Source of the DNA: an uncultured Gammaproteobacteria bacterium
Lineage (GTDB): Bacteria; Patescibacteriota; Patescibacteriia; JAHIZJ01
Assembly: GCA_964594455.1 (NCBI GenBank)
Contig: CAZQLY010000001.1
Location: forward strand, 97 to 64,096
DNA length: 64,000 nucleotides
Reading direction: 5' to 3'
Shown: piece after piece, positions 1-64,000 of the stretch
Layout: each line of letters starts with the position of its first letter
Numbering within the stretch: the stretch's first letter is position 1
The notes under the pieces: generated by a model
Database searches by the model: none
The model's input: the letters and a program-made list of their open reading frames with translations, nothing else
Told to the model about the DNA's origin: nothing
Translations under genes and position numbers: made by a program

Positions 1-28
1 GGACATCTGACCCGTTTTTTATTTATAA

Positions 29-340
29 ATGCACACAAATTCACATCTAAGATCGCCGGCACTAGCCTATAGGGCTTTGGGCAGTGAAAGACGCTTGTAT
101 ATTTTGGAATTATTGTCTGAACGTAAATATACTTGTGGAGAATTGTCTGATAAACTGTCTATTACTATGCCAGCCATTTCTAAACATTTGAATTTATTAA
201 TTAGAGCAGGTTTTGCTAAAGGGAAACGCGAAGGAGCATCAGTTAAGTTTAAAATAGAGAATGATTATAATATTGAGATGATTAAGGATACTTACAACCT
301 TTTAACTAAAAGGTTTAAAATAGTGGATAAACCATATTGA
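29..340 (+). CDS. ArsR/SmtB-family HTH transcriptional regulator
   Basis: 103-aa ORF. HTH segment '...YTCGELSDKLSITMPAISKHLNLLIRAGFA...' is typical of ArsR family. The 3' end is part of a 75-bp direct repeat. Confidence 0.6.
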   Translation: MHTNSHLRSPALAYRALGSERRLYILELLSERKYTCGELSDKLSITMPAISKHLNLLIRAGFAKGKREGASVKFKIENDYNIEMIKDTYNLLTKRFKIVDKPY

Positions 341-370
341 CCAGGAAGGAGTGAAAGGAATAAAATATTG
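296..370 (+). repeat. 75-bp direct repeat copy 1 (copy 2 at 988-1062, 1 mismatch), contains palindrome ccttttaactaaaagg
   Basis: aaccttttaactaaaaggtttaaaa(t/c)agtggataaaccatattgaccaggaaggagtgaaaggaataaaatat occurs twice. Confidence 0.8.
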
Positions 371-407
371 TATTGCCGCATTGTAGGTGCTGAATGATTA
401 GTGTAAA

Positions 408-950
408 ATGGATAAACAGTATATTAATAACAACATGAATCTTTTAAAGAAATCAAAATCAAACATATTTTTTATTATGACGCCTAGTATTATTGCAATA
501 ATTGCTTTGAGTTATATTGGGTATAAAGAATATTTTGGGAGATTTGATATTCAACATCTCATGCCAGACAAGAATTTCGAGTACACGGACGAAATGTCAT
601 GTCAGGTAGTATACTCAACATATAGAGATCTTGGAGAGTCGTCAATGAAATATTACTCTAATAACGAATTCTCCGTCACGGGTCTAACAACAGGAAGTCC
701 CCAACTGACGATAGATGGATTTAGCAGAGCCTTAATAAATGTACGTGATGGCGAATATACAAGTACGTTTATTACTGAGGCAATTTCAGATGATATTGAA
801 GATTCATCAGTAGAAATGATTCAATTTCATAAACTTGATGGAACATTTGTCAGAACTTTTGTGGGAACTAACCAATATTTTGGTCCTATGGAAGTTTTTC
901 ATCCCGAGGGTTTTCACCTCGTTATCGCTCAGAAAGGCCGATGCGAATAA
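408..950 (+). CDS. hypothetical membrane-anchored protein (inserted cassette gene)
   Basis: 180-aa ORF with N-terminal TM helix (IFFIMTPSIIAIIALSYIGY). Flanked by 75-bp direct repeats (296-370 / 988-1062). Confidence 0.45.
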   Translation: MDKQYINNNMNLLKKSKSNIFFIMTPSIIAIIALSYIGYKEYFGRFDIQHLMPDKNFEYTDEMSCQVVYSTYRDLGESSMKYYSNNEFSVTGLTTGSPQLTIDGFSRALINVRDGEYTSTFITEAISDDIEDSSVEMIQFHKLDGTFVRTFVGTNQYFGPMEVFHPEGFHLVIAQKGRCE

Positions 951-1169
951 ATTTATAAGCAAGAGTTGAGGGGTATTCGTTTTTAAACCTTTTAACTAAA
1001 AGGTTTAAAACAGTGGATAAACCATATTGACCAGGAAGGAGTGAAAGGAATAAAATATAGTTGAAAGAGACGGGCTTTCCCCGCATCAAGTGCGGGATAA
1101 ACTAGGCTCGTTCTTTTCATTGTGAGTTGGTGTTCACTTGGCAATTCTGCTGAAAAGGAGGTATCTGAA

Positions 1170-2093
1170 ATGAAAGGCAATACCTGGCTCGGTCCGCCCA
1201 CGATCCTGCTTCTCATCCTCGGCCTGTGTGTCGTCCTCTCAGGCTGTGGGGATGAAGGGAATGAAGTCACTGGAGTTGAAACCGAAGAGATCACTGAGCT
1301 TCAATTGATTTCCGAGGAAGAGGCTCGAGACGTTGTTTATGTCGCGGGAATCGATGAGGAACAGATCGTCTATTTCGATGTTGTTCCTTATGATCTATCT
1401 GGTTCCAGTGAATTCGAGGTAGCGTGGATTGCTGTCATCAACGCAGATGAACAGTTCTTGGGTACGTTTGTTAATGCGTTCACAGGAGAATTGTTGTCTG
1501 TGAATACAAATGTGCCCGAGAGGATATCTGCACGGCTTGATGACCTTGGCCTGAACGAGGAGTCTAAGAAACTCCGAGGCATCAATCACTATGAGAGTTA
1601 TCCCTGGGGCTATGATTTGCCTACGCCGTTTGGTAATCACCGACTGACCTGTGGCTATGGTTGCGGATATCATACTGGTTCGAACCATTACGCTGTTGAC
1701 CTTACCCTGAGTCACGGTGAGTGTGTTCCCGCACCAGGCTCTGGTTGGTGTATGTTTGCCGGCGATCGCGGAGATGGATATGGCCGTCAGGTTATTATCT
1801 TAGGTGGTCAGGCCAATGGCTCCAACCGGTACGTTTACCGTATGGCTCACTTCAGCTCGATCTCCGTTGTTCCCGGTTGGTGGATCGACAAGGGTAGAGG
1901 GGTAGGAGCCGCGGGTTGTACTGGCAATTGCACGGGGACGCATGTGCACTTCTCAATACACAGAGGGTATTACTCTGGGGGGCGCATTTATGGTAATAGT
2001 GTTCCTCTGGATCGCTGGCCCGGCCCGAACGATCGGGTGGACTACTTCAACCGCAATAGCACTTGGCAGTTTTCTTTCAATTACTGCCACTAG
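1170..2093 (+). CDS. M23 family metallopeptidase lipoprotein (LytM-like peptidoglycan endopeptidase)
   Basis: RBS AAAGGAGG 6 nt upstream of ATG 1170. Lipobox LSGC. M23 motifs HYAVDL (HxxxD) and THVHFSIH (HxH). G+C visibly far above flanks. Confidence 0.75.
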   Translation: MKGNTWLGPPTILLLILGLCVVLSGCGDEGNEVTGVETEEITELQLISEEEARDVVYVAGIDEEQIVYFDVVPYDLSGSSEFEVAWIAVINADEQFLGTFVNAFTGELLSVNTNVPERISARLDDLGLNEESKKLRGINHYESYPWGYDLPTPFGNHRLTCGYGCGYHTGSNHYAVDLTLSHGECVPAPGSGWCMFAGDRGDGYGRQVIILGGQANGSNRYVYRMAHFSSISVVPGWWIDKGRGVGAAGCTGNCTGTHVHFSIHRGYYSGGRIYGNSVPLDRWPGPNDRVDYFNRNSTWQFSFNYCH

Positions 2094-2190
2094 ACTTCGG
2101 GGATAGGGAGAGTTAAACTCCCTATCCCTGACAATTTTATTTTGATGTATAATGAATTTAGATGAACAATAATCATTAAGTGAAAAAACG

Positions 2191-2685
2191 ATGAAAAAAA
2201 CAATCTATCTCTCAATTATTATCATCCTCGCAACAGCAGGGTTTAATCCTGGGACAGCTCAAGCTGATGTGGCTGATTATAACGGGAGCATCCTCCTAGA
2301 CGTTGAACGTCACGGTGAGGCATATTATATTTACCAAGGTTATAAGCATTACTTAGGCAGACCTGATCAAGCTTTTGAGATAATGAGGCGATTATCGTTG
2401 GGGATATCCGAAGAAAATTTTAACAATGGGTTTAGACAGGTAAACGATGTTTGGCAGATTTATCGTATAGTTGATTCTAGTTTATTTCCTTATATTCAGG
2501 GCCGGATTATTCTGCGACCGCACTCCCACGGTGAAGCTTATTATGTGACACCTGGTTTAGCTGCTGGTAATGGCTATTCAGCTGAGTATCTTGGCCGGCC
2601 ATATGATGCTTTTCAGATAATGACGAAGTATGGTCTTGGTGCGCGTTCGGAATTTATTGATTCAATACCGGATGGGAGTTTATAG
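2191..2685 (+). CDS. secreted protein with two internal repeats (HGEAYY...YLGRP..AF.IM)
   Basis: Signal peptide then duplicated ~45-aa module. No family recognised. Confidence 0.5.
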   Translation: MKKTIYLSIIIILATAGFNPGTAQADVADYNGSILLDVERHGEAYYIYQGYKHYLGRPDQAFEIMRRLSLGISEENFNNGFRQVNDVWQIYRIVDSSLFPYIQGRIILRPHSHGEAYYVTPGLAAGNGYSAEYLGRPYDAFQIMTKYGLGARSEFIDSIPDGSL

Positions 2686-2790
2686 TTAAATACCCTTTTC
2701 GCCATAAGACTTGATCATTAACAATGATATTTGTTTTATTTGCCGTGAATGCAAAAATGTGCTATAGTATCTTCTCAGGAGGGGCATTTC

Positions 2791-2871
2791 ATGGATATGA
2801 AGAAATTAACCCGAAAAACACAAAGCCAAACAAAAAAGGTTAACCAAGCTAGCCTTTCGCGACCATTGTAG
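2791..2871 (+). CDS. 26-aa basic mini-ORF (MDMKKLTRKTQSQTKKVNQASLSRPL), leader-peptide-like
   Basis: Extended -10 TGnTATAGT (2760-2768). RBS CAGGAGGGG 6 nt upstream. Stop codon lies inside an intrinsic terminator hairpin. 32 nt upstream of the next gene. Confidence 0.3.
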   Translation: MDMKKLTRKTQSQTKKVNQASLSRPL

Positions 2872-2887
2872 TAGTGGTCGTTTTTTA
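2860..2887 (+). terminator. intrinsic terminator / attenuator hairpin (cgacca-ttgtagtag-tggtcg + TTTTTT)
   Basis: 6-bp GC-containing stem followed by T6. Overlaps the mini-ORF stop codon. Confidence 0.5.
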
Positions 2888-2902
2888 ATTTGAGGACGGG
2901 AA

Positions 2903-3571
2903 ATGGATATACACGGAATTATACTTTTAATTATTGCTGCTTTAGAGCTAATATTATTGCTTTATTTACTTTTTACTCGCTCAAAAGGGCATATTATATA
3001 TGCGTTTACCATATTTACGGTTGGGGTTATTTTTTGGGTGATGGGGAATGGTCTTTATCGTTTGGTAAAAACTAATGAGTTAGCATTTTTATGGATAGAT
3101 ATAAATCAATTTGCAGCCATGGTCATCGCGGTAGGATTGGTATATCTGTCGTTATCTTTTCCTTATTTAGAAAAAAGGATAACCAAAATAATACTGGCAG
3201 TGTGGGTTTTTATTTTGTTTGTTTTTGCGTACTTATTGTTTTTTACAGACTCTGTAATAAAAGGTGTATCTGGTCCAATCAGCGATCGTTTTGCTGAGAA
3301 AGGCTCGTTGTACCATATGTATGCGATAGTGTTTTTACTTATGTTTGTTTGGGCATTTGTTAACTTTTTTAAAAAGTACGGGCGAACCGCAGGTGTACAA
3401 AAGTGGCAAGTAGGAGTTCTGTCTGTAGGTTTAATTGGATCAGCAATCTTTGGCACTCTGTTTGATTTATTCCTGCCTTGGTTTGGCGGCCCTCAATATT
3501 TTTATCTGGGACCAGAATCTTCGGTCATATGGTTAGCTTTTACAGTCTATATTGTATTTAAAAAAGCTTAG
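2903..3571 (+). CDS. stand-alone multi-TM protein homologous to N-terminal 7TM sensor region of the downstream histidine kinase (paralog 1)
   Basis: 222 aa, about 6-7 TM helices. Pattern ...L(R/F)xxxKxxINxxFF...W(V)..(T)N... shared with paralogs 2/3 and residues 1-250 of the 6103-8859 kinase. Confidence 0.6.
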   Translation: MDIHGIILLIIAALELILLLYLLFTRSKGHIIYAFTIFTVGVIFWVMGNGLYRLVKTNELAFLWIDINQFAAMVIAVGLVYLSLSFPYLEKRITKIILAVWVFILFVFAYLLFFTDSVIKGVSGPISDRFAEKGSLYHMYAIVFLLMFVWAFVNFFKKYGRTAGVQKWQVGVLSVGLIGSAIFGTLFDLFLPWFGGPQYFYLGPESSVIWLAFTVYIVFKKA

Positions 3572-4195
3572 ATGGCTCTCCAAATCTACATTTTAATATT
3601 TGAGTCAATACTACTTTTACTCTTGGCTTTTTATGTTTGGCTGAGAAATCCAAAGCAAGCAATCAATATTTCATTTTTTGTAATGGTGCTGGGAGCGGCT
3701 GTTTGGGTTGGGACAAATGGTATTTTTGAAGAGACTCAGAGTCAGTTAATGGGAAGGCTCACTTTTACAGGTGCAATTATGATCGCTGCAGCATTCTTAT
3801 ATTTTTCATTTTTATTTCCTTACAAAGCTCGTTTTGTTAAATGGTATGTTCATTTATTATCAATAGTTCCTGCTGTTGTGCTTAATGCAGTTTTGTTTAC
3901 CTCTGATTTATTCGTGGGTGGAGTTATCTCTGAGGACACTATGGAACAAGGGCCTTTTTATCATGTGTTTGCGGTTTATTTTTTGATTATGTGGGCTTGG
4001 GGGATTTATAATTTAGTAGAAAAGTACAAAAGAGCAGACGGACTACATTACTGGCAATTAAAAAACACTTTTTATGCTTTAAGTGTTTCACTATTAGCAG
4101 GTGTTACTACCAATTTAGTAATGCCGTGGTTGTTTCACATACAATATTATGGTTGGGTCGGGCCAATGTTCTCAATAGTGTTTTTTGGTTCATAA
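3572..4195 (+). CDS. stand-alone 7TM sensor-domain paralog 2
   Basis: 207 aa. Near-identical to paralog 3 over WLRNPKQAINISFFVMV. Shares C-terminal motif HYWQLKNTFYALS...GWVGPMFSIVFFG. Confidence 0.6.
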   Translation: MALQIYILIFESILLLLLAFYVWLRNPKQAINISFFVMVLGAAVWVGTNGIFEETQSQLMGRLTFTGAIMIAAAFLYFSFLFPYKARFVKWYVHLLSIVPAVVLNAVLFTSDLFVGGVISEDTMEQGPFYHVFAVYFLIMWAWGIYNLVEKYKRADGLHYWQLKNTFYALSVSLLAGVTTNLVMPWLFHIQYYGWVGPMFSIVFFGS

Positions 4196-4223
4196 GCTAT
4201 ATACTGTTTAAGAAAAACGTTTA

Positions 4224-4880
4224 ATGGGATTGATTAATTACATTTTAATATTCGAAGCTATTTTACTTCTGTTTCTTGCTTTTTATGTTTGGTTGAGGAA
4301 CCCGAAACAGGCAATTAATATTTCTTTCTTTGTTATGGTTTTCGGATCGGCTATTTGGGTATTTAGTAATGCTACTGATTATGTTTATGAGAAACTATTT
4401 TTAACACAATTTACTTACATAGGAGCCATACTAATAGCTTCGGGGTTCTATTATTTTTCTTATTACTTCCCTTATAGAAGAAGTAGTATGAATATGATTT
4501 TAAGCTGGTTTGTGAATATTATCTCAGTTTTCTTGATAGCAAGTTTGTTTATTAACAATCTTTTTTATAGCAATATTAATTATAATGACGTTAATTCAAA
4601 GGTTTTTGCCGGACCCACATTTCACATATTTAATATATTTTTTATCGTTGTTTGGATCCTGGGAATTATAAATTTGATACTTAAATACAAAATTGCAGAT
4701 GGAATACACCATTGGCAGATAAAAAACACATTTTTTGCATTAAGCATATCGCTAGTAGCTGGAACAACAACGAATCTAATTTTGCCTTGGATATTTGATG
4801 TATGGACATTTGGCTGGGTCGGGCCTATGTTTTCAATCGTCTTTTTTGGGTTTTTGAGTTATATATTGTTTAAGAAGTAG
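4224..4880 (+). CDS. stand-alone 7TM sensor-domain paralog 3
   Basis: 218 aa tandem paralog. Confidence 0.6.
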   Translation: MGLINYILIFEAILLLFLAFYVWLRNPKQAINISFFVMVFGSAIWVFSNATDYVYEKLFLTQFTYIGAILIASGFYYFSYYFPYRRSSMNMILSWFVNIISVFLIASLFINNLFYSNINYNDVNSKVFAGPTFHIFNIFFIVVWILGIINLILKYKIADGIHHWQIKNTFFALSISLVAGTTTNLILPWIFDVWTFGWVGPMFSIVFFGFLSYILFKK

Positions 4881-4906
4881 TTATAAAACGGATATTAATA
4901 TTCTTT

Positions 4907-6097
4907 ATGAAGTATCTTAAAAAAAGCATTAGAGAGATTGATCACTTAGGAAATTATCCGATTATTGATACAATAGAATCCCCGATTGGTCCAAAGGTAA
5001 AAATAAAAGGAAGAGAGTATTTATTATTCAGTTCGAATAGTTATTTAGGCATTACTACAAATCAACGGGTTGTAAAATCTTCAATTAATGCAATAAAAAA
5101 ATATGGTACTGGCTCTGGTTCATCAAGAGTTGTTGCGGGTACATTTGATATTCACACCAAACTTGAAAATGAGATCGCGCTTTTCAAAGAAAAAGAAGCG
5201 GCCATGGTATTAACCAGCGGTTATTCTACAAATGTAAGTTTAATTCCTGCATTAGCCAATGTATTCTCTATATATGGAAAGAAACCAGAAATTGAAACAG
5301 TGATCTTTAGTGACAGACTTAATCACGCTAGTATAATTGATGGAATAAAATTATCCGGTTGTAGGGTAATTGTATACAATCACCGTGATATTATGTCTTT
5401 GGAAAAAGCACTTGAGGAAAACAAGGGTTGTCGCAAATTAATAATAACTGATAGTATTTTTAGCATGGATGGAGACATTGCACCTTTAGATAAAATAGTA
5501 GAATTAAAAAAAAGATACAGTGCCCTATTAATGATAGATGAAGCACACGCAACCGGAGTATTTGGTAAACATGGAAAAGGTATTGCTAACTTTTATAATG
5601 TTAGTAAAGATGTTGATATTATAATGGGCACATTAAGTAAATCTTTCGGGTCTATAGGAGCCTATGTTGCAGGTGATAATGATATTATTCGTTTATTAAA
5701 AGTATCTGTTAGAGGTTATGTTTTTTCTACAGCTCTTACACCACCAGATATTTCTACCAGTAGGGAAGTAATTGCAATACTTAATGAGAATCCCGATTAT
5801 CCTAAAAAGATATTAGATTTAGCTAATTATTTAAGAGTAGGATTAAACAAAATTGGGTTTAACACACTAGGTAGCGAAACACAAATAGTGCCAATACTCA
5901 TTGGTGATATGATCAAATCTTTAAAGTTTCAATCAGAATTAAAAAAAAGAAGAATTATTGCGCCATGTATTCAGTGGCCTGCAGTAGAAAGAGATAAGAG
6001 TAGAATACGTTTTTCGGTAATATTGACACACACAAAAGAAGATATTGACTTTTTAATAAAATCGTGTAGAGAAGTCAAAAACAAACTAAATATTTAA
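4907..6097 (+). CDS. PLP-dependent alpha-oxoamine synthase family acyltransferase (AONS/KBL/SPT/CqsA-like)
   Basis: 396 aa. PLP-lysine motif GTLSKSFGSIGAYVAG. Also ...DEAHATGVFG.. and N-terminal substrate region typical of the class II aminotransferase / alpha-oxoamine synthase family. Confidence 0.75.
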   Translation: MKYLKKSIREIDHLGNYPIIDTIESPIGPKVKIKGREYLLFSSNSYLGITTNQRVVKSSINAIKKYGTGSGSSRVVAGTFDIHTKLENEIALFKEKEAAMVLTSGYSTNVSLIPALANVFSIYGKKPEIETVIFSDRLNHASIIDGIKLSGCRVIVYNHRDIMSLEKALEENKGCRKLIITDSIFSMDGDIAPLDKIVELKKRYSALLMIDEAHATGVFGKHGKGIANFYNVSKDVDIIMGTLSKSFGSIGAYVAGDNDIIRLLKVSVRGYVFSTALTPPDISTSREVIAILNENPDYPKKILDLANYLRVGLNKIGFNTLGSETQIVPILIGDMIKSLKFQSELKKRRIIAPCIQWPAVERDKSRIRFSVILTHTKEDIDFLIKSCREVKNKLNI

Positions 6098-6102
6098 AAT
6101 CT

Positions 6103-8859
6103 ATGTTAAGTGTATTATTAATTATTGCCGGTTGTGGAGATATAATTTTAGGTTTGATTGTTTTGCGTGCGGGATACAAGAAGAAATCAAATGTATTGTT
6201 TTTTATTTTTGCATCTATTATTGGGATTTGGGTCTTAACAAATTTTCTAATTGGATATGGTGAAGATATATTTTGGTTAAAACTAGCATATGCTCTGGGG
6301 CCATTTATTTATTCATTGAGTTTAATATGGATACTCAATTTTCTATTTGGAAAAGTAAGAAGAACTTATCTTATCGCTATTTTAGTTATTTCTTTATCTT
6401 TTTCTGTATTATCATTTATTAATGGTTATATTGTTAAGGATGTTAATGAGTTATATGTGGGAGGGTTTGAGGGCGAACTGGGAATCTTTTTTCTTCCATA
6501 TACGGTTTTTTCTATTTTTATGACAGTACTAAATGTTGTTGCTGTAATATACGGAGTAAAAAAAAGTAAAGGACAAAGAAAACAGCAACTAGTATATGTA
6601 CTGTCCGGCTATTCTATTTTTGGTATAGGCGCTTTATTTGCTTCATTTATTTTGCCGTCTTTTGGATTCACTAAGTATATACCGTTAGATTCTGTGTCAT
6701 CGTTGGCTTTTTTAGGATTTACATCATACGCAATAGTAAGACATCGTTTATTAGATATTCGCATCATAGTTACAAGATCAGTAGTTTACTTCTTCCTGAT
6801 CCTGTTTGTTACTCTGGCGTTTACTACGATGACATTCTTGACCGGTTTGTTTATCCAAGAACTCGGCGGGTCTCAGACCTTTACTACGATATTGGTTTCA
6901 CTGATTATCGTATTTGGATTTGATCCGTTGAAACGCTTGCTGGGTCGGATCACAGATGCGGTATTCTTTAAGAGTGAGATTAACTACACAAAAGCCACCC
7001 AGATATTGACTCAGATGATCAGCACCAAGATTGAGCTGGACGAGGTTATTAATTCTACCAATGAGAAGCTAAAGGATATATTAAAAATCAAAGAAGCTAA
7101 TATTCTAATTCAAACAAAGAATAAGCAATCCTTTGTTTTGCGTAAAAACGGCAATAGCAATGGTCGTTCCTTGAGACTGGACTCAAAAAGCTCCTTAGCA
7201 GCCTATGTAATAAATAGGCAAAAGATATCCGTCTTGGAAGAATTGGAGCGCCGGATATCTGATACTACCAATGATCGGGAGCGTAAGAAGCTGGAACGCT
7301 CGCGCTCGGACTTCGAAGCGCTGGGTGCGGATGTGGTGGCGCCGATCATCCTGGAGGGTGAGGTGACCGGCCTTTTTGTGCTCGGCGGCAAGCGCTCTGG
7401 CGATACTTACAACAATAATGATCTAAATATTCTCAACACCCTGGGGCCTTTGATGGGTTCGGCGATCGAGAAATCCAGGCTTTATGATGAGGTGAAATCA
7501 TTTGGTGAAAAGATGAAAGTCGAGGTGGAAAGAGCCACAGCTGATCTCCAGCTGGCCAATGTCGAGCTGAAGAATCGCAATGTTTATTTGAATGCCTTGC
7601 AGAATATCGGCAATATCATCACGCGCTCGCTTGATTTCAAAAAAGTTACCCAGACCATTGCCGATGGCATATCCACTGAGCTGGGCTATATCGGCGGCGT
7701 GATTATTCTGAAAGGCGAAGGCGAGACTACTCATCCGGCTGCGATGACTATGACTACGCTGACCCGAGCCGCCTTGAAACTCTTGCCCAAGAAGCTTCCT
7801 GAGTTCAAGGGCAAACTTTCTGACAAAGATCTGGCCACTGAAGCCATGCGTTCCGGGACTACCCAGATCAGTGACAAGCTGGCTGATTTCTTGAATCCGC
7901 CCATTCCCAAAGCTATTTGCGCAGCCATGCAGAAGTTGGTCAAAGCCCAGACCATCATTGCCGTGCCCATCCCTTCAGAGGTCGCTATCATCGGCAGTAT
8001 TGTTTTCGTCATCCAGAAGCCGAAGAGGGAAGTATCTGAAGACGAAGTCCAGATGATGAAAGCCTTGGCTGACCAGATGGGTATCGTGACCAGAAACGTG
8101 CAGTTGGTCGAAGAACTGCGCGATACAAATTTGGAACTAGAAAAAGCTAACGAGCATTTAAAAGAATTGGACGAAGCCAAAAACGAATTTATATCTATTG
8201 CCTCGCACCAATTGCGTACGCCTTTGACTGGAATCAAAGGCTATCTAGCCATGATTGTGGATGGCGACTTTGGCAAGGTACCGGCCCAAATGTTTGATAT
8301 TTTGAAACAAGTATTGGAAGCTTCGAAGCGCATGATCCGTTTGGTTAACCTATTCTTGAACATTACCAAGATCGAAGCTGGCAAATTCACCCTGGAAAAG
8401 AAACCAACTGACATAGTAGAATTAGTCCAATCGGAAATAACTGAATTGATCAAAGTAGCCGAAGATAAGGGCTTGAAAATAGAATTCAAAAAACCAAAAA
8501 CTAAACTGCCTGATGTTACGATCGACGGTGATAAACTAAAAGACGTGGTGCTGAATTTGATCGACAATGCTATCAAGTATACAGACAAAGGAAAGATAAC
8601 TGTTTCAGTGGAGAAACTGAACGGTGATGTGCGCGTCTCTGTCAAAGATACCGGCCGGGGTATTCCGCATGATGATGCCAAAAAACTTTTCTCCAAATTC
8701 GTACGTGGTGAGGGTATAGCTCAAGTTCAGCCAGATGGCTCTGGACTAGGTCTTTATATCGCTAAACGCATAGTTGATGCTCACAAGGGCGAGATTTGGG
8801 TGGAGAGCGAAGGATTGGGTAAGGGTTCAACGTTTATCTTCACAATCCCAGCGAAATAG
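6103..8859 (+). CDS. sensor histidine kinase (N-terminal 7TM domain, GAF-like domains, HisKA, HATPase_c; no receiver)
   Basis: 918 aa. H-box SIASHQLRTPLTGIKGY. N/G boxes LIDNAIKYT, DTGRGIP, GSGLGLYIAKRIV. Confidence 0.85.
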   Translation: MLSVLLIIAGCGDIILGLIVLRAGYKKKSNVLFFIFASIIGIWVLTNFLIGYGEDIFWLKLAYALGPFIYSLSLIWILNFLFGKVRRTYLIAILVISLSFSVLSFINGYIVKDVNELYVGGFEGELGIFFLPYTVFSIFMTVLNVVAVIYGVKKSKGQRKQQLVYVLSGYSIFGIGALFASFILPSFGFTKYIPLDSVSSLAFLGFTSYAIVRHRLLDIRIIVTRSVVYFFLILFVTLAFTTMTFLTGLFIQELGGSQTFTTILVSLIIVFGFDPLKRLLGRITDAVFFKSEINYTKATQILTQMISTKIELDEVINSTNEKLKDILKIKEANILIQTKNKQSFVLRKNGNSNGRSLRLDSKSSLAAYVINRQKISVLEELERRISDTTNDRERKKLERSRSDFEALGADVVAPIILEGEVTGLFVLGGKRSGDTYNNNDLNILNTLGPLMGSAIEKSRLYDEVKSFGEKMKVEVERATADLQLANVELKNRNVYLNALQNIGNIITRSLDFKKVTQTIADGISTELGYIGGVIILKGEGETTHPAAMTMTTLTRAALKLLPKKLPEFKGKLSDKDLATEAMRSGTTQISDKLADFLNPPIPKAICAAMQKLVKAQTIIAVPIPSEVAIIGSIVFVIQKPKREVSEDEVQMMKALADQMGIVTRNVQLVEELRDTNLELEKANEHLKELDEAKNEFISIASHQLRTPLTGIKGYLAMIVDGDFGKVPAQMFDILKQVLEASKRMIRLVNLFLNITKIEAGKFTLEKKPTDIVELVQSEITELIKVAEDKGLKIEFKKPKTKLPDVTIDGDKLKDVVLNLIDNAIKYTDKGKITVSVEKLNGDVRVSVKDTGRGIPHDDAKKLFSKFVRGEGIAQVQPDGSGLGLYIAKRIVDAHKGEIWVESEGLGKGSTFIFTIPAK

Positions 8860-8962
8860 CACTGTTTAAGGTACCTCTCCACAAGGTCGAGGAATATTTA
8901 TTTTAATATTTCTCGACCGAGAGAGTGAAACGAACGAGTGGAGAGATACCTAATAGTTTCTC

Positions 8963-8992
8963 TTGACACCTGAAATAGAAATACGCTAAAAT
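8963..8992 (+). promoter_or_regulatory. sigma70-like promoter (TTGACA-18-TAAAAT) for the 9095 gene
   Basis: Consensus hexamers read directly. Confidence 0.4.
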
Positions 8993-9094
8993 ACCGAATG
9001 TGTAGGAAAGACGTAAAAAAATACAATAGAATCAGCCAAAAAAAGGGAAAGACGGGACCCAACGGAGTTACCGTCGTTTATTTATTAAAAAGAC

Positions 9095-10711
9095 ATGAAA
9101 GACAATAATCCACAGGGTCTATCCACAATCGCGCTAGTATTAATCACAATAGTTGTGATCGCATCCGCGGGTTTGATTTGGTGGGAATTCAATAAACAGG
9201 AAACCGAAGAAGACAACGTGGTTATTAATAGCCAAACCAATACTACAGAAAATGTTAATTCTTCTGTTAATACCTCAGATTGGCTGACTTATACAAATGA
9301 TGAGTATGGGTATTCACTTAATTACCCAAGCACGTGGTTTATGGAAGAGCGAGTAATAACTTATGAAAATAATAATGTTGATCAGGCATATTGGTATATA
9401 AATATTACTCCCGAAAACCCAAGTCAGAGTGATATTCAAACACAGTTTGCCATCACTCTATTTAATGCCTTGTCAGACGAAGCACCTGATCAAACATTTC
9501 TACGCGTAACGGGTAAAGATATATCTAATCTGAATAAAGAAATAAAGAATGTTGATGGACTTGAAGGATATTATTACAAAGATGTGCCTGCACTTACTCC
9601 ATACAATATGATACTAATTGAAAAAGATAATTTGTTATTTTCTTTAGAACAAGGAGAAATTTCAGAAGACGATTATTTCGATATTATCGATAACGTTCAG
9701 TTTATAGATAGTAATGTAGATACTTCTAGTTGGTTGATTTACACGAATGAGGAGTATGGGTACTCTTTTGAGTATCCACAGAACTATCAAGTGAAGGAAT
9801 TAGTAAATGTTGATGTAGAGGGGTATGTGAATTTAAGTAATAATGATGCAAGTATGAGTTTATATGTCATGGACGGACCGCTTGATCCTATGCATATCCA
9901 AGGTATATATGGAGAAAGGACAGCCGATGAAATAACTACGGTATCTGTTAGTCTCCAAACGGGATATCAATATCGTGAAGGAGATGCGGGGTGTGGTGGA
10001 GATAACGTCCAAACATCATTAACGAATGGCATGATATTAAAGATACAGTTTACTGAATGTATGGATACAACAAATATCCTGTATTCAAATATTGCTTTGC
10101 GCAATCAAATCTTATCAACATTTGTATTTTTTGATAGTTCAGTTGACGTTAATTCCATGTTAAACTCTAACACTAATTCCAATACAAGCAGTAATACAAA
10201 TTCAAGTAATACTAATGAATCAGAAAGCACGGGAGATAAATCATCTGAACCAGAAGATGAAGATATTAATGATTCGTCCTGGTCCGTCTATGAAAATGAT
10301 TTGAGGAAATTTAGGATACAGTATCCCGGTGGCTGGGAGGCTGTTGAGTATCAGGATTATACAGTGGGGTTTCAGCCAGAGGGGTGCTCGTATTATGAAA
10401 CTTATCCAAGCGATACAGCTTATCCGATTCATATTTCGTATAGTACGGATCATAAATCAATCCAATCTATTTTAAAAAACCACCCCACAGATTACTATGA
10501 TAAATATGAACTTGGCAACGTTACTGGTTATGGTATATACGAAGATTATGATGATATTGAACAGGTTTATGCACCGGTGCCCGCAAGCCGAACAGTATTT
10601 ATACAAGGGCAGTATTATGTCGAGACCGAGGATGATTGTACAATGGACAAGGAATATTTTCGTAATACATATTTATCTATGTTAGAGACATTTGAAGTCA
10701 TTGAGGATTAA
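9095..10711 (+). CDS. membrane-anchored exported protein with N/S/T-rich linkers and two copies of a conserved W..Y.N.EYG(Y/F)S..YP module
   Basis: 538 aa. N-terminal TM helix. Repeats DTSDWLTYTNDEYGYSLNYP and DTSSWLIYTNEEYGYSFEYP. Low-complexity SNTNSNTSSNTNSSNTNESE. Confidence 0.55.
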   Translation: MKDNNPQGLSTIALVLITIVVIASAGLIWWEFNKQETEEDNVVINSQTNTTENVNSSVNTSDWLTYTNDEYGYSLNYPSTWFMEERVITYENNNVDQAYWYINITPENPSQSDIQTQFAITLFNALSDEAPDQTFLRVTGKDISNLNKEIKNVDGLEGYYYKDVPALTPYNMILIEKDNLLFSLEQGEISEDDYFDIIDNVQFIDSNVDTSSWLIYTNEEYGYSFEYPQNYQVKELVNVDVEGYVNLSNNDASMSLYVMDGPLDPMHIQGIYGERTADEITTVSVSLQTGYQYREGDAGCGGDNVQTSLTNGMILKIQFTECMDTTNILYSNIALRNQILSTFVFFDSSVDVNSMLNSNTNSNTSSNTNSSNTNESESTGDKSSEPEDEDINDSSWSVYENDLRKFRIQYPGGWEAVEYQDYTVGFQPEGCSYYETYPSDTAYPIHISYSTDHKSIQSILKNHPTDYYDKYELGNVTGYGIYEDYDDIEQVYAPVPASRTVFIQGQYYVETEDDCTMDKEYFRNTYLSMLETFEVIED

Positions 10712-10750
10712 TATAATGATCAATTATTCAATAAATAAGGTATAAAAACC

Positions 10751-11500
10751 ATGGTAGAAAACATTAACCAATCATCACCCAAAGGTAATAAAACAGGCCT
10801 AATCATCCTAATCCTGGCTGCTGTCATTGTAATCGCTGGAGGTTTATGGTACGCCTTGGCTGGAACTGATGAAAATACCAACAATGAAAATAATACCAAC
10901 ACTGTAGCCAATGAGAATGCAAACACGAATGTTAATACCAACACTGCAGCAAACACCAACGCAGAAACAAATTCCAATACCAATACTGCAACCAACACCA
11001 ATTCCTCTGTGGATACTTCTGATTGGCTGACTTATACGAATGAGGAGTATGGGTTTAGTTTTAAATATCCACAGGATTGGAAGCAAGAATATATATTTGA
11101 AAACGATAGTACGAAAACTGTATATGAGAAACCGCTTCAATATTCACTTATTACAAGTGCTGATGGAAATTATGAGCTTGTATTGGGTGTAAAACGTACA
11201 AACGATAAGGGAACAATTTACTATAGAACTGGTATTGGCGCAGGAGACATCAGTGAAGGTGATCCAATAATAATTATGAATACGAGCATAAGTACATGGA
11301 AGCGCGTTTTTGAGGACAAAGTTGTAGAAATTTTCCTTTTTCCAGTTGAAGAGGGAGTTTCACCAAACATAATAAACAATCACGAAGTGATAGCTAGCTT
11401 TAGTATAGTGAATAGTGATACCTTAAATTCACCTAATCTGGTTGATACTAACGAGTATAGAATAGTGCTTTCAATACTACAGTCATTGGAAGTATCATGA
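10751..11500 (+). CDS. paralog of the 9095 family (TM anchor, NTNT-rich linker, W-module)
   Basis: 249 aa. Module VDTSDWLTYTNEEYGFSFKYPQDW. Confidence 0.55.
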   Translation: MVENINQSSPKGNKTGLIILILAAVIVIAGGLWYALAGTDENTNNENNTNTVANENANTNVNTNTAANTNAETNSNTNTATNTNSSVDTSDWLTYTNEEYGFSFKYPQDWKQEYIFENDSTKTVYEKPLQYSLITSADGNYELVLGVKRTNDKGTIYYRTGIGAGDISEGDPIIIMNTSISTWKRVFEDKVVEIFLFPVEEGVSPNIINNHEVIASFSIVNSDTLNSPNLVDTNEYRIVLSILQSLEVS

Positions 11501-11583
11501 GGACCCTCTTATTAGCTAGATAGATATACTATCTAGCTAATTTGGAGGCTTTGTTCTTTCACAACCAAAAAAGGAGTCTTACG

Positions 11584-12162
11584 ATGAAAGGGACTCTGTT
11601 TATTCTAGGGTTGCTGGTCCTGGTACTTTGTTTTCCGGTACCATCAATGGCTGGTGATGAGTCGTGTTGTGGACATTCATCTCCAGGTAACCCTTACCTT
11701 TGCTATGGAGATGGAAATTGTACCTGGTGGGCGTGGCACTGCCGTCAAGATCTACCAGCATGGAGTGGTAATGCTGCAACTTGGCTAGCTAATGCTGAAA
11801 ACGATGACATCGACACTGGAACGACACCACTAGTGGGAAGCATCGCTTGTTTCCCAAATATGGCCGGAGGTGCAGGACACGTTGCCTGTGTTACAGCAGT
11901 ACACCTCGACGGTTCATTTGATGTAACGGAAATGAATTGTTGGCCAGGGTTTAATGGTGTTGATGCAAGGCTCTACTCATCGGGAAGCGCTACAGGCTTC
12001 ATCTACGGCGGCCCGGTCAACATGTATAGTCTCACCTACGCCGGTCAGTCTCCGACAGATCCATCCGGGATTCTGAAGCTCCGTCCTCTGGAGACCGTGA
12101 ACTGCTGGCTGGATGTGAATGTATTGAGCGGTAGTGCCCCGATCTCCAGCATGATACAATAA
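11584..12162 (+). CDS. secreted CHAP-domain amidase/peptidase (peptidoglycan hydrolase)
   Basis: RBS AAAAGGAG upstream. Signal peptide. CHAP catalytic Cys context GNCTWWAWHCRQD and His GAGHVACVTAV. High G+C. Confidence 0.65.
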   Translation: MKGTLFILGLLVLVLCFPVPSMAGDESCCGHSSPGNPYLCYGDGNCTWWAWHCRQDLPAWSGNAATWLANAENDDIDTGTTPLVGSIACFPNMAGGAGHVACVTAVHLDGSFDVTEMNCWPGFNGVDARLYSSGSATGFIYGGPVNMYSLTYAGQSPTDPSGILKLRPLETVNCWLDVNVLSGSAPISSMIQ

Positions 12163-12282
12163 CTCTGTGCACAACTCCTCTTGACCCTTAATTCTCTAAG
12201 ATTTAACATTAAAGTATATGAGAAAGACGGGTCTCAAGAGAGTTCCGTTTTATTTATTTAATAAAGTTATTAAGAAACACCT

Positions 12283-12984
12283 ATGAACAACCTAAACCAA
12301 AAAGGGTTATCAACAACAACTTTAACTATTATTATCCTGGCAATTATTATTATTGCCGGAGGTTTATGGTACGCTCTTTCCGGAACCAATGACAATACCA
12401 ACAATTCTAATAACACCAACACTGTAGCAAATGGGAATGCAAACATGAATGTGAATACCAGCACTGCGGTAAACACCAACACAGAAACAAATTCCAATAC
12501 TAATACTTCAACCAACACCAATTCGTCTGTTGATACTTCGGATTGGGAACTATACGTTAACTCTAATCATAATTTTAGCCTAAAATTTCCCAGAGACTGG
12601 GGGTTTATCAGTGAATTTGATGGTAGTTTTAATCCTGATATTTTGAGCGCATCCTATATGACAACAAGTTCGTTTGTTACGGGTACAGAAGATTCTGGAC
12701 TAATGTTGTCATTTACATTTGGCAGTGGTAAAACGATAAACGATATATTGAATGAGGTTCATACGACCTCTGAAGGAAGTAGCAAACTGGTTATAAGTCA
12801 TAAAGAAGTAACTTTATCCTCAGGTACATCTACTACAGTGGTTAAATACGATCCTACGATAAAAGGACATACAACAGAGTATTTGTTTCAAACTGACTCT
12901 GGTGTGATTGCATTGGGTCTTTTATCAGAGAACGATGAAACTGTTATGGTTTTGAATACCTTTTTATTGGTTAGTAACCCATAA
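12283..12984 (+). CDS. paralog of the 9095/10751 family
   Basis: 233 aa. N-terminus and linker nearly identical at the DNA level to the 10751 gene. Module VDTSDWELYVNSNHNFSLKFPRDW. Confidence 0.55.
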   Translation: MNNLNQKGLSTTTLTIIILAIIIIAGGLWYALSGTNDNTNNSNNTNTVANGNANMNVNTSTAVNTNTETNSNTNTSTNTNSSVDTSDWELYVNSNHNFSLKFPRDWGFISEFDGSFNPDILSASYMTTSSFVTGTEDSGLMLSFTFGSGKTINDILNEVHTTSEGSSKLVISHKEVTLSSGTSTTVVKYDPTIKGHTTEYLFQTDSGVIALGLLSENDETVMVLNTFLLVSNP

Positions 12985-13063
12985 AGCGATTCATATCGTT
13001 TTATGTATGTATAGAGCTCATTAACAATTAGCCCGTAGAAGAGCAACAGGAAAGGAGAGAATC

Positions 13064-15379
13064 ATGAAGTGGTTTATTTTCGCAGGCGTTATTATGGGTT
13101 CGTTATTCGTTGGAATCCAGGAATGCAGTGGTTACGCTTGTCCATTGATTGAGATGGAGCTTGTTCAGGGGTTTGGTGGCACGCACGTAGGTGCAGATTA
13201 CGATGCAGATGCTGGTGACCACGTCTATGCCCTTGCTGATGGTAGGGTGTGCTTCTACAAAAGTGATGCAAGTTGTATGGGGGGAGGTAATGGCAAGGAC
13301 TGTGATTGTGTGGATGGGGAAGTAATCTTTGTTCGTCATCAAAAACCCAGTGGGACCTACTTCATCGCGATGTATGGTCATATTAAGAACGTCCCGTCTG
13401 AATTTGCTGCAATCACGCAATACACTGAGAGTGGGCCCATTGTAGAAGCAGGGGAACAGATTGCTGAGATTGGTGTTTATGCTCCTTGTAGGGACTGTAG
13501 TCCTCGTTGCGATCACCTTCATCTGGGGATCTGGGATAGCGAAAACCAAATGCCATCTAGTGGATGGGGATATGGTAATGCATGCTATAAAAATCCTTCA
13601 GGTTGCTGGGTTGCTCCTGAGTCATTTCTAGGAACCTGTACTGATCCTCAGGTCCTCACCTTCCTTACTTCTTTCGTCGACTTCACTGTCCAGGAAGAAG
13701 GACCGTACTTTCCCAACCAGGTGATTCATTGCACTATGAGATGGAAGAATGAGGGAAGTGCCACTTGGTCAAGCACTCCGGGTGACAACTACGTTGAATT
13801 GGGTTCGTGTAACATCAACCAGAACATCGTACCTAGCTGGCTCTATGATTCTAGCTTGGGTTGGATCAGCAACTTGGTGCCGTGTACATTCGATGGAGAC
13901 GATGTCGGCCCAGGCGAGACTGCGACATTTGCTTTCCCTGGCAAGATTCCGAGTGATGCTCAAGCAGGACAGACGCCGGTTTACTTCGGCGCTGTCTACG
14001 ATGCGGCTATCATGGAGGAATGGGAAGGTAACGGTATCACTCTGACAATCGTCGAAACTCAGCCTGCCCCTGAAAACACCCCTGACGTCGTTCGGCTGAG
14101 GCCGGATGGAGAAGGGGGGTGTGATTTCCGGGTAGCAGCCAGTGATGGAGATGATGCCTACGACTATGGTTCCTGGCTGGCCATTGATTGGATGCCGGAT
14201 ACCTGGTTTGTGGCAGATGTGCACAACGATGGTCTGGATGATCTGGTCTTGGTCCGGGGCGATGACATCTACGTGTCTAAGTCCTATGACGACCATTTCC
14301 GAGACTCGCCATTGCTCTGGAAGTCCAATTGGGGCAATCCGTCCGGCACCTACGGCTATCTGCCGTGGATGTACTACGGAGACAGCCGGGTTGATCTGAT
14401 CCATTACCGGGCAGTCAGCGCCACCCAGGTCAGATGGTGGGGACTGAAGTCGATGGACACCTACTATTCGGATTTGGGTGTGTTGGTCAGCAATGCTGGC
14501 AACCAGAGTGATTACTTTTTCAGCGTTGGTTCATTCCATGGGCAACGCCGGGAGGATATCATCTTTGGCCGGAGACTTTCTGGGTCAAACCAGCTGCACT
14601 ACCGGGTCAGTGAGCAGATTACGGATGGCAGTTTCCAGGATAACGGATGGTGGGATGGCAATTTCGGGTTCTACTATTCTCGCATCCTGGTGGCTGACAT
14701 TGACGGCGATGACTATGACGATCTGGTGGGCGTGACTCATCAGGGCAGCGATGTCATGCGGGTAACCTGGGGCCGGAATACTCACAGCGAATCGTTCACT
14801 TATGGTTCTCTTCTGAGTTCCGACTTTGGCAACGGTGACAGCCAGTACTTCATTGCTGACGTTGACCAAGATGGCCACGATGATCTCATCTATGTCGGTG
14901 GCAACGGCAATATCTATTGGGCCAGGACCTATCACGATGGATCCGCCTGGAGACTTTCTTCTCGAAACACCTGGATCAACTACTTTGCCCAGGGATCGGC
15001 TGATGAGTTCAGGTTCGGCAACGTGACCGATCAGATCCCAAGCGGTCAGGGCAGGTTTACTCCTGAGAATCCGGGAGTGAGCTTGAAGGAAGTGGCGACA
15101 ACCACTCAGCCGGGTGTTTCCAGACTGCAGCTGTCAGCTTCACCCAACCCCACCAACCTCTCCACGGTCATTGCCTATGCCTTGCCGCAAGCCGGCCAGG
15201 TGAATCTGAGTGTCTACAACGTGGCTGGACGTTTGGTCAAGACGTTGGTCGACTGCCGACAGCCAGCGGGCGAGTACAGCGTTACTTGGGACTCAAAGCA
15301 GGAGGACTTTGGGATCTACTTCTGCCGCCTCAGCTTGGGGAACGATCTTTCCTCTCGGAAAATCGTTCTGCTGAAGTGA
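13064..15379 (+). CDS. secreted multidomain protein: N-terminal M23 peptidase, FG-GAP/VCBS-like repeats, C-terminal T9SS-type (Por_Secre_tail / FlgD-Ig-like) sorting domain
   Basis: RBS AAAGGAGAG upstream. M23 motifs HVGADYD and HLHLGIWD. Repeats D.H/D.DG.DDL(V/I). C-terminus ...NVAGRLVKTLVD...YSVTWDS...GIYFCRLSLGN...KIVLLK matches the T9SS CTD consensus. About 57% G+C. Confidence 0.7.
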   Translation: MKWFIFAGVIMGSLFVGIQECSGYACPLIEMELVQGFGGTHVGADYDADAGDHVYALADGRVCFYKSDASCMGGGNGKDCDCVDGEVIFVRHQKPSGTYFIAMYGHIKNVPSEFAAITQYTESGPIVEAGEQIAEIGVYAPCRDCSPRCDHLHLGIWDSENQMPSSGWGYGNACYKNPSGCWVAPESFLGTCTDPQVLTFLTSFVDFTVQEEGPYFPNQVIHCTMRWKNEGSATWSSTPGDNYVELGSCNINQNIVPSWLYDSSLGWISNLVPCTFDGDDVGPGETATFAFPGKIPSDAQAGQTPVYFGAVYDAAIMEEWEGNGITLTIVETQPAPENTPDVVRLRPDGEGGCDFRVAASDGDDAYDYGSWLAIDWMPDTWFVADVHNDGLDDLVLVRGDDIYVSKSYDDHFRDSPLLWKSNWGNPSGTYGYLPWMYYGDSRVDLIHYRAVSATQVRWWGLKSMDTYYSDLGVLVSNAGNQSDYFFSVGSFHGQRREDIIFGRRLSGSNQLHYRVSEQITDGSFQDNGWWDGNFGFYYSRILVADIDGDDYDDLVGVTHQGSDVMRVTWGRNTHSESFTYGSLLSSDFGNGDSQYFIADVDQDGHDDLIYVGGNGNIYWARTYHDGSAWRLSSRNTWINYFAQGSADEFRFGNVTDQIPSGQGRFTPENPGVSLKEVATTTQPGVSRLQLSASPNPTNLSTVIAYALPQAGQVNLSVYNVAGRLVKTLVDCRQPAGEYSVTWDSKQEDFGIYFCRLSLGNDLSSRKIVLLK

Positions 15380-15506
15380 GGACGGTGCTTAGCTTTTTTA
15401 CGCATATTGACGGGATATGTACGGGTATCTTGTTATTATGCAAGTGCCCGTATTTTTTTCTATGCGGCTTTTATTGTATTAAAAAACATGCTATACTATT
15501 AGCGTT

Positions 15507-16415
15507 ATGATGTATGTTTTGTCCATATTAATAAGGAAATTCGTCAGGGACGTGATTTTGATTCTTGTTATAAGTGCGTTGATAATTACGTACTTTGTTT
15601 TTTATACTAATGTTCATCCGGAGCAGATTGTAGATGAGAGAGACCCCAGCTATGTAAATCTGGATGATTTTGAGAATGTGAATTTTACCAGCACGGTTGA
15701 TGAAAAGATTCTTAAAGGCTGGTTCATCCCGGCGGATCGAAAATCGCGCGAAGATCCCAGGCCGACCATTATAGTAATGCATGGCTATGGATTGTCTAAG
15801 TCGCATTCTCTAGACTGGAGTTACTATTTGGCTGAGGATTATAATCTGTTTCTTTTTGACTTCCGAGGGCATGGCGCCAGCGAGGGTACGGTCACAACAT
15901 TTGGCAACAAAGAAACCAGAGATCTCTTGGGCGCTATTGAGTATTTGAAAACCAGGGATGATATCGATACTACTCGCTATGGCTTGTTGGGATACTCTTT
16001 GGGTGCCAGCACAGCGGTCATTTCAGCTCAGATTACAGCTGATATAAAAGCCGTAGTGGCTGACAGCCCCTATGCTTATTTGACCGATGAAATGGACCGC
16101 TTATATGAGGATTATTGGATATTCCAGAAACCCTTATCTTGGCTGACAGGTCTCTGGGCGCGCGTTCTCATCCGAACCAATCCGTCGGACGTAACTCCGG
16201 CCGAGAGCATCAAATATACAACAGCTCCGATGCTGTTGATGGGAGCAGAAGATGACTCTGAAGATGCTGGCAATAGCGCTCAACGTATATATGACAATGC
16301 CCTGTCTGAGAATTCAGCCCTCTGGACAGTGCCAGGCAATCATATGTCGTTATTTGGCACTCACCGGGAAGAATACAAACAAAAGGTCCAAGATTTCTTT
16401 GATGCGAATTTATAG
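15507..16415 (+). CDS. alpha/beta hydrolase (S9/dienelactone-hydrolase-like), membrane anchored
   Basis: Nucleophile elbow GYSLGAS. HGYG oxyanion region. N-terminal TM. Confidence 0.6.
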   Translation: MMYVLSILIRKFVRDVILILVISALIITYFVFYTNVHPEQIVDERDPSYVNLDDFENVNFTSTVDEKILKGWFIPADRKSREDPRPTIIVMHGYGLSKSHSLDWSYYLAEDYNLFLFDFRGHGASEGTVTTFGNKETRDLLGAIEYLKTRDDIDTTRYGLLGYSLGASTAVISAQITADIKAVVADSPYAYLTDEMDRLYEDYWIFQKPLSWLTGLWARVLIRTNPSDVTPAESIKYTTAPMLLMGAEDDSEDAGNSAQRIYDNALSENSALWTVPGNHMSLFGTHREEYKQKVQDFFDANL

Positions 16416-16443
16416 TATAGCCTAGTTGTTATCGGAGGTATTT

Positions 16444-17679
16444 ATGCCCAGTTCAGGGCATTTTTATATTATCGGGAAATATGGTATAATCACTGACGTG
16501 GATAACAAAACAATTCGAAATATTTCTCTGAAAGGGAAACGCGTTTTGTATCGCGTAGCCTACGACGTTCCGCTGACAAAGAAAGGCGGCCAATATGTGG
16601 TTCAAGATGATACCCGAATCCAGGCCTCTATCCCAACTCTGCAGTATTTACTGAAAAATAATTGTCGGATTGTTATATTAACTTGGTTGGGCAGGCCAGG
16701 AGGACGGCGTCAAAAGAAATACCAACTTGATCCAGTAGCCAAACGCCTGTCTCGACTTATAAAAAAGCCTGTTGTTAAGTTGAATGATTGTGTTGGGACT
16801 CGAGTAAAAAAGCGTGTTTTAAATATGAAACCCGGAGAGGTAATCCTGCTTGAGAACGTTCGTTTTCATAAAGAAGAAGACAAAAAAGATGTCAGGTTTA
16901 TGAAACAGCTGGCTGAGTTGGGAGAGATCCAGATTTTTGATGCTTTTGCTCAAGCTCATCGGGATGTTGCTTCAATCATGGGGCCGCAGCGTTATTTGCC
17001 CACTGTGCCGGGGTTCATTTTAGAAAAAGAAATCAGCCATCTGGGCCAATTAATCAAAAAGCCTAAACGTCTTTTTGTAGCTGTCATCGGCGGAGCCAAA
17101 ATAGAAGATAAAGTGGCTTTGTTGGAACAGCTTCTGAAAAAAGCCGACTCTGTGCTGATGGGTGGTGTTTCAGCTAACGCGTTATTGCAGGCTAGGGGTC
17201 ATTTTGTCGGTAAATCAAAAATAGACTCCCAGGCGATTAGGGTGACTAAACGCATTAAACTGAGAAGTCCTAAACTCATACTGCCGATTGATTTCGTTAC
17301 AGCTCAAGGTATTGGAAAAAAGTATCCAACCCAAGTTAAAGCGATAGATGACATTGAGGCCAATGATTATTTGTTTGATATCGGACCCAGGTCAATAAAA
17401 CAGTACTCTTCAATAATTAAAAAAGCTCGAACGGTGTTGTGGAGCGGACCGCTGGGATATTTTGAAATGCCACAGTTTAGCCAGGGCACTTATCAAGTCG
17501 CCCGAGCTATCGCTCGAACCAAAGGCCAGACGATTGCTGGCGGAGGAGACACTGAAGCGGCATTGGAGCTTTCTGGTGTGGAGAAGAAGATTGATTTTGT
17601 TTCTACCGGCGGCGGCGCCATGCTGGAGTATTTATCAGGTAAAAAATTAGTAGGTTTAAAATTTTTAAATAATAAATAA
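16444..17679 (+). CDS. pgk: phosphoglycerate kinase
   Basis: ORF track gives 16426; ATG 16444 with GGAGGT RBS is preferred. Motifs KRVLYRVAYDVPL and AGGGDTEAAL. Confidence 0.9.
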   Translation: MPSSGHFYIIGKYGIITDVDNKTIRNISLKGKRVLYRVAYDVPLTKKGGQYVVQDDTRIQASIPTLQYLLKNNCRIVILTWLGRPGGRRQKKYQLDPVAKRLSRLIKKPVVKLNDCVGTRVKKRVLNMKPGEVILLENVRFHKEEDKKDVRFMKQLAELGEIQIFDAFAQAHRDVASIMGPQRYLPTVPGFILEKEISHLGQLIKKPKRLFVAVIGGAKIEDKVALLEQLLKKADSVLMGGVSANALLQARGHFVGKSKIDSQAIRVTKRIKLRSPKLILPIDFVTAQGIGKKYPTQVKAIDDIEANDYLFDIGPRSIKQYSSIIKKARTVLWSGPLGYFEMPQFSQGTYQVARAIARTKGQTIAGGGDTEAALELSGVEKKIDFVSTGGGAMLEYLSGKKLVGLKFLNNK

Positions 17680-17697
17680 TTCTTTTTCGGAGGAACT

Positions 17698-18966
17698 ATG
17701 TCAACAAAAATTGAAAAAATGATTGCTCGGGAAATATTAGATTCACGCGGAAACCCGACGGTAGAAATCCGAGTATATTTAGAAAATGGAGTTCGGGGCC
17801 GGGCTTCAGTACCAGCCGGCTCCTCAAAAGGGTCCAAAGAAGCCTTAGAGCTTCGAGATGGAGACAAAAAGCGTTATAACGGACTAGGCGTACTCAAGGC
17901 CTGTGAATTAATCAATGACAAGTTGAGCCAAGAGTTAAAAGGCCTGGATGCTCTGAAGCAAAGCGAGGTTGACAAACGATTAATCGAATTAGACGGTACG
18001 GATCAGAAAACAAAATTAGGCGGAAATACTATTTTGGCCGTGTCTCTGGGCGTGTTAAGGGCTGCAACCAAGTCGCAGAAGCTCCCTCTTTATAAATATC
18101 TCCGCCAGCTGTCATCCCAGGCCACTTCAAAGGACTATCCTTTGCCAACGCCAATCATGAACATTTTTAATGGCGGAAAACACGCTGATACTAATCTTGA
18201 TTTCCAAGAATTTTGGATTATCCCATCAGCTGGGGACACGATCAGAGAAAGAATCAGAGTTGGCTCTGAAATCTTCCATCAATTAAAGGAAATTCTTCAG
18301 GCCGAAGGTTTGGATACCGACGTAGGTAATGAGGGTGGTTATGCTCCAGACATTAATTCTAGTATTGATGCTATGGAGTGGATAGTAGAGTCAATTAAGA
18401 AATGCAAGTATAAGCCGGGCAAGGACGTGTTTATGGGTATTGACGCTGGGGCTAACACTTTTTACGATCGGGAGCGCGACACCTATTTCATTGAAGTAGA
18501 GGATGCAGCATTTGATACAGACAAGTTGATCGATTTGTATGATCGTTGGGCCAGTCAATATCCGCTCCGACTGCTTGAGGATGGTTTACGCGAAGATGAT
18601 GCGATCGGTTGGCAGAAACTGACCAAAAAGCTCAAGGACAAAATGACTGTTATTGGCGATGATATCTTTTGTACCAATCCTAAAATCTTGAAAGATGCTA
18701 TCAAGAAAAAAATTGGTACTGGCATACTGATTAAACCGAACCAGGTCGGTACTATTACCGAGACGATAGAAACGCTGGAGCTGGCAAAGAAAAATAATTA
18801 CGAAACAATAGTATCTCATCGTTCGGGCGAAACAACCGACACTACCATTGTTGATTTGGCTGTGGGATTAAAAGCTGACTATCTGAAGGCTGGTTCGGTC
18901 TCGCGCGGTGAACGTGTAGTCAAATATAACAGGTTAATGGAGATCGAAGACGAACTCAAGCGGTAA
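17698..18966 (+). CDS. eno: enolase
   Basis: N-terminus REILDSRGNPTVE. Catalytic loop SHRSGETTD. Confidence 0.95.
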   Translation: MSTKIEKMIAREILDSRGNPTVEIRVYLENGVRGRASVPAGSSKGSKEALELRDGDKKRYNGLGVLKACELINDKLSQELKGLDALKQSEVDKRLIELDGTDQKTKLGGNTILAVSLGVLRAATKSQKLPLYKYLRQLSSQATSKDYPLPTPIMNIFNGGKHADTNLDFQEFWIIPSAGDTIRERIRVGSEIFHQLKEILQAEGLDTDVGNEGGYAPDINSSIDAMEWIVESIKKCKYKPGKDVFMGIDAGANTFYDRERDTYFIEVEDAAFDTDKLIDLYDRWASQYPLRLLEDGLREDDAIGWQKLTKKLKDKMTVIGDDIFCTNPKILKDAIKKKIGTGILIKPNQVGTITETIETLELAKKNNYETIVSHRSGETTDTTIVDLAVGLKADYLKAGSVSRGERVVKYNRLMEIEDELKR

Positions 18967-18989
18967 TTTTTAAACGTAACTAGTTTGTA

Positions 18990-20561
18990 ATGGTTCCAAA
19001 AATTAAAAACAAACCTGTAGTCTTGATCATCATGGACGGTTGGGGCGTGGCCCCACCCCATAAAGGCAATGCGGTAATTTTGGGAAAGACTCCAGTCTAT
19101 GACAAGATTCTGGAAAAATACCCCAACACACTGCTCAATGCTTCTAGTCGAGCCGTCGGTTTACCGGTAGGGCAAGTGGGAAATTCTGAGGCTGGTCATA
19201 TGAATATCGGAGCTGGTCGAGTAGTTGAGCAGGACTCGGTTACTATTTCCAAGGGTATCAGTGATGGTACTTTTTTTAAGAATCCGGCTTTTCACGAAGC
19301 GATTGGCCACGTCAATCGCAATAAGTCTAGATTGCACATCATGGGCCTTCTATCTGGTGAACAAAGTGCGCACAGCGACCCAGACCACCTCTTGGCTTTG
19401 ATAACTTTGGCTGAAGATGCCGGGGTAAAAGATATAATTCTTCATCTTTTTACTGATGGTCGAGATTCACCACAGTACTCATCCATTGGCTTCTTAAAAG
19501 ATCTCCAGGCCTCTTTGAAGAAATTCCCCGGGGTAAAGATAGCCTCGATTCAAGGTCGTTTCTATGCCATGGACCGAAAAAAGAAATGGATCAGGACCCA
19601 ACTGGCTTACGAAGCAATTGTATTGGGTAAAGGGAATAAATATAGTGATCCTGAGAAGGCTATTGTGACTGCCTATAACAGAGGCGAGAGTGACGAGTTT
19701 ATCAAACCGAGTGTAATAGTGAATAAGGACAAACCGATCGGCACCGTTAACGAGAATGATTCGCTGGTTTTCTTCAACCTCCGGTCTGACCGGGCTCGTC
19801 AATTAGCCAAAGTTTTTGTGCAACCTGACTTCCAGGGATTTAAGAGAAAGAAGATAGTCAAAGGTCTGCGTTTCATTGCTATGACTGATTTTGGACCCGA
19901 TTTGCCAGGCATTTTGACCGCTTTCCCTAGCGTTGATCTAAAAGGCACCCTACCGATGGCTTATAACGATTTCCGTCAATTATATATTGCCGAATCAGAA
20001 AAATATGCTCATGTGACTTATTTTATGAACGGTGGTTATGCTGATCCAGTGGGAGGTGAAGAAAGAATTATGGTTCCCTCTCCCGATGTTAAGTCTTATG
20101 ACTTAAAGCCGGAAATGAGCGCTTATCAAGTAACCCAAGTTATTGATCATAATATCAGGTCGGATGTTTATGATTTTTATTGTGTTAATTATGCTAATCC
20201 GGACATGGTAGGCCATACCGGTAATCTAAAATCAGCTATCAAGGCGGTCGAAGTAGTGGACGATTGTGTCGGTAAAATTATCAAGGCAGTTTTGGCCAAG
20301 AAGGGCGTAGTCTTTGTAACGGCTGACCACGGTAATGTTGATGAGATGATCAATATTAAAACCGGAGAAGTTCATACTAACCACACCATTAACCCGGTGC
20401 CCTTCATTGTGGTTTCAGACACCTATAAAAAGGTAAAACTGAAAAAGACCGGAGTTTTGAGTGATATTGCCACTACAATATTAAATTTGTATAAAATAAC
20501 TCCACCCAAGGAAATGACCAGCCAGCCGCTGTGCAAATTTCCCGGTGGCTTTGTTAAGTAA
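18990..20561 (+). CDS. gpmI: 2,3-bisphosphoglycerate-independent phosphoglycerate mutase
   Basis: iPGM N-terminus VLIIMDGWG. 523 aa. Metal-binding His and Asp motifs. Confidence 0.9.
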   Translation: MVPKIKNKPVVLIIMDGWGVAPPHKGNAVILGKTPVYDKILEKYPNTLLNASSRAVGLPVGQVGNSEAGHMNIGAGRVVEQDSVTISKGISDGTFFKNPAFHEAIGHVNRNKSRLHIMGLLSGEQSAHSDPDHLLALITLAEDAGVKDIILHLFTDGRDSPQYSSIGFLKDLQASLKKFPGVKIASIQGRFYAMDRKKKWIRTQLAYEAIVLGKGNKYSDPEKAIVTAYNRGESDEFIKPSVIVNKDKPIGTVNENDSLVFFNLRSDRARQLAKVFVQPDFQGFKRKKIVKGLRFIAMTDFGPDLPGILTAFPSVDLKGTLPMAYNDFRQLYIAESEKYAHVTYFMNGGYADPVGGEERIMVPSPDVKSYDLKPEMSAYQVTQVIDHNIRSDVYDFYCVNYANPDMVGHTGNLKSAIKAVEVVDDCVGKIIKAVLAKKGVVFVTADHGNVDEMINIKTGEVHTNHTINPVPFIVVSDTYKKVKLKKTGVLSDIATTILNLYKITPPKEMTSQPLCKFPGGFVK

Positions 20562-20567
20562 AAAGGT

Positions 20568-21587
20568 ATGTTTAGAAAAAGATTTGATGTAGTTACAATC
20601 GGCGGGGCCACTCGTGATATAATGTTCTTTACTGATGCTGGTGTTATCGTATCCAACCCCGGTGATATTTTGAGACAAAAGCTGGTTGGCTACGAGTATG
20701 GTGCTAAGATCAAGCCCAATGATATCCATTTCGTCTTGGGTGGCGGTGGCTGTAATACTGCAATCAACTTTGCCCGACTCGGATTAAAAACAGCAACTTT
20801 TCTTCGATTGGGCCTGGATCGTGATGGAGACACAATTCAAGCCGAACTAAGCAATGGCCGGGTCAATACTCAATTCATTGAGCGTGATTCCTCTGAAGGA
20901 ACCGGTTTTTCATTCATCGCGATTCATGAACCGAGCCGGGAGCACACGGCTTTTCTCTATCGTGGGGCTAACAATCAGATGAAGATGACCCAGGCCGAGC
21001 TGCGCCGAGCTCGTGCTAAATGGTTTTATGTTTCCTCGCTTGCGGGAAAGAACTGGGCAGTAACTTTAAAAAATCTAGTCAAGTATTTAGGCACGGAAAA
21101 GAAGACCAAACTAGCCTGGAATCCAGGCTCAACCCAGATAAAAAAAGGCAAGCGGGCTTTAGCACCATTATTGAAATATACTGACACTTTTATTGTGAAT
21201 AAAGATGAAGCGATCGAGCTGGTTCTTTCTGAATCAAAAGCCAAAGGCCAAACCAGCATTTGGAAATTAGCCAAAACACTCCAGGGCTGGGGGCCGAGAC
21301 GGGTGGTAATAACTCACGGCAGCCGGGGAGCCTACGTCTTTGATGGCGAGAATAAATATTATGAGAAAGCAATTACCCGAGTCGAAAAGGACACCACGGG
21401 TGCGGGTGATGCCTTTGGATCAACTTTTATCGCTGGTTTAATCTTGTTCCGAGGAAATGTGAAGCGTGCTCTCCGTTCAGCTATCGTTAACAGCAGCTCT
21501 GTGGTCGGCCAGGTTGGAGCCCAGAACGGATTACTCTCTCGCAGCAGCTTGCTAGATTCCGTCAAGAAAAAATATAAAGATTGGTAA
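20568..21587 (+). CDS. PfkB-family carbohydrate kinase (ribokinase-like)
   Basis: GG motif VLGGGGCNTAINFARLG. C-terminal TTGAGDAFGSTFIAG. Confidence 0.8.
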   Translation: MFRKRFDVVTIGGATRDIMFFTDAGVIVSNPGDILRQKLVGYEYGAKIKPNDIHFVLGGGGCNTAINFARLGLKTATFLRLGLDRDGDTIQAELSNGRVNTQFIERDSSEGTGFSFIAIHEPSREHTAFLYRGANNQMKMTQAELRRARAKWFYVSSLAGKNWAVTLKNLVKYLGTEKKTKLAWNPGSTQIKKGKRALAPLLKYTDTFIVNKDEAIELVLSESKAKGQTSIWKLAKTLQGWGPRRVVITHGSRGAYVFDGENKYYEKAITRVEKDTTGAGDAFGSTFIAGLILFRGNVKRALRSAIVNSSSVVGQVGAQNGLLSRSSLLDSVKKKYKDW

Positions 21588-21591
21588 AAAT

Positions 21592-22182
21592 ATGAAAAAA
21601 ACATTCAAAACTCTAGTTGAAGTATCAGCCCGGCATATCCATTTAAATCAGACAGCTGTAAAAAAACTGTTTGGAGCTAATTATGATTTAAAAACACATA
21701 AAATAATTTCTCAGCCCAATCAATTCGCAGCCGCTGAGACAGTGAAGGTTATCGGTCCAAAAGGCAGCTTCAAAAGGGTGCGGGTGGTTGGACCGATACG
21801 ACCCAGGACCCAGTTGGAAATATCAGTTACAGATTCGTATATATTGGGCATTCAGCCCCAAGTGCGTGTTTCCGGCGATCTAAAAGGTACTACCGGCGGT
21901 GTTAAGATTGTCGGTCCTCGTGGGTCCCTAAATATGCGTGACGGGGTGATTATCGCTCAGCGTCATTTGCATCTTCAGCCCGAGTTAGCCAAGAAATATG
22001 GCTTGAAACACCGCAGCAAGGTCAGCGTTCAGCTCGGTGGAAAAAGATCAGTAACTTTTCATCAAGTTGTCGTACGGAGTCGGCCGGGCATTGATAAGTT
22101 ATCTTTTCAAATAGATACCGATGAAGGCAATGCTGCCGGGATTGCCGGACGAGCCTATGGACAGGTAATAATAGAAAAGTAG
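21592..22182 (+). CDS. pduL: phosphate acyltransferase PduL (phosphotransacetylase, PduL type)
   Basis: Two PTAC repeats. RHIHL...G.....V.GP.G and HLHLQPELAKKYGL. Confidence 0.75.
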   Translation: MKKTFKTLVEVSARHIHLNQTAVKKLFGANYDLKTHKIISQPNQFAAAETVKVIGPKGSFKRVRVVGPIRPRTQLEISVTDSYILGIQPQVRVSGDLKGTTGGVKIVGPRGSLNMRDGVIIAQRHLHLQPELAKKYGLKHRSKVSVQLGGKRSVTFHQVVVRSRPGIDKLSFQIDTDEGNAAGIAGRAYGQVIIEK

Positions 22183-22183
22183 C

Positions 22184-22489
22184 ATGAAGCTTAAATTTAC
22201 TAAGCAGTTTCGGGAAAACGAAAGAATGCTAATGCGACACTGCGGTTATTTTCCGTCCGTTAACAGAAGAACAGGTGAGTTAAGCTATATCCGTCAGCTA
22301 AGACGAACGCCTTATCCCAGATTCCACATTTATATTAATTCACCCATCAGGCAGGGCTTGGTTATAAATCTGCACTTGGATGCCAAAAGACCAAGTTATG
22401 AGGGCTCGCACGCCCACTCAGGCGAATACGATTCTGACATTGTAAGCGAGGAAGCTGAGCGTATTAATACTATTTTACAGCGTTTATGA
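22184..22489 (+). CDS. hypothetical 101-aa protein translationally coupled between pduL and ackA
   Basis: Overlaps ackA start by 4 nt (ATGA). No family recognised. Confidence 0.45.
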   Translation: MKLKFTKQFRENERMLMRHCGYFPSVNRRTGELSYIRQLRRTPYPRFHIYINSPIRQGLVINLHLDAKRPSYEGSHAHSGEYDSDIVSEEAERINTILQRL

Positions 22490-23658
22490 AAAAATCATCC
22501 CCCTACATTTTAATATTGAATGCCGGCAGTTCCACAGTTAAGTTTTCTATTTTTTCAAAACCGGATCTCAAGCAAGCTGTCGGGGGAATAGTGGAGCGTA
22601 TTGGCTTAAAGAACTCCTTTTTTGAATATAAAGAAAAAGGAACTAACCCGGTTCGAATAGATTACCCCAAAGGAGTAAAAAACCATACTGAGGCTGTTCA
22701 ACTTATTTTGGGTGAAGTGGAAATGCTGGGTTTAAATATTGATATGGTGGGACACAGAGTAGTTCACGGAGCAGAAGAATTTCGAAAACCCACTCATTTG
22801 ACCCCTGCGGTTGTAAAAAGAATTGAGCAGTATTCTAATTTGGCGCCGTTACACAATCCGGCTAACATTGCTGTTATCCGATCTTGTTTTAAGTTGTTAC
22901 CTGGTGTCAAGAATATGGCTCATTTTGATACGGCCTTCCACGCCACTCTGCCACCTAAGGCTTACCGGTATTCAATACCAAAAAAGTATTATAAAAAGTA
23001 TCGTATCCGCAAATACGGTTTTCATGGATTATCGCACCAATATGTGGCCGAAGAAGCAGCACGGCGTTTAAAAAAACCTCTCAGTCGGTGCAATATGATA
23101 ACCTGCCATTTGGGTAGTGGTTGCAGTATCGCAGCCATCAAAAACGGCCAGTCGATCGATACTACTATGGGCTTTACGCCTTTGGAGGGCTTGACTATGG
23201 CCACGCGGTCAGGCGACATTGATCCAGCAGTGGTTTTATTTTTGATCGACAAGGTTGGCTTAACAGTTAGCCAAGTGGATAATTTACTAAATAAAGAATC
23301 GGGCTGGAAGGGCTTGAGTGGTATTAGTTCTGATCTTCGTGAAATATTAATCGCAGCCGGATACAGAGTCCCGGGTTTCCGCGTCAAACATAAGTTTACT
23401 CCCAGCCAAAAGAAAGATGCCCAACTGGCCCTAGAAGCATTTGTTTATGATGTTCAAAGATATATCGGATCATATATATCGCTTTTGCCCAGAACTGACG
23501 CCATTGTTTTTACCGCTGGAGTTGGAGAACGTAACCAAACAGTACGCGGGTTGATAATACGAGGAATCCGAAAACCCAAAGAAACGAAAGTGTTAGCCAT
23601 TCCCACTAATGAAGAATATTTTATAGCTCAATCAGCCGACAAATTGTTTGGGGGGTAG
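22486..23658 (+). CDS. ackA: acetate kinase
   Basis: N-terminus ILILNAGSSTVKFSIF. 390 aa. Confidence 0.9.
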   Translation: MKKSSPYILILNAGSSTVKFSIFSKPDLKQAVGGIVERIGLKNSFFEYKEKGTNPVRIDYPKGVKNHTEAVQLILGEVEMLGLNIDMVGHRVVHGAEEFRKPTHLTPAVVKRIEQYSNLAPLHNPANIAVIRSCFKLLPGVKNMAHFDTAFHATLPPKAYRYSIPKKYYKKYRIRKYGFHGLSHQYVAEEAARRLKKPLSRCNMITCHLGSGCSIAAIKNGQSIDTTMGFTPLEGLTMATRSGDIDPAVVLFLIDKVGLTVSQVDNLLNKESGWKGLSGISSDLREILIAAGYRVPGFRVKHKFTPSQKKDAQLALEAFVYDVQRYIGSYISLLPRTDAIVFTAGVGERNQTVRGLIIRGIRKPKETKVLAIPTNEEYFIAQSADKLFGG

Positions 23659-23664
23659 TTAGAG

Positions 23665-24090
23665 ATGAAAACCAAAACAAATAAAGCTGCTGGGATAATA
23701 GTGGTGCACTCAAAAACAAAAAAAGTGCTGCTACTTTATCGTCCGCAATATCGTCATTGGGAGTATTCCAAGGGCAGGATTGAGTCAGGCGAAAAGGAAA
23801 TCCAAACAGCTAAACGTGAGTTGAAAGAAGAAGTGAATATTCGAAAAATAAAGATTGCGCCTGATTTCAAAGAAAGGATCAGATATAGTTTCAAGGCTGA
23901 CGGCATGATTATTCGCAGGAAAGTAGTTTATTTTTTGGGTTTTACTAGCGATCGCATCAAGCTATCATCGGAGCATTCAGCCTATCGCTGGTGTACTTTT
24001 GCTGAGGCCAAAAGAAGGTTTAAGCACCGAAATTACATTATCTTATTGAACAAGGCAAAAAAATACCTGGAAAGAAACATTGAGCCGTGA
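23665..24090 (+). CDS. NUDIX hydrolase
   Basis: Nudix box GRIESGEKEIQTAKRELKEEVNI. Confidence 0.75.
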   Translation: MKTKTNKAAGIIVVHSKTKKVLLLYRPQYRHWEYSKGRIESGEKEIQTAKRELKEEVNIRKIKIAPDFKERIRYSFKADGMIIRRKVVYFLGFTSDRIKLSSEHSAYRWCTFAEAKRRFKHRNYIILLNKAKKYLERNIEP

Positions 24091-24114
24091 TTTTTAATAT
24101 GATAAAATAATTGT

Positions 24115-24672
24115 ATGATTAATAGGTTTTTCAAGTCGAGATCAAACGGTATCATGGTCATAACTTGGTCAATGATAATATTTTTCATTGGCATAGCTAC
24201 AACCATCGGTTTATTAGTTTTGCAAAATTATCAGTCAAATAAGCGCGATGAGACTCGTCAGGGAGATATGTCTAAACTGGCTAATGCCTTGGGGCAATAC
24301 CATGATCAATATGGCACATTTCCTACCGGGGAAGGAGCCAGCACTGATAAAGTATGGGGACAGCCAGTAAATAGCGAGTCAGGTAATCCGCTTCAGGTCT
24401 TAGTAGCTGAGGGTTTTATAGACAAATTGCCTACTGATCCCATTAATAAGAATAACGGCTGTCGATGCGGCGGAGGATACAAATATTATTACTGTTATTA
24501 CGAAGAAGGCAGTGAGCGGAGTTGCATCAGAGACGGAGACAGTAAGGATAGTTTTAATACCGACAAATTTCATCTCAGTACTTGTTTAGAAAATACGGAT
24601 ACTGAATGCCAGATTACTTGCGGAGGAATAATATCTGCTTTTGGAAATTATTGCCCCGTTGACAAATCTTAA
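24115..24672 (+). CDS. pilin/pseudopilin-like protein with Cys-rich C-terminal domain
   Basis: N-terminal hydrophobic segment. Pseudopilin-like RDETRQGDMSKLANALGQY. C-terminus has 10 Cys. Confidence 0.4.
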   Translation: MINRFFKSRSNGIMVITWSMIIFFIGIATTIGLLVLQNYQSNKRDETRQGDMSKLANALGQYHDQYGTFPTGEGASTDKVWGQPVNSESGNPLQVLVAEGFIDKLPTDPINKNNGCRCGGGYKYYYCYYEEGSERSCIRDGDSKDSFNTDKFHLSTCLENTDTECQITCGGIISAFGNYCPVDKS

Positions 24673-24771
24673 TTAGATAGTTAAATCATCACAACAAATG
24701 GGCGGGAGTAACGCCTATTTTGTTACCAAAAATGCTTTACCGTAATTTTTTTAAATGATAGAGTAAAGAAT

Positions 24772-26481
24772 ATGGAGAAAAAATGGATTGTAGCCGAACC
24801 GATGCCCAAAGATTTTCAGGACAACTTCCCTGAAGTAAGTCCGGTGGTTTTGCAATTGTTGTATAACCGAAATTTGAAAACCCAGGATGAGATAGACGAG
24901 TTTACGAATCCGGACTATGGCCAGGATATCCATGATCCTTATTTATTTAAGGATATGAAAAAGGTGATAGCCAGGATTCAGCAGGCCCTAAAGAATAAGG
25001 AAAAAATCTTGGTACACGGTGATTATGATGCCGATGGAGTATGCGGTGCGGCTATTATAGTGAGCGCGTTAAAAATCATAGACCCGGATTGTAATGTGGA
25101 CGTCTATCTGCCGCATCGAGAAATAGAGGGCTACGGAATGAATGTCAATTCGGTGGAAGAGTTTTCAAAAAACGGGGTTTCGTTAATAATTACGGCGGAT
25201 TGCGGTACATCCAATATCGAGGAAGTAAAATTAGCCAACGAACGAAATATCGACGTTATAATTACCGATCACCATGTCCCGCACGAGGAATTACCAGCCG
25301 CATACGGGATTATCAACGCCTGGGTTGAGGGTGAAAATTATCCTTGCCAACAGCTAGCCGGTTCAGGCGTGGCTTTTAAATTGTGTCAGGCTTTGCTGAA
25401 AGAAAATAAGATAGAGGAGGCACAAGAAAAATGGCTATTAGATCTTGTGGCTATTGGAACAATCGGTGATTACGTGCCCTTAGTAGGCGAAAACAGAACC
25501 CTGACTAAATATGGTATGATTGTTTTGAAGAAGACGCGTCGGCTGGGCCTGCAATCTCTGATGAAGGTAATTAATCTCCCTGTTAATAAGATCGATACGC
25601 GTTCCATAGCTTTTCAGCTAGTGCCCAAGCTCAATGCGGCTGGCCGGGTGGATCATGCTAATACCGCTTATCAGTTGTTAGTATCAGGTTTAAAAGAGGA
25701 AGCCGACAAAGTGGCAGTGGGTTTAAATAAATTAAACCAGGAAAGACAGAAAATCACTGAACGCATGACTCAAGAAGCCAAAGCCCAGCTAGGCGAAGTA
25801 ACGGATGATCAATACGTCCTGATGGCTGAAGGCAAGGATTGGCCGGCGGGTCTGGTTGGTTTAGTAGCTTCCCGCTTGATGGACGAGTATTGTCGACCCA
25901 CGATAATAGTAGGCCGTCGCCAGGGTTTAGTGATAGGCTCAGGCCGAAGCTTGCCTGAATTTCATATTGCCAATGCTTTAAAGGAATTAGAAGATTTATT
26001 TACCCACTACGGGGGACATCGTCAAGCCTGTGGATTTACGTTAAAGGATGGGGTCAAAGTCAGTGATTTGAAAAAAGCCATTAACAACCTAGCGCGTCAG
26101 CAGCTCAAAACCGAAGATATGGCACCAAAAGTTTATGTTGATATGGAGATAAAATTTAACCAAATTGATTGGGATTTAGTTCAAGTCTTGGAATCGTTTG
26201 CCCCATACGGGGAAGGAAATTCAACTCCACTTTTAGTATCTAAACAGCTTGAAGTTATTGATTGGGAAAGAGTTGGAGCTGATCGCAAGCATTTGCGCTT
26301 GGTGGTGCGGGACGATTCAATGGTGGTTCGTCGTTTTATTGGATTTGGTTTTGGCCACTGGGGTGATAAATTAACTACTCAGGATCGGATTGATGCGGTT
26401 TATGAATTAGGTGTTAACGAATGGAATGGTACTCGTGAGCTCCAGCTTAAATTAGTGGATTTAAAATATTCAAAAGTGTAA
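24772..26481 (+). CDS. recJ: single-stranded-DNA-specific exonuclease RecJ
   Basis: DHH motifs HGDYDADGVCG and ITDHH. DHHA1 region. 569 aa. Confidence 0.85.
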   Translation: MEKKWIVAEPMPKDFQDNFPEVSPVVLQLLYNRNLKTQDEIDEFTNPDYGQDIHDPYLFKDMKKVIARIQQALKNKEKILVHGDYDADGVCGAAIIVSALKIIDPDCNVDVYLPHREIEGYGMNVNSVEEFSKNGVSLIITADCGTSNIEEVKLANERNIDVIITDHHVPHEELPAAYGIINAWVEGENYPCQQLAGSGVAFKLCQALLKENKIEEAQEKWLLDLVAIGTIGDYVPLVGENRTLTKYGMIVLKKTRRLGLQSLMKVINLPVNKIDTRSIAFQLVPKLNAAGRVDHANTAYQLLVSGLKEEADKVAVGLNKLNQERQKITERMTQEAKAQLGEVTDDQYVLMAEGKDWPAGLVGLVASRLMDEYCRPTIIVGRRQGLVIGSGRSLPEFHIANALKELEDLFTHYGGHRQACGFTLKDGVKVSDLKKAINNLARQQLKTEDMAPKVYVDMEIKFNQIDWDLVQVLESFAPYGEGNSTPLLVSKQLEVIDWERVGADRKHLRLVVRDDSMVVRRFIGFGFGHWGDKLTTQDRIDAVYELGVNEWNGTRELQLKLVDLKYSKV

Positions 26482-26490
26482 AATATAATT

Positions 26491-26910
26491 ATGGAAAATC
26501 AAAAAATCACAATTTATTCCGATGGAGGCGCCCGTGGTAATCCTGGCCCGGCTGCGATCGGGGTAGTGATATACGATCAGGACAAAAAAATAATTGATAC
26601 AATTTCCGAGTATATTGGAGAAACCACCAATAACCAAGCTGAATACCAAGCTATTTTAAAAGGAATAGAACGATCCCAGGAATTAGGAGCCCAGGAGTTA
26701 GAGTGTTATTTGGACAGTGAGCTGATAGTTAATCAATTACAGTTGAAGTATAAGGTCAAAAATCAGGGATTGGGACCACTTTTCATAAAAACCTGGAATT
26801 TAGTTCAAAAATTTAAAAAGGTTGAGTTTTTTTTCATACCTCGAGAACAGAACAAAGCTGCTGACAAACTGGTTAATGAAGCTTTAGATAAACAAATGAA
26901 AAATAATTAA
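26491..26910 (+). CDS. rnhA: ribonuclease HI
   Basis: IYSDGGARGNPGPAAIGVVI and RNase H catalytic residues. Confidence 0.85.
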   Translation: MENQKITIYSDGGARGNPGPAAIGVVIYDQDKKIIDTISEYIGETTNNQAEYQAILKGIERSQELGAQELECYLDSELIVNQLQLKYKVKNQGLGPLFIKTWNLVQKFKKVEFFFIPREQNKAADKLVNEALDKQMKNN

Positions 26911-26921
26911 TATTTCACACT

Positions 26922-27176
26922 ATGTCAGAAAAAAATTCCGAAAAACAAAAAGAAGAATTCACTGTCTCAGGGGAGAAAGTAGTGGAAAAAGTCAAAGAAT
27001 TGGTCCAAGAAGGCAATACTCGCCGGATTATCATCAAAAATGAAAAAGGAGAAGAGATTGTTGAGTTCCCATTGACCTTTGGCGCAGTCGGAGCAATCAT
27101 TGCCCCTATCTTAGCTGCTGTTGGTGCGGCTGCGGCCTTGCTGACAAAATGCACTATCGTAGTAATAAAAAAGTAA
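26922..27176 (+). CDS. DUF4342-like small protein
   Basis: 84 aa. ...RRIIIKNEKGEEIVEFPLTFGAVGAIIAPILAAVGA... Confidence 0.45.
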   Translation: MSEKNSEKQKEEFTVSGEKVVEKVKELVQEGNTRRIIIKNEKGEEIVEFPLTFGAVGAIIAPILAAVGAAAALLTKCTIVVIKK

Positions 27177-27179
27177 AGC

Positions 27180-27808
27180 GTGACTCAAGCCGCATTAAAG
27201 AAAGCACTGCATCGTAAAATTGATGCAGCCAAGTTTGCAGATTATGTAATAAAGCAGCCAAGCTTGTTGAGTGTTTTGTATGATAGTATTCAAGACAAGC
27301 CGGCTTCGGTTAAATTCCAGTCAGTTAAAGTACTTTCATTGATAAGTCAAAAAAAACCGGCCTGATATATCCGCAGTTTGATTTTTTTGTGAAACTTCTC
27401 AGCCTAGACAATAATATCATTAAATGGAATGTGGTTGTTATAATAGCAAATTTAACCACGGTTGATAAAAAAAAGAAGTTCGAGAAGATATTCCGTCAAT
27501 ATTACGATTTGATGAAGGAAAATGTTCTGGTTACAGCGGCTTTGATTGCTTTTAATTCCGGAACTATTATTATAGCCAAGCCCATATTAAGACAAAGAAT
27601 CATTAGTGAGCTGCTTAAGGCTGAACAATATAAATTACCCACCAAAGAATGTCGTAACGTTTTAGCTTGGAGAACAATCCAATGTTTTACCGAATGTGCT
27701 GATGTGGTTTCAAAAAACAAGCGGGTTGTAGCTTATGTCAAGAAACATCTGAGCAATAGACGCCCATCAACAAAAAAAGCGGCGGAGCAGTTTTCCCAAA
27801 AAATCTAG
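27180..27808 (+). pseudogene. possible frameshifted gene (two adjacent ORFs 27180-27365 and 27389-27808); HEAT-like/DNA-alkylation-repair-like helical protein
   Basis: Second ORF begins with GTG 23 nt after first stop. Combined length about 200 aa. Weak resemblance only. Confidence 0.25.
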
Positions 27809-28585
27809 TTATTCCGGTTCGCGATAGCCTTTGCGTGAGATTTGATATATGAATATAATTGCCAGGATAGCAAATAAGCCAATCTCGGCATAAATGGAAA
27901 TTCCATGTAGGCGCGGAATAAATTCCGGATTCTTTTTTACTATTTCAAAATCGGTCACGTAGATAACTTCGCAAGCACCATCGCTAGTATCGTCACGGGT
28001 CGTACTAGTACCGCGCAGGCCGATAATCTGGCCGGTTTCATCGTCAGTGACTTGGTAAGTTACCAAATAGCCAGAAAAAGAAATTTGATCCCCAATCCGT
28101 ACCTGTTCTATGCTTTTGGCTATTTCGTCGTTGGCTGGAATCAAATGGTTATTGGAAATCGCTCGGTGTGAAAATTCAGAAAAGAGTTCCTGGCTATCAA
28201 AATACCAATAGCAAGTAAATTCACCGCTGCTAAAATCTCCCTTTTTATAAATATCTGTTTCAATATTTTCTCCCCAGACTACACAGACATCCTTGGTATT
28301 GAAAGGGTCGTTTTTGTGAATGTAATCATACCAAGTATCTGATTCGTATTGGGTGACCACTAGTCCAGAAATCTCGTAGACAAATTGGGGAGACAATAAA
28401 GCGGTATAGCCATCTTGGCTAATAGTGATATCGCTGGCGCTAGTCGTGTACTGGCTTGGTTCTTGAATAAGATTGGTTAGTAATTCATCCGGGTTTGGCA
28501 AGGTGTAGCGAAAAAAGTAAGTCCCAACAAAAACCAGCACACAAACGTAAAAAGCGTTCTTCAGTATTATATGCAAAATTCTCAT
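27809..28585 (-). CDS. hypothetical protein with N- and C-terminal TM helices
   Basis: 258-aa ORF. No recognised motif. Confidence 0.45.
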   Translation of the reverse strand: MRILHIILKNAFYVCVLVFVGTYFFRYTLPNPDELLTNLIQEPSQYTTSASDITISQDGYTALLSPQFVYEISGLVVTQYESDTWYDYIHKNDPFNTKDVCVVWGENIETDIYKKGDFSSGEFTCYWYFDSQELFSEFSHRAISNNHLIPANDEIAKSIEQVRIGDQISFSGYLVTYQVTDDETGQIIGLRGTSTTRDDTSDGACEVIYVTDFEIVKKNPEFIPRLHGISIYAEIGLFAILAIIFIYQISRKGYREPE

Positions 28586-28633
28586 AATATTAATAATACA
28601 GGTATTAGAAATAAATTACGAGCCAGGGGGATC

Positions 28634-28661
28634 TTGACATAATAAATGGTTGTGGTAATAT
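28634..28661 (+). promoter_or_regulatory. sigma70-like promoter TTGACA-16-TAATAT driving an untranslated about 195-nt transcript
   Basis: Consensus hexamers. No ORF follows. Confidence 0.4.
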
Positions 28662-28667
28662 CGCTTT

Positions 28668-28867
28668 CGATAGTACCTTGACCTATAATGTGGCGGTACA
28701 CCACTGCTCTTGTCGTGCTGGATGTACTGGGACGTTTTGAGTCCTGACAGGCTCGGAATCAGACTGGTGCATACGCGTTAGCGCGGTATAGAATAAGACA
28801 TCATTGCTTTCCGCCACAGTTTTCATGAGCGCCGATTCCCTGATGGGAAGAGGTGCTCTTTTTTATT
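28668..28867 (+). ncRNA. candidate structured small RNA (identity unknown; 6S-like size and closed 5'/3' helix)
   Basis: Own promoter. Closing helix gtggcgg (28690-96) / ccgccac (28811-17). Internal hairpins (cgcg-ttag-cgcg). Weak terminator aagag-gtg-ctctt+T6 at 28848-28867. Next promoter follows immediately. Confidence 0.35.
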
Positions 28868-28894
28868 GACTGGAGTTTTATTTAACGGTAAAAT
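28866..28894 (+). promoter_or_regulatory. promoter TTGACT-17-TAAAAT for flavodoxin gene
   Basis: Hexamers read directly. Confidence 0.4.
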
Positions 28895-28915
28895 CTTAAA
28901 AGAAAGGAGATTATC

Positions 28916-29365
28916 ATGAAGACCTTAGTCATTTACGATTCAAATTTTGGCAACACAGAAAAAGTTTCCCAGAAAGTTGCCGAGGGAGTCAGCGCGGAGG
29001 CAAAAAAAATAACCGACGTCAATCCAGAGCGATTGGAGGATTTTGAGATGGTAATTGTTGGTTCACCTACTCACGGTGGTCGTCCATCTCAACAAATGAA
29101 ATCGTTTTTGGACAAAATACCGAGTAATTCTTTGAAAGGTAAAAAAAGCGCTTGTTTTGATACCAGCATACCAGTAGAGGGCCAATCCCTTTTTCTGAAA
29201 ATGATCATAAAAATATTCGGTTACGCCGCCAAACGTACCGCTGCGATAATGGTTAAAAAAGGCACCCAAAACATTGCCAGTGAATCTTTCTTTGTTTTGG
29301 GAAAAGAAGGCCCGCTAAAAGAAGGGGAGCTGGAAAGAGCTAAGGATTGGGCCGAGCGACTCTAA
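28916..29365 (+). CDS. flavodoxin (short-chain)
   Basis: MKTLVIYDSNFGNTEKV... FMN-binding T/S-x-T-G-x-T loop variant. 149 aa. Confidence 0.75.
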   Translation: MKTLVIYDSNFGNTEKVSQKVAEGVSAEAKKITDVNPERLEDFEMVIVGSPTHGGRPSQQMKSFLDKIPSNSLKGKKSACFDTSIPVEGQSLFLKMIIKIFGYAAKRTAAIMVKKGTQNIASESFFVLGKEGPLKEGELERAKDWAERL

Positions 29366-29390
29366 TAATTTAGAGATTTACCCTTGACAG

Positions 29391-29433
29391 GAACCACGCA
29401 TTGTGATTAGCTTGGGTGGTTCTTTTTGTTTTT
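29391..29433 (+). terminator. intrinsic terminator (gaaccac...gtggttc + T5)
   Basis: 7-bp stem then T-run after flavodoxin. Confidence 0.5.
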
Positions 29434-29461
29434 GAGTGGCGCGCAAAAAAAGGAGGGTCGC

Positions 29462-29905
29462 GTGAAACGTAACGTTTCCCGATGCGTTTGCGGTCTAATG
29501 TTCTTGTTGGTCATCTTTGGAGCCGTTTCCTGTGGAGGCTACAGCGAGCAGGACGAGCAGGCGATCGCCCAAGGCCGAGCCATCGCCCAGCGTTTCCGTA
29601 CCTGGATCGACCAGAATGGGGAATACCCTGAAAGTGACAGTATGTATGTCGAGATCGGTTTGCGCGGTGGAGAAGCCGCCAATGTCTATACCAGCCTACC
29701 GGTCGTGATCACGTCCTGGAGTAACGTCCCCTGCGGGACGGGAGACTATTTCATCTCTCAGATGATGTCATCCGGGGATGGAGACTTTGTTTTCCAGATT
29801 GATCTGAAGGGGCCGACCGATGACGATGGTTACTCCAAGTGGACTTATCGTTTCCGGCTGGATCGTACCATGTCGGGCGTCATCCAAGAGGAAAAAATGG
29901 ATTAA
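29462..29905 (+). CDS. high-GC hypothetical lipoprotein
   Basis: GTG start with AAGGAGGG RBS. Lipobox AVSCG. About 55% G+C. Confidence 0.5.
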   Translation: MKRNVSRCVCGLMFLLVIFGAVSCGGYSEQDEQAIAQGRAIAQRFRTWIDQNGEYPESDSMYVEIGLRGGEAANVYTSLPVVITSWSNVPCGTGDYFISQMMSSGDGDFVFQIDLKGPTDDDGYSKWTYRFRLDRTMSGVIQEEKMD

Positions 29906-29912
29906 CACCTCT

Positions 29913-29943
29913 GTCTCGTAATTTGCTGGCGAGACTTTTTTTT
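29913..29943 (+). terminator. intrinsic terminator (gtctcg...cgagac + T8)
   Basis: Read directly. Confidence 0.55.
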
Positions 29944-30021
29944 ATTGACAAAGAAGATTGATTGAGATAAGCTGGCAGAGTTTATTTCAGGCTATGTTTA
30001 TCGCACAAAGGAGGGGCAAGC

Positions 30022-30267
30022 ATGAGAGCCATTGTTGATGTAGTCAGAATCGAGAGACGTATCGTGGTTAAAGTAGAGGGCGGTAGTGACACATCAACCG
30101 TCGAGGAAGTACTTCGTCAGACTGGCCTAGAATTCAATCCCGACACGCATCAGATCGTCAATCCGGATGAAGGCCAGTTCGAACTGGACGGGTTGGTCAT
30201 GATGGATGAACGTATCTTGGTCATACCCAAGGAGCCGGATCAGGACGAAGGTGATGGCGCAGTCTAA
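30022..30267 (+). CDS. high-GC small acidic hypothetical protein
   Basis: RBS AAGGAGGGG. 81 aa. Followed by terminator gaggtgaa...ttcacctc+T5 (30282-30309). Confidence 0.4.
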   Translation: MRAIVDVVRIERRIVVKVEGGSDTSTVEEVLRQTGLEFNPDTHQIVNPDEGQFELDGLVMMDERILVIPKEPDQDEGDGAV

Positions 30268-30311
30268 GAATTCCAGATTGCGAGGTGAATTTGTTTCACC
30301 TCTTTTTATTA

Positions 30312-30340
30312 TTGACAAAATAAAGCATTTACGGTATGGT
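30312..30340 (+). promoter_or_regulatory. rnpB promoter TTGACA-17-TATGGT
   Basis: Hexamers 30312-17 and 30335-40. Confidence 0.45.
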
Positions 30341-30344
30341 ATGA

Positions 30345-30897
30345 AGGCCTTAAGAAGACCGGATGGTTGCTCCATTGTGTGTAATAAGCGATGGGGAGGA
30401 AAGTCCGAACACCCCTGCGTTTTTCAAGGCGTAGGAGCATGGCACCTTCGAAAAGAAGGCGGAAATAAGCAAAGGATACAAAAAGTTCTATAGACTTTTT
30501 GGATTCTAACCAAGCCCAGGGAAAGTGTCACAGAGACTATACCGCTCTCCTTTCCGTTAATGACTTGGCGGATTGGACAGTAAGGGTGAAAAGAGTGGGC
30601 CCACCTAAGCGTGGGATAGCTCGCTTCGGCGGGTAAAGTAAGAGCCCACAGGTTCGGTTAGTAATAACCGAATGTGACAAACCCTGCCTGGTGCAAGACC
30701 GAGTAGGCCCCGACCGTTAAGGCCAGGGGCGGGTAGGTTGCTAGAGCCCCGCAGCAATGTTGGGCCCAGATAGATGACCATCCACCTACGCCCTTCGGGT
30801 TTCGGCGGACGCAGTCCAATAATTTAAGGACAGCGTCACTCGAAGCTCGGAGAGCGTAGAGTGACAGAATTCGGCTTATAGGTCTTCTTAAGGCATT
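30345..30897 (+). ncRNA. rnpB: RNase P RNA (bacterial type), unusually long (about 550 nt)
   Basis: P4/CR-I GGAGGAAAGUCCGAACAC. AGGGUGAAA.G...GGGCCCACC. CAGAUAGAUGACCAUCCAC. ACAGAAUUCGGCUUAUAGGUC. P1 pairing 30347-60 with 30881-94. Confidence 0.8.
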
Positions 30898-30909
30898 TGA
30901 AAGAAGAAT

Positions 30910-32298
30910 ATGAAGCGGGCTGAATTACTTTTCAGTGCTATTTTAGTACCCGTCGATTATCTGATGATAATTTTAGCGGGGCTGGCCGCATACCGATTGC
31001 GTTTCTGGGAGATAGCGAGTCTCCGGCCAGTTGTTTATGAACTTCCATTTCGGGAGTATTTTTCGATTGTTGTAGGTGTAGGCATCGTCTGGTTAGCGGT
31101 TTTTGCGTTTAGTGGCCTGTACGCTATCCGAAGTACCAAACGTTTTCTAGATGAGCTGGTCAAAATATTTTTGGCCTGTTCTACCGGAATTCTTTTAATT
31201 ATTGTTTTGATCTTTTTTCAACGTGAACTATTTTCTTCCCGATTTATCATCTTAGCCGGATGGCTTCTGGCGGTGGTTTTTGTGAGCATCGGTCGGTTGA
31301 TTGTCAGAAATATTCAACATTCGGCGTTTCGTAAGGGTTATGGAGTTAGAAATATTATTGTAGTCGGGTCGGGAGATACTGGAAGTTTTTTAATGGAGCA
31401 TTTCAAAGCTGACCCTAAGGCCGGATATAGGATCATTGATTCCGTAGAAACAATAAATGATGAATCTCTGCAAAAAATAGATTCTGAAATTGCCCAGAGC
31501 AAAATTGATGAGATTGTTTTATCTGATCCTAGCGTGGATCGAACCGATCGACTGAGGCTTTTAGACCTATGCATCAAACATAATACGGCTTTTAAATACG
31601 CTGCTGATATGCTGGATGCCAAGATATCAAACGTTCGTTATGAAACCATAGCCGGTCAGCCAATAATCGAGATAAAAAGAACTCCTCTGGATGGTTGGGG
31701 CAGGATCTTAAAAAGGATTGGAGATACAGTTCTAGCAGCTTTATTCTTAGTAGTTTTTAGCCCACTGTTTTTAATCGTAGCGATAATAATAAAAATTGAT
31801 TCACCCGGCTCAGTATTTGTCAGATTGGAAAGAGTAGGAGAGAGTAATAAGCATTTTTCTTTGTATAAGTTTCGTTCTATGGTGCAGAACGCCCAGGCCA
31901 TGAAAAAAGACTTGATGAAATATAACGAACGTCAGGATGGCCCGTTGTTTAAGATAAAAGATGATCCCAGAGTGACTAAGTTTGGGAAATTCATCCGTCG
32001 AACCAGTATTGACGAATTACCTCAATTTATTAATGTAATAAGAGGAGAAATGAGCATTGTCGGACCCCGCCCACATGAGCCTGAAGAGGTAAGCAGATAT
32101 CAGAAAGAACACCATAAACTTTTAGCAATTAAGCCTGGAATTACCGGAATGGCCCAGATATCTGGTCGGTCGGATCTCAGTTTTGAAGAGGAGGCGCGAT
32201 TGGACATTTACTATGTTGAAAATTGGTCACCATTGCTGGATTTAAAAATAATGTTACGAACTCCGTTAGTAGTCTTAAGCACAAAATCAGCCAGTTAA
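30910..32298 (+). CDS. polyprenyl-phosphate sugar phosphotransferase (bacterial sugar transferase, WbaP/EpsL-like)
   Basis: N-terminal TMs. C-terminal motifs LYKFRSM and DELPQFINVIRGEMSIVGPRP. Confidence 0.85.
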   Translation: MKRAELLFSAILVPVDYLMIILAGLAAYRLRFWEIASLRPVVYELPFREYFSIVVGVGIVWLAVFAFSGLYAIRSTKRFLDELVKIFLACSTGILLIIVLIFFQRELFSSRFIILAGWLLAVVFVSIGRLIVRNIQHSAFRKGYGVRNIIVVGSGDTGSFLMEHFKADPKAGYRIIDSVETINDESLQKIDSEIAQSKIDEIVLSDPSVDRTDRLRLLDLCIKHNTAFKYAADMLDAKISNVRYETIAGQPIIEIKRTPLDGWGRILKRIGDTVLAALFLVVFSPLFLIVAIIIKIDSPGSVFVRLERVGESNKHFSLYKFRSMVQNAQAMKKDLMKYNERQDGPLFKIKDDPRVTKFGKFIRRTSIDELPQFINVIRGEMSIVGPRPHEPEEVSRYQKEHHKLLAIKPGITGMAQISGRSDLSFEEEARLDIYYVENWSPLLDLKIMLRTPLVVLSTKSAS

Positions 32299-32301
32299 AT
32301 T

Positions 32302-33408
32302 ATGAAAATAGCTTTAATTCATGAGCATTTAGCGCAGGACGGAGGAGCCGAACGGGTACTCCAGGCTTTCCAAGAGATTTATCCGGATGCGCCGACCTAC
32401 ACTCTAGTTTATGACAAGAAGAACGCCAGCCCGGTTTTTCATGATAAAAAAATTCATACTTCTTTTATTCAAAAGATGCCATTGGGAGTAAAACGTTATC
32501 AGTGGTGGCTGCCTTTTATGCCAACTGCGGTTGAGAAATATAACCTGACTGATTATGATGTGATCCTGTCTTCTTGCTCGGCTTTTGCCAAAGGAGTAAT
32601 TACGCGCCAAGATAGCATCCATATCTGCTACTGCCATTCACCTACCCGCTATCTTTGGAGCGATACTTTTAGCTATATTGATGAACTGCATTATCCAAAA
32701 ATAGTCAAAAAAATGATCCCGTTTTTCTTGCCCCGAATCAGACTTTGGGATCAGATGGCCGCCCAACGAGTTGATAATTTTATTGCTAACTCTGAAGCAG
32801 TACGACATCGCATTGAAAAATATTATCGTCGACCGAGCACGGTTATCCATCCGCCGGTTGATACGGAAAAGTTTACGGTCAGTGACAGTTTCGGTGATTA
32901 CTTTCTTATGGGTGGTCGGATGGTTCCGTATAAGCGGTTTGATTTGGCTATTCGAGCATTTAATAAGCTTAATTTTCCTCTTAAGATATTTGGCAGTGGG
33001 CAGGAAGAAAAATATTTGAAGAAGATAGCCAAGCCTAATATAGAATTTCTAGGTCAGGTTTCCGAAGAGGAAAAAGCAGAATTACTCCGCCGAGCCAAAG
33101 CCTTCCTTTATCCTCAAGAAGAAGATTTTGGCATTACTGCTTTGGAAGCAATGGCGGCTGGTCGTCCAGTGATTGCTTATGCCAAAGGTGGGGCCTTGGA
33201 AACAGTTGTTGAAGGTGAAACTGGTGCTTTGTTCCCCGATCAAAATTGGGCTGCTTTGGCCGATACTGTTTTACGCTTCAAACCAGAACAATATAACCCT
33301 AGAGCTATCCGATACCATGCAGAGAAATTTAACATTGACCAATTCAAAGAAAAAATCCGTAACTATGTGGAAGAACAGGTTAAGCAATCAAAATTAAGTA
33401 ATAATTAA
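32302..33408 (+). CDS. glycosyltransferase family 4
   Basis: E..G.T.LEAMAAGRPVIA motif. Confidence 0.8.
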   Translation: MKIALIHEHLAQDGGAERVLQAFQEIYPDAPTYTLVYDKKNASPVFHDKKIHTSFIQKMPLGVKRYQWWLPFMPTAVEKYNLTDYDVILSSCSAFAKGVITRQDSIHICYCHSPTRYLWSDTFSYIDELHYPKIVKKMIPFFLPRIRLWDQMAAQRVDNFIANSEAVRHRIEKYYRRPSTVIHPPVDTEKFTVSDSFGDYFLMGGRMVPYKRFDLAIRAFNKLNFPLKIFGSGQEEKYLKKIAKPNIEFLGQVSEEEKAELLRRAKAFLYPQEEDFGITALEAMAAGRPVIAYAKGGALETVVEGETGALFPDQNWAALADTVLRFKPEQYNPRAIRYHAEKFNIDQFKEKIRNYVEEQVKQSKLSNN

Positions 33409-33418
33409 ATATAGTAAT

Positions 33419-34030
33419 ATGGAATTTATTGAGCACAAACAACTTTGGAAAAGAAACATTGTTTTGATAATAATTCTAACGTTGTTGTTGGGAGCGGCCA
33501 GTTTTATCTTTTCGTATTATTCGCCAACCGAGTATAAGTCATCAATCTCGTTTGCGGTCAATAGGATTAACAAGCAGGAAACCGTTGATTATCAATATGA
33601 CGGATATTACGCTATCCAGGCCAGCGATCTGTTTTCACAAACAGTTGTCAGCTGGTTCTTTACCCCTTCGGTACTGCTGGAGATTTACGAAAAAGCCAAG
33701 GTAGATCCGCATATCGACACTCTAGAGCGATTTGCTAATCGGTTTAAGACCAAGAAATACTCCTCTCAGAATATTGTTGTAACTTTCAAGGAACGTGATC
33801 AGAACACGGCGGAACAGATATCGGACTCAATAATTAAAACGGTCCAGGAAAGAGGAGCGGCTTTGAACCAGACAGCTGACCAGAAGGCCTTGTTTGAAAT
33901 AGTTGGATCATCGCCGGTAATCGTTGAGCAGAAACCAATGATTATTATCAATACAGCTGTTGGGTTGATAGTTGGATTTTTCTTGAGTATTGGCTTAGTT
34001 TATCTGATACGCTACTTTAAGACCCCGTAA
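33419..34030 (+). CDS. Wzz-like polysaccharide chain-length determinant protein (two TM)
   Basis: N- and C-terminal TM helices flanking a periplasmic domain. Sits within EPS cluster. Confidence 0.45.
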   Translation: MEFIEHKQLWKRNIVLIIILTLLLGAASFIFSYYSPTEYKSSISFAVNRINKQETVDYQYDGYYAIQASDLFSQTVVSWFFTPSVLLEIYEKAKVDPHIDTLERFANRFKTKKYSSQNIVVTFKERDQNTAEQISDSIIKTVQERGAALNQTADQKALFEIVGSSPVIVEQKPMIIINTAVGLIVGFFLSIGLVYLIRYFKTP

Positions 34031-34035
34031 GACTT

Positions 34036-35169
34036 ATGCGCATTGGGGTCGATATTCGATCACTGGCTGAAGCCCAGCCCGGAGGTGTTACTGGTTACAC
34101 TCGGGATATTTTGAGACATCTTTTGAAGATTGACCAAAAAAATGAGTATGTGCTGTTTTCCAATTCATGGGCTCGACCCAAGTTTAAGATCACAGGAGAA
34201 AACGTACAAACGGTAGTCGCGCGTTGGCCGAACAAACTCTTTAACTCATCCCTGGCACTTCTGAATCAACCCAAGCTAGACAAAATGGTCAAGCCAATTG
34301 ACCTTTTTTTTGTGCCCAATTTAAACTTCGTCAGTTTTTCTGAGAACTGTCCGGTAGTGATGACGTTTCATGACCTGTCTTTTGAACTTTATCCGGAATT
34401 CCTTTCGCGCAAACGTCGGCTCTGGCACAAGTGTGTCGCACCAAAGCGATTAGCTCGTCAGGCTCAGCGTATTGTCGCAGTATCAGAAAGCACCAAGAAC
34501 GATTTGATAGATTTATATGGTTTAAATTCAGACAAAATAGACGTAGTATATTCAGGAGTGTCTGATGAATGGGCTGATGCCATATCTGGTCAGGAAGTTG
34601 AGCAAGCCAAAGAATCATTAGAAATCAACCAGCCTTATATCTTGTCAGTTAGTTTCTTGGAACCACGAAAAAATATTGCTGCCTTGCTTAGAGCCTTTGA
34701 TCAATTGAAAAGTCGTTTTCATACCCCACACCAGCTGATTATTGTAGGCCATACATCTTGGGATCAAAAAAACCTGGAATCGATTCAGAAAGGTTTAGAT
34801 CACAAAGACTCAATTCGCTTTGTCGGATACCTAGACGTTAAACAAAAAAACGCTCTGCTTAAAGGCGCTGAAGTTTTTGTTTATCCTTCGGTCTATGAAG
34901 GATTTGGTTTCCCTCCTCTCGAAAGTATTCTGGCCGGCACTCCAGTAATTGCTTCCGCGGCTTCGTCCTTGCCCGAGGTCTTGGGTGAAAGTGCTATTTA
35001 TGTTCAGCCATACAACGTATCTGAATTGACGCAGGCCTTATCCAGCTTGATCAACGAACCAGAATTAAAAGCTAAGCTATTAAATAAACGCGACTTGCTT
35101 AAAAGCAAATATAGCTGGGAAAAAGCTGCCCGAGAAACCTTGAAAGTATTTGAAAAAGTAATATCTTAA
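34036..35169 (+). CDS. glycosyltransferase family 4
   Basis: [21 protein letters not shown]. Confidence 0.8.
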
Positions 35170-35173
35170 ATAC

Positions 35174-36307
35174 ATGCGCATAGGCATTGATGCCAGATTC
35201 TACGGCTCGGTGGGAAAAGGTTTGGGCCGGTATACAGAGAAATTAGTTAATAATCTGGAAAAAGTAGATCGAGCCAACGACTATGTTGTTTTTTTGCGTG
35301 ATGAAAACTTTAACGATTACCAGCCCAGCTCACCTAACTTTCAAAGGAAGAAAGCTCCGTTTCGCTGGTATTCATTGGCTGAACAAATTTATTTTCCTAA
35401 ATTGCTAAATGAACATAATTTTGATCTGGTTCACTTCCCGCACTTCAATGTGCCTATGTTCTATCGCCAGCCATTTGTAGTAACTATTCATGATTTGATC
35501 ATCACCCATTTTCCAACTACTCGAGCCACTACATTGGGTCCGATTAAATACGCCCTGAAACGCTCAGGCTATAATTTGGTTATTTCTTCAGCAGTTAAGC
35601 GTTCCAAGAAAGTAATCACTGTCTCAGAATATACCAAGCAGGAATTGATCCGCCATTTTAATATTGCTGATCAGGATGTTGCTGTTACTTACGAAGCGGC
35701 CGACCCTTTTCCCGGATTTCATGACATTTCTTTAGACAGCGTGTTACATAAATACAATATTAAGCAGCCCTATCTTTTGTATGTTGGTAATGCTTACCCA
35801 CATAAAAATTTAGAGCTTTTGCTTGAAGTGTTTAAGGATCTATTAGAGGAATTTACAGAGCTGAGCCTAGTTTTAGTAGGCCGAGAAGATTATTTTTTTA
35901 AACGTTTAAAAACCCGGAGCCTAGAGCTTGGTTTAGAGAAAAAAGTAAAATTCCCCGGCTATGTTCCGGATGAGGATTTGCCACCGATATATCAAGGGGC
36001 CCGTTTGTACGTATTTCCATCACTGGCTGAGGGATTTGGTCTGCCGCCCCTGGAAGCTATGCAATACGGAGTGCCAGTAGCCAGCTCGTCAGTTTCCTGT
36101 ATGCCGGAAGTTTTGGGCCAAGCTGCAGCTTATTTTGATCCAAAAAACAAACATGCTATAGTAAAGGTGATTTCGGAGTTATTGCGCGATCCGCAAAAAA
36201 CTGATGTTTTAGCCCAACGAGGACTGGAACAGGTGAAAAAATATAGTTGGTCAAAAATGGCGGAAGAAACCCTCCAGATTTATCGACAAGTAAAAAATGG
36301 CAGCTAG
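35174..36307 (+). CDS. glycosyltransferase family 4
   Basis: AEGFGLPPLEAMQYGVPVASS. Confidence 0.8.
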   Translation: MRIGIDARFYGSVGKGLGRYTEKLVNNLEKVDRANDYVVFLRDENFNDYQPSSPNFQRKKAPFRWYSLAEQIYFPKLLNEHNFDLVHFPHFNVPMFYRQPFVVTIHDLIITHFPTTRATTLGPIKYALKRSGYNLVISSAVKRSKKVITVSEYTKQELIRHFNIADQDVAVTYEAADPFPGFHDISLDSVLHKYNIKQPYLLYVGNAYPHKNLELLLEVFKDLLEEFTELSLVLVGREDYFFKRLKTRSLELGLEKKVKFPGYVPDEDLPPIYQGARLYVFPSLAEGFGLPPLEAMQYGVPVASSSVSCMPEVLGQAAAYFDPKNKHAIVKVISELLRDPQKTDVLAQRGLEQVKKYSWSKMAEETLQIYRQVKNGS

Positions 36308-38627
36308 AAAGAAGAAAAAAAGTATTTCAAAAAAAGTAAATTTGAATCGGTCCACGACCGACGATGCTTCAATTCCCGAATCCAATGTGATAAATCTACG
36401 GGAGGTAATGCTCCAGCGGGAAGTAGAGAAACTGCGCAAAGAGCTGGAGAAGAAGCAGCGTTCTTCAGGCATCGGTAAAGTCAAAGATTGGATTTCTAGC
36501 GCTTCAAATAAACCGCCCGAATCATTGGAGAGAATAGAAATACCTCAACCAGGAGAAAAAACTGAGTTTGTTCAACCGATTGCCAGCAAAAAAAAGCGTC
36601 CTAGTCTGAAGGTAAAATTTTCCAGACCTCAGATCAAAGTAGAACAAGCCCACGTAAAATCTTTGATGGTTTTTATTTCGATTTGTTTACTTTTAGTATT
36701 GCCGATCTTTGGATTGTGGGGCTATCAATATTTATCTGATTTGCGAGGTCGAATAGTAGACGTATCTATGGATGCCTTTGATCAATTGATCTTGGCCGGT
36801 GAAGCAGCTACTGAGAATAACTTTGATATTGCACAGCAAAAGTTTTCTGAGGCCTCTGATACTTTTATCTTGGCTCAGAAAGAATTGGATAAGATGGGCG
36901 GTATCATGTTTAATTTGCTGCGCTACGCGCCCTTCAAAGGCAAGGTCTTGACTTCCGGCCAGCATCTTTTGGAGGCTGGGCAAGCTATCTCTCTAGCCGG
37001 TCAGGATATTACTGAAGTAGTGGAAATATTTAATCCCCAGGTAGCCAATAGCGATAATTTTTTAGTTCAAAATAGCTTAACCGGACTTTTGAATTCCAGT
37101 CAAGATTATCTTGTACCAGCCCAAGAACGCATCCGTCAAGCTGTTGATCATCTTAAACAAGTAGACTCTGAGGCTTTGCCAGTTGAGTATCGGGACGATA
37201 TAGATAATGTTAAAGCCAGCCTGCCCTTGTTAGAGGCTAATTTTGAGCAGTTTATTACATTCAGTGATCTGTTTTATACGCTGTTAGGCGGTGATGTATC
37301 GAAACGCTATTTACTGATCTTTCAGAACAATCGGGAGATGCGAGCCACGGGCGGTTTTATCGGCAGTATAGCATTAGTTGAAGTCAACAATGGAGAGATT
37401 ACCAAAATGGAAGTCCCGGGCGGTGGACCCTACGATCTACAAGGACAGTTAAAAGAAAAGGTAATTGCTCCGGCGCCGCTTCATTTGGTAAATCCGCACT
37501 GGTATCTGCAGGACGCAAATTGGTTTCCGGATTTTCCCGCCTCAGCCCAAAAGATAATGTGGTTTTATGAAAAGAGCGGCGGTCCGACTGTAGACGGTGT
37601 TATTAGTCTGACCCCGGATGTAATAATTGATCTGTTGAAGATAATCGGCTCAATAGACCTCCAAGAGCAGTATAGCGTAACTATTACCAGCGAGAATTTC
37701 ATAGAAGAAACACTTAACCAGGTCGAAAACGAATACGACGTTGAAGAAAACAAGCCGAAACAGTTTATTGCTGATTTACTGCCTATAGTGCTTGAAAGGG
37801 TATTTAGCGGCAACCAGCAAGAATTCTTTGCTTTACTAGGAGTATTGAGCGAAGCTTTGGAGCAAAGGCATTTAATGTTTTATATGTCTGATCAAACAAC
37901 TCAAACCCAAGTTGATCAGCTGGACTGGGGCGGTGAAATCAAACAAAGCAGTGGTGATTATCTAATGGTAGTGAATACCAATATCAGCGGGGGTAAGACT
38001 GATGCGGTTATAGACCAGACTATCAACCATAAGGTTGAGATCCAGCCCAATGGAGAAGCTATAACCACTGTTGAAATAACCCGTTTGCACAATGGGCAGA
38101 TAGATGACCAGTGGACTGGTTCCAAAAATATAGACTTTATGAGGCTGTATGCTCCACAAGGGTCTGAGCTAATTGAAGCGACGGGGTTTGAATCTCCAGA
38201 TCCGAAGCTTATGCAATGGCCTGAACCTGGTTATGAAGTTGATAGTGATTTAAGTGATATAGAAGGACAGGTTATCATTGACGAAAGAACTAATACCCGG
38301 ATCAATAATGAGTTTGGTAAGACAGTATTTGGTAACTGGGTCCAAGTAGAGCCAGGGGAGAGTGTTACCGCTACTATTACTTACAAATTGCCGTTTACAG
38401 TAACTACAGGCGGATTTATCAATACCTCAACGCCTTATAGCCTCTATGTTCAAAAACAGTCGGGCAGCTTTGACAGTGTTTTCCATTCGGAAATAGATTT
38501 CCCCGAAGATTACTCGATAATTTGGCAGTGGCCTGATCAGTCAGAGCTGGTTCAAGATGGCAATTCATTGAAACTGGAAAAGGTATTGAAAAGCGATATG
38601 TATTTTGGGGTAGTTTTCCAGAAATAA
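36297..38627 (+). CDS. large membrane-anchored exported protein, DUF4012-like (polysaccharide-cluster associated)
   Basis: 776 aa. TM at about residue 125. ...NNREMRATGGFIGS... motif. Confidence 0.5.
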   Translation: MAARKKKKSISKKVNLNRSTTDDASIPESNVINLREVMLQREVEKLRKELEKKQRSSGIGKVKDWISSASNKPPESLERIEIPQPGEKTEFVQPIASKKKRPSLKVKFSRPQIKVEQAHVKSLMVFISICLLLVLPIFGLWGYQYLSDLRGRIVDVSMDAFDQLILAGEAATENNFDIAQQKFSEASDTFILAQKELDKMGGIMFNLLRYAPFKGKVLTSGQHLLEAGQAISLAGQDITEVVEIFNPQVANSDNFLVQNSLTGLLNSSQDYLVPAQERIRQAVDHLKQVDSEALPVEYRDDIDNVKASLPLLEANFEQFITFSDLFYTLLGGDVSKRYLLIFQNNREMRATGGFIGSIALVEVNNGEITKMEVPGGGPYDLQGQLKEKVIAPAPLHLVNPHWYLQDANWFPDFPASAQKIMWFYEKSGGPTVDGVISLTPDVIIDLLKIIGSIDLQEQYSVTITSENFIEETLNQVENEYDVEENKPKQFIADLLPIVLERVFSGNQQEFFALLGVLSEALEQRHLMFYMSDQTTQTQVDQLDWGGEIKQSSGDYLMVVNTNISGGKTDAVIDQTINHKVEIQPNGEAITTVEITRLHNGQIDDQWTGSKNIDFMRLYAPQGSELIEATGFESPDPKLMQWPEPGYEVDSDLSDIEGQVIIDERTNTRINNEFGKTVFGNWVQVEPGESVTATITYKLPFTVTTGGFINTSTPYSLYVQKQSGSFDSVFHSEIDFPEDYSIIWQWPDQSELVQDGNSLKLEKVLKSDMYFGVVFQK

Positions 38628-39187
38628 TTTAAGTTAAAAACAAAATAGCTGTTGTTAGCTGTTTTTTTATTGGTTTTTATGCTACCCCTTGACAAAATCA
38701 GGCAAATGAGCTAAACTACTCGGTTAAACAATAGCCATTTTAAATATTAGGCGCAAAGCTATACAGGATCTGGGAGGGTTTTTTGTTGGCTTCTGGAAAA
38801 TGGGTGCATTTGGCTTCTTACTTTGAGTTCTCTCTTCTAATTAGACCACGGAAGGCGAGATGAAGAAGCCTATTAATCAGCACCCATTTTTTAGGAGCTA
38901 ATATAGGTTCATTGATATTAGTTCTAAGGCGCATATTTGGAGGGGTGGTGGAACACGGCAAGACAAATCGTTCGGGTTTCGACTCGAACTGTCCTGTCAC
39001 TCCATCAGGTACCGTTTCCGGCTTTCTAGTCGGAACAAGCGGGCCAACACCTCCAAATATGTTCTTTTGAGAGCAAATAGCGGATAATCAATCTGTCGGT
39101 GTTTTTTCTGACTGATTGATTATACGTTGTATATAGATTGATGTATTTTCTCTTTTTTTGGTGTCCCTGTTTCAAGGAGGACGTCTC

Positions 39188-39616
39188 ATGTACCAGGTCA
39201 TGGTCGAAGCAAGCTCGAACGGCACTTTCACTCCTGCGCGCTGGCCTCTGATCATCAATGGTGGTCAGAGAGTCGAGAAGACGGCTGAGCAGCTGTCCAA
39301 TCCCCAGGCCACCTTTGCCTGCGGTTGTCACGGCGAGGATGCGAAAGGCGAGCCCTGTCGCTGTAAGGCCGAGCATACGGCCGACAAGATGAAGGCCGCC
39401 GTGGCTCCGGACGGGACGATCGTGGTGGTGTGCAACGAGCACGGCCCGGCAGTGCATCAGCAGTTCAACGTTCCCACTAACCGGACACTGCGCGACGTCC
39501 TCGACAGCATGGTGATTCCGAGACTGAACACCTCGGATGATTTCCACCGCAGTCGCTGGGAGCGTCGTCAGCAGGTCACCGGTCTGAGCAACATCTTCGC
39601 TGAGGCTGCATCGTAG
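39188..39616 (+). CDS. high-GC Cys/His-rich hypothetical protein
   Basis: RBS AAGGAGG 7 nt upstream of ATG 39188. CGCHGE..CRC...VCNEHG. Confidence 0.45.
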   Translation: MYQVMVEASSNGTFTPARWPLIINGGQRVEKTAEQLSNPQATFACGCHGEDAKGEPCRCKAEHTADKMKAAVAPDGTIVVVCNEHGPAVHQQFNVPTNRTLRDVLDSMVIPRLNTSDDFHRSRWERRQQVTGLSNIFAEAAS

Positions 39617-39775
39617 CATCGATCTGATCTCTCCTCGGAGCAGTTAGTATTCGCTGACTGCTCCACCTACCTGAGTGTTTTACAAATAATGGTAAAATGT
39701 TCAGGTAGGGCTTTGCTCTTTTCTAAATAGATGTGGTGAGACGACAACAAGAACTCCTAAGCAGGAGATAGAGTC

Positions 39776-40027
39776 ATGGACGCATGTCAAATTATAGGCT
39801 TGATCCTAGGAATACTTGTCCTTGGTGCCTTCCTACGTTGGCGCCGGAGTATCCTAGACGACCCTCAGGGTTTCCAACTGACAATGATGTTTTTTTGCGC
39901 CTTTGCTGGATGTGTCTTGGAGGTTGCCAACATCTTGGAGGAAAACGGTGCCGGATTCGGCATTGCAATTGCCGGCATCGCCTTTTTCTTCTTCTATGGC
40001 TTTTTTGCCATGTTGGAAAGCCGTTAG
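39776..40027 (+). CDS. high-GC small membrane protein (2 TM)
   Basis: RBS GCAGGAGA. 83 aa. Confidence 0.4.
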   Translation: MDACQIIGLILGILVLGAFLRWRRSILDDPQGFQLTMMFFCAFAGCVLEVANILEENGAGFGIAIAGIAFFFFYGFFAMLESR

Positions 40028-40226
40028 CCAATTTCGGGGCAGATTGTTACACAGTTTGCCCCACCTACCTGAGTGTTTTATTTTTTAGAACCCTCAGATA
40101 GGGTATAAAAGCCCGATCTGAAGACTTGAGTCATAAATCGTTCTTTTAAACATCAACTCAAGTCTTCCGATTGGTCTTTTCAACAGAACCAGAAGCGAAC
40201 ACAACCCAAGGAAGGGGGTGATTCAG

Positions 40227-40376
40227 GTGAAGGATCCATGTAGTAGTCAGAACCAGTACAACCGCATGAGGTGGTATGAGTATGCTGGGCTGGCCTTGCT
40301 GGCTCTGAGCGTGGCTGTTCTACTCTATACCAGATTCTTCCAACCGGAGGTGTGGGCCCATGCCTTTCGCTTCTAA
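40227..40376 (+). CDS. possible 49-aa small membrane protein (GTG start)
   Basis: RBS AGGGGGTG. Hydrophobic segment AGLALLALSVAVLLY. Followed by terminator gggaggg...ccctccc. Confidence 0.25.
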   Translation: MKDPCSSQNQYNRMRWYEYAGLALLALSVAVLLYTRFFQPEVWAHAFRF

Positions 40377-40622
40377 GCGCTACAACTAGGGAGGGTAACA
40401 GTTAGGCTGACCCTCCCCTCGTATTTTTATCAATTATCGTATGCGAGGATGATCATCCTCGCTTGCGAAAGGAATTAGATGATTATCAGCCAATTCGAGG
40501 TTTAAGTCTTGAGCTGGTTGCTAATCAAGTAGGTTAGCGATGGCTGGCGCAGAACGTCAGTACGGCTCTTTTCATAGACACTCCAGGGCGTCGATCGTTC
40601 CGGTGTCTTGTAAAAAGGGGGT

Positions 40623-41180
40623 TTGATGATGTATGAGAAAATGGATCCTGTGGAACGTAAACGGAGAATCCATTGGAACCTTGCCTTACACATGGCAACG
40701 CTCTTTGCCATTCTTTCTTTAACGGTTCTGGGATATGTAATATTCCAAACCCCAACTGTTTTTAGTGACTTTTTCAGCAACCAGAAGGCGCTGATTTTCA
40801 CTCTCATCTCAGGATTTGTCCTAGGTTTGTCTCTCTGCGTTGTTCGCGAACCAGAGATGAATCGCAGAAGGTTCTATAACACTTTTCACCTCGTGGCCGG
40901 TTCTGCGACTCAGGAGGCAGTAACAGAATTCTTGACTGCTATAGCAGAGACGATCCGGAGAGACGATGAACGGCTTATCGAGCTTCAGATAAGACTAACG
41001 AATGATGAAGGTGCTGATCTCGATGAGTTGAGAAGGGGAATTGATAGACTGGAAGAGGAGTACAGAAGACTGAGGGACGACTTCTGGTATGCGCATAGGA
41101 TGGCTCAAAAGTGCGGTTTCAAGACACTCCCACGCTGGAAGTTCTACCTCAATAAACAGCTCGTGGCCCAGTTGAAGTGA
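40623..41180 (+). CDS. hypothetical membrane protein with cytoplasmic coiled-coil tail
   Basis: 185 aa. Two TM, then charged helical region. Confidence 0.45.
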   Translation: MMMYEKMDPVERKRRIHWNLALHMATLFAILSLTVLGYVIFQTPTVFSDFFSNQKALIFTLISGFVLGLSLCVVREPEMNRRRFYNTFHLVAGSATQEAVTEFLTAIAETIRRDDERLIELQIRLTNDEGADLDELRRGIDRLEEEYRRLRDDFWYAHRMAQKCGFKTLPRWKFYLNKQLVAQLK

Positions 41181-41523
41181 TAGGGGCAGGATGATCTTTG
41201 CGGGGCGGATCTGCTTATTTGCGGATTCGCTCCTTTTTCGTTTTAAAACGCAAGCGGACAAACGTTTGTCCGCTTACAGAAGTAGGAAATTTTTCTCTTC
41301 ACAAATTTAAATAGGGTAGTATAATTAGTAATTGAAACCCAAGTTATACACACCCTTTGACACTTTGATTCCTGCCGATAACGAGGGACTCGATGTTATC
41401 GGACTGTAAAGATAAAATCCTTTGTCCTACTTTTTTTATAGGACTGTTCTTTTGATTTGGATTTTCAGATTTCAGTCTTTCAAATCGACATCACTCTCTC
41501 AAATCGGCAGAAATCAGGGTATC

Positions 41524-41562
41524 AAACTCCCTTATATCAAGGGAGTTTTTGTGTTGTTTTTT
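41524..41562 (+). terminator. intrinsic terminator (aaactccctt-atatca-aagggagttt + T-rich)
   Basis: 10-bp perfect stem followed by ttgtgttgtttttt. Confidence 0.55.
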
Positions 41563-41592
41563 GCCTATAAAAATGGTAAAATGCTACCACCT

Positions 41593-43212
41593 ATGTTGAG
41601 TCGGATATTGTATAAGCTACAGACTACGATCATGGGCGGTGCGATTATAGTTGGTACTGCCTCTGTTGTCAGTCGTCTGATTGGGTTGCTGAGAGACAGG
41701 TTATTGGCTTCTACCTTTGGGGCTGGCGATACCCTTGATGTGTATTATGCCGCTTTTCGTCTGCCTGACTTTATTTTTAATATTTTGGTATTGGGCGCCC
41801 TGTCCTCGTCCTTCATCCCGGTTTTTTTGGATTATTGGTGTCGTGACAAGAGTAGTCAGGAATCTCAGCAGCAGGCCTGGAAGATTACAAATTCAGTCTT
41901 GAACTTAATTTTGATTGGACTGATTGTTGTGGGCGGGTTGATGGCATTATTTGCTCCCCAACTGACTGAATTAATTGCTCCAGGATTCTCGCCGGATAAG
42001 CAAGCAGAAACAGCCCAGCTGACCCGGATCATGCTATTAAGCATTGTGTTCTTTGGTTTGAGTAATGTGGTCAGTGGAGTACTCAATTCGTTCAGAAAGT
42101 TTTTTGCCTATTCACTGGCACCCATTATGTATAATTTGGGAATCATTTTTGGCATAATGGTATTAGTCCCGCAATGGGGCAAGCCGGGCTTGGCGATCGG
42201 TGTAGTCATGGGCGCTTTGGCCCATTTGCTGGTGCAGCTACCGGCTGTTTTCAAATCAGGCTATCGGTACCGTTGGATAATTGATACCACCCATGCCGGC
42301 GTTAAGAAGATTGGTAAATTGATGGTCCCCAGAGCTTTTGGCTTGGCCGTGGTTCAAATAAATCAAATAGTCATTAACGTAATTGCTTCAACCTTGCGCA
42401 CCGGAAGCGTAGCTATTTTTAATTTGGCCAATAACTTACAAAGTTTTCCGATCGGCGTGTTTGGTGTTTCTCTGGCGGTTTCGTCTTTTCCAGTTTTTAG
42501 CAAGGCTTTTGCCGAAAAAGATACCCAAGGATTTGTCTTTCACTTCTCAGAAACATTTCGTCGGGTTTTATTTTTTATTATTCCTGCCTCGGTAGCCATC
42601 CTTCTGCTCCGGGCTCAGATAGTACGTTTGATATTGGGCGCCGGACAGTTTGATTGGACTGATACGGTCTTAACAGCTCAAACCTTGGGGTTATTTTCTA
42701 TCTCGCTTTTCGCTCAAAGTCTGATTCCTATGCTGGCTCGGTCGTTTTATGCTTTTCAGAATACTAAGACGCCTGTAATAATCAGCTTGATTTCCATGGC
42801 AGTTAATGTAGTTTTGGGTTATTGGCTGAGTCAGCGCTGGGGTATCTCGGGTTTAGCTATGGCTTTTTCGTTTGCCAGCGTATTGAATATGCTGTTATTA
42901 TTAGCTACTCTAAGGGTTACCATTGGTTATTTGGATGATAATAGGATATTGCGGTCAGTGTTCAAAATTATGGTAGGTTCTGCAGCTTTAGGCTTTGTCA
43001 TACAATGGCTGAAATATGTCATTGCGCCGGTAGTTGATATGCAAACTTTTTGGGGCGTTTTTGCTCAGACAGCCGGGTCTCTCATAGTCGGAATAATAAT
43101 TTATCTTGTTGTAACGATGTTGCTTCAATCCGATGAAATAGAAGTTGTTCGTAAGTGGTTGGCCAAGGCTCGAGTGCAGTTTTTCAATAATTCTAATCGT
43201 ACTGATGAATAA
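41593..43212 (+). CDS. murJ: lipid II flippase MurJ (MviN)
   Basis: ASVVSRLIGLLRDRLLASTFGAGDTLDVYYAAFRLP aligns with the MurJ N-terminus. 14 TM. Start uncertain (41581/41593/41632); the ORF-track start 41422 is too far upstream. Confidence 0.8.
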   Translation: MLSRILYKLQTTIMGGAIIVGTASVVSRLIGLLRDRLLASTFGAGDTLDVYYAAFRLPDFIFNILVLGALSSSFIPVFLDYWCRDKSSQESQQQAWKITNSVLNLILIGLIVVGGLMALFAPQLTELIAPGFSPDKQAETAQLTRIMLLSIVFFGLSNVVSGVLNSFRKFFAYSLAPIMYNLGIIFGIMVLVPQWGKPGLAIGVVMGALAHLLVQLPAVFKSGYRYRWIIDTTHAGVKKIGKLMVPRAFGLAVVQINQIVINVIASTLRTGSVAIFNLANNLQSFPIGVFGVSLAVSSFPVFSKAFAEKDTQGFVFHFSETFRRVLFFIIPASVAILLLRAQIVRLILGAGQFDWTDTVLTAQTLGLFSISLFAQSLIPMLARSFYAFQNTKTPVIISLISMAVNVVLGYWLSQRWGISGLAMAFSFASVLNMLLLLATLRVTIGYLDDNRILRSVFKIMVGSAALGFVIQWLKYVIAPVVDMQTFWGVFAQTAGSLIVGIIIYLVVTMLLQSDEIEVVRKWLAKARVQFFNNSNRTDE

Positions 43213-45010
43213 ACCAGATTCATTAATCAGAAACTTTTGTGTCATTGCCCATATTGACCACGGTAAGTCCACGCTGGCGGACCGGTTTTTAGAATATACT
43301 AAAGCGGTGCCAGCCAGGCAGATGAAGGAACAGCTGCTGGATCAGATGGATATTGAGCGGGAAAGAGGAATTACGATCAAGCTCCAGCCTGTTCAAATGC
43401 ATTATCAAGCCAAGGATGGAAATAACTACGTACTCAATTTAATAGATACCCCTGGGCACGTAGATTTTTCCTACGAGGTTTCTCGTACTCTGGCAGCGGT
43501 CGAAGGAGCCGTCTTATTGGTCGATGCTACTCAAGGCATAGAAGCCCAGACTTTGTCCCATCTTTATTTGGCCATAGAGGAAAATTTAACCATCATTCCA
43601 GTAATCAATAAAATAGATTTACCAAACGCAGATGTCGAAAAAGTATCCCAAGAGTTAGTGAAACTTCTGGGAGTCAAGGCGGAAGATATTATCGCTGTAT
43701 CTGCCAAGACGGGAGAGAGTGTCGAGTCGATAATAGAAAAGATAGTTGATCAAGTGCCTCCACCACAGTCTGCACAGTTGGATAAATTACAGGCTCTGAT
43801 ATTTGATTCGACTTATGATGAATACCGAGGGGTGATTGCCTACGTTAGGATATTTAACGGCCGGGTCAAAGCGGGAGATAAAATTCATTTCATGCAGACA
43901 AATAAGATTACTGAGGTTCTGGAAGTAGGTATTTTTGCGCCTCAATTGATCAAGCAGGAGAAGATTGAAACGGGAGGCATTGGTTATATCGTAACGGGCT
44001 TAAAAGAGGTTAGTCACTGTCGGGTTGGTGATACTATAACCTTGAATCAAAAAGATTTGCCTGGTCCCTTGCCCGGCTACAAAACCGTCAAACCCATGGT
44101 TTTCGCTGGCCTATATACTAAAGAAGGCGATGAATATCCCAACCTGCGTGAAGCAGTGGAAAAGTTGAAACTGAATGATGCGGCTTTTACGTATGAGCCA
44201 GAACATTTTCCGGCCCTGGGATTTGGATTTCGAGCTGGTTTTTTGGGACTACTGCATTTAGAAATAATCCAAGAAAGATTAAAACGCGAATACGATTTAA
44301 ATATTATTGTCACAGCGCCAGGTGTAGCCTATCGCTTGAAGAAAAAAAGTTTATCTGAGGTAATAATTATTCGCAGTGCACAGGATATGCCCGATCCAAC
44401 TGAGATAGAATTCATTGAAGAGCCTTGGCTGCAGGTGGATATAGTCAGCCCTGCGGAATATATTGGATCGATTATGAAATTGGTACAGGAAGCACACGGA
44501 ATATACCGTTCGATGGAGTATTTAGACCAAGATCGGGTGATACTGCATTACGAGGTGCCCTTAGCTAGCGTAATAATTGATTTTTATGATAGACTAAAAA
44601 GTGCCACTCGCGGTTACGCTTCTTTAAATTACGACTTTTTAGAATATCGCCAGGCTGATTTGATTAAGCTGGACATATTGATAGCTGGAGAGGTTGAAGA
44701 AGCCTTGAGCTCGATAGTTAGAAAAAATGAAGCTTATAGCCAGGGTCGTTTAGCAGTCGATAATTTGAAAAAGGTAATTCCGAAACAACAGTTTGAGGTT
44801 AAAATTCAAGCAGCCATTTCCGGAAAAATTATTGCGGCTAGTCGCCTGGCAGCTCTTAGAAAAGACGTTACGGCTAAACTTTACGGAGGAGATGTAACCA
44901 GAAAAAGAAAGTTGTTGGAGAAGCAGAAAAAGGGCAAGAAACGAATGAAAGAGATGGGGCGAGTTGATATTCCGTCCGATGCGTATATTTCGCTCTTGAA
45001 AAGAAAATAA
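43205..45010 (+). CDS. lepA: elongation factor 4 (LepA)
   Basis: IRNFCVIAHIDHGKSTLADR. GTPase G1-G4. LepA C-terminal domain. ATG 43205 overlaps murJ stop. Confidence 0.95.
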   Translation: MNKPDSLIRNFCVIAHIDHGKSTLADRFLEYTKAVPARQMKEQLLDQMDIERERGITIKLQPVQMHYQAKDGNNYVLNLIDTPGHVDFSYEVSRTLAAVEGAVLLVDATQGIEAQTLSHLYLAIEENLTIIPVINKIDLPNADVEKVSQELVKLLGVKAEDIIAVSAKTGESVESIIEKIVDQVPPPQSAQLDKLQALIFDSTYDEYRGVIAYVRIFNGRVKAGDKIHFMQTNKITEVLEVGIFAPQLIKQEKIETGGIGYIVTGLKEVSHCRVGDTITLNQKDLPGPLPGYKTVKPMVFAGLYTKEGDEYPNLREAVEKLKLNDAAFTYEPEHFPALGFGFRAGFLGLLHLEIIQERLKREYDLNIIVTAPGVAYRLKKKSLSEVIIIRSAQDMPDPTEIEFIEEPWLQVDIVSPAEYIGSIMKLVQEAHGIYRSMEYLDQDRVILHYEVPLASVIIDFYDRLKSATRGYASLNYDFLEYRQADLIKLDILIAGEVEEALSSIVRKNEAYSQGRLAVDNLKKVIPKQQFEVKIQAAISGKIIAASRLAALRKDVTAKLYGGDVTRKRKLLEKQKKGKKRMKEMGRVDIPSDAYISLLKRK

Positions 45011-45171
45011 AAAACACCGCCGATCAGTGTTTATACTATTTTAGATGGATATTATCTAAAGGCCGGAGCAATAGTAAAAGCAACCATGGCAAGAATTCCG
45101 ACCAGAGTAATGATTATCCAAATTATACGTATTCTTTTTTGATGTTTTTTTACCAGCATAATTGATTTCGT

Positions 45172-45813
45172 ATGTTCGAGGGTTATTATACCAAAAATTT
45201 AAAAGAAGGGGAAGAGTTGGTTCAAATAGTCCGACGATATTATTTGACCTATTCTTTTCATATCATATTAGCCTTTATAATCATACTGCTGCCATTCTTT
45301 TTCCTCTACCCACTTTTTCGAATGGGAGGCTGGGGAATATTCTTTTTCTTTTTAATGCTGTTGGTTGGCGTTTTTTATGCTTTGCGCCAGTCAATAATCT
45401 ATTTTATGAATGGATTAGTGATTACCAGGGATCGAATTATAGATTTTGATCAAAAAGGACTTTTTAACCGAGTAGTTTCCGAATCTAGTTATGGCAAGAT
45501 ACAGGATATTAGTTTCAAGATAAAAGGGATCTGGCAGACCGTGTTTAATTATGGAGATATCGAGATTCAAACAGCCGCCTCTCAGGCAAACTTAGAAATA
45601 AAAGATGTGGCTGAACCTCAGAAAATCCAGGACTTGATAGTCAAAATACAGCAAGAAACAGCCAAACCACCGGAAGATCTATCAGCCCAGGAGTTAGTTA
45701 CCATGGTGACCAAGATAAAGAAAGGATTAGGTGAGGAGAAATTTCAGGAGCTTGTCCGATCAAACACGGAAACTAAGCCCAAAAAGCCAAAAAAGAGGAT
45801 TGCCAAGGAGTAG
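45172..45813 (+). CDS. membrane protein with bacterial PH (bPH_2/YdbT-like) domain
   Basis: Two TM. DRIIDFDQKGLFNRVVSESSYGKIQDISFK. Confidence 0.5.
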   Translation: MFEGYYTKNLKEGEELVQIVRRYYLTYSFHIILAFIIILLPFFFLYPLFRMGGWGIFFFFLMLLVGVFYALRQSIIYFMNGLVITRDRIIDFDQKGLFNRVVSESSYGKIQDISFKIKGIWQTVFNYGDIEIQTAASQANLEIKDVAEPQKIQDLIVKIQQETAKPPEDLSAQELVTMVTKIKKGLGEEKFQELVRSNTETKPKKPKKRIAKE

Positions 45814-45834
45814 ACTCTCTGTTATACTCATTTT

Positions 45835-46248
45835 ATGAAATCCAAGAAACAGACAGGCACTTGGAAACGTTTTCTGGGCTCTCGAATGCTGCTAGTGTTC
45901 GAAATAGCAGTGATTGTGTTGTTTTCGGTAGCCTTGGCTAAAGAAATAATCAGACGCTGGGAAGTAAGAACTGAAATTACCAAACTAGAAGATGAAATAG
46001 AGCAACTAGAAACTCAAAATGCTGAACTATCTGGTTTGATATCCTACTTTCAATCTGATTATTACAAAGAGCGTGAGGCAAGGTTGAAGCTTGGCCTACA
46101 AAAAGAGGGGGAGTCAGCCCTGAGTTTACCGGTGATTCAAAACTCCGATTCTGAAACAGAAGACGGGTCGGGAACGCCGATAGCAGCTCGATCGGGGGAT
46201 ACAACCATTCCTCAAAAATGGTGGAACTATTTTTTCTCAAAACAATAA
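45835..46248 (+). CDS. septum-formation initiator FtsB/DivIC-like
   Basis: TM plus coiled coil. YYKEREARLKLGLQKEGE. Confidence 0.55.
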   Translation: MKSKKQTGTWKRFLGSRMLLVFEIAVIVLFSVALAKEIIRRWEVRTEITKLEDEIEQLETQNAELSGLISYFQSDYYKEREARLKLGLQKEGESALSLPVIQNSDSETEDGSGTPIAARSGDTTIPQKWWNYFFSKQ

Positions 46249-46268
46249 ATTAATTAATAGGAATAATT

Positions 46269-47510
46269 ATGCCACGCAAAAACACCAACAATAATGCAAC
46301 TAAGAAGAAGAGCGTAAAGAATGGTAAAAACAGTAAGACTAAAACCCAGAATAATGTTGTTGCCGCTGAGACGGATCCCAATGAGACTAAAAAGGCCCGA
46401 AAAGAGATATTAGAGATTATCAGTCAGGATAATATCGATAACAACACAGTCAAAGAGCCAAAAAGCCAGCCCAAAAAAGAGGTGGTCAGCGAGTCTCCCA
46501 AAGAATCTCCCATAGAGCCCCCCCAAGAGTCAGCGAAGGCTAAAGTAGAAACCAAAGCCAAACCTCAAATAGGGGTAGGCCGAAAAATTGGTTTAGCAGC
46601 TTTGGCCGTGGTATTGGTTTTTGTGGTAGCGATTGGTGTTTTTGCTGTTGGTCTATATGGCTATGGTTGGGATGATGAAATGATTACCCAAAGAGTGGTC
46701 AAGGTTATTCCTTTTCCGGCAGCTATCGTCCAAAACAGCCCAGTAACTTACAGCCAATTTTTCAATGATCTTAGCGCTCTAGAACAGTATTATCAAAAAC
46801 AATACGAGTTAAATCCGGACGCAGTAACTATACCATCTAAGGAAGAGCTGCAATCAGTGATAATGGACAAATTGATACAGGACAAACTCTTACTCAAGCA
46901 GTTGCGTGAAGCCGGATTAAAAGTAACTCAGAACGACATTGATGAAGAATTGGCCAATGTGATTGCTGAATCCGGTGGCGAGGAAACTCTAGCTAAATCA
47001 TTGAATGAATTATACGGTTGGACTATTGATGATTTTACCGACAGTATTTTGAGAATATATTTGGCTCGAGAAAAAATGCAGGGTTATCTGTCATTTAACG
47101 AATCTCTGTCTTTTAACCAAGAAGCCAAAGAACGAATTGAGGAAGTAGCAGATAAGTTAAAAAACGGCGAGTTGGATTTCAAAGAAGCGGCTGCCCAATA
47201 CAGCGAGGATGTTACAGCCTCTAATGGTGGTAGTCTGGGGTTTCTTGCCAAGGATGAGCTGGAAGATAATTTTGCCCAGGTAGCCTTTTCTCTAGAAGAA
47301 GGCGAAACTAGCGATGTCGTGCACACTTTGTATGGGTACCACATTATCAAAGTGGAAGAAGTAATTATGGGAGTTGATTCTGAAGGAGAAGCAGACGCCG
47401 ATGGAGAAGAGCGACGCAATCTTTCTCATATTTTGATTAAAACCAAAGATTTGGATGAATGGTTGAACGAGTTACTAAACAATTCAAAAGTCTATAACTT
47501 TGTACAATAA
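46269..47510 (+). CDS. membrane-anchored PpiC/parvulin-type peptidyl-prolyl isomerase (PrsA/SurA-like)
   Basis: C-terminal parvulin ...ASNGGSLGFLAKDELEDNFAQVAFSLEEGETSDVVHTLYGYHIIKVEE. Confidence 0.7.
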   Translation: MPRKNTNNNATKKKSVKNGKNSKTKTQNNVVAAETDPNETKKARKEILEIISQDNIDNNTVKEPKSQPKKEVVSESPKESPIEPPQESAKAKVETKAKPQIGVGRKIGLAALAVVLVFVVAIGVFAVGLYGYGWDDEMITQRVVKVIPFPAAIVQNSPVTYSQFFNDLSALEQYYQKQYELNPDAVTIPSKEELQSVIMDKLIQDKLLLKQLREAGLKVTQNDIDEELANVIAESGGEETLAKSLNELYGWTIDDFTDSILRIYLAREKMQGYLSFNESLSFNQEAKERIEEVADKLKNGELDFKEAAAQYSEDVTASNGGSLGFLAKDELEDNFAQVAFSLEEGETSDVVHTLYGYHIIKVEEVIMGVDSEGEADADGEERRNLSHILIKTKDLDEWLNELLNNSKVYNFVQ

Positions 47511-47585
47511 ATGAGATCAAAATAGCCGCCAGTTGTGTTGGCGGTTGTTTTGTGTGGATATGGTTTTTAATCTGTTAAGAATTTT

Positions 47586-47661
47586 TGGAGCCGATGGTCG
47601 GAATCGAACCGACAACCTCTCCCTTACGAAGGGATTGCTCTACCAATTGAGCTACATCGGC
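47586..47661 (-). tRNA. tRNA-Thr (anticodon CGU)
   Basis: Cloverleaf read by hand. D-arm UAGCUCAAUUGGUAGAGC, anticodon loop UUCGUAA, T-arm GGUUCGAUUCC. CCA encoded. Confidence 0.85.
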
Positions 47662-47805
47662 GTGTTATAAGTTGCTCTACCCGCCTCGACTCGCCGCTCA
47701 CTTTGTCACGGTTTTGCGAGATGAGTCTCGGCGAGGCGGGCCCAGCCTAGACTTGCCTTCTCGGCGAGGCGGGCCAGCTGAGCTACTTCGGCCTAAACAA
47801 CTTGA

Positions 47806-48576
47806 TTGTACCAAATATTTATGAATGATCAAACTGTCAAAACTGGTTTACTTTGGAGCGGTGTAGACAACATGCCAGCCATTATCTTGATTCATGGTTT
47901 TACAGGCAGTCCATACGAGTTAGAAGGGTTTGCTGAACAGCTTAATCATGCGGGTTTTACTGTTTTGAGGTCAAAGCTGGCTGGACATGGAACTACTCCA
48001 GCAGATTTAAATAAACAAAAGGAGACCGATTGGATTAAGGGGTTAGTAGCTGAATACCAACAACTGTCGGCTCGTTATAACACTATCTACATTGTAGGTA
48101 TCTCGTTTGGGGGAGTTGTGGCCCTGGAGGCAATCAGGAGAAAGCTGATCGACCCCAAAGGGATTATTACGATCAGCACTCCGGTTTTTATGCCCAAGGA
48201 AAAATCCCAAAAATGGGTGGTACCGATTTTACGCTATTTAAAAAGAAGTGTTAAAAAATCTTGGGTCAAACCAGAGGATTATGGAAAGTATGAGGAGTGG
48301 AAAGTGTACACAAAAATTCCTTTGCACGCCCTATATTATTCAAACAAACTGACCGTAATGGTAAGGGAAAGGCTCAACGAAATATCATTGCCCATAATGA
48401 TAATTCATTCAAAGAAAGATCCCGTAGTTGATTCGCTCAATGCTGAATATCTTTACAACCGTATTGGATCTAGTAATAAGATATTGGAATTAACAGAGGA
48501 GCCCAATCACAGTATCTGGAAAGTAAATACGGTACAAATTGTAGAAAAGATTATGCAATTTATTAAAACAACATAG
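47806..48576 (+). CDS. alpha/beta hydrolase (carboxylesterase/monoacylglycerol-lipase-like)
   Basis: LIHGFTGSPYE and GISFGG (GxSxG). Probable true start ATG 47821. Confidence 0.65.
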   Translation: MYQIFMNDQTVKTGLLWSGVDNMPAIILIHGFTGSPYELEGFAEQLNHAGFTVLRSKLAGHGTTPADLNKQKETDWIKGLVAEYQQLSARYNTIYIVGISFGGVVALEAIRRKLIDPKGIITISTPVFMPKEKSQKWVVPILRYLKRSVKKSWVKPEDYGKYEEWKVYTKIPLHALYYSNKLTVMVRERLNEISLPIMIIHSKKDPVVDSLNAEYLYNRIGSSNKILELTEEPNHSIWKVNTVQIVEKIMQFIKTT

Positions 48577-48577
48577 T

Positions 48578-48982
48578 ATGAAGAACTCAATTCTTTTAGT
48601 CGAAGACGAACGTGATTTGATCAAAATGTATCGAGATATATTTAACCGGCACAAAAAGTTTGATTTACTGACAGCCGAGAATAAAGTTGATGGGATACAA
48701 ACGATCAAGAAACATCAGCCAGGGGTTATTTTGCTGGATTTAATAATTCCAGAGGAGCCAGGCGGAATGGTGGCTTATGACCAAAGAGTGGGATTTGATT
48801 TATTACGAGAAATTAGATCTGAACCGAATTTAAATAAATTGAGATTCTTTGTATTCAGCAATATTGATACACACGAAGACCGCCAAACTTCAGATGAGTT
48901 GGGCGTTCAGGAATATTTGTTGAAAGCTGATTATACACCAACTGGGTTGATCAAAAAGTTAGAAAAAAACATTATCGGATGA
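48578..48982 (+). CDS. stand-alone response-regulator receiver domain (CheY-like)
   Basis: ILLVEDE...VILLDLIIP and conserved Asp pocket. Confidence 0.7.
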   Translation: MKNSILLVEDERDLIKMYRDIFNRHKKFDLLTAENKVDGIQTIKKHQPGVILLDLIIPEEPGGMVAYDQRVGFDLLREIRSEPNLNKLRFFVFSNIDTHEDRQTSDELGVQEYLLKADYTPTGLIKKLEKNIIG

Positions 48983-48984
48983 TC

Positions 48985-49058
48985 TGGAGCGGGATACGAG
49001 ACTCGAACTCGCCTCTCTTGCTTGGGAAGCAAGCGTACTACCCCTGTACTAATCCCGC
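48985..49058 (-). tRNA. tRNA-Gly (anticodon CCC)
   Basis: Anticodon arm CUUGC-UUCCCAA-GCAAG. T-arm GGUUCGAGUCUCG. CCA encoded. Confidence 0.85.
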
Positions 49059-49089
49059 TGGAAGATATTATCGAACACGACTATGTCGC

Positions 49090-49111
49090 ACCTGCCTGCC
49101 GGCAGGCAGGT
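49090..49111. repeat. perfect 22-bp palindrome acctgcctgccggcaggcaggt
   Basis: Read directly. Lies between tRNA-Gly and the RlpA-like gene. Confidence 0.7.
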
Positions 49112-49141
49112 ATTACCACTATACTACACCCGCAGCATTAA

Positions 49142-50374
49142 TTGACAATTTTTGAAAAAGAAGTTTTACTTATACTGTTACTCATGACCATTATAACGGC
49201 CAAAAAAGCTATAAGTCAAACGGTTTTCTCCGGTCTAGCTTGTCTGGGGATTTTTTTAGTATTTACTACTCCGGCTCAAGCCCAGGAACGTTTAGCAGAC
49301 GTTCATCTGGATACTGCTACAATTGAAAAAGGCTATACAGTTTCTACGCCTGAAAGCAACTTCCGTTTGGGCGTTTTGCCCGGAGTTTTGCATCAAACAG
49401 TCAAGGTTACTCTCAAGACATTTGACGCTGAGGATATAACATTGCCGGAAAACAAGATTTTGGTCAGCCCCTTGATCGAATATGATCTCAGAGGAGATAC
49501 AAATCCTTTGCTGATTGATCAGCCTTTGGCTTTAACTTTTTCTTATGAGTCAGACAATTACTATCCTAAAAAAGTTTATTTCTGGAATTCAACGACTGGG
49601 GGTTGGGTAGAACTACCCGGCCAAGAAGTTTGGGACCAATCATTAGTTCAGGCGGTGAGTCATTTGCCTTACTCTGTTTTAGCAGTCTTTGAAGATTTAC
49701 CGCCCAGTCATGCTGTGGCCTCGTTCGACTTTTTGTCTGAGGACGCTGCTTTGGGTCAGAGCGTGGCTTTTGATGATCGGTCTTTTAAGGTGGAAATGGT
49801 TGAAGGTGCCGTCCAAAACAGGGTTAAGATAAATTTAAAAGACAAAGAAGTACTCCCGGGCGATGTACCTGAGGGACTGACTCTAGTCTCTCCATTGTAT
49901 CAATTTCATGTTTACACAACTGAAGAGGAGACTGTAGCCGAGCCGATGTATGTGAATGTTAAATATTACTCTCCCAACTTAACTGAAAAATCATTACGCT
50001 ATTGGGATGGTAATAGGAATGATTGGGTGGAATTACCCAGTGACGTTGATTATGATGGCTGGAAAGTGCGAGGTATGATACATTTACCTTATGCCGTGGT
50101 TGGCGTCTTTGAAACGGATGAAATAACAGTCCAGGAAGGGGTGGCCAGCTGGTATTACAGTAGCCGATATCCGTTTGGGGCGGCCAATAATGAGTTTGAG
50201 TATGACACTCAGCTCCGGGTAACAAATTTGGAAAACGGCCAGTCGGTAGTAGTAACTGTTGTTTCGCGTGGCCCTTTTGTGCCAGGCAGGGTAATAGACT
50301 TGTCCAAAACCGCTTTTTCCGAAATAGCCGATGCCTGGCAAGGAGTAATTAACGTAAGAGTGGAAAAATTATAG
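49142..50374 (+). CDS. secreted RlpA-like (double-psi beta-barrel) lytic transglycosylase-family protein
   Basis: Signal peptide. C-terminal DPBB EGVASWYYSSRYPFG...RVTNLENGQSVVVTVVSRGPFVPGRVIDLSKTAF. Confidence 0.65.
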   Translation: MTIFEKEVLLILLLMTIITAKKAISQTVFSGLACLGIFLVFTTPAQAQERLADVHLDTATIEKGYTVSTPESNFRLGVLPGVLHQTVKVTLKTFDAEDITLPENKILVSPLIEYDLRGDTNPLLIDQPLALTFSYESDNYYPKKVYFWNSTTGGWVELPGQEVWDQSLVQAVSHLPYSVLAVFEDLPPSHAVASFDFLSEDAALGQSVAFDDRSFKVEMVEGAVQNRVKINLKDKEVLPGDVPEGLTLVSPLYQFHVYTTEEETVAEPMYVNVKYYSPNLTEKSLRYWDGNRNDWVELPSDVDYDGWKVRGMIHLPYAVVGVFETDEITVQEGVASWYYSSRYPFGAANNEFEYDTQLRVTNLENGQSVVVTVVSRGPFVPGRVIDLSKTAFSEIADAWQGVINVRVEKL

Positions 50375-50377
50375 ACC

Positions 50378-51058
50378 ATGATACGCTTTAAAAACGTAAC
50401 CAAGGTATTTAAACCAGAAACCATGGCCTTAAAGGGCCTCAGTCTTCATATCCGTCCGGGAGAATTTGTTTCCGTCGTTGGACAGTCTGGTACTGGGAAA
50501 ACAACCTTGGCGCGTTTGATAATTGCTGAGGAAAAAGTATCTAAAGGCAAGATAGTTGTGGGTGGCTGGGATATTACCAATATCAAACAAAACGAAGTGC
50601 CCATTCTCCGGAGGCAGATCGGGGTGGTTTTTCAAGATTTTAAGCTATTGCCCAGAAAGACTGTTTATGAAAATGTGGCTTTTGCCTTGGAAGTGGCTGG
50701 AGCTCAGCCGGAAAAGATGAGAAACATCGTTCCCCAGGCTTTAAAGATAGTAAACCTAGAAAAGAAATTTGACCGTTTTCCTAATCAACTGTCGGGCGGA
50801 GAACAGCAGCGTGTCGTGATTGCTCGCTCATTAGTGCATCGACCCAAGATTATTATTGCCGATGAGCCAACTGGCAACTTGGACTCAATCAATGTTCAAG
50901 AGATTATAGACTTATTATTGAAGATCAATAAATTTGGAACCACTGTAGTGTTAGTTACTCACAATCGAGACATTGTTAATTCTTTGCGTAAACGTGTCAT
51001 TACCCTGGATCAAGGTCAAATAATATCAGATCAAGAGGCTGGTAAGTATTTACTCTAA
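50378..51058 (+). CDS. ftsE: cell-division ABC ATPase FtsE
   Basis: Walker [10 protein letters not shown]. Signature LSGGEQQRV. Confidence 0.85.
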
Positions 51059-51062
51059 TAAT

Positions 51063-51974
51063 ATGATTTCTCTTTATCGAGCTCTTAAATTCGCCTTTCA
51101 AAGTTTTTACCGAAACTTCTGGTTGTCAGCTGCAACAATTTTGATTTTGGTTTTGACGCTTTTTGCCGTTAGCTTGTTGGGTACCATAAACTTGATCGGC
51201 GATCGGGCTATCCAGTCGGTCAAAGACAAAGTTGATTTGAGCGTCTACTTTTATCCTGATGTGGCAGAAAAGGAAGTTAAAACAGTCCAAGCTCAGCTGC
51301 AGTCATTATCTAGCGTTAAAACCATAGAGTATATACCAGAAGAAGAAGCTCTCGAACAATTTAAAGAAAAGCACCAGGATGATCCGGTAATCCAGGAGAC
51401 TTTGGAAATATTAGAAGATAATCCTCTGGGAGCCACGTTAGTTATCCAGGCCAAGGATATTGATCGCTATGCTGAAATATCCGAAGTCTTGGCTGATCCG
51501 GATTACGCTGAACTGATTTATGATAAAGATATTGAAGATTATCAAACCGTTATACAGCGTTTGGGCAATCTAACGGATCGGATTTATCAGATAGCCTTGA
51601 TAGTTAGCTTAATATTTGTGATAGTGGCCGTGCTAGTAATTTTCAATACCATTCGTATTACTATTTATACCCACCGGGAAGAAATCGGCATTATGAGGCT
51701 AGTCGGTGCTACTAACTGGTTTATTCGCGGACCTTTCATTTTGGAAAGCGTGATTTATGCCGTTATCGGAACAGTCATTACTACTGGCATCCTTTACCCA
51801 ATCCTCAGAGTGGCCTCACCTAGAATCAGTGATTTTTTTGATGGTTATAATTTAAACCTATCGACTTATTTTGCCGATCACTTCCTGGAAATATTTGCTC
51901 TCCAGCTGATAGTGGCTATAGTTTTGGCGGTAGTTTCGTCAATCGTAGCAGTGGGCCGGCATTTACGGGTTTAG
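51063..51974 (+). CDS. ftsX: cell-division permease FtsX
   Basis: 4-TM FtsX topology immediately after ftsE. Confidence 0.8.
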   Translation: MISLYRALKFAFQSFYRNFWLSAATILILVLTLFAVSLLGTINLIGDRAIQSVKDKVDLSVYFYPDVAEKEVKTVQAQLQSLSSVKTIEYIPEEEALEQFKEKHQDDPVIQETLEILEDNPLGATLVIQAKDIDRYAEISEVLADPDYAELIYDKDIEDYQTVIQRLGNLTDRIYQIALIVSLIFVIVAVLVIFNTIRITIYTHREEIGIMRLVGATNWFIRGPFILESVIYAVIGTVITTGILYPILRVASPRISDFFDGYNLNLSTYFADHFLEIFALQLIVAIVLAVVSSIVAVGRHLRV

Positions 51975-51997
51975 TAAAATAAAAATCACGGCCTTAG

Positions 51998-52068
51998 CTG
52001 CCGGACCAGGATTCGAACCTGGATAGCCGCCTTCAAAGGGCGGAGTCCTACCGTTAGACGATCCGGCA
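51998..52068 (-). tRNA. tRNA-Gln (anticodon UUG)
   Basis: U1-A72, G73. Anticodon arm CCGCC-CUUUGAA-GGCGG. T-arm CCAGG-UUCGAAU-CCUGG. CCA not encoded. Confidence 0.8.
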
Positions 52069-52132
52069 GCCAAAACCGCGAAATATTTGACTTACTTAAT
52101 AGATTCTAGCAGATTTAGTTAAAAATTCAAGT

Positions 52133-52501
52133 ATGGGTAGTATAATAGAGACAAACGATACGCTCCAGATCACTCGGGAACAAGGATTTCCTGAGGAGTT
52201 GGATTATGATCAGCATCAAGCCAAACCTTTTACAGCTGACGATTTCAAGGACCGGGTATTTGAATTCCAGGACAAGCCAAAGGTTAGGATCTTCCACGCT
52301 CCACCTGTACGCAATTTCCTGGTTGAGAACAGAGATGGTAAATGGATCTATTGGGGATTGATTCACGTTATCGAAGAAACACACGATTTAGTTAAGCAGA
52401 CTACGTCCGGTAAATTTACCATCAAATATATTTACACACCCGAAGAAATGAAAAAAGCTCAGGACATGCTGGATCGTCGGCCGGACGTAACAATAAAATA
52501 A
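52133..52501 (+). CDS. hypothetical protein
   Basis: 122-aa ORF. No motif recognised. Confidence 0.4.
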   Translation: MGSIIETNDTLQITREQGFPEELDYDQHQAKPFTADDFKDRVFEFQDKPKVRIFHAPPVRNFLVENRDGKWIYWGLIHVIEETHDLVKQTTSGKFTIKYIYTPEEMKKAQDMLDRRPDVTIK

Positions 52502-52503
52502 CA

Positions 52504-53460
52504 ATGAGATATTTCACACGCGGACCATTGCTAATAATGATTGCAGCTGCCTTGTGGGCTCTGGATGGATTGATACGTTCTCATTTGACGGAAAACATTC
52601 CGTCAATCGCTATCGTCTTCTATGAGCATTTAGTGGGCTTTATTTTACTGCTGCCGTTTTTTATTAAAGCTTGGAAATCATATAAGACCTTAAACGCCGT
52701 CGAATGGATTCAGTTCATTATTTTAGTATTAGTCAGCAGTGTTTTGGGAACTGCTTTATTCACTGAGGCTTTTGCCCGTAGTGCTGAGTTTTATGATTTT
52801 GTTACTCCAAATCTATTGCAGAAACTTCAGCCGGTATTTGTGGTTTTCTTTTCCTGGTTGATGTTAAGAGAGAAGATTAGCATGAGGTTTATTTCTCTAG
52901 CCGGATTGGCGTTGGTGGGCAGTTACTTGGTAACGTTCGGCTCCGAAACAATTGATTTTTCATTTACCGGCAAAGAAATGGTTTTTGTCCTGGCGATTGG
53001 TGCCGCCCTAGCTTGGGGGTTTGGTACGATATTGAGCAAGCGCGTTTTACAAAAATTATCGTTTAGCGGAGCTACAGCCATGCGGTTTGGGCTAGCTATA
53101 CCAATTAGCTTTATATTCATGCTAGTTCAAGGTAAAAGTTACACCCCAACTGATATTAGCGGGGCGCAGTGGTTACTGTTTTTAGCAATTGCTATAGCTA
53201 CAGGTGCCGGAGCTATATTAATCTATTACCGGGGTTTAAAGATCACCCAAGCCAAAGTTTCTACCTTTGCCGAATTAATGTATCCAATCATGAGTTTAAT
53301 CATTGCTACCACGGCCTGGAATCCTTTTGGTGAACCTCAGAAACTAATGGCCGCTCAAATCGCAGGCATTGTAATATTAATTGGTGCAATTATAGCTATT
53401 GGATTAACAGAATCTCCCTCGAGAAATAATAAAGCAATTGACACTCCGGCCTCAGTTTGA
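52504..53460 (+). CDS. EamA/DMT-family transporter (10 TM)
   Basis: Two EamA-like halves. Confidence 0.7.
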   Translation: MRYFTRGPLLIMIAAALWALDGLIRSHLTENIPSIAIVFYEHLVGFILLLPFFIKAWKSYKTLNAVEWIQFIILVLVSSVLGTALFTEAFARSAEFYDFVTPNLLQKLQPVFVVFFSWLMLREKISMRFISLAGLALVGSYLVTFGSETIDFSFTGKEMVFVLAIGAALAWGFGTILSKRVLQKLSFSGATAMRFGLAIPISFIFMLVQGKSYTPTDISGAQWLLFLAIAIATGAGAILIYYRGLKITQAKVSTFAELMYPIMSLIIATTAWNPFGEPQKLMAAQIAGIVILIGAIIAIGLTESPSRNNKAIDTPASV

Positions 53461-53597
53461 TACAATTAAAATATATGAAATCAAGAAGCAACAACCAAGC
53501 CAATAATAATAACCAGTTCTGACTGGCTTGAGTTAGTTTTGTATAAAGATGAGCCAGTCATAGAACGACTGGTCGTTTTAGTTATTGGCCTCAGTGT

Positions 53598-53670
53598 TCC
53601 GGGATAGTTTAATTGGTAAAACCCTGCACTGTTAATGCAGTGACTCCAGGTTCAAGTCCTGGTCCCGGAG
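53598..53670 (+). tRNA. tRNA-Asn (anticodon GUU)
   Basis: Acceptor UCCGGGA/UCCCGGA. Anticodon loop CUGUUAA. T-arm CCAGG-UUCAAGU-CCUGG. Discriminator G. CCA not encoded. Confidence 0.85.
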
Positions 53671-53678
53671 CATTGAGG
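53664..53678 (+). repeat. 15-bp direct repeat cccggagcattgagg (copy 1, tRNA-Asn 3' end); copy 2 at 54709-54723
   Basis: Exact 15-nt match. att-like. Confidence 0.6.
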
Positions 53679-53947
53679 CTTATTTATTATAGAATCTTGA
53701 CATTTACTGAATAATATGATATCATGTTCTGTCTGTTCATTACACATACTATTTACTTGTCACGTTTTACAACGGGATAAACTCCGTGGCCATAGCTAAA
53801 AGCGACCGGAGGTCGCCCTGAACTTGATTCAGGGTCTATGAGATTTTGAAACAAGTTCAGAATGACAAACTGGACGGTCGTTTCTAGCTATGGCTGCACG
53901 GTGTAGCCACAAGCAAAAACGGCCAAAAAACATAAGGAGGTCTGACC

Positions 53948-54571
53948 ATGTCGGAAGGCATGCTCGGCAATCTCTCGCTCTCCGAGGTACGGGGACCGAA
54001 GAACGACCTGGATGAGAAACTCGCCAGCAAGCAAGGCCACATGTGGCTTCGCGCCCTGAACCGTTTTCTCCGCCGGGAGAATCCGTGGGGTATTCCTCAG
54101 AACATCGAGGTGACCACAAGAGGCCGCACGGGCGAACAGTGTATAACCTCTCTGGAGGAGCAGAACTTCCGCCTTGGAAGCTATGGGAAAGAACTGCTCC
54201 GAAGCGAGGCGTTTATTGCCACCAACGGCACCATCTACAATCTCGTCGTCATCTATGGTAACGAGTTCGAAGACAGTGAACGTACGAACGCCAACATCAG
54301 AGCCGAAGGGACGCTACGCGGCTATCTCACCCCTCCGATGGAAGTCGCGCCTTACCTGCGTGAAATGTTCTCGGATGAAGACCTGGAACAGATAGGCATC
54401 TGGGCGCTTGTCGTTATGCACGAACCCGTTAACGCTTCGGACGGCTTTGCGCTCGTGCTCGGTGACATCCGCGGCGTTGAGGGTCGATGGCTGGGCACGT
54501 ACGACGGTCACCCTGGCGGCAGGTGGAGTCGTGAGTACGGTTTCGTATTCCTCGCTCCCGCAAGTAATTAG
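53948..54571 (+). CDS. high-GC hypothetical protein (island cargo)
   Basis: RBS AAGGAGG. 207 aa. About 58% G+C. 230-nt structured leader. Confidence 0.5.
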   Translation: MSEGMLGNLSLSEVRGPKNDLDEKLASKQGHMWLRALNRFLRRENPWGIPQNIEVTTRGRTGEQCITSLEEQNFRLGSYGKELLRSEAFIATNGTIYNLVVIYGNEFEDSERTNANIRAEGTLRGYLTPPMEVAPYLREMFSDEDLEQIGIWALVVMHEPVNASDGFALVLGDIRGVEGRWLGTYDGHPGGRWSREYGFVFLAPASN

Positions 54572-54638
54572 CTCTTAGAAATTGTGTTCTTAGGTCTCCT
54601 TGACTTTAGAACTCAGCTCTTAGGACTTTGTCCGCTCG

Positions 54639-54695
54639 ACCCGCGCTGTCCTCCTACGCTAAAGCTACGGAGGATGGCGCGGGTGTTTTTTATTT
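54639..54695 (+). terminator. strong nested intrinsic terminator (acccgcgc...gcgcgggt + T-run)
   Basis: Read directly. Confidence 0.6.
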
Positions 54696-54966
54696 TCAAA
54701 AAGTAGCCCCCGGAGCATTGAGGTCAAATGACCATTGACCGAGTTTATGAATGCTGCTAAAATAATTTTGAAACTTATACACATGTCTAACACCAAGCGC
54801 CAACTTAACCGAATTATTAGAAAAGACATTCGTTTTTTCTTTTCTTTTGGTTTTGCGGGCGGTGGAGCATAGAGACAAAGTAGCTACTAGGACACCAAGT
54901 CCAATGACTACCGCCCAAAAGACCAGGCGGTGTTTTTGTTTGCACCTTAAATCAAGGAGGAGAGAA

Positions 54967-55353
54967 ATGAGCTTTGTTAGACATCCTGGTTTTACTGATC
55001 GGGAGTTGAGAGCGCTGAAAGGAGGTGAACAGATGGATTCGGCATTCTGTGGAGATCTGGGCTGGGAAGACGATGACAATCTGCGAGTGGTTAGAGGACG
55101 TATAGTGGATCGAAGTGCACGGGCCGAAGAGCTATGCCGTCAGGCGGCTACCGAAGATCGGGAAGAAGATCTAAGACAAGTCTTAGTAGCAGAGCTGTCC
55201 AAGGATGAGCGGGGTGGTCGCCGAGCCTCCAGATTCTGGCTGACCGTGCCTTTTGGTGAGGCCCCGGGGGTTACTATTCGTATCGAGCCTGACGGCAGGT
55301 GTATCGAAGATGCTACCGGCAGAGTAATCCACCGGCTGGGTAAACAAGTTTAG
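54967..55353 (+). CDS. high-GC hypothetical protein (128 aa)
   Basis: RBS AAGGAGGAG 5 nt upstream of ATG 54967. The longer ORF-track start 54847 is not supported. Confidence 0.45.
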   Translation: MSFVRHPGFTDRELRALKGGEQMDSAFCGDLGWEDDDNLRVVRGRIVDRSARAEELCRQAATEDREEDLRQVLVAELSKDERGGRRASRFWLTVPFGEAPGVTIRIEPDGRCIEDATGRVIHRLGKQV

Positions 55354-55476
55354 TTGAGAAAATTGTTCATTCATTGAAAAGCGACCTAATTTCGGCCGCT
55401 TTTTTTTATTTCTTGATTTAAAGTGTAATATTTCATATAATTTAAGAAGAGTATTAAGCCTTTTATTAAAAAACTT

Positions 55477-58400
55477 ATGAAAAAAGCGACCTGGTTAAAA
55501 ATTATTCCAGCCATTGCCTTAGTAGCTCTTTTGGGGCTATTTTTTTATCTTTATGAGCCAGACACTAAAACCACTGAGCCGGGAGACAAACCATTCGTGC
55601 CAGTCAGTATTGAAAACGCTGAAGGCAATTTCAAGCTAACTGCAGAATCTCAAGATAGTCTGGGCATAGAGCCGGACACCAAATTTATCCTGACTAGTCA
55701 GGAAGATGTTTCTAAATCAGAGGTAGAAGAAAGCATAGCTGTTGTTCCGGCTCTAGACTTTGAAGTAAAGGAAACATCAGAAAACAACTTTGAAATAATT
55801 CCGACAGCCTCGTTGACCGAGAACCAGATTTATAAATTTTCTATCGGTACAACAGTAGACGGCCAGGCTTCAGTTGCTTTAGCGGCTGAGGAAGAAACGG
55901 ACGTTACAGAATATCGTTGGGCTTATCAGGTCAAGAAAAACGTGAAGATTACCGGTACGCTGCCGCGTGATAAGGGCACTGGTGTCCCAACCAATTCTGG
56001 AATTGAAGCGACTTTCTCTACAGACACCTTCTATGACTATGATCAGTATTTTGAAATTATGCCTGATGTAAATGGCACTTTTGAAAAGCATAAGAGAACA
56101 GCAGTTTTTGTTCCAGAGGCATTGGAGTCCGATACCTTATACACAGTTACCATCAAAGCTGGTTTGCCATTTGATGGCACTGATGATGTATTGGCTGATG
56201 ATTATACGTTTAAATTTGAGACTACCTCCGGAAGGCAGGCTGGTTATAATTATGATTATTTCTCTTTTCGTGATTCAGTCTATGATTATACTGATCAGTC
56301 AGAACCAGTGCTAGAAGTATATAATTATCCTAAAGATACTGAGCGAGAGTTCACGGTCTATCAGTATCCCAATTATGACACTTTTGCCAATGCTTTATCA
56401 GACTATGTTCAGTATCCAGCCTGGGCGTACTATTCGAGAAATACTTTTACCACATCGACTGATGGACTGACTCAGGTTTTGAATTTCAAGGCTGTGCCAG
56501 AAACTTACCAGTATCGCTATTATGTGGTTTTGCCCAGTACTCTGGAAAATGGATACTATTTGATTGAGACAAAAACCTCTGATCAAACCATTCAGTCATG
56601 GATCCAAGTCAGCGATCAAGCCGCATATTTAAGCGTCAGTAAAATAAACACTTTAGTTTGGTTAAACGATTTAGAGAGCCAGCAGCCGATTGCAGGCGGC
56701 ACAGTAACCATACCTGGGCTTGAGTTGGAAGAAACAACGAATGAGTATGGTATTGCTTTTTTTGAAACTCCGGATGAATTGTCCAGTGATGAACCCGACA
56801 AATCGTATATATTTACTCTAACTGGATCAGATGGGACGAAAACTGTAATTCCTGGTGCCCAGAGCTCGTCATATTACGATTATTCATCAGAAAGCCGCAG
56901 CGACGAATTCTGGCAATATTTGTATGTTGATCGCCCGATTTATCAAAAGTCCGACACAGTAAATTTTTGGGGATTAGCCAAGTTGCGTGGTAGTGAATCA
57001 ATTCCCAGCCAGGCCACGGCCCAGCTTATAGGTTTTGATTATACTAGTTATTATGGTGAAACTACTAATATAGCTGAAACGACAGTCGAGTTAACCGATA
57101 CTGGCACGTATTTAGGTAAGCTATCTTTCCAAAACCTTATTCCCGGCTATTATACCCTTAAGATATTGGTGGATGGGGCAGAAGTTAGCCGATCCAGTGT
57201 TTATATACAAAACTACGTTAAACCCAGCTATATGATAGAGCTGGGTACTGCCAAGAAGGTAATAGTAGAAGATGAGAACAATACGGTTACGGTTAGTTCA
57301 CAGTTTTTTGAAGGCACGCCTGTGCCAAGTGTTGATTTGACCTACAATAGCAGTTTTGGGTCGGGCGGGTTGACCACCGATGAGAATGGTAGTGGATCGT
57401 TTACTTTGACAGCCGATGGAGTATCCAACTATTCCGAAACAGATTATGTCCGGGTTTATGCTGATTCAGCTGAAGCGGCAGATATCAGTTCCGAAGTTCG
57501 CTACCGGGTGTACCCGTCAGATATGTGGCTAGAATATGATTCTGAGGTGGATGAACAAAAAGCCAGCCTGGAGATGGATTTGAATTATTTAGACTTGAAA
57601 GCCATGAACAAGGATGATTATGATCTTTGGAGTGATGAGATTTATTCCGGTCCAGTATCAGATCATAAGATAACTGGTACGGTTAAAAAGGTGGTATACG
57701 ATAAAATTGAGACGGGTCAATATTATGATTTTATCAATAAAGTTACTCGCAAGACCTATCGCTATGATCGACGACTAGAGCCCTACACCAGTTTTGATAT
57801 AACAACTGATACTAATGGCGCGGCATTGTATGAATTCGATGTAGAAAAAGACAGTTCTTATGAAATAGAGACTAGTTATACTGATGATAACAACAGAACA
57901 GTAACCAGCAAACATTTCCTTTGGAGCGGTTATCGTTATTACGATGCCGATTATTCTGATATGGTGCGACTTCAGAATACCGACGAAGATACGATTTATA
58001 GTTTGGATGACCCGGTAAACTTTGCTTTCCTAAAAGGTGATGAACTGTTACCAGACAATGAACAGCCCAATAATTATTTGTATTTCCAAGCCAAAGCCGG
58101 TATCCAAGAATATTGGGTTAATCCGTCATCCAGCTACTCCTTTGATTTTTCTGCCAGCAATATTCCCAATACCTATGTTTATGGTGTGTGGTTTGATGGA
58201 TCCAATTATTCAGCCACGGATTACTATTACTACAGCTATGGGTACGGGATCCAGTACGATACCAGTGATAGTGAAATCAATGTAGAAGTTTCTTCTGACC
58301 AAAGTCAGTACCAACCAGGGGAAGAAGTAACTTTGACCGTAAATACATCTGATTCCAACAGCCAGCCTATATCCGCCCGAGTGAATTTAAATCTAGTTGA

Positions 58401-60792
58401 TGAGGCTATTTATGCTTTGCGTGATGAAGCTGTTGATCCTTTGTCTGCCGTGTACTCTAATGTTTCTTCAGGAATATTGCGTACTTATATTTCCCATGAA
58501 GAAAGCGATCTGGCGGCACCGATGGCTGAGCGCGGAGGGTGTTTTCTCGAGGGGACGCAGGTTTTGATGGGTAATGGCGGAAGTAGACCGATAGAAGAAA
58601 TTTCAGTCGGTGAATATGTCTGGACCAGATTCTCTCCGTCAAACGATCAGCTAGTCACGGCACGCGTTGCTGAAAGGTTTGAGCACATTGTAGACACGGT
58701 GATTGCAGTCAACAATGAGTTGTTCATAACACCTAACCATATACTTTGGCTCAATGGTAACTGGCAGCCAGCCGAGAATATCAAACCGGGCGATAAGTTA
58801 GTCAACAATAAGGGTGAGACCGTGTTAGTCAAAACGGTAGAATACCAAAAGGGATTATTTAAGGTCTACAATCTCCACATTGATGATCAACACACTTTTT
58901 TTGCCTCAGGTATTTACGTGCATAATGACAAGGCTGGTGCCAGGAAGAATTTCCAGGACGCAGCGCTGTTTGAAGAAGTTGAGACGGGCCTCCTCGGGCA
59001 AGCCACTACAACTTTCACATTGCCTGACAATATCACTTCCTGGCGCGTGACCGCTCAAGGCATCAGCGATGATTTGGATGTTGGCAGTACCACCGAATTA
59101 ATACCGGTAACGCTACCACTCTTTGTTGAAACAAATATCGCCCGTGAGTATTTAACGGGGGATCAGCCGATAATAAAAGTCTATGGTTATGGCAGTGATT
59201 TGGAGTCGGGTGACGCTGTAGATTTAAATGTCAGCATTGAGGACCTAAATTACGATACGACGCAAAACGGTCAGGCTTTTGAACCATCCAGTTTTGAACT
59301 GCCGGAAATGACTAGCGGAGTTTATGACGTGTATATTACTGCCACGGCTGGAAATCAAGAGGACACAATTTTGAAGAAGCTGAGCGTGATTGATAGTCAT
59401 TGGGAAAAAGAATCAGCGAATTATTATACCCTAGAAGAGGGTTTGCAGATTGAAGGCGCCGATGACCGACAAACAACACTGTTGTTTATGGATCGCAACC
59501 GAGGATACTTTTATCGCGATTTGTTAAGACTGTATTACAGCTGGGGCGAACGGGTAGACCAAAAATACGCCAAGAAATTAGCTGCGGAGTACATGAATAC
59601 ATATTTTGAAGATAGCTATAATGTTGAAGATTTTGATGGATCAGTTTATCAGACATCAGATGGTGGAATTTCCATCCTGCCGTATTCGTCATCAGAATTT
59701 GAGTTGTCAGCGCATTTAGCAAATCTGGCACCTGGAGAATTTGATGCCAGCGCTCTGACCAACTATTTCACTAACTTTGTAACGAGTGAAGATGCAAATC
59801 TGGAAGAAGTAATTATTGCTTATTACGGTTTGGCAAATTTAGGTGAGGCGGTATTAAATCAAGTTATCCAGATATACGAAAATAATGAGATCAGCGATCA
59901 ACTAAAATTGTATGTGGCCCTGACTCTGGACAAATTAGGGGCTGGTGAATATGCCCGGGTGATTTACAACGATGTTGTTAACCGGCTGGCTGAGACTCAA
60001 GATCCTTATATCAGATTACTTCTAGGAGAAGATGAAGATGATTATTTGAAATACACAGTTTTGGCGTCTATTTTAGCCAACAGTCTTTCGACAGATGAAG
60101 AGAGTGGTTTATATGAGTATGTCAGAAGCAAATGGACTGAGGAAATTTTGATAAACGTTGAAAAATTGATTTATCTACGACAGGCCTTACCCACTGCCGA
60201 AGCCGGACCCGTCAGCTTCAAATACACCGTTGGTAGTCGCTCGGATTTAGTTACCCTAGAGAAATACAAGAAATACAAACTATTATTGTCTCCAGATGAA
60301 CTGGATCAAATAGAGTTTTCTGACATTTCTGGAACTGTGGGTGTGATCAGTTATTATACCGAGCCGGCTAATCCTGATTTGGTGACGGTTGACAATCAAG
60401 TAGGTATATCACGATCCTATCAGGTTGTTGGTGGCGATAGAACTACCAATTTTTCTGAGGGTGACATAGTGCTGGTTACTCTAGATCACCAGATTAATAA
60501 TAACGCCATTGACGAGACATACCAAGTGACTGACTATCTGCCCAGTGGCTTAACTGTGATTAGCGAACCATTCTCTCGACTTCAGTACGGAGCCTATGAA
60601 GCCAATTGGCCTTATTTGATTGATGGACAGAAAGTCGCATTCCGGGCTTGGAAAGGCTGGGATAAATTGATCAAGTATTATGCTAGGGTAAATAACCAAG
60701 GCGAGTTCATGACTGATCCAGTGATGATCCAGGGTTACAGAGTGAAAGACAGTCTCAATATGTCGGATACTGTCACAGTAACCATAGAATGA
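55477..60792 (+). CDS. alpha-2-macroglobulin-like (MG-domain) protein with mini-intein/Hint (BIL-type) domain inserted at the bait-region position; membrane anchored
   Basis: 1771 aa. N-terminal TM. A2M hallmark RKNFQDAALFEE...LPDNITSWRV downstream of the bait region. No CxEQ thioester. Hint blocks CFLEGTQVLMGNG, TPNH, VYNLHIDDQHTFFASGIYVHN at nt 58540-58926. +1 residue is Asp. Confidence 0.7.
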   Translation: MKKATWLKIIPAIALVALLGLFFYLYEPDTKTTEPGDKPFVPVSIENAEGNFKLTAESQDSLGIEPDTKFILTSQEDVSKSEVEESIAVVPALDFEVKETSENNFEIIPTASLTENQIYKFSIGTTVDGQASVALAAEEETDVTEYRWAYQVKKNVKITGTLPRDKGTGVPTNSGIEATFSTDTFYDYDQYFEIMPDVNGTFEKHKRTAVFVPEALESDTLYTVTIKAGLPFDGTDDVLADDYTFKFETTSGRQAGYNYDYFSFRDSVYDYTDQSEPVLEVYNYPKDTEREFTVYQYPNYDTFANALSDYVQYPAWAYYSRNTFTTSTDGLTQVLNFKAVPETYQYRYYVVLPSTLENGYYLIETKTSDQTIQSWIQVSDQAAYLSVSKINTLVWLNDLESQQPIAGGTVTIPGLELEETTNEYGIAFFETPDELSSDEPDKSYIFTLTGSDGTKTVIPGAQSSSYYDYSSESRSDEFWQYLYVDRPIYQKSDTVNFWGLAKLRGSESIPSQATAQLIGFDYTSYYGETTNIAETTVELTDTGTYLGKLSFQNLIPGYYTLKILVDGAEVSRSSVYIQNYVKPSYMIELGTAKKVIVEDENNTVTVSSQFFEGTPVPSVDLTYNSSFGSGGLTTDENGSGSFTLTADGVSNYSETDYVRVYADSAEAADISSEVRYRVYPSDMWLEYDSEVDEQKASLEMDLNYLDLKAMNKDDYDLWSDEIYSGPVSDHKITGTVKKVVYDKIETGQYYDFINKVTRKTYRYDRRLEPYTSFDITTDTNGAALYEFDVEKDSSYEIETSYTDDNNRTVTSKHFLWSGYRYYDADYSDMVRLQNTDEDTIYSLDDPVNFAFLKGDELLPDNEQPNNYLYFQAKAGIQEYWVNPSSSYSFDFSASNIPNTYVYGVWFDGSNYSATDYYYYSYGYGIQYDTSDSEINVEVSSDQSQYQPGEEVTLTVNTSDSNSQPISARVNLNLVDEAIYALRDEAVDPLSAVYSNVSSGILRTYISHEESDLAAPMAERGGCFLEGTQVLMGNGGSRPIEEISVGEYVWTRFSPSNDQLVTARVAERFEHIVDTVIAVNNELFITPNHILWLNGNWQPAENIKPGDKLVNNKGETVLVKTVEYQKGLFKVYNLHIDDQHTFFASGIYVHNDKAGARKNFQDAALFEEVETGLLGQATTTFTLPDNITSWRVTAQGISDDLDVGSTTELIPVTLPLFVETNIAREYLTGDQPIIKVYGYGSDLESGDAVDLNVSIEDLNYDTTQNGQAFEPSSFELPEMTSGVYDVYITATAGNQEDTILKKLSVIDSHWEKESANYYTLEEGLQIEGADDRQTTLLFMDRNRGYFYRDLLRLYYSWGERVDQKYAKKLAAEYMNTYFEDSYNVEDFDGSVYQTSDGGISILPYSSSEFELSAHLANLAPGEFDASALTNYFTNFVTSEDANLEEVIIAYYGLANLGEAVLNQVIQIYENNEISDQLKLYVALTLDKLGAGEYARVIYNDVVNRLAETQDPYIRLLLGEDEDDYLKYTVLASILANSLSTDEESGLYEYVRSKWTEEILINVEKLIYLRQALPTAEAGPVSFKYTVGSRSDLVTLEKYKKYKLLLSPDELDQIEFSDISGTVGVISYYTEPANPDLVTVDNQVGISRSYQVVGGDRTTNFSEGDIVLVTLDHQINNNAIDETYQVTDYLPSGLTVISEPFSRLQYGAYEANWPYLIDGQKVAFRAWKGWDKLIKYYARVNNQGEFMTDPVMIQGYRVKDSLNMSDTVTVTIE

Positions 60793-61676
60793 GGCCAAAT
60801 CGTTCAGTCACTATAACAGTAAGTGCCGCCGCTGTCGCACTAGCGGCTGGTGCTTTCGTATTCTGTCGCTCTGGTGTTAACAGCGAATCGGCTAGTTATA
60901 AATCCCAAGCGTTAAATCCGAGCATGTTTTCAGTTACTGATTTTTTTGCTGAATACGATAACCCTTCTGAAGATGTATGCCATAATTCAATGCTGGGCGG
61001 GATTACCACCCATCATCAGCAAGCTAGTGCCTTGATCGGTCAGTTTTTCAGATGCTTAGCTGTTTCTACCCAACCAGAAACCGTTATTCTAATTGGACCC
61101 AACCATTATCATCAAGGTAGTCGGGGAGTGCTAGTAGCCAGCCAGGCCTGGAATACTACATTTGGAATTGTTGAACCTGACATTGAAAAGATATCAGAAT
61201 TAGCTGAGTCGGATTTAATAGAGATAAATGATTATGTAGTTAGTCAAGACCACGCAGTTGGTTTGCTAGTTCCGTATCTGTCATATTACTTTCCTGAGGC
61301 CAAGGTTGTGCCTTTGTTAATTAATTATAGCGTTAGTGAGTCTCAAGCCGAAAGATTTCAGGAATTCTTATCTCGAGTTATGGATGAAAACACAATAGTT
61401 GTTGGTTCAATAGATTTTTCCCACTATTTAGCCTCAGCTGAGGCGTCTCAGATGGACATTGAAACAGAAAAATTGGTTACAGAATTTAAATTGGATGAAG
61501 TTTACGAATACGGCGATGAACACTATGATACTGCCCCAGGCCTGTATACTATTTTAGCTTTAATGCAAAGACAAAACGCTCGGGCGGAAACGATTGCTCA
61601 CTCAGACACTTCGGCATTTAACGGCGTTTCCAGCTATGTAACCAGTTATTTCAACTGGGTGTTTCTGTCCAAATAA
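60789..61676 (+). CDS. MEMO1/AmmeMemoRadiSam-system-protein-B-like (class III extradiol-dioxygenase fold)
   Basis: GGITTHH...ILIGPNHY..G and DHAVG motifs. Confidence 0.55.
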   Translation: MRPNRSVTITVSAAAVALAAGAFVFCRSGVNSESASYKSQALNPSMFSVTDFFAEYDNPSEDVCHNSMLGGITTHHQQASALIGQFFRCLAVSTQPETVILIGPNHYHQGSRGVLVASQAWNTTFGIVEPDIEKISELAESDLIEINDYVVSQDHAVGLLVPYLSYYFPEAKVVPLLINYSVSESQAERFQEFLSRVMDENTIVVGSIDFSHYLASAEASQMDIETEKLVTEFKLDEVYEYGDEHYDTAPGLYTILALMQRQNARAETIAHSDTSAFNGVSSYVTSYFNWVFLSK

Positions 61677-61736
61677 ATTGTATTTATAGTTATGAATGTG
61701 TTAAAGTCAACACATTGTCATTAACTATATTTATAT

Positions 61737-63767
61737 ATGCATGATAATAATCATCAGCACTATCATAACGATGGCGTGGGAAGTGTTGATCACAACATCC
61801 ATCATAAACATATGGTGGCTGATTTTAAGAAAAGATTTTTCATTTGTACTGTATTAACCTTTCCGGTGTTAGCACTAACACCCATAGCCCAAGATCTATT
61901 GGGATTAGAATTTAGCTTTTTAGGTGATTCCTATATTGTCTTAGCGATTTCCACCTTTATCTATTTTTATGGTGGGTGGCCCTTTTTGAAAGAGTTTGTA
62001 AACGAGCTAAAGAAAAAATCGCCAGGTATGATGACTTTAATTGCTGTGGCGATTAGCGTCTCATATATTTACAGTGCTAGCGTAGTATTAGGCGTATCTG
62101 GTAAGTTGTTTTTTTGGGAGCTAGTTACTTTGATTGACGTTATGCTTCTGGGGCATTGGATAGAAATGCGCTCAGTTTTGGGTGCCGGACAAGCACTGAG
62201 TAGTTTAGCTAAATTGATGCCTTCTACAGCCCATAAGATATCTGAGAATGGCGACAGATCTATAAACAACGCCCAGACGGTCAATGATGTACCAATAAAT
62301 TCATTAAAATTAGGGGACTGGGTTCTAGTTAAACCGGGGGAGAAAATCCCGGTAGATGGAGAAGTAACAGAGGGTAAAAGTTCAGTTAATGAGTCAATGC
62401 TGACGGGTGAATCAGAACCGGTTTTGAAGAACCCAGGCCGTAAAGTAGTTGGTGCTTCGATAAATGGTGAAGGATCTCTTTCGGTGCGTGTTGAAAAGGC
62501 TGGGGAAGATTCATATCTAGCTCAAATGATTAATCTAGTTAACGAGGCCCGAAAAAGTAAATCACGGACTCAGGATTTAGCAAACCGGGTGGCTTTATGG
62601 TTAACGATCATTGCTCTGATAGTTGGCAGCGCGACTTTTTTGGTTTGGTTGGTAGCGTCAAATCAGGGTTTATCATTTGCCATAGAACGGGCGGTTACTG
62701 TTATGGTGATTACTTGTCCACACGCTTTAGGTTTAGCCGTTCCACTGGTAGCGGCTGTTTCTACTTCCTTGGCAGCCCGTCGAGGTTTTTTGATCAGAAA
62801 TAGATCAGCCTTTGAAAAAATGAGAAACGTTGATGCTATAGTTTTTGATAAAACAGGTACTTTAACGAAGGGGAGCTTTGAAGTTACAGATGCAATTGCA
62901 TTAACAAACGAGCTAGACGTTGAAGAGGTGATGCGATTGGCTGGCTCGGTTGAAGCACGCTCTAGTCATCCAATCGCTCAAGGCATTGTTAAATCGTCTG
63001 ACAATACATATCAGGTTAAGGATTTTCAAAATATTCCCGGTAAAGGCGCCAAAGCTATCGTAAACGGTAAAGCAATATCTGTTGTCAGCCCTGCCTATTT
63101 GAAAGAAAAAGAAATTTCCATTGATTCAGATAAAATAAAACCAGAGGATAAAGAGGGAAGGGGTGTTGTTTATGTATTGGACAATGATAAACCAATTGGT
63201 GCGATTTATTTAGCCGATATAGTCAGACCGGAATCTAGGCCAGCCATAGAGAAATTAAATGATATGGGTATTAAAACGATAATGATGACTGGTGATAATC
63301 AGCAAGTGGCAGACAGAGTGGCTAAGGAAGTTGGAATAAAAGAATATTTTTCTGAAGTTTTACCAGAAAATAAAGCAGACAAGATAAAAGAAATCCAGTC
63401 CCGCAGCGCCACTGTAGCAATGACCGGAGACGGCGTTAATGACGCACCAGCGTTGGCACAGGCTGATGTTGGAATAGCCATTGGAGCCGGGACTGATGTT
63501 ACGATTGAAACCGCTGACGTCATTTTGGTAAGAAGCAACCCAAAAGATATTGTGGGAATTGTTACCCTATCTCAATCTACCTACCGTAAGATGATCCAGA
63601 ATCTGGTCTGGGCGGTTGGATACAATGCTCTGGCCATACCTTTGGCTGCTGGCGTTTTGTACTACTCGGGTATTGTGCTGGGACCTGCCTTGGGCGCTTT
63701 GCTTATGTCTTTGTCTACAGTGATAGTGGCCGTGAACGCCAGATTTTTGAAATTAAAGACTGCATAG
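61737..63767 (+). CDS. copper-translocating P1B-type ATPase (CopB-like, His-rich N-terminus, CPH motif)
   Basis: His-rich N-terminus. [32 protein letters not shown]. Confidence 0.85.
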
Positions 63768-63768
63768 T

Positions 63769-64000
63769 TCAATCCATATTGACACTGAAGCGCCAAAATG
63801 GAGCGGTCAGGTTTAATCCTCCAGAAGCAAGGTTAATAGCGCGTTTAAGCATGAGTTGAGATAATTGCTCATCCAGAGCACCACGTTTCTCAATATTACC
63901 GGAATAATATTTTTCTAGATTCGATACTGCTCGATCATCACCCAGCTGCCCAAGAGCCCAGATGGCTGAATTTCTGCTGCGTAAGTCATTATCTTCATCG
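63769..64000 (-). CDS. HEAT/PBS-lyase-repeat protein, C-terminal fragment (gene continues beyond window)
   Basis: Reverse translation ...DEDNDLRSRNSAIWALGQLGDDRAVSNLEKYY... ends with TGA at 63769-63771. Confidence 0.4.
   Translation of the reverse strand, partial: DEDNDLRSRNSAIWALGQLGDDRAVSNLEKYYSGNIEKRGALDEQLSQLMLKRAINLASGGLNLTAPFWRFSVNMD

Follow-up and report, generated by a model that had tools for sequence, protein, structure and literature searches.

Anatomy of the locus

The window, by which we mean the whole 64-kb stretch of DNA that was analyzed, contains a tRNA-Asn gene whose 3' end is repeated exactly further downstream. The segment bounded by the two copies, from 53679 to 54708, is a full transcription unit with a promoter, a 5'-UTR hairpin, an RBS, a 207-aa ORF, and a terminator. 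The features are as follows, all of them on the forward strand.

53598-53671, +: tRNA-Asn (GTT), called by ARAGORN; the Rfam tRNA match covers 53598-53670 (69.7 bits)
53664-53678, +: left direct repeat CCCGGAGCATTGAGG, attL-like, made up of the tRNA 3' acceptor strand and trailer
53697-53725, +: sigma-70-like promoter, TTGACA-17-TATCAT with extended -10 TG; 11 of 12 consensus positions; aligns with the promoters of loci L005 and L007
53786-53897, +: conserved 5'-UTR hairpin with an outer 20-bp stem, GTGGCCATAGCT...AGCTATGGCTGC
53934-53940, +: RBS AAGGAGG, in a context (GGAGGNCTGACCATG) conserved across loci
53948-54571, +: variable-protein (DGR target) gene, 207 aa; conserved core at residues ~51-206
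54430-54566, +: variable region (VR), whose conserved 3' end (GGTTTCGTATTCCTCGCTCCCGCAAG) is IMH-like; aligns in register with the VR/TR pairs of L001, L004, L005, L006, L011, and L036
54569-54633, +: post-VR conserved element, with repeated CTCTTAG/CCTTGG-type motifs around a small GGTC..GAC hairpin
54639-54691, +: intrinsic terminator, a 16-bp G+C-rich stem (54639-54684) and a T-run; -34.6 kcal/mol, z = -5.65
54709-54723, +: right direct repeat CCCGGAGCATTGAGG, attR-like, an exact copy of the left repeat
54735-55405, +: neighboring unit, with a promoter-like site (54735-54763), ORF2, and a terminator (55376-55404)
54967-55353, +: ORF2, a 128-aa ORFan; 50-56% G+C

An initial annotation of this DNA had placed a promoter, a single high-GC ORF with an AAGGAGG RBS, and a strong terminator between the repeat copies. 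All of these were recovered: a promoter-like site is present, the ORF and its RBS lie where expected, and the fold confirmed the terminator. The G+C content of the ORF is 57.2%, versus ~42% for the remainder of the window. However, the variable-protein gene family has a G+C content of 0.51 to 0.64 in every genome, irrespective of the flanks. A trait shared by the whole family argues only weakly for a recent transfer, and we dropped high G+C as a standalone marker of foreign origin.

Boundaries of the segment

The 15-bp direct repeat reported in the initial annotation was found as two exact copies, and these are the only two in the 64-kb window. From the tRNA ends assigned by ARAGORN and Rfam, it consists of the last 7 to 8 nt of tRNA-Asn and 7 to 8 nt of trailer. 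By simple arithmetic for 64 kb and both strands, a given 15-mer is expected to recur exactly ~1e-4 times by chance. The tRNA flanks (53587-53597 and 53671-53681) pair with each other to give a longer acceptor stem (fold of 53585-53682, z = -7.6).

In alignments, homology with related loci spans from ~53695, at the promoter, to ~54706. With the complete DGR loci, it begins 18 nt past the left repeat and ends 2 nt short of the right repeat. These limits fall just inside the repeats, and the repeats are therefore the true boundaries of a foreign segment. This bears out the proposal of a discrete insert at the tRNA-Asn 3' end, bounded by a repeat of that end. The repeat might instead have belonged to a shared terminator or another conserved element, an objection that the annotation itself had raised, but this is not so among the related loci. 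tRNA-Asn (GTT) is the apparent target of the integration. The empty site (attB) is predicted to read ...GGTCCCGGAGCATTGAGG joined to TCAAATGACC. The attP junction of a circular 1.03-kb unit is predicted to read ...AAAAAGTAGCC, CCCGGAGCATTGAGG, and CTTATTTATT, in that order.

The 207-aa protein belongs to a large family encoded by DGR target genes

To our knowledge, diversity-generating retroelements (DGRs) are the sole prokaryotic system for targeted protein hypervariation. Patescibacteria rank among the richest DGR hosts, and we know of almost no work on how their DGR target genes spread, how they are regulated, or how different elements share them. A DGR clade specific to Patescibacteria, cellular clade 2, has been described (Roux et al. 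2021, PMC8144416).

The 207-aa protein has 36 homologues, every one from Patescibacteria. A profile of the family matches 3173 cluster representatives, and the window copy retains all of the invariant residues. Neither the 207-aa ORF nor the 128-aa ORF2 had a match in Pfam, PHROGs, NCBIfam, or PADLOC, and IMG/VR contained no relatives of the 207-aa protein. An AF2 model of this protein had a pLDDT of 85. A Foldseek search against PDB and BFVD returned no C-type-lectin or other known fold, and a sequence-profile search of PDB returned nothing. With no Pfam family and no Foldseek match, a C-type-lectin fold is not recognizable. This is a large uncharacterized Patescibacteria family of ~3,200 cluster representatives; its structure is predicted with confidence, yet the fold is not one that can be recognized. 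We infer that the protein binds a ligand and that its C-terminal surface was once diversified.

The initial annotation had named no family for the cargo ORF. The ORF exists, and it is not anonymous. Its homologues are DGR variable-protein genes, and the gene is a DGR target in at least eight related loci. There, the last ~130 nt of the gene (VR) recur ~500 nt downstream as a template repeat (TR). In six loci (L001, L004, L005, L008, L011, and L020), TR is followed by Avd, on the opposite strand, and an RVT_1 reverse transcriptase (RT); in two more (L026 and L036), TR and Avd are present as far as the contig end. RVT_1 and bAvd were called from precomputed Pfam and tblastn results. Mismatches in the cognate VR/TR pairs of L001, L004, L005, L006, and L011 affect 12 to 23 of 33 to 36 TR adenines, versus 1 to 3 of ~100 other positions. 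The corresponding numbers for L036 are 15/25 and 7/111. The homologues therefore have an adenine-biased VR/TR pair, with RT and Avd adjoining TR. An assembly artifact is an unlikely source of the VR/TR relationship because it was found in eight independent assemblies. The VRs and TRs also have different ends, ...CCCGCAAGTA in VR and ...CCCGCAACTC in TR.

The L009 locus has an orphan VR that equals the TR of L004, which is on a phage-like contig in a different assembly, at 99/102 non-adenine positions. This match lends support to a reading in which arrays of such genes are rewritten in trans (see below).

The window copy is an orphan DGR target

A TR-like repeat was not found within the 64-kb window, and tblastn detected no RT or Avd there. 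A scan of 45 ORFs across the window found no recombinase or RT domain, including no match to Phage_integrase, Resolvase, or Recombinase. These searches covered 64 kb of a 199-kb contig. The description of the insert as lacking an integrase therefore stands, for its single ORF and also for the 45 window ORFs.

What the window copy has kept is the VR, its conserved end, and the element that follows. Compared with the closest TR, which is that of L036 and thus foreign, the window VR differs at 13/25 adenines (52%) and 12/111 other positions (11%). Its IMH-like end differs from the end of the TRs, and just downstream lies a putative cis element, the ~60-nt post-VR element, which is conserved in 10 loci, complete and orphan alike. 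Because TR, Avd, and RT are absent whereas these parts are retained, the window gene is an orphan DGR target. Surveys that demand an RT beside the VR would overlook genes of this kind.

DGRs with remote targets have been documented in Treponema, in Legionella-type systems, and among lineage-4 DGRs (Wu et al. 2018, PMC5758913). The window gene resembles such targets in its 3'-terminal VR, IMH-like end, downstream cis element, and position away from any RT. Like DGR targets generally, it has homologues that are adenine mutagenized from a TR adjoining Avd and RT. Unlike known DGR targets, its family matches no Pfam entry and, by Foldseek, no solved or viral predicted structure, and the gene is packaged at a tRNA as a single-gene unit bounded by repeats. 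Also, the window cassette has a conserved 5'-UTR hairpin, a feature not described for DGRs.

A conserved RNA hairpin in the leader

The initial annotation had noted a highly structured 230-nt leader. The structure is real (-79.7 kcal/mol, z = -5.25 versus shuffles), but the leader is closer to 215 to 220 nt, and the annotation had overlooked a conserved RNA hairpin within it. We aligned this hairpin from 14 loci. Twelve of its 20 pairs have compensatory double changes, 94% of cells are paired, and none of 500 shuffles was equally good (0/500). By these measures, the hairpin is an RNA motif that is conserved and whose stem covaries. The inner insert of the hairpin is particular to the window locus. 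A covariance model gave one match per locus, invariably upstream of the variable-protein gene, and an Rfam search of the leader returned no match even at an E value of ≤1. This makes the hairpin a candidate regulatory RNA that is specific to variable-protein genes and backed by covariation.

The hairpin is followed by GTAGCC at 53902-53907. We also considered an alternative helix between the hairpin 3' arm and a downstream GTAGTC. It was 94% paired, but its covariation was not above that of shuffles, and we do not claim it.

Comparable loci

We looked for flanking repeats around the complete DGR cassettes and the other orphans, and L030 was the only positive. In L030, a tRNA-Trp gene is followed by two more copies of its 3' end (79 to 89% identical), and these bracket a homologous cassette. 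Each repeat, ~25 nt long, is a diverged version of the whole tRNA 3' end, and a second VR-like cassette follows the bracketed one. In L027, a family member with 30% identity and the same leader hairpin begins 6 nt past a tRNA-Asn gene, without a distal repeat. Most of the other orphan copies have no flanking repeats (L002, L007, L009, L028, and L033). The homologous cassettes in L002, L007, L009, and L028 also have no tRNA, and for this reason tRNA integration appears to be one route among several.

No empty tRNA-Asn site was found among relatives. The closest relatives of the neighboring EamA gene are 64 to 66% identical and are not syntenic downstream. The distance to these relatives accounts for the negative outcome, since even the nearest one is just 64% identical in the flanking gene. 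In that relative (L013), a different gene lies 59 nt past tRNA-Asn, there is no cassette, and downstream synteny is lost. A Logan contig (L012) that starts 16 nt past the left repeat was considered as a population breakpoint. However, the same run gave a neighboring contig that breaks off within EamA. These contig breaks thus reflect coverage, and the candidate was dropped.

These loci bear on the alternative that the gene is native, was inherited vertically downstream of tRNA-Asn, and is flanked by the repeat through coincidence or local duplication, with no role in mobility. The high G+C content is a family trait and gives no sign of recent import, which would fit a native gene, and the distant family member after tRNA-Asn in L027 has no distal repeat either. 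Even so, coincidence would have to put an exact 15-mer precisely at the homology boundary, and the L013 relative has tRNA-Asn without a cassette. Family members also turn up at unrelated places in chromosomes and on phage-like contigs, a scatter that argues against vertical inheritance. We therefore consider native inheritance very improbable.

How the cassette may have reached tRNA-Asn

The anatomy of the segment, its family membership, its boundaries, the DGR linkage of its homologues, and the absence of machinery from the window are direct observations. We infer from them, with a probability of roughly 0.7, that the cassette is an orphan DGR variable-protein unit that was inserted site specifically at the 3' end of tRNA-Asn and has no recombinase of its own. 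Site-specific recombination would have placed it there, with the 15-bp repeat as the putative crossover (att core) sequence. The recombinase may have acted in trans or may have been lost later, because none is encoded in the insert or in the 64-kb window. Today the variable protein might be a frozen variant, or it might serve as a remote target, rewritten by a DGR at another genomic site or on an infecting phage. Because the gene stands alone between the tRNA-end copies, variable-protein genes appear to move, or to persist, one gene at a time. A DGR target gene is thus found here as a minimal, exactly bounded unit at a tRNA, with parallels in two other genomes. The tRNA-site parallels point to movement at the level of the cassette or to highly stereotyped decay.

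Decay would mean that tRNA-Asn was once occupied by a full VP-TR-Avd-RT cassette, either alone or within a larger prophage or island that also had an integrase, and that everything between the VP terminator and attR was deleted later, leaving a frozen gene. A decay series can be assembled, from L004 (complete) through L006 (TR and a truncated Avd, no RT) and L007, which retains only ~150 nt of the post-terminator region, to loci with the VP only. Because intermediates such as L006 and L007 exist, orphans can arise by deletion. In L008, the TR is adenine depleted and its mismatches are not adenine specific, and in L001, L004, and L032 the gene is in phage-like contexts (terminase, ParB-methylase, ERF, and a large serine recombinase). 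CIMEs are known to form by decay of att-flanked elements (PMC5704250). However, at the window locus the deletion would need one endpoint no more than ~20 nt from the terminator and the other no more than 2 nt from attR, and there is no Avd or RT pseudogene debris between 54572 and 54966. L030 independently has equally tight promoter-to-terminator packing between tRNA-end repeats, with two successive cassettes. On balance, decay is unlikely, though by no means far-fetched.

Another possibility is that the repeat is not the att core of a tyrosine recombinase but a target-site duplication or a microhomology join, produced by a transposition-like, casposase-like, or illegitimate (homology-facilitated) insertion. 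The repeat contains 7 nt of host-specific tRNA trailer that pair with the tRNA 5' flank, and a staggered-cut duplication accounts for this trailer without any host sequence on the element. Casposons generate 14- to 15-bp duplications at tRNA 3' ends, and Patescibacteria are thought to depend on DNA uptake. However, no terminal inverted repeats pair 53679-53720 with 54670-54708, and no transposase or Cas1-like gene is present. In addition, the ~25-nt diverged tRNA 3'-end copies in L030 are typical of an element-borne attP rather than a duplication. This origin of the repeat is improbable. For the window insert, we also rejected the class of casposons and transposons that make long target-site duplications, as it has no end-joining inverted repeat and no transposase or casposase gene.

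A broader form of site-specific insertion is also conceivable. Patescibacteria might have integrase-less, single-gene "variable-protein cassettes" that are captured serially at tRNA 3' ends by a trans-acting recombinase, giving tRNA-anchored arrays that are rewritten in trans by one, possibly phage-borne, DGR. If true, such arrays would be an integron-like collection system for hypervariable proteins. We offer this as a speculation that is probably wrong in its full form.

Relation to known elements

Like the tRNA-targeting islands and prophages that use tyrosine-integrase att sites, the window insert is compositionally distinct and has directly repeated tRNA 3'-end sequence on either side (exact over 15 nt). 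Unlike them, it has no integrase within or beside it, as judged from the insert and the 45 window ORFs, and it is smaller by a factor of 10 to 100.

CIMEs are att-flanked remnants of ICEs or IMEs that lack integration and transfer genes and are often found at tRNA 3' ends and arrayed in tandem (PMC5704250). The window insert is similar in that it lies between attL- and attR-like tRNA 3'-end repeats without a recombinase or any transfer genes, and no ICE or IME genes were found in the 64-kb window. A second unit in tandem is a further likeness, ORF2 in the window and the two cassettes in L030. Unlike CIMEs, the insert is only 1 kb, has one gene, and carries no trace of decayed mobility genes. 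Its host is a Patescibacterium, a group in which ICEs and IMEs have not been characterized, and mobilization here is putative.

Integron gene cassettes are also single-gene units that can build up in tandem at one recombination site under a recombinase encoded elsewhere. In contrast, the window cassette has its own promoter and terminator and no 3' attC site. Its imperfect palindrome belongs to the 5' UTR and thus lies within the unit, not at a boundary, and its repeats are tRNA derived, with no IntI. On these grounds (own promoter and terminator, position of the palindrome, no integrase), we rejected an integron cassette. Each member of the speculative cassette class would combine a VR-bearing ORF with its own promoter, leader hairpin, homing element, and terminator.

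The neighboring unit

The initial annotation had pointed to a second high-GC ORF just outside the right repeat, and ORF2 is indeed present there. A search among 5.8 billion proteins returned only its self-match. We considered ORF2 as a second VR gene, but its local similarity (CCTGRCGGCAGGTG) was not above that of shuffles, and this was rejected. The unit at 54735-55405, which has its own promoter-like site and terminator, may be an older cassette.

Identity and limits of the insert

The insert beside tRNA-Asn carries an orphan variable-protein (VP) cassette of a diversity-generating retroelement (DGR) between repeats of a tRNA end, and this identity of the cargo is our main result. The initial annotation had described an exact 15-bp repeat of the tRNA end, enclosing a promoter, a structured leader, an AAGGAGG site, a high-GC ORF and a strong terminator, with a second high-GC ORF outside. 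All of these were located.

Features of the insert and its surroundings (window positions)
53598-53671, tRNA-Asn(GTT)
53664-53678, left copy of the direct repeat CCCGGAGCATTGAGG, exact
53697-53725, promoter-like site TTGACA-17-TATCAT with TG upstream
53786-53907, leader hairpin region
53934-53940, ribosome-binding site AAGGAGG
53948-54571, ORF1, 207 aa, 57% G+C versus ~42% for the window
54639-54691, terminator (fold -34.6 kcal/mol, z = -5.65)
54709-54723, right copy of CCCGGAGCATTGAGG, exact
54967-55353, ORF2, 128 aa, 50-56% G+C, with its own promoter-like site and terminator (unit 54735-55405)

The leader of ~215 nt folds at -79.7 kcal/mol (z = -5.25 versus shuffles). There is no third copy of CCCGGAGCATTGAGG in the 64-kb window, and by simple arithmetic any given 15-mer is expected to recur exactly ~1e-4 times in 64 kb; chance, like vertical inheritance, is an unlikely explanation of the arrangement.

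We aligned the flanks across loci from other genomes that carry relatives of the cassette. Homology starts at the promoter (~53695, 18 nt past the left repeat) and is continuous across the leader hairpin, ribosome-binding site, gene, an element following the variable region (VR), and terminator. Homology to L036, the contig with the closest available template repeat (TR), extends to 'aaagtag' (54700-54706), and the right repeat begins 2 nt further. At that point complete DGRs run on into the conserved beginning of the TR-containing region. The repeat lies outside the terminator and outside every element that these loci have in common. Judged from these alignments, the repeats are the true ends of the insert.

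The trailer half of the repeat, ATTGAGG, base-pairs with the 5' flank of tRNA-Asn and lengthens the acceptor stem, which gives the left copy a functional setting in the host. Although it has no pairing partner, the right copy is perfect, and this suggests a recent event. The tRNA-Asn flanks (53587-53597 and 53671-53681) are complementary, making the precursor acceptor stem longer by ~10 bp (z = -7.6). Similar flank pairing was judged by eye, not folded, around a distant relative's tRNA-Asn (L013, around 3857-3929). Such pairing may be a pre-tRNA processing feature of these genomes.

The cargo belongs to a DGR variable-protein family

ORF1 had no match in Pfam, PHROGs, NCBIfam or PADLOC. The homology search proposed in the initial annotation returned 35 homologues (42-71% identity), without exception from Patescibacteria. 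A family profile matched 3173 cluster representatives among 1.84 billion proteins (E <= 1e-3); the matched proteins share a core at residues ~51-206, and none of 8 relatives checked has a Pfam domain.

Genomic context was decisive. Downstream of the gene in L001 and L004 come bAvd, which encodes the accessory protein (Avd) and lies on the opposite strand, and a reverse transcriptase (RT; RVT_1), and the final ~130 nt of the gene recur ~500 nt downstream at 83-85% identity. The order VP-TR-Avd-RT is also found in L005, L008, L011 and L020, and VP-TR-Avd is visible in L026 and L036 before the contig ends. Five cognate VR/TR pairs (L001, L004, L005, L006 and L011) are mismatched at 12-23 of 33-36 TR adenines and at just 1-3 of ~100 non-adenine positions. 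The L036 pair is mismatched at 15 of 25 TR adenines versus 7 of 111 other positions. Adenine-centred mismatches of this kind are the signature of DGR mutagenic retrohoming, and they identify the family as DGR variable proteins.

In the otherwise complete DGR of L008 (6846-7045), the TR has only 17 adenines, versus 33-36 in its relatives, and the VR/TR mismatches show no adenine specificity. This DGR appears to be degenerating or reset.

The high GC of the insert was confirmed, but it does not give the date of insertion. The VP gene is 51-64% G+C in each locus, with flanks of 40-61%, complete-DGR loci included. High G+C is therefore a family trait that alone cannot date the event.

The window copy is an orphan target

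The window protein keeps all invariant family residues, and its VR (~54430-54566) is in register with those of the family. Against the closest available TR, the foreign one of L036 (82% DNA identity between cassettes), it is mismatched at 13 of the 25 TR adenines but at only 12 of the 111 remaining positions, which suggests diversification from a related TR. It keeps the VR-type end ...CCCGCAAGTA (TRs terminate ...CCCGCAACTC) and the ~60-nt post-VR element common to complete and orphan loci. No second VR copy was present in the 64-kb window, tblastn found no RT or Avd there, and no RT or recombinase domain was found in the 45 window ORFs that were scanned, in keeping with the earlier remark that the insert lacks an integrase. 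The window gene is an orphan DGR target, with the machinery absent within 64 kb. An RNase H/RVT_3 protein (26491-26910) is not a DGR RT but an enzyme of RNase HI type.

The orphan state is common in the family (also L002, L009, L027, L028, L030 and L033). Decay intermediates occur: in L006 a TR and a truncated Avd persist without an RT, and L007 retains just ~150 nt past its terminator. Cellular DGRs with remote targets are on record (PMC5758913). When the VR of the orphan in L009, a Kerfeldbacteria MAG (6324-6466), is set against the TR of L004, a phage-like contig belonging to another assembly (6016-6158), 99 of 102 non-adenine positions agree (3/102 mismatched), with 20 of 34 adenines mismatched. 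Therefore, targets and TRs do occur apart. This suggests that one DGR lineage can have its targets and TRs on separate replicons or genomes.

A conserved leader hairpin

The outer stem of the leader (53786-53806/53877-53897) is a hairpin conserved 5' of the VP gene in 14 distinct loci, with arms GTAGTCATAGCC...GGCTATGACTAC, followed by GGTAGTCCGCTGGCA, and a loop of 7 to ~100 nt.

The hairpin in other loci (further loci also have it)
L001, 3089-3170
L002, 4897-4979
L004, 4863-4980
L005, 5805-5977
L009, 5740-5822
L028, 5898-5981
L033, 5908-5994

Compensatory double changes occur at 12 of the 20 stem pairs, 94% of cells form pairs, and none of 500 shuffles equalled the real score. A covariance model gave one match per locus, always 5' of the VP gene, and no further match in the window; Rfam gave none for the leader. 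We regard the hairpin as a candidate for a new cis-regulatory RNA motif. Covariation gives no support to a possible alternative helix with downstream GTAGTC.

Probable integration at tRNA ends

Site-specific recombination at the 3' end of tRNA-Asn is the best reading; the 15-bp repeat would be the crossover core, and the recombinase would have been provided in trans or lost since. Duplication of a target site is a less likely origin, as the insert has neither terminal inverted repeats nor a transposase.

A parallel is found in L030 (335-kb contig, 61% G+C), where two extra, diverged copies of the tRNA-Trp 3' end follow that tRNA (GGTTCGATTCC... at 5714-5732, the other at about 6697-6722) and flank a homologous cassette, promoter through terminator; beyond them come a second promoter and a gene whose end is VR-like. 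Across 5505-7630, the tRNA-end copies delimit successive promoter-gene-terminator units, the second (about 6946-7530) apparently frameshifted, with a VR-like end and the same post-VR motif.

What recombined at tRNA-Asn can be read in two ways. The integrating entity may have been a 1.03-kb single-gene unit, as the 2-nt precision of the right end, the lack of Avd or RT remnants and the L030 array would favor. Alternatively, a full DGR cassette or bigger island may have integrated and decayed afterwards, for which the series L006 and L007 speaks, along with the comparable origin of cis-mobilizable elements (CIMEs), cited as a parallel for decay after integration (PMC5704250).

The integration footprint proposed initially is reasonable. 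A further parallel is L027, in which a 30%-identical family member with the same leader hairpin begins 6 nt past tRNA-Asn, with no distal repeat present. The other orphans and the complete DGRs L005, L008, L011 and L020 have no repeats, tRNA or integrase and lie directly between housekeeping genes, and L001, L004 and L032 are in phage-like contexts. Therefore, tRNA integration is one of several routes.

In L002, the 3' end of an AP-endonuclease gene (4283-4356) is duplicated ~255 nt downstream as a diverged, G+C-richer copy (4612-4690) directly preceding the orphan cassette, which looks like the footprint of insertion into a gene 3' end. In L033/L034 (ERZ25039515 contig_65449), the cassette, its FtsH neighbour and tRNA-Ile each occur twice, inverted, either as an inverted duplication or as an assembly artefact.

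Remote DGR targets and att-flanked elements without integrases are known already.

Other observations in the window

ORF2 had no homologue but itself among 5.8 billion proteins; its unit may represent an earlier cassette at this tRNA. Downstream (55477-60792) is a gene for a 1771-aa alpha-2-macroglobulin-like protein with a Hint/mini-intein-like domain between its bait-region and A2M domains (about 58537-58929; PT-HINT, Vint and Hom_end_hint matches at residues 1021-1151), coinciding with a local G+C bump.

A second high-GC island (38700-41250) has small ORFs without Pfam matches (39158-39616, 39776-40027 and 40623-41180). Within it, a direct repeat of 24 nt (39659-39682 and 40057-40080; 96% identity) flanks an 83-aa ORF, and the first of the two copies forms one side of an 18-bp hairpin. 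A 159-aa ORF (29426-29905, 53% G+C, no Pfam match) sits a few hundred bases 5' of the RNase P RNA gene (30351-30894). The window start has a 76-nt direct repeat (296-371/986-1061, 97% identical, 690 nt apart). At 9214-12546, segments of 67-201 nt are repeated inside neighbouring genes and are probably repeated protein domains.

Follow-up and report, generated by a model that had tools for sequence, protein, structure and literature searches.

To our knowledge, all known A2M/TEP proteins are activated by another protease, which cuts one specific loop. The window analysed here, a stretch of 64,000 nucleotides of DNA, holds a gene for an alpha-2-macroglobulin (A2M) in which a module of the self-cleaving Hint type lies at exactly this switch, with its catalytic residues intact, and this arrangement is kept across a whole bacterial phylum. 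This raises the question of whether the loop is cut from within, and of what the domain does there if it is not. Searches of the literature on A2M together with Hint, intein or PT-HINT found no description of an A2M-Hint architecture, in line with an earlier reading of the letters (hereafter the sequence-only reading), which had taken it to be undescribed. A2M proteins of CPR bacteria have so far been discussed merely as generic 'protease-inhibiting' A2M (PMC8080830).

An A2M scaffold without a thioester

The gene product (Table 1) was confirmed to be a thioester-less protein of A2M/TEP fold of Patescibacteria, with a putative N-terminal membrane anchor. Membership of the A2M family, proposed from the letters, was indeed borne out by Pfam, which found A2M_BRD (34.0 bits, curated cut-off 22.7) and A2M (37.1 bits, cut-off 21); it also found PT-HINT and Big_5 (34.9 bits, cut-off 23.6); positions 46-131 of the A2M_BRD profile were aligned to C5 residues 549-629. 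The block R-K-N-F-x-D...L-P-D-N-I-T-S-W-R lies within the A2M match (RKNF at 1156-1159, LPDNITSWR at 1182-1190) and contains the strands R-x-x-F...PD-x-IT-x-W of the superfamily, aligned residue by residue to CD109 and human A2M, so that the LPDxITxW block is no chance likeness. The AlphaFold2 model of residues 590-1771 (mean pLDDT 86.7) gave the same answer for the overall fold, an MG ring joined to a CUB, a helical TED and a C-terminal MG module: Foldseek returned 401 PDB matches at E <= 0.001, and the best 50 of these 401 were all A2M, C3, C4, C5, TEP or CD109. The best match was ECAM (YfhM; 5a42, E 3e-45), Salmonella A2M (SaA2M; 4u48) was also among the best, with top E values of 1e-43 to 3e-45 for the two, and the other best matches were eukaryotic A2M, C3/C4/C5, A2ML1, CD109 and TEP1. 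TM-scores were low (0.2-0.4), as is expected of multidomain proteins in differing conformations.

The lack of a CxEQ thioester, also noticed earlier, was found again: C-x-E-Q is absent from this protein and from all 30 family members checked, and the sole cysteine among the 1771 residues is Cys1022 of the Hint domain. A lipobox is impossible in the N-terminus, because no cysteine occurs there, and the hydrophobic segment at residues 5-26 would, judged by eye, serve as a signal-anchor. Pfam gave no TED match in the 1771-residue protein; the helical TED-like region described by the sequence-only reading is visible in the model instead. G-E-R-V-D-Q, at the start of this helical domain, is by its position a candidate degenerate counterpart of the CxEQ site, and its columns hold G in 29, R in 30, D in 25 and Q in 24 of 30 members.

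Table 1. Features of the A2M-Hint locus, in positions of the 64,000-nucleotide window
Feature	Positions	Strand	Basis and remarks
Promoter-like site TTGATT-17-TATAAT	55413..55441	+	10/12 consensus matches, consensus match only; ~36 nt 5' of ATG
A2M-Hint gene	55477..60792	+	ORF; 1771 aa, precursor 199.9 kDa, pI 4.2
N-terminal hydrophobic segment, residues 5-26, TWLKIIPAIALVALLGLFFYLY	55489..55554	+	candidate signal-anchor, judged by eye
Big_5 (bacterial Ig-like domain), residues 155-249	55939..56223	+	Pfam, E 2.7e-8
A2M_BRD match (bait-region domain), residues 861-981	58057..58419	+	Pfam, E 4.3e-8
Residual bait loop/linker, residues 1005-1021, ISHEESDLAAPMAERGG	58489..58539	+	ends in Gly-Gly before Cys1
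Hint (BIL/PT-HINT type), C1022-N1150, 129 aa	58540..58926	+	Pfam, NCBIfam, alignments
C-flank D1151-K1152-A-G-A	58927..58941	+	+1 = Asp, non-nucleophile; conserved Lys at +2
Pfam A2M match and its start, residues 1156-1235	58942..59181	+	E 2.8e-9
G1357-E-R-V-D-Q1362, candidate degenerate G-C-x-E-Q counterpart	59545..59562	+	start of helical domain; no Cys
Helical TED-like domain, ~residues 1333-1574	59473..60198	+	DSSP on AlphaFold2 model
Memo-like/AmmeMemoRadiSam-B-family gene, 295 aa	60789..61676	+	N-terminal hydrophobic segment; conserved partner gene

A BIL-type Hint domain inserted in the bait loop

The Hint motifs were all found in the ORF where the sequence-only reading had placed them. 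CFLEGTQV starts at C1022 (nt 58540), the Cys1 of the domain, block B is T1085-P-N-H1088 (TPNH), and VYNLHIDDQHTFFASGIYVHN ends at N1150 (nt 58926), with H1149 as the penultimate residue and D1151 at +1. PT-HINT (PF07591) was the best Pfam family match (residues 1039-1151, 45.8 bits against a cut-off of 27.7, E 9e-12) and NCBIfam intein_Cterm matched residues 1129-1150; the Hom_end_hint, Vint, Hint and Intein_splicing profiles of Pfam all stayed under their cut-offs on this protein. The region is confident within the large model, and its relationships were drawn from sequence and profile matches to solved Hint structures. The best solved match of the family profile was BIL2 of BUBL (6tmm, E 6e-17), further close solved relatives being a Clostridium thermocellum BIL (2lwy, E 3e-13) and an umbrella-toxin protein (8w20), the latter being the nearest PDB relative in a single-sequence search, and mini-inteins gave weaker yet significant sequence matches. 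A-type BIL domains are defined by an N-terminal Cys, a block B T-x-x-H and a C-terminal His-Asn (PMC7765530); among 155 relatives, Cys1, the block-B His, the penultimate His and the terminal Asn are invariant (155/155 each) and the block-B Thr is present in 153. The earlier claim that a complete BIL-type mini-Hint lies where the bait is found was thereby supported.

Bait positions are given here in human A2M numbering. Five residues separate the Hint from R1156, the aligned counterpart of Arg732 in human A2M; A1155 falls at residue 731, and the family profile resumes at residue 729, directly past the Hint. The domain is preceded by the 17-residue linker 1005-1021, which has a pLDDT below 50 in the model and is variable except for SH...AE.GG; position -1 is Gly in 145 of the 155 relatives and most N-exteins end in Gly-Gly. 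The Hint sits in the bait loop. Comparison with 17 Hint-less homologues gave a clean indel (AE.GG / C...HN-x-K / GG.R..F.D), and these relatives bear the same short Gly-rich bait loop, Gly-Gly included. As judged from these alignments, the Hint is a clean insertion in a short bait loop (GG/.../GG) and the bait is not replaced, contrary to the sequence-only reading, which had put the Hint in place of the bait region.

Distribution and inheritance

Far from being a rarity, the A2M-Hint architecture is standard in a large Patescibacteria family. It was found in 155 proteins, a collected set in which almost every protein represents a cluster at 50% identity. The GTDB species that have it number at least 136 and span many CPR lineages; informatively named records are nearly all from Patescibacteria. 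The Hint measures 127-131 aa in all 136 full-length members, and a homing endonuclease was found in none of the Hint members. Mean column identity is 0.439 in the Hint, equal to the best-conserved A2M segment, against 0.292 in the rest; without the Hint, the proteins share on average about 31% identity. What is directly established is the architecture with its exact insertion site, the invariance of the catalytic residues, the strong conservation and the distribution.

The Hint appears to be an old, vertically inherited part of this A2M family. Its identity rises with that of the host, with no outlier pairs, and its GC content (0.434) lies close to that of gene windows (0.419 +/- 0.026), with GC3 within range. 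Hint-less P0022 is 48-51% identical to Hint-bearing P0136; the closest relative of P0136 lacks a Hint, and the Hint of P0136 is just 50% identical to any other Hint. A recent horizontal acquisition was accordingly rejected, in view of the normal GC and GC3, an identity that tracks the host and this distance of the P0136 Hint. The Hint co-diverges with its host and is missing from some close relatives. In a neighbour-joining tree, distance-based and not bootstrapped, 11 of the 17 Hint-less proteins lie inside the Hint-bearing clade, in several separate groups, P0022/P0136 being the only firm Hint-less/Hint-bearing pair.

A single gain with a monophyletic Hint clade is not supported by this nesting. 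Set against canonical class 1 inteins, which lie in a conserved functional site and have a sporadic, mobility-like distribution, the family gives a mixed picture: the site is a variable Gly-rich loop, Hint-less members are nested among Hint-bearing ones (by neighbour joining), yet Hint and host co-diverge.

Proposed self-cleavage of the bait loop

We consider it about an even chance (a probability of roughly 0.5) that a BIL/PT-HINT autoprocessing module was inserted and then fixed in the bait loop, which it nicks to give a two-chain macroglobulin. We infer the cleavage chemistry, the two-chain product, the conformational consequence and export. The protein would be exported and would then fold; Cys1022, helped by T1085 and H1088, would undertake an N-to-S acyl shift at the Gly1021-Cys1022 bond, and Asn1150 would cyclise with the help of H1149, which would break the Asn1150-Asp1151 bond. 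Because the +1 nucleophile is absent, the main outcome would be excision of the 14.6-kDa Hint without canonical ligation, in line with BIL domains, which 'produce predominantly cleaved products' (PMC7664689). [quoted passage not shown]

Two chains are expected, an N-terminal one of ~115 kDa that would keep its membrane anchor and a C-terminal one of ~70 kDa, held together by an MG6 domain to which both contribute strands. The bait-region domain of human A2M is inserted between strands 4 and 5 of MG6 (PMC9181621), so that MG6 is completed by the chain past the bait and, by homology, the cut halves should stay interlocked. Release of the N-terminal half, considered by the sequence-only reading, is unlikely on the same homology. 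The function may be an autoproteolytic maturation or activation at the site where prey proteases cut A2Ms. In C3, C4 and C5, it is furin and the convertases that act at the equivalent site.

With constitutive self-cutting the trap would always be 'sprung', a state that is difficult to square with protease trapping unless cleavage is conditional. MagD, a type II A2M without thioester, holds a protease non-covalently once its bait is cleaved, and in vivo processing yields a form of ~100 kDa (PMC5764988). Since close relatives exist without it (P0022 against P0136), the Hint is dispensable for the basic function of the scaffold. If the Hint does cleave, the protein would be the first autocatalytic member of the A2M/TEP family, and a natural experiment on how the cutting of the loop drives conformational change.

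Two features of the flanks speak against simple cleavage. The near-invariant Lys at +2/+3 is without a role in that model, and the flanks left after excision (...GG and xKGG.R) closely resemble the uninterrupted loop, as a splicing element would leave them.

Other readings of the Hint

The residue at +1 is not a nucleophile in most of the family: it is D, E, A, Q, N, K or I in 143 of the 155 relatives and S, T or C in just 12. Asp1151 is therefore no misreading, and the Cys/Ser/Thr at +1 of canonical class 1 inteins is lacking in this protein. The sequence-only reading had concluded that canonical splicing is impossible, which stands, but this does not extend to splicing as such, since ligation by BIL domains that lack a +1 nucleophile is on record (PMC7664689, PMC8616854). 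A Lys is found at +1 to +3 in 154 of the 155 relatives and is missing from the same linker in all 17 Hint-less homologues. The Lys is a trait of this Hint subfamily, for HN-K occurs as well in related proteins of non-A2M and tandem-Hint type, and its interpretation as an A2M-specific adaptation was rejected.

It is possible, though we hold it rather doubtful, that the halves are rejoined by amine-mediated splicing, in which the +1 alpha-amine or the epsilon-amine of the Lys at +2/+3 attacks the Gly-Cys thioester. The product would be a single-chain A2M like the Hint-less homologues, whose bait loop might hold an isopeptide link after the rejoining, and the Hint would be an intervening element, either tolerated and selfish or a conditional switch. 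Such splicing would suit the clean insertion, the junction left after removal (AE.GG joined to xKGG.R), which is like the uninterrupted loops, the varying presence of the Hint among related proteins and the distribution of the Lys, and a 2013 title by Aranko and colleagues reportedly speaks of BIL ligation 'without nucleophilic side chains'. Ligation via lysine is indeed known from BUBL BIL2, the best solved profile match, in which an isopeptide bond joins Lys(epsilon) to the C-terminus (PMC8616854). Against it, reports describe BIL domains as mostly cleaving (PMC7664689), no member has a homing endonuclease, and the site is a variable Gly-rich surface loop and not a conserved active site; moreover, the Hint is more conserved than its host, co-diverges with it and has a composition without sign of recent transfer, unlike a decaying or mobile parasite.

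More broadly, and with low probability, the Hint may supply the reactive thioester that CxEQ provides in classical A2M, C3 and C4, to be resolved by the +2/+3 Lys, by a protease lysine or by an envelope amine. The Lys route would give an isopeptide-stapled bait loop, the other routes covalent capture on the cell surface, and such a thioester would mean that covalent tagging was reinvented independently, from an intein, in the complement/A2M scaffold. Interception of the Gly1021-Cys1022 thioester by an external amine, a protease lysine or envelope amine, so that the anchored N-terminal half is covalently bound to its target in substitution for CxEQ, seems to us improbable as a reading of its own. 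BUBL BIL2 does join its N-extein to lysines of various substrates without ATP (PMC8616854), and the bait loop that houses the Hint is the docking place expected for a prey protease; CxEQ is absent, yet the thioester-forming Cys is the sole cysteine in this protein and in six close relatives. The Gly-Gly end of most N-exteins would also suit this role, but it is common to the Hint-less loops and is therefore no adaptation to the Hint. Besides, Hint-less relatives without any thioester still persist, and the invariant C-terminal His-Asn points to C-terminal cleavage too, which such capture would not need.

The canonical role of PT-HINT domains, as in polymorphic toxins, is still less probable. 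The C-terminal 620 residues (MG7, CUB, TED-like and MG8) would be freed as a diffusible effector while the N-terminal half stayed membrane-anchored, in keeping with the Pfam match to PT-HINT, the umbrella-toxin protein as nearest PDB relative in the single-sequence search and the putative N-terminal anchor. This C-terminal half is, however, a conserved A2M module common to Hint-less homologues and no polymorphic toxin; no immunity-like gene is evident beside the A2M-Hint gene, the downstream gene being Memo-like, and completion of MG6 after the insertion, by homology with human A2M, should keep the chains interlocked. Finally, a catalytically silent Hint, acting as a structural plug or as the bait itself, is very improbable, since all four catalytic positions are invariant in 155/155 proteins despite the low identity outside the Hint, even though the domain sits where, by alignment, the anaphylatoxin (ANA) domain lies in C3, C4 and C5. 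In C3 structures, the ANA domain acts there as a structural wedge.

Relation to known systems

The protein resembles type II bacterial A2Ms (MagD, YfaS) in its multi-MG fold, bait loop, lack of CxEQ and extracytoplasmic membrane association. Indeed, type II is characterised by the absence of CxEQ and a retained bait region (PMC5764988), and both were found here. YfaS-named hits are nonetheless remote (21-22% identical, E 1e-13 to 1e-15), no Hint is reported in the bait loop of MagD or YfaS, and the present protein, which belongs to Gram-positive-like CPR cells, bears one putative anchor at its N-terminus. By contrast with the six-gene mag (yfaS-type) operon, its gene forms a two-gene unit with the Memo-like gene, whose start and the A2M stop codon overlap in 4 nt (ATGA) and which lies directly downstream in 41 of 75 related loci, and also downstream of Hint-less homologues. 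The neighbours are the Memo-like protein, a P-type ATPase, EamA and FtsEX, and neither pbpC nor the six-gene mag-operon context was found beside the gene. Type I A2Ms (ECAM, SaA2M) differ in their thioester, pbpC (PBP1c) neighbour and lipobox. As in A2M, C3, C4 and C5, the R-x-x-F...PD.IT.W strands follow the bait, and the insertion site, the A2M bait, corresponds by homology to the linker and anaphylatoxin insertion of C3/C4/C5, where cleavage activates; what sets the present protein apart from these and from type I A2Ms is that cleavage of the activation site is proposed to be autocatalytic and not the work of another protease.

On the Hint side, the domain is like A-type BIL and PT-HINT domains in its Cys1, T-x-x-H and His-Asn, in its size (~130 aa), in lacking a +1 nucleophile and an endonuclease, and in being placed in a secreted or surface protein, within a variable region. 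It differs from PT-HINT in that it does not precede a C-terminal toxin, 620 residues of conserved A2M domains following it, and from BIL in that it is found not in a hypervariable repeat protein but in one fixed loop of a conserved scaffold, co-inherited across the phylum. For the intein field, such domestication of a BIL/Hint domain, at a single fixed position within a conserved scaffold, is rare. Mini-inteins (RecA, DnaB, DnaX) share the fold, the block A/B/F/G logic, the precise insertion and the existence of Hint-less alleles in relatives, but here a +1 Cys/Ser/Thr is the exception, the host site is a variable loop of a non-housekeeping surface protein and the family bears no trace of homing endonucleases. 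Tetrahymena BUBL BIL2 (6tmm/6y75) offers a parallel in its lysine-amine chemistry (PMC8616854), to be set beside the conserved Lys, and in an N-extein that ends in Gly-Gly; it is eukaryotic and flanked by ubiquitin-like domains, and its function is the ATP-independent conjugation of a ubiquitin-like protein. The conserved flanking lysine nevertheless hints at a non-canonical ligation chemistry. The GG end of BUBL BIL2 belongs to a ubiquitin-like domain.

For CPR biology, the family represents a large, widespread and presumably surface-located protein of episymbiotic bacteria, and, in practical terms, it may be a source of ~130-aa Cys1/Asn Hint domains that would act outside the cell. NCBI automatic annotation already covers members of the family, which are named either 'polymorphic toxin-type HINT domain-containing protein' or 'alpha-2-macroglobulin family protein'.

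Scaffold and Hint Domain of the A2M Protein

The sequence-only reading had described the 1771-aa product as an alpha-2-macroglobulin (A2M)-like chain carrying a mini-intein-like module and lacking a thioester, and this identification was essentially right. Every motif was indeed recovered at its claimed residues, domain mapping matched A2M_BRD, A2M and PT-HINT (Pfam; see table), and C-x-E-Q was absent from all 1771 residues, as claimed. Three further Hint-family models (Hom_end_hint, Vint and Hint_2, Pfam) begin at residues 1021-1022, and residues 1129-1150 are matched by an intein C-terminal model (NCBIfam). An alignment of 45 sequences was used to model residues 590-1771 with AlphaFold2; the mean pLDDT was 86.7, with means of about 78-93 per 10-residue block in the Hint (model residues 433-561), and values below 50 were confined to the two flanks of the Hint, N-terminal 1005-1021 and C-terminal 1151-1153. 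The best Foldseek matches in the PDB were native ECAM (5a42, E 3e-45) and Salmonella A2M (4u48, 1.6e-43), followed by C4b/C3, A2ML1, CD109, C5, frog and human A2M, and TEP1. Judged from this model, the query really is a genuine A2M-fold protein. Its helical domain opens with a family motif, G-[DE]-R-[VLI]-D-Q (residues 1357-1362; G in 29/30, R in 30/30 and Q in 24/30 sequences), whose position makes it a candidate degenerate counterpart of G-C-x-E-Q. The only cysteine of the query, Cys1022, opens the Hint, a composition which fits an extracytoplasmic protein that shuns stray thiols near a reactive cysteine. The same single cysteine was seen in six close relatives (P0002-P0005, P0007 and P0008). 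A hydrophobic segment at residues 5-26, where a lipobox is impossible, is a putative signal-anchor that would place the protein outside the membrane.

Features of the A2M-Hint locus (window positions for genes and RNAs, query residues for domains)
Feature	Position	Strand	Remarks
A2M-Hint gene	55477..60792	+	ORF, 1771 aa
Big_5	residues 155-249		Pfam, E 2.7e-8
MG2	from residue 481		Pfam, weak
MG3	from residue 579		Pfam, weak
A2M_BRD	residues 861-981		Pfam, E 4.3e-8
PT-HINT	residues 1039-1151		Pfam, E 9.2e-12
A2M	residues 1163-1235		Pfam, E 2.8e-9
K1152	58930-58932	+	Lys after His-Asn
Memo-like gene	60789-61676	+	295 aa; own N-terminal hydrophobic segment
tRNA gene	47589-47661	-	
tRNA gene	48988-49058	-	
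tRNA gene	51998-52068	-	
tRNA gene	53598-53670	+	
RNase P RNA	30351-30894	+	class A bacterial

Insertion Site of the Hint

The Hint had been thought to replace the bait region, a reading which did not survive comparison with 17 Hint-less homologues (1606-1762 aa, 24-36% identity), as these keep the same short loop. Their alignment is undisturbed on either side of the Hint, from ...SH(x8-12)AE.GG-GG.G.R.DF.D... in Hint-less loops to ...AE.GG-[C...VHN-x-K]-GG.R.(D/N)F.D... in Hint-bearing ones, and the Hint is therefore an insertion, about 131 aa long and clean on both sides, in a short bait loop rich in Gly. In a direct alignment, A1155 pairs with residue 731 of human A2M (6tav, precursor numbering), hence R1156 corresponds to Arg732. 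The family profile picks up again at human A2M residue 729, directly after the Hint, and its pre-Hint part aligns with the end of the C5 beta-chain (549-629). In human A2M, the bait-region domain (BRD) sits between strands 4 and 5 of MG6 (PMC9181621). The Asn1150/Asp1151 bond lies five residues upstream of R1156, where the flexible bait has its C-terminal edge, and this site also matches, by homology, the chain-processing linker and anaphylatoxin domain of C3, C4 and C5.

Conservation and Predicted Chemistry of the Hint

Among solved structures, the family profile best matched BIL2 of the Tetrahymena BUBL locus (6tmm/6y75, E 6e-17), then the bacterial intein-like (BIL) domain of Clostridium thermocellum (2lwy, 3e-13) and a Streptomyces umbrella-toxin protein (8w20, 2e-12), while true inteins were far weaker in the same search (E 1e-6 or worse). 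BIL domains, which have no +1 nucleophile, "produce predominantly cleaved products" (PMC7664689; PMC7765530). Cys1, the block-B His, the penultimate His and the terminal Asn were present in 155/155 relatives sharing the full architecture, together with Phe2 (154/155), the block-B Thr (153/155) and Gly at -1 (145/155). The +1 residue was D68, E27, A20, Q19, S9, N5, K3, T2, I1 and C1, so that a class 1 splicing nucleophile occurs in just 12/155, bearing out the non-nucleophilic +1 residue noticed earlier. In all 136 full-length members the Hint measures 127-131 aa, and none therefore contains an endonuclease. Mean pairwise identity was 0.44 for the Hint vs 0.31 for the host, and column conservation of the Hint (0.439) equalled that of the MG6/MG7 segment, vs 0.292 for the rest. 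These alignments indicate that the catalytic residues are intact and that the Hint is under strong selection.

The most economical reading of these data is self-excision of the Hint, leaving a two-chain macroglobulin, every chemical step being predicted by analogy. After export, the Hint would act like its closest characterised relatives, through a thioester at Gly1021-Cys1022 and cyclisation of Asn1150, and, with no +1 nucleophile, it would fall out. The bait loop would stay cut, and the C-terminal chain would now begin with D-K-A-G-A-R..., at the very spot whose freeing triggers the conformational change of human A2M. Because MG6, by homology, is built from strands on both sides of the cut, the two chains (115 kDa, anchored, and 70 kDa) should remain together. 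Such a product would resemble processed C3 and C4, as well as MagD once its bait is cleaved (91 + 74 kDa; PMC5764988). The combination would put a self-cleaving step at the site where the A2M/complement fold is universally activated. The main weakness of this reading is functional, as a self-sprung trap can catch nothing; either cleavage would have to be conditional or the mature, two-chain protein would have to be the functional state.

A serious rival is amine-mediated ligation by the Hint instead of plain cleavage. It is favored by a lysine at +1 to +3 in 154/155 proteins (+2 in 116, +3 in 35 and +1 in 3; K1152 in the query), found in the equivalent loop of 0/17 Hint-less homologues, and by an intein-like "scarless" junction. 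BIL2 of BUBL indeed forms an isopeptide bond between a lysine epsilon-amine and the C-terminus, and can join its N-extein to several substrates (PMC8616854), and the conserved lysine is a candidate nucleophile for such a ligation. Since related non-A2M Hint proteins and tandem-Hint arrays (...VHN-KGG-CF...) share the HN-K motif, the lysine is a trait of this Hint subfamily. Three such array proteins (P0193, P0194 and P0195) consist of head-to-tail Hints, as many as about 8, with nothing but K-G-G or K-G between them. Canonical splicing had looked impossible, which the non-nucleophilic +1 residue of the query bears out, but splicing as such may still occur. The idea that the Hint thioester, formed at the sole cysteine in a family that has lost CxEQ, is a substitute warhead can be kept alive behind self-excision and ligation.

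History and Distribution of the Family

Comparing homologues with and without the insertion, suggested in order to tell a mobile intein from a fixed BIL domain, gave a two-sided answer: the Hint co-diverges with its host, and Hint-less relatives are interspersed. Hint identity climbs with host identity, from 0.42 (host <0.3) to 0.77 (host >0.6), the nearest host neighbor ranks third (median) among Hints, no pairs of conspicuously similar Hints in divergent hosts were found, and Hint GC content is unremarkable. This co-divergence, the lack of outlier pairs and the ordinary GC content fit an old insertion passed down with the gene. Hint-less proteins are nevertheless scattered among Hint-bearing ones in a neighbor-joining tree, and the scaffold can therefore do without the Hint. 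In the clearest case, Hint-less P0022 shares 48-51% identity with Hint-bearing P0136 vs at most 35% with other Hint-bearing proteins; since the P0136 Hint is at most 50% identical to any other, the simpler reading is that the P0022 lineage lost its Hint.

The finding of a Hint within an A2M is real, and the design is widespread, not unique. With a BRD-Hint-MG7 profile (373 positions) run against 1.84 billion cluster representatives, the best 150 matches were nearly all proteins of 1700-1900 aa covering all 373 positions in one stretch. Combined with the first search, this gave at least 155 proteins with the full architecture. Among GTDB contigs (one genome per species), at least 136 stretches encode this architecture. 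A2M-Hint proteins are thus a large, old family, and no curiosity. The 80 loci kept were labeled Magasanik-, Peregrini-, Peri-, Uhr-, Parcu-, Nomura-, Gracili-, Dojka-, Collier- and Saccharibacteria or "Patescibacteria group". Some contigs from third-party-annotated (TPA) MAG records (L006, L012, L013, L018, L020, L028, L052, L058 and others) bear the labels "uncultured Gammaproteobacteria," "Pseudomonadales," "Flavobacteriales" or "Candidatus Nanoarchaeia"; such names probably reflect placeholder labels or mis-binning and not true occurrences outside Patescibacteria (CPR). Members are named "polymorphic toxin-type HINT domain-containing protein" or "alpha-2-macroglobulin family protein" at NCBI. 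A2M-domain surface proteins of CPR have been discussed as a possible defense against host proteases, with the Hint unmentioned (PMC8080830, PMC9793634). Full-text literature searches for A2M combined with Hint, intein or PT-HINT returned nothing relevant; thioester-less bacterial A2M and BIL/PT-HINT domains are two known kinds, whose combination was not found described.

Gene Neighborhood

A promoter-like site lies 36 nt upstream of the A2M-Hint gene, whose TGA stop overlaps the ATG of the downstream gene (ATGA), and the latter is predicted to be translationally coupled to it. The 295-aa partner matches Memo (Pfam, 7.9e-27) and AmmeMemoRadiSam system protein B (NCBIfam, 1e-31); no AMMECR1 or radical-SAM partner was present among the nine neighboring genes scanned. 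At 41 of the 75 Hint-bearing loci with enough sequence, the next gene downstream has the same orientation and encodes a Memo homologue, and such a gene also follows three Hint-less homologues (L081-L083), with codons overlapping or abutting; the pairing is therefore tied to the A2M subfamily and not to the Hint. The described bacterial A2M contexts are pbpC or mag (PMC5764988), neither of which was found beside the query gene, and the A2M-Memo operon is a third genomic type, unlike those two. At L081, the pair (Hint-less P0017) adjoins genes for a bacterial-microcompartment shell protein, an aldehyde dehydrogenase, and PTAC-domain and SLH-domain proteins, neighbors which suggest that the A2M-Memo subfamily may extend beyond Patescibacteria. 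Upstream of the A2M gene (47589-53670), genes for a DPBB-domain protein, FtsE, FtsX and EamA are interspersed with four tRNA genes. Elsewhere in the window, the RNase P RNA match spans 544 nt vs 367 model positions, and this RNA thus carries large insertions.
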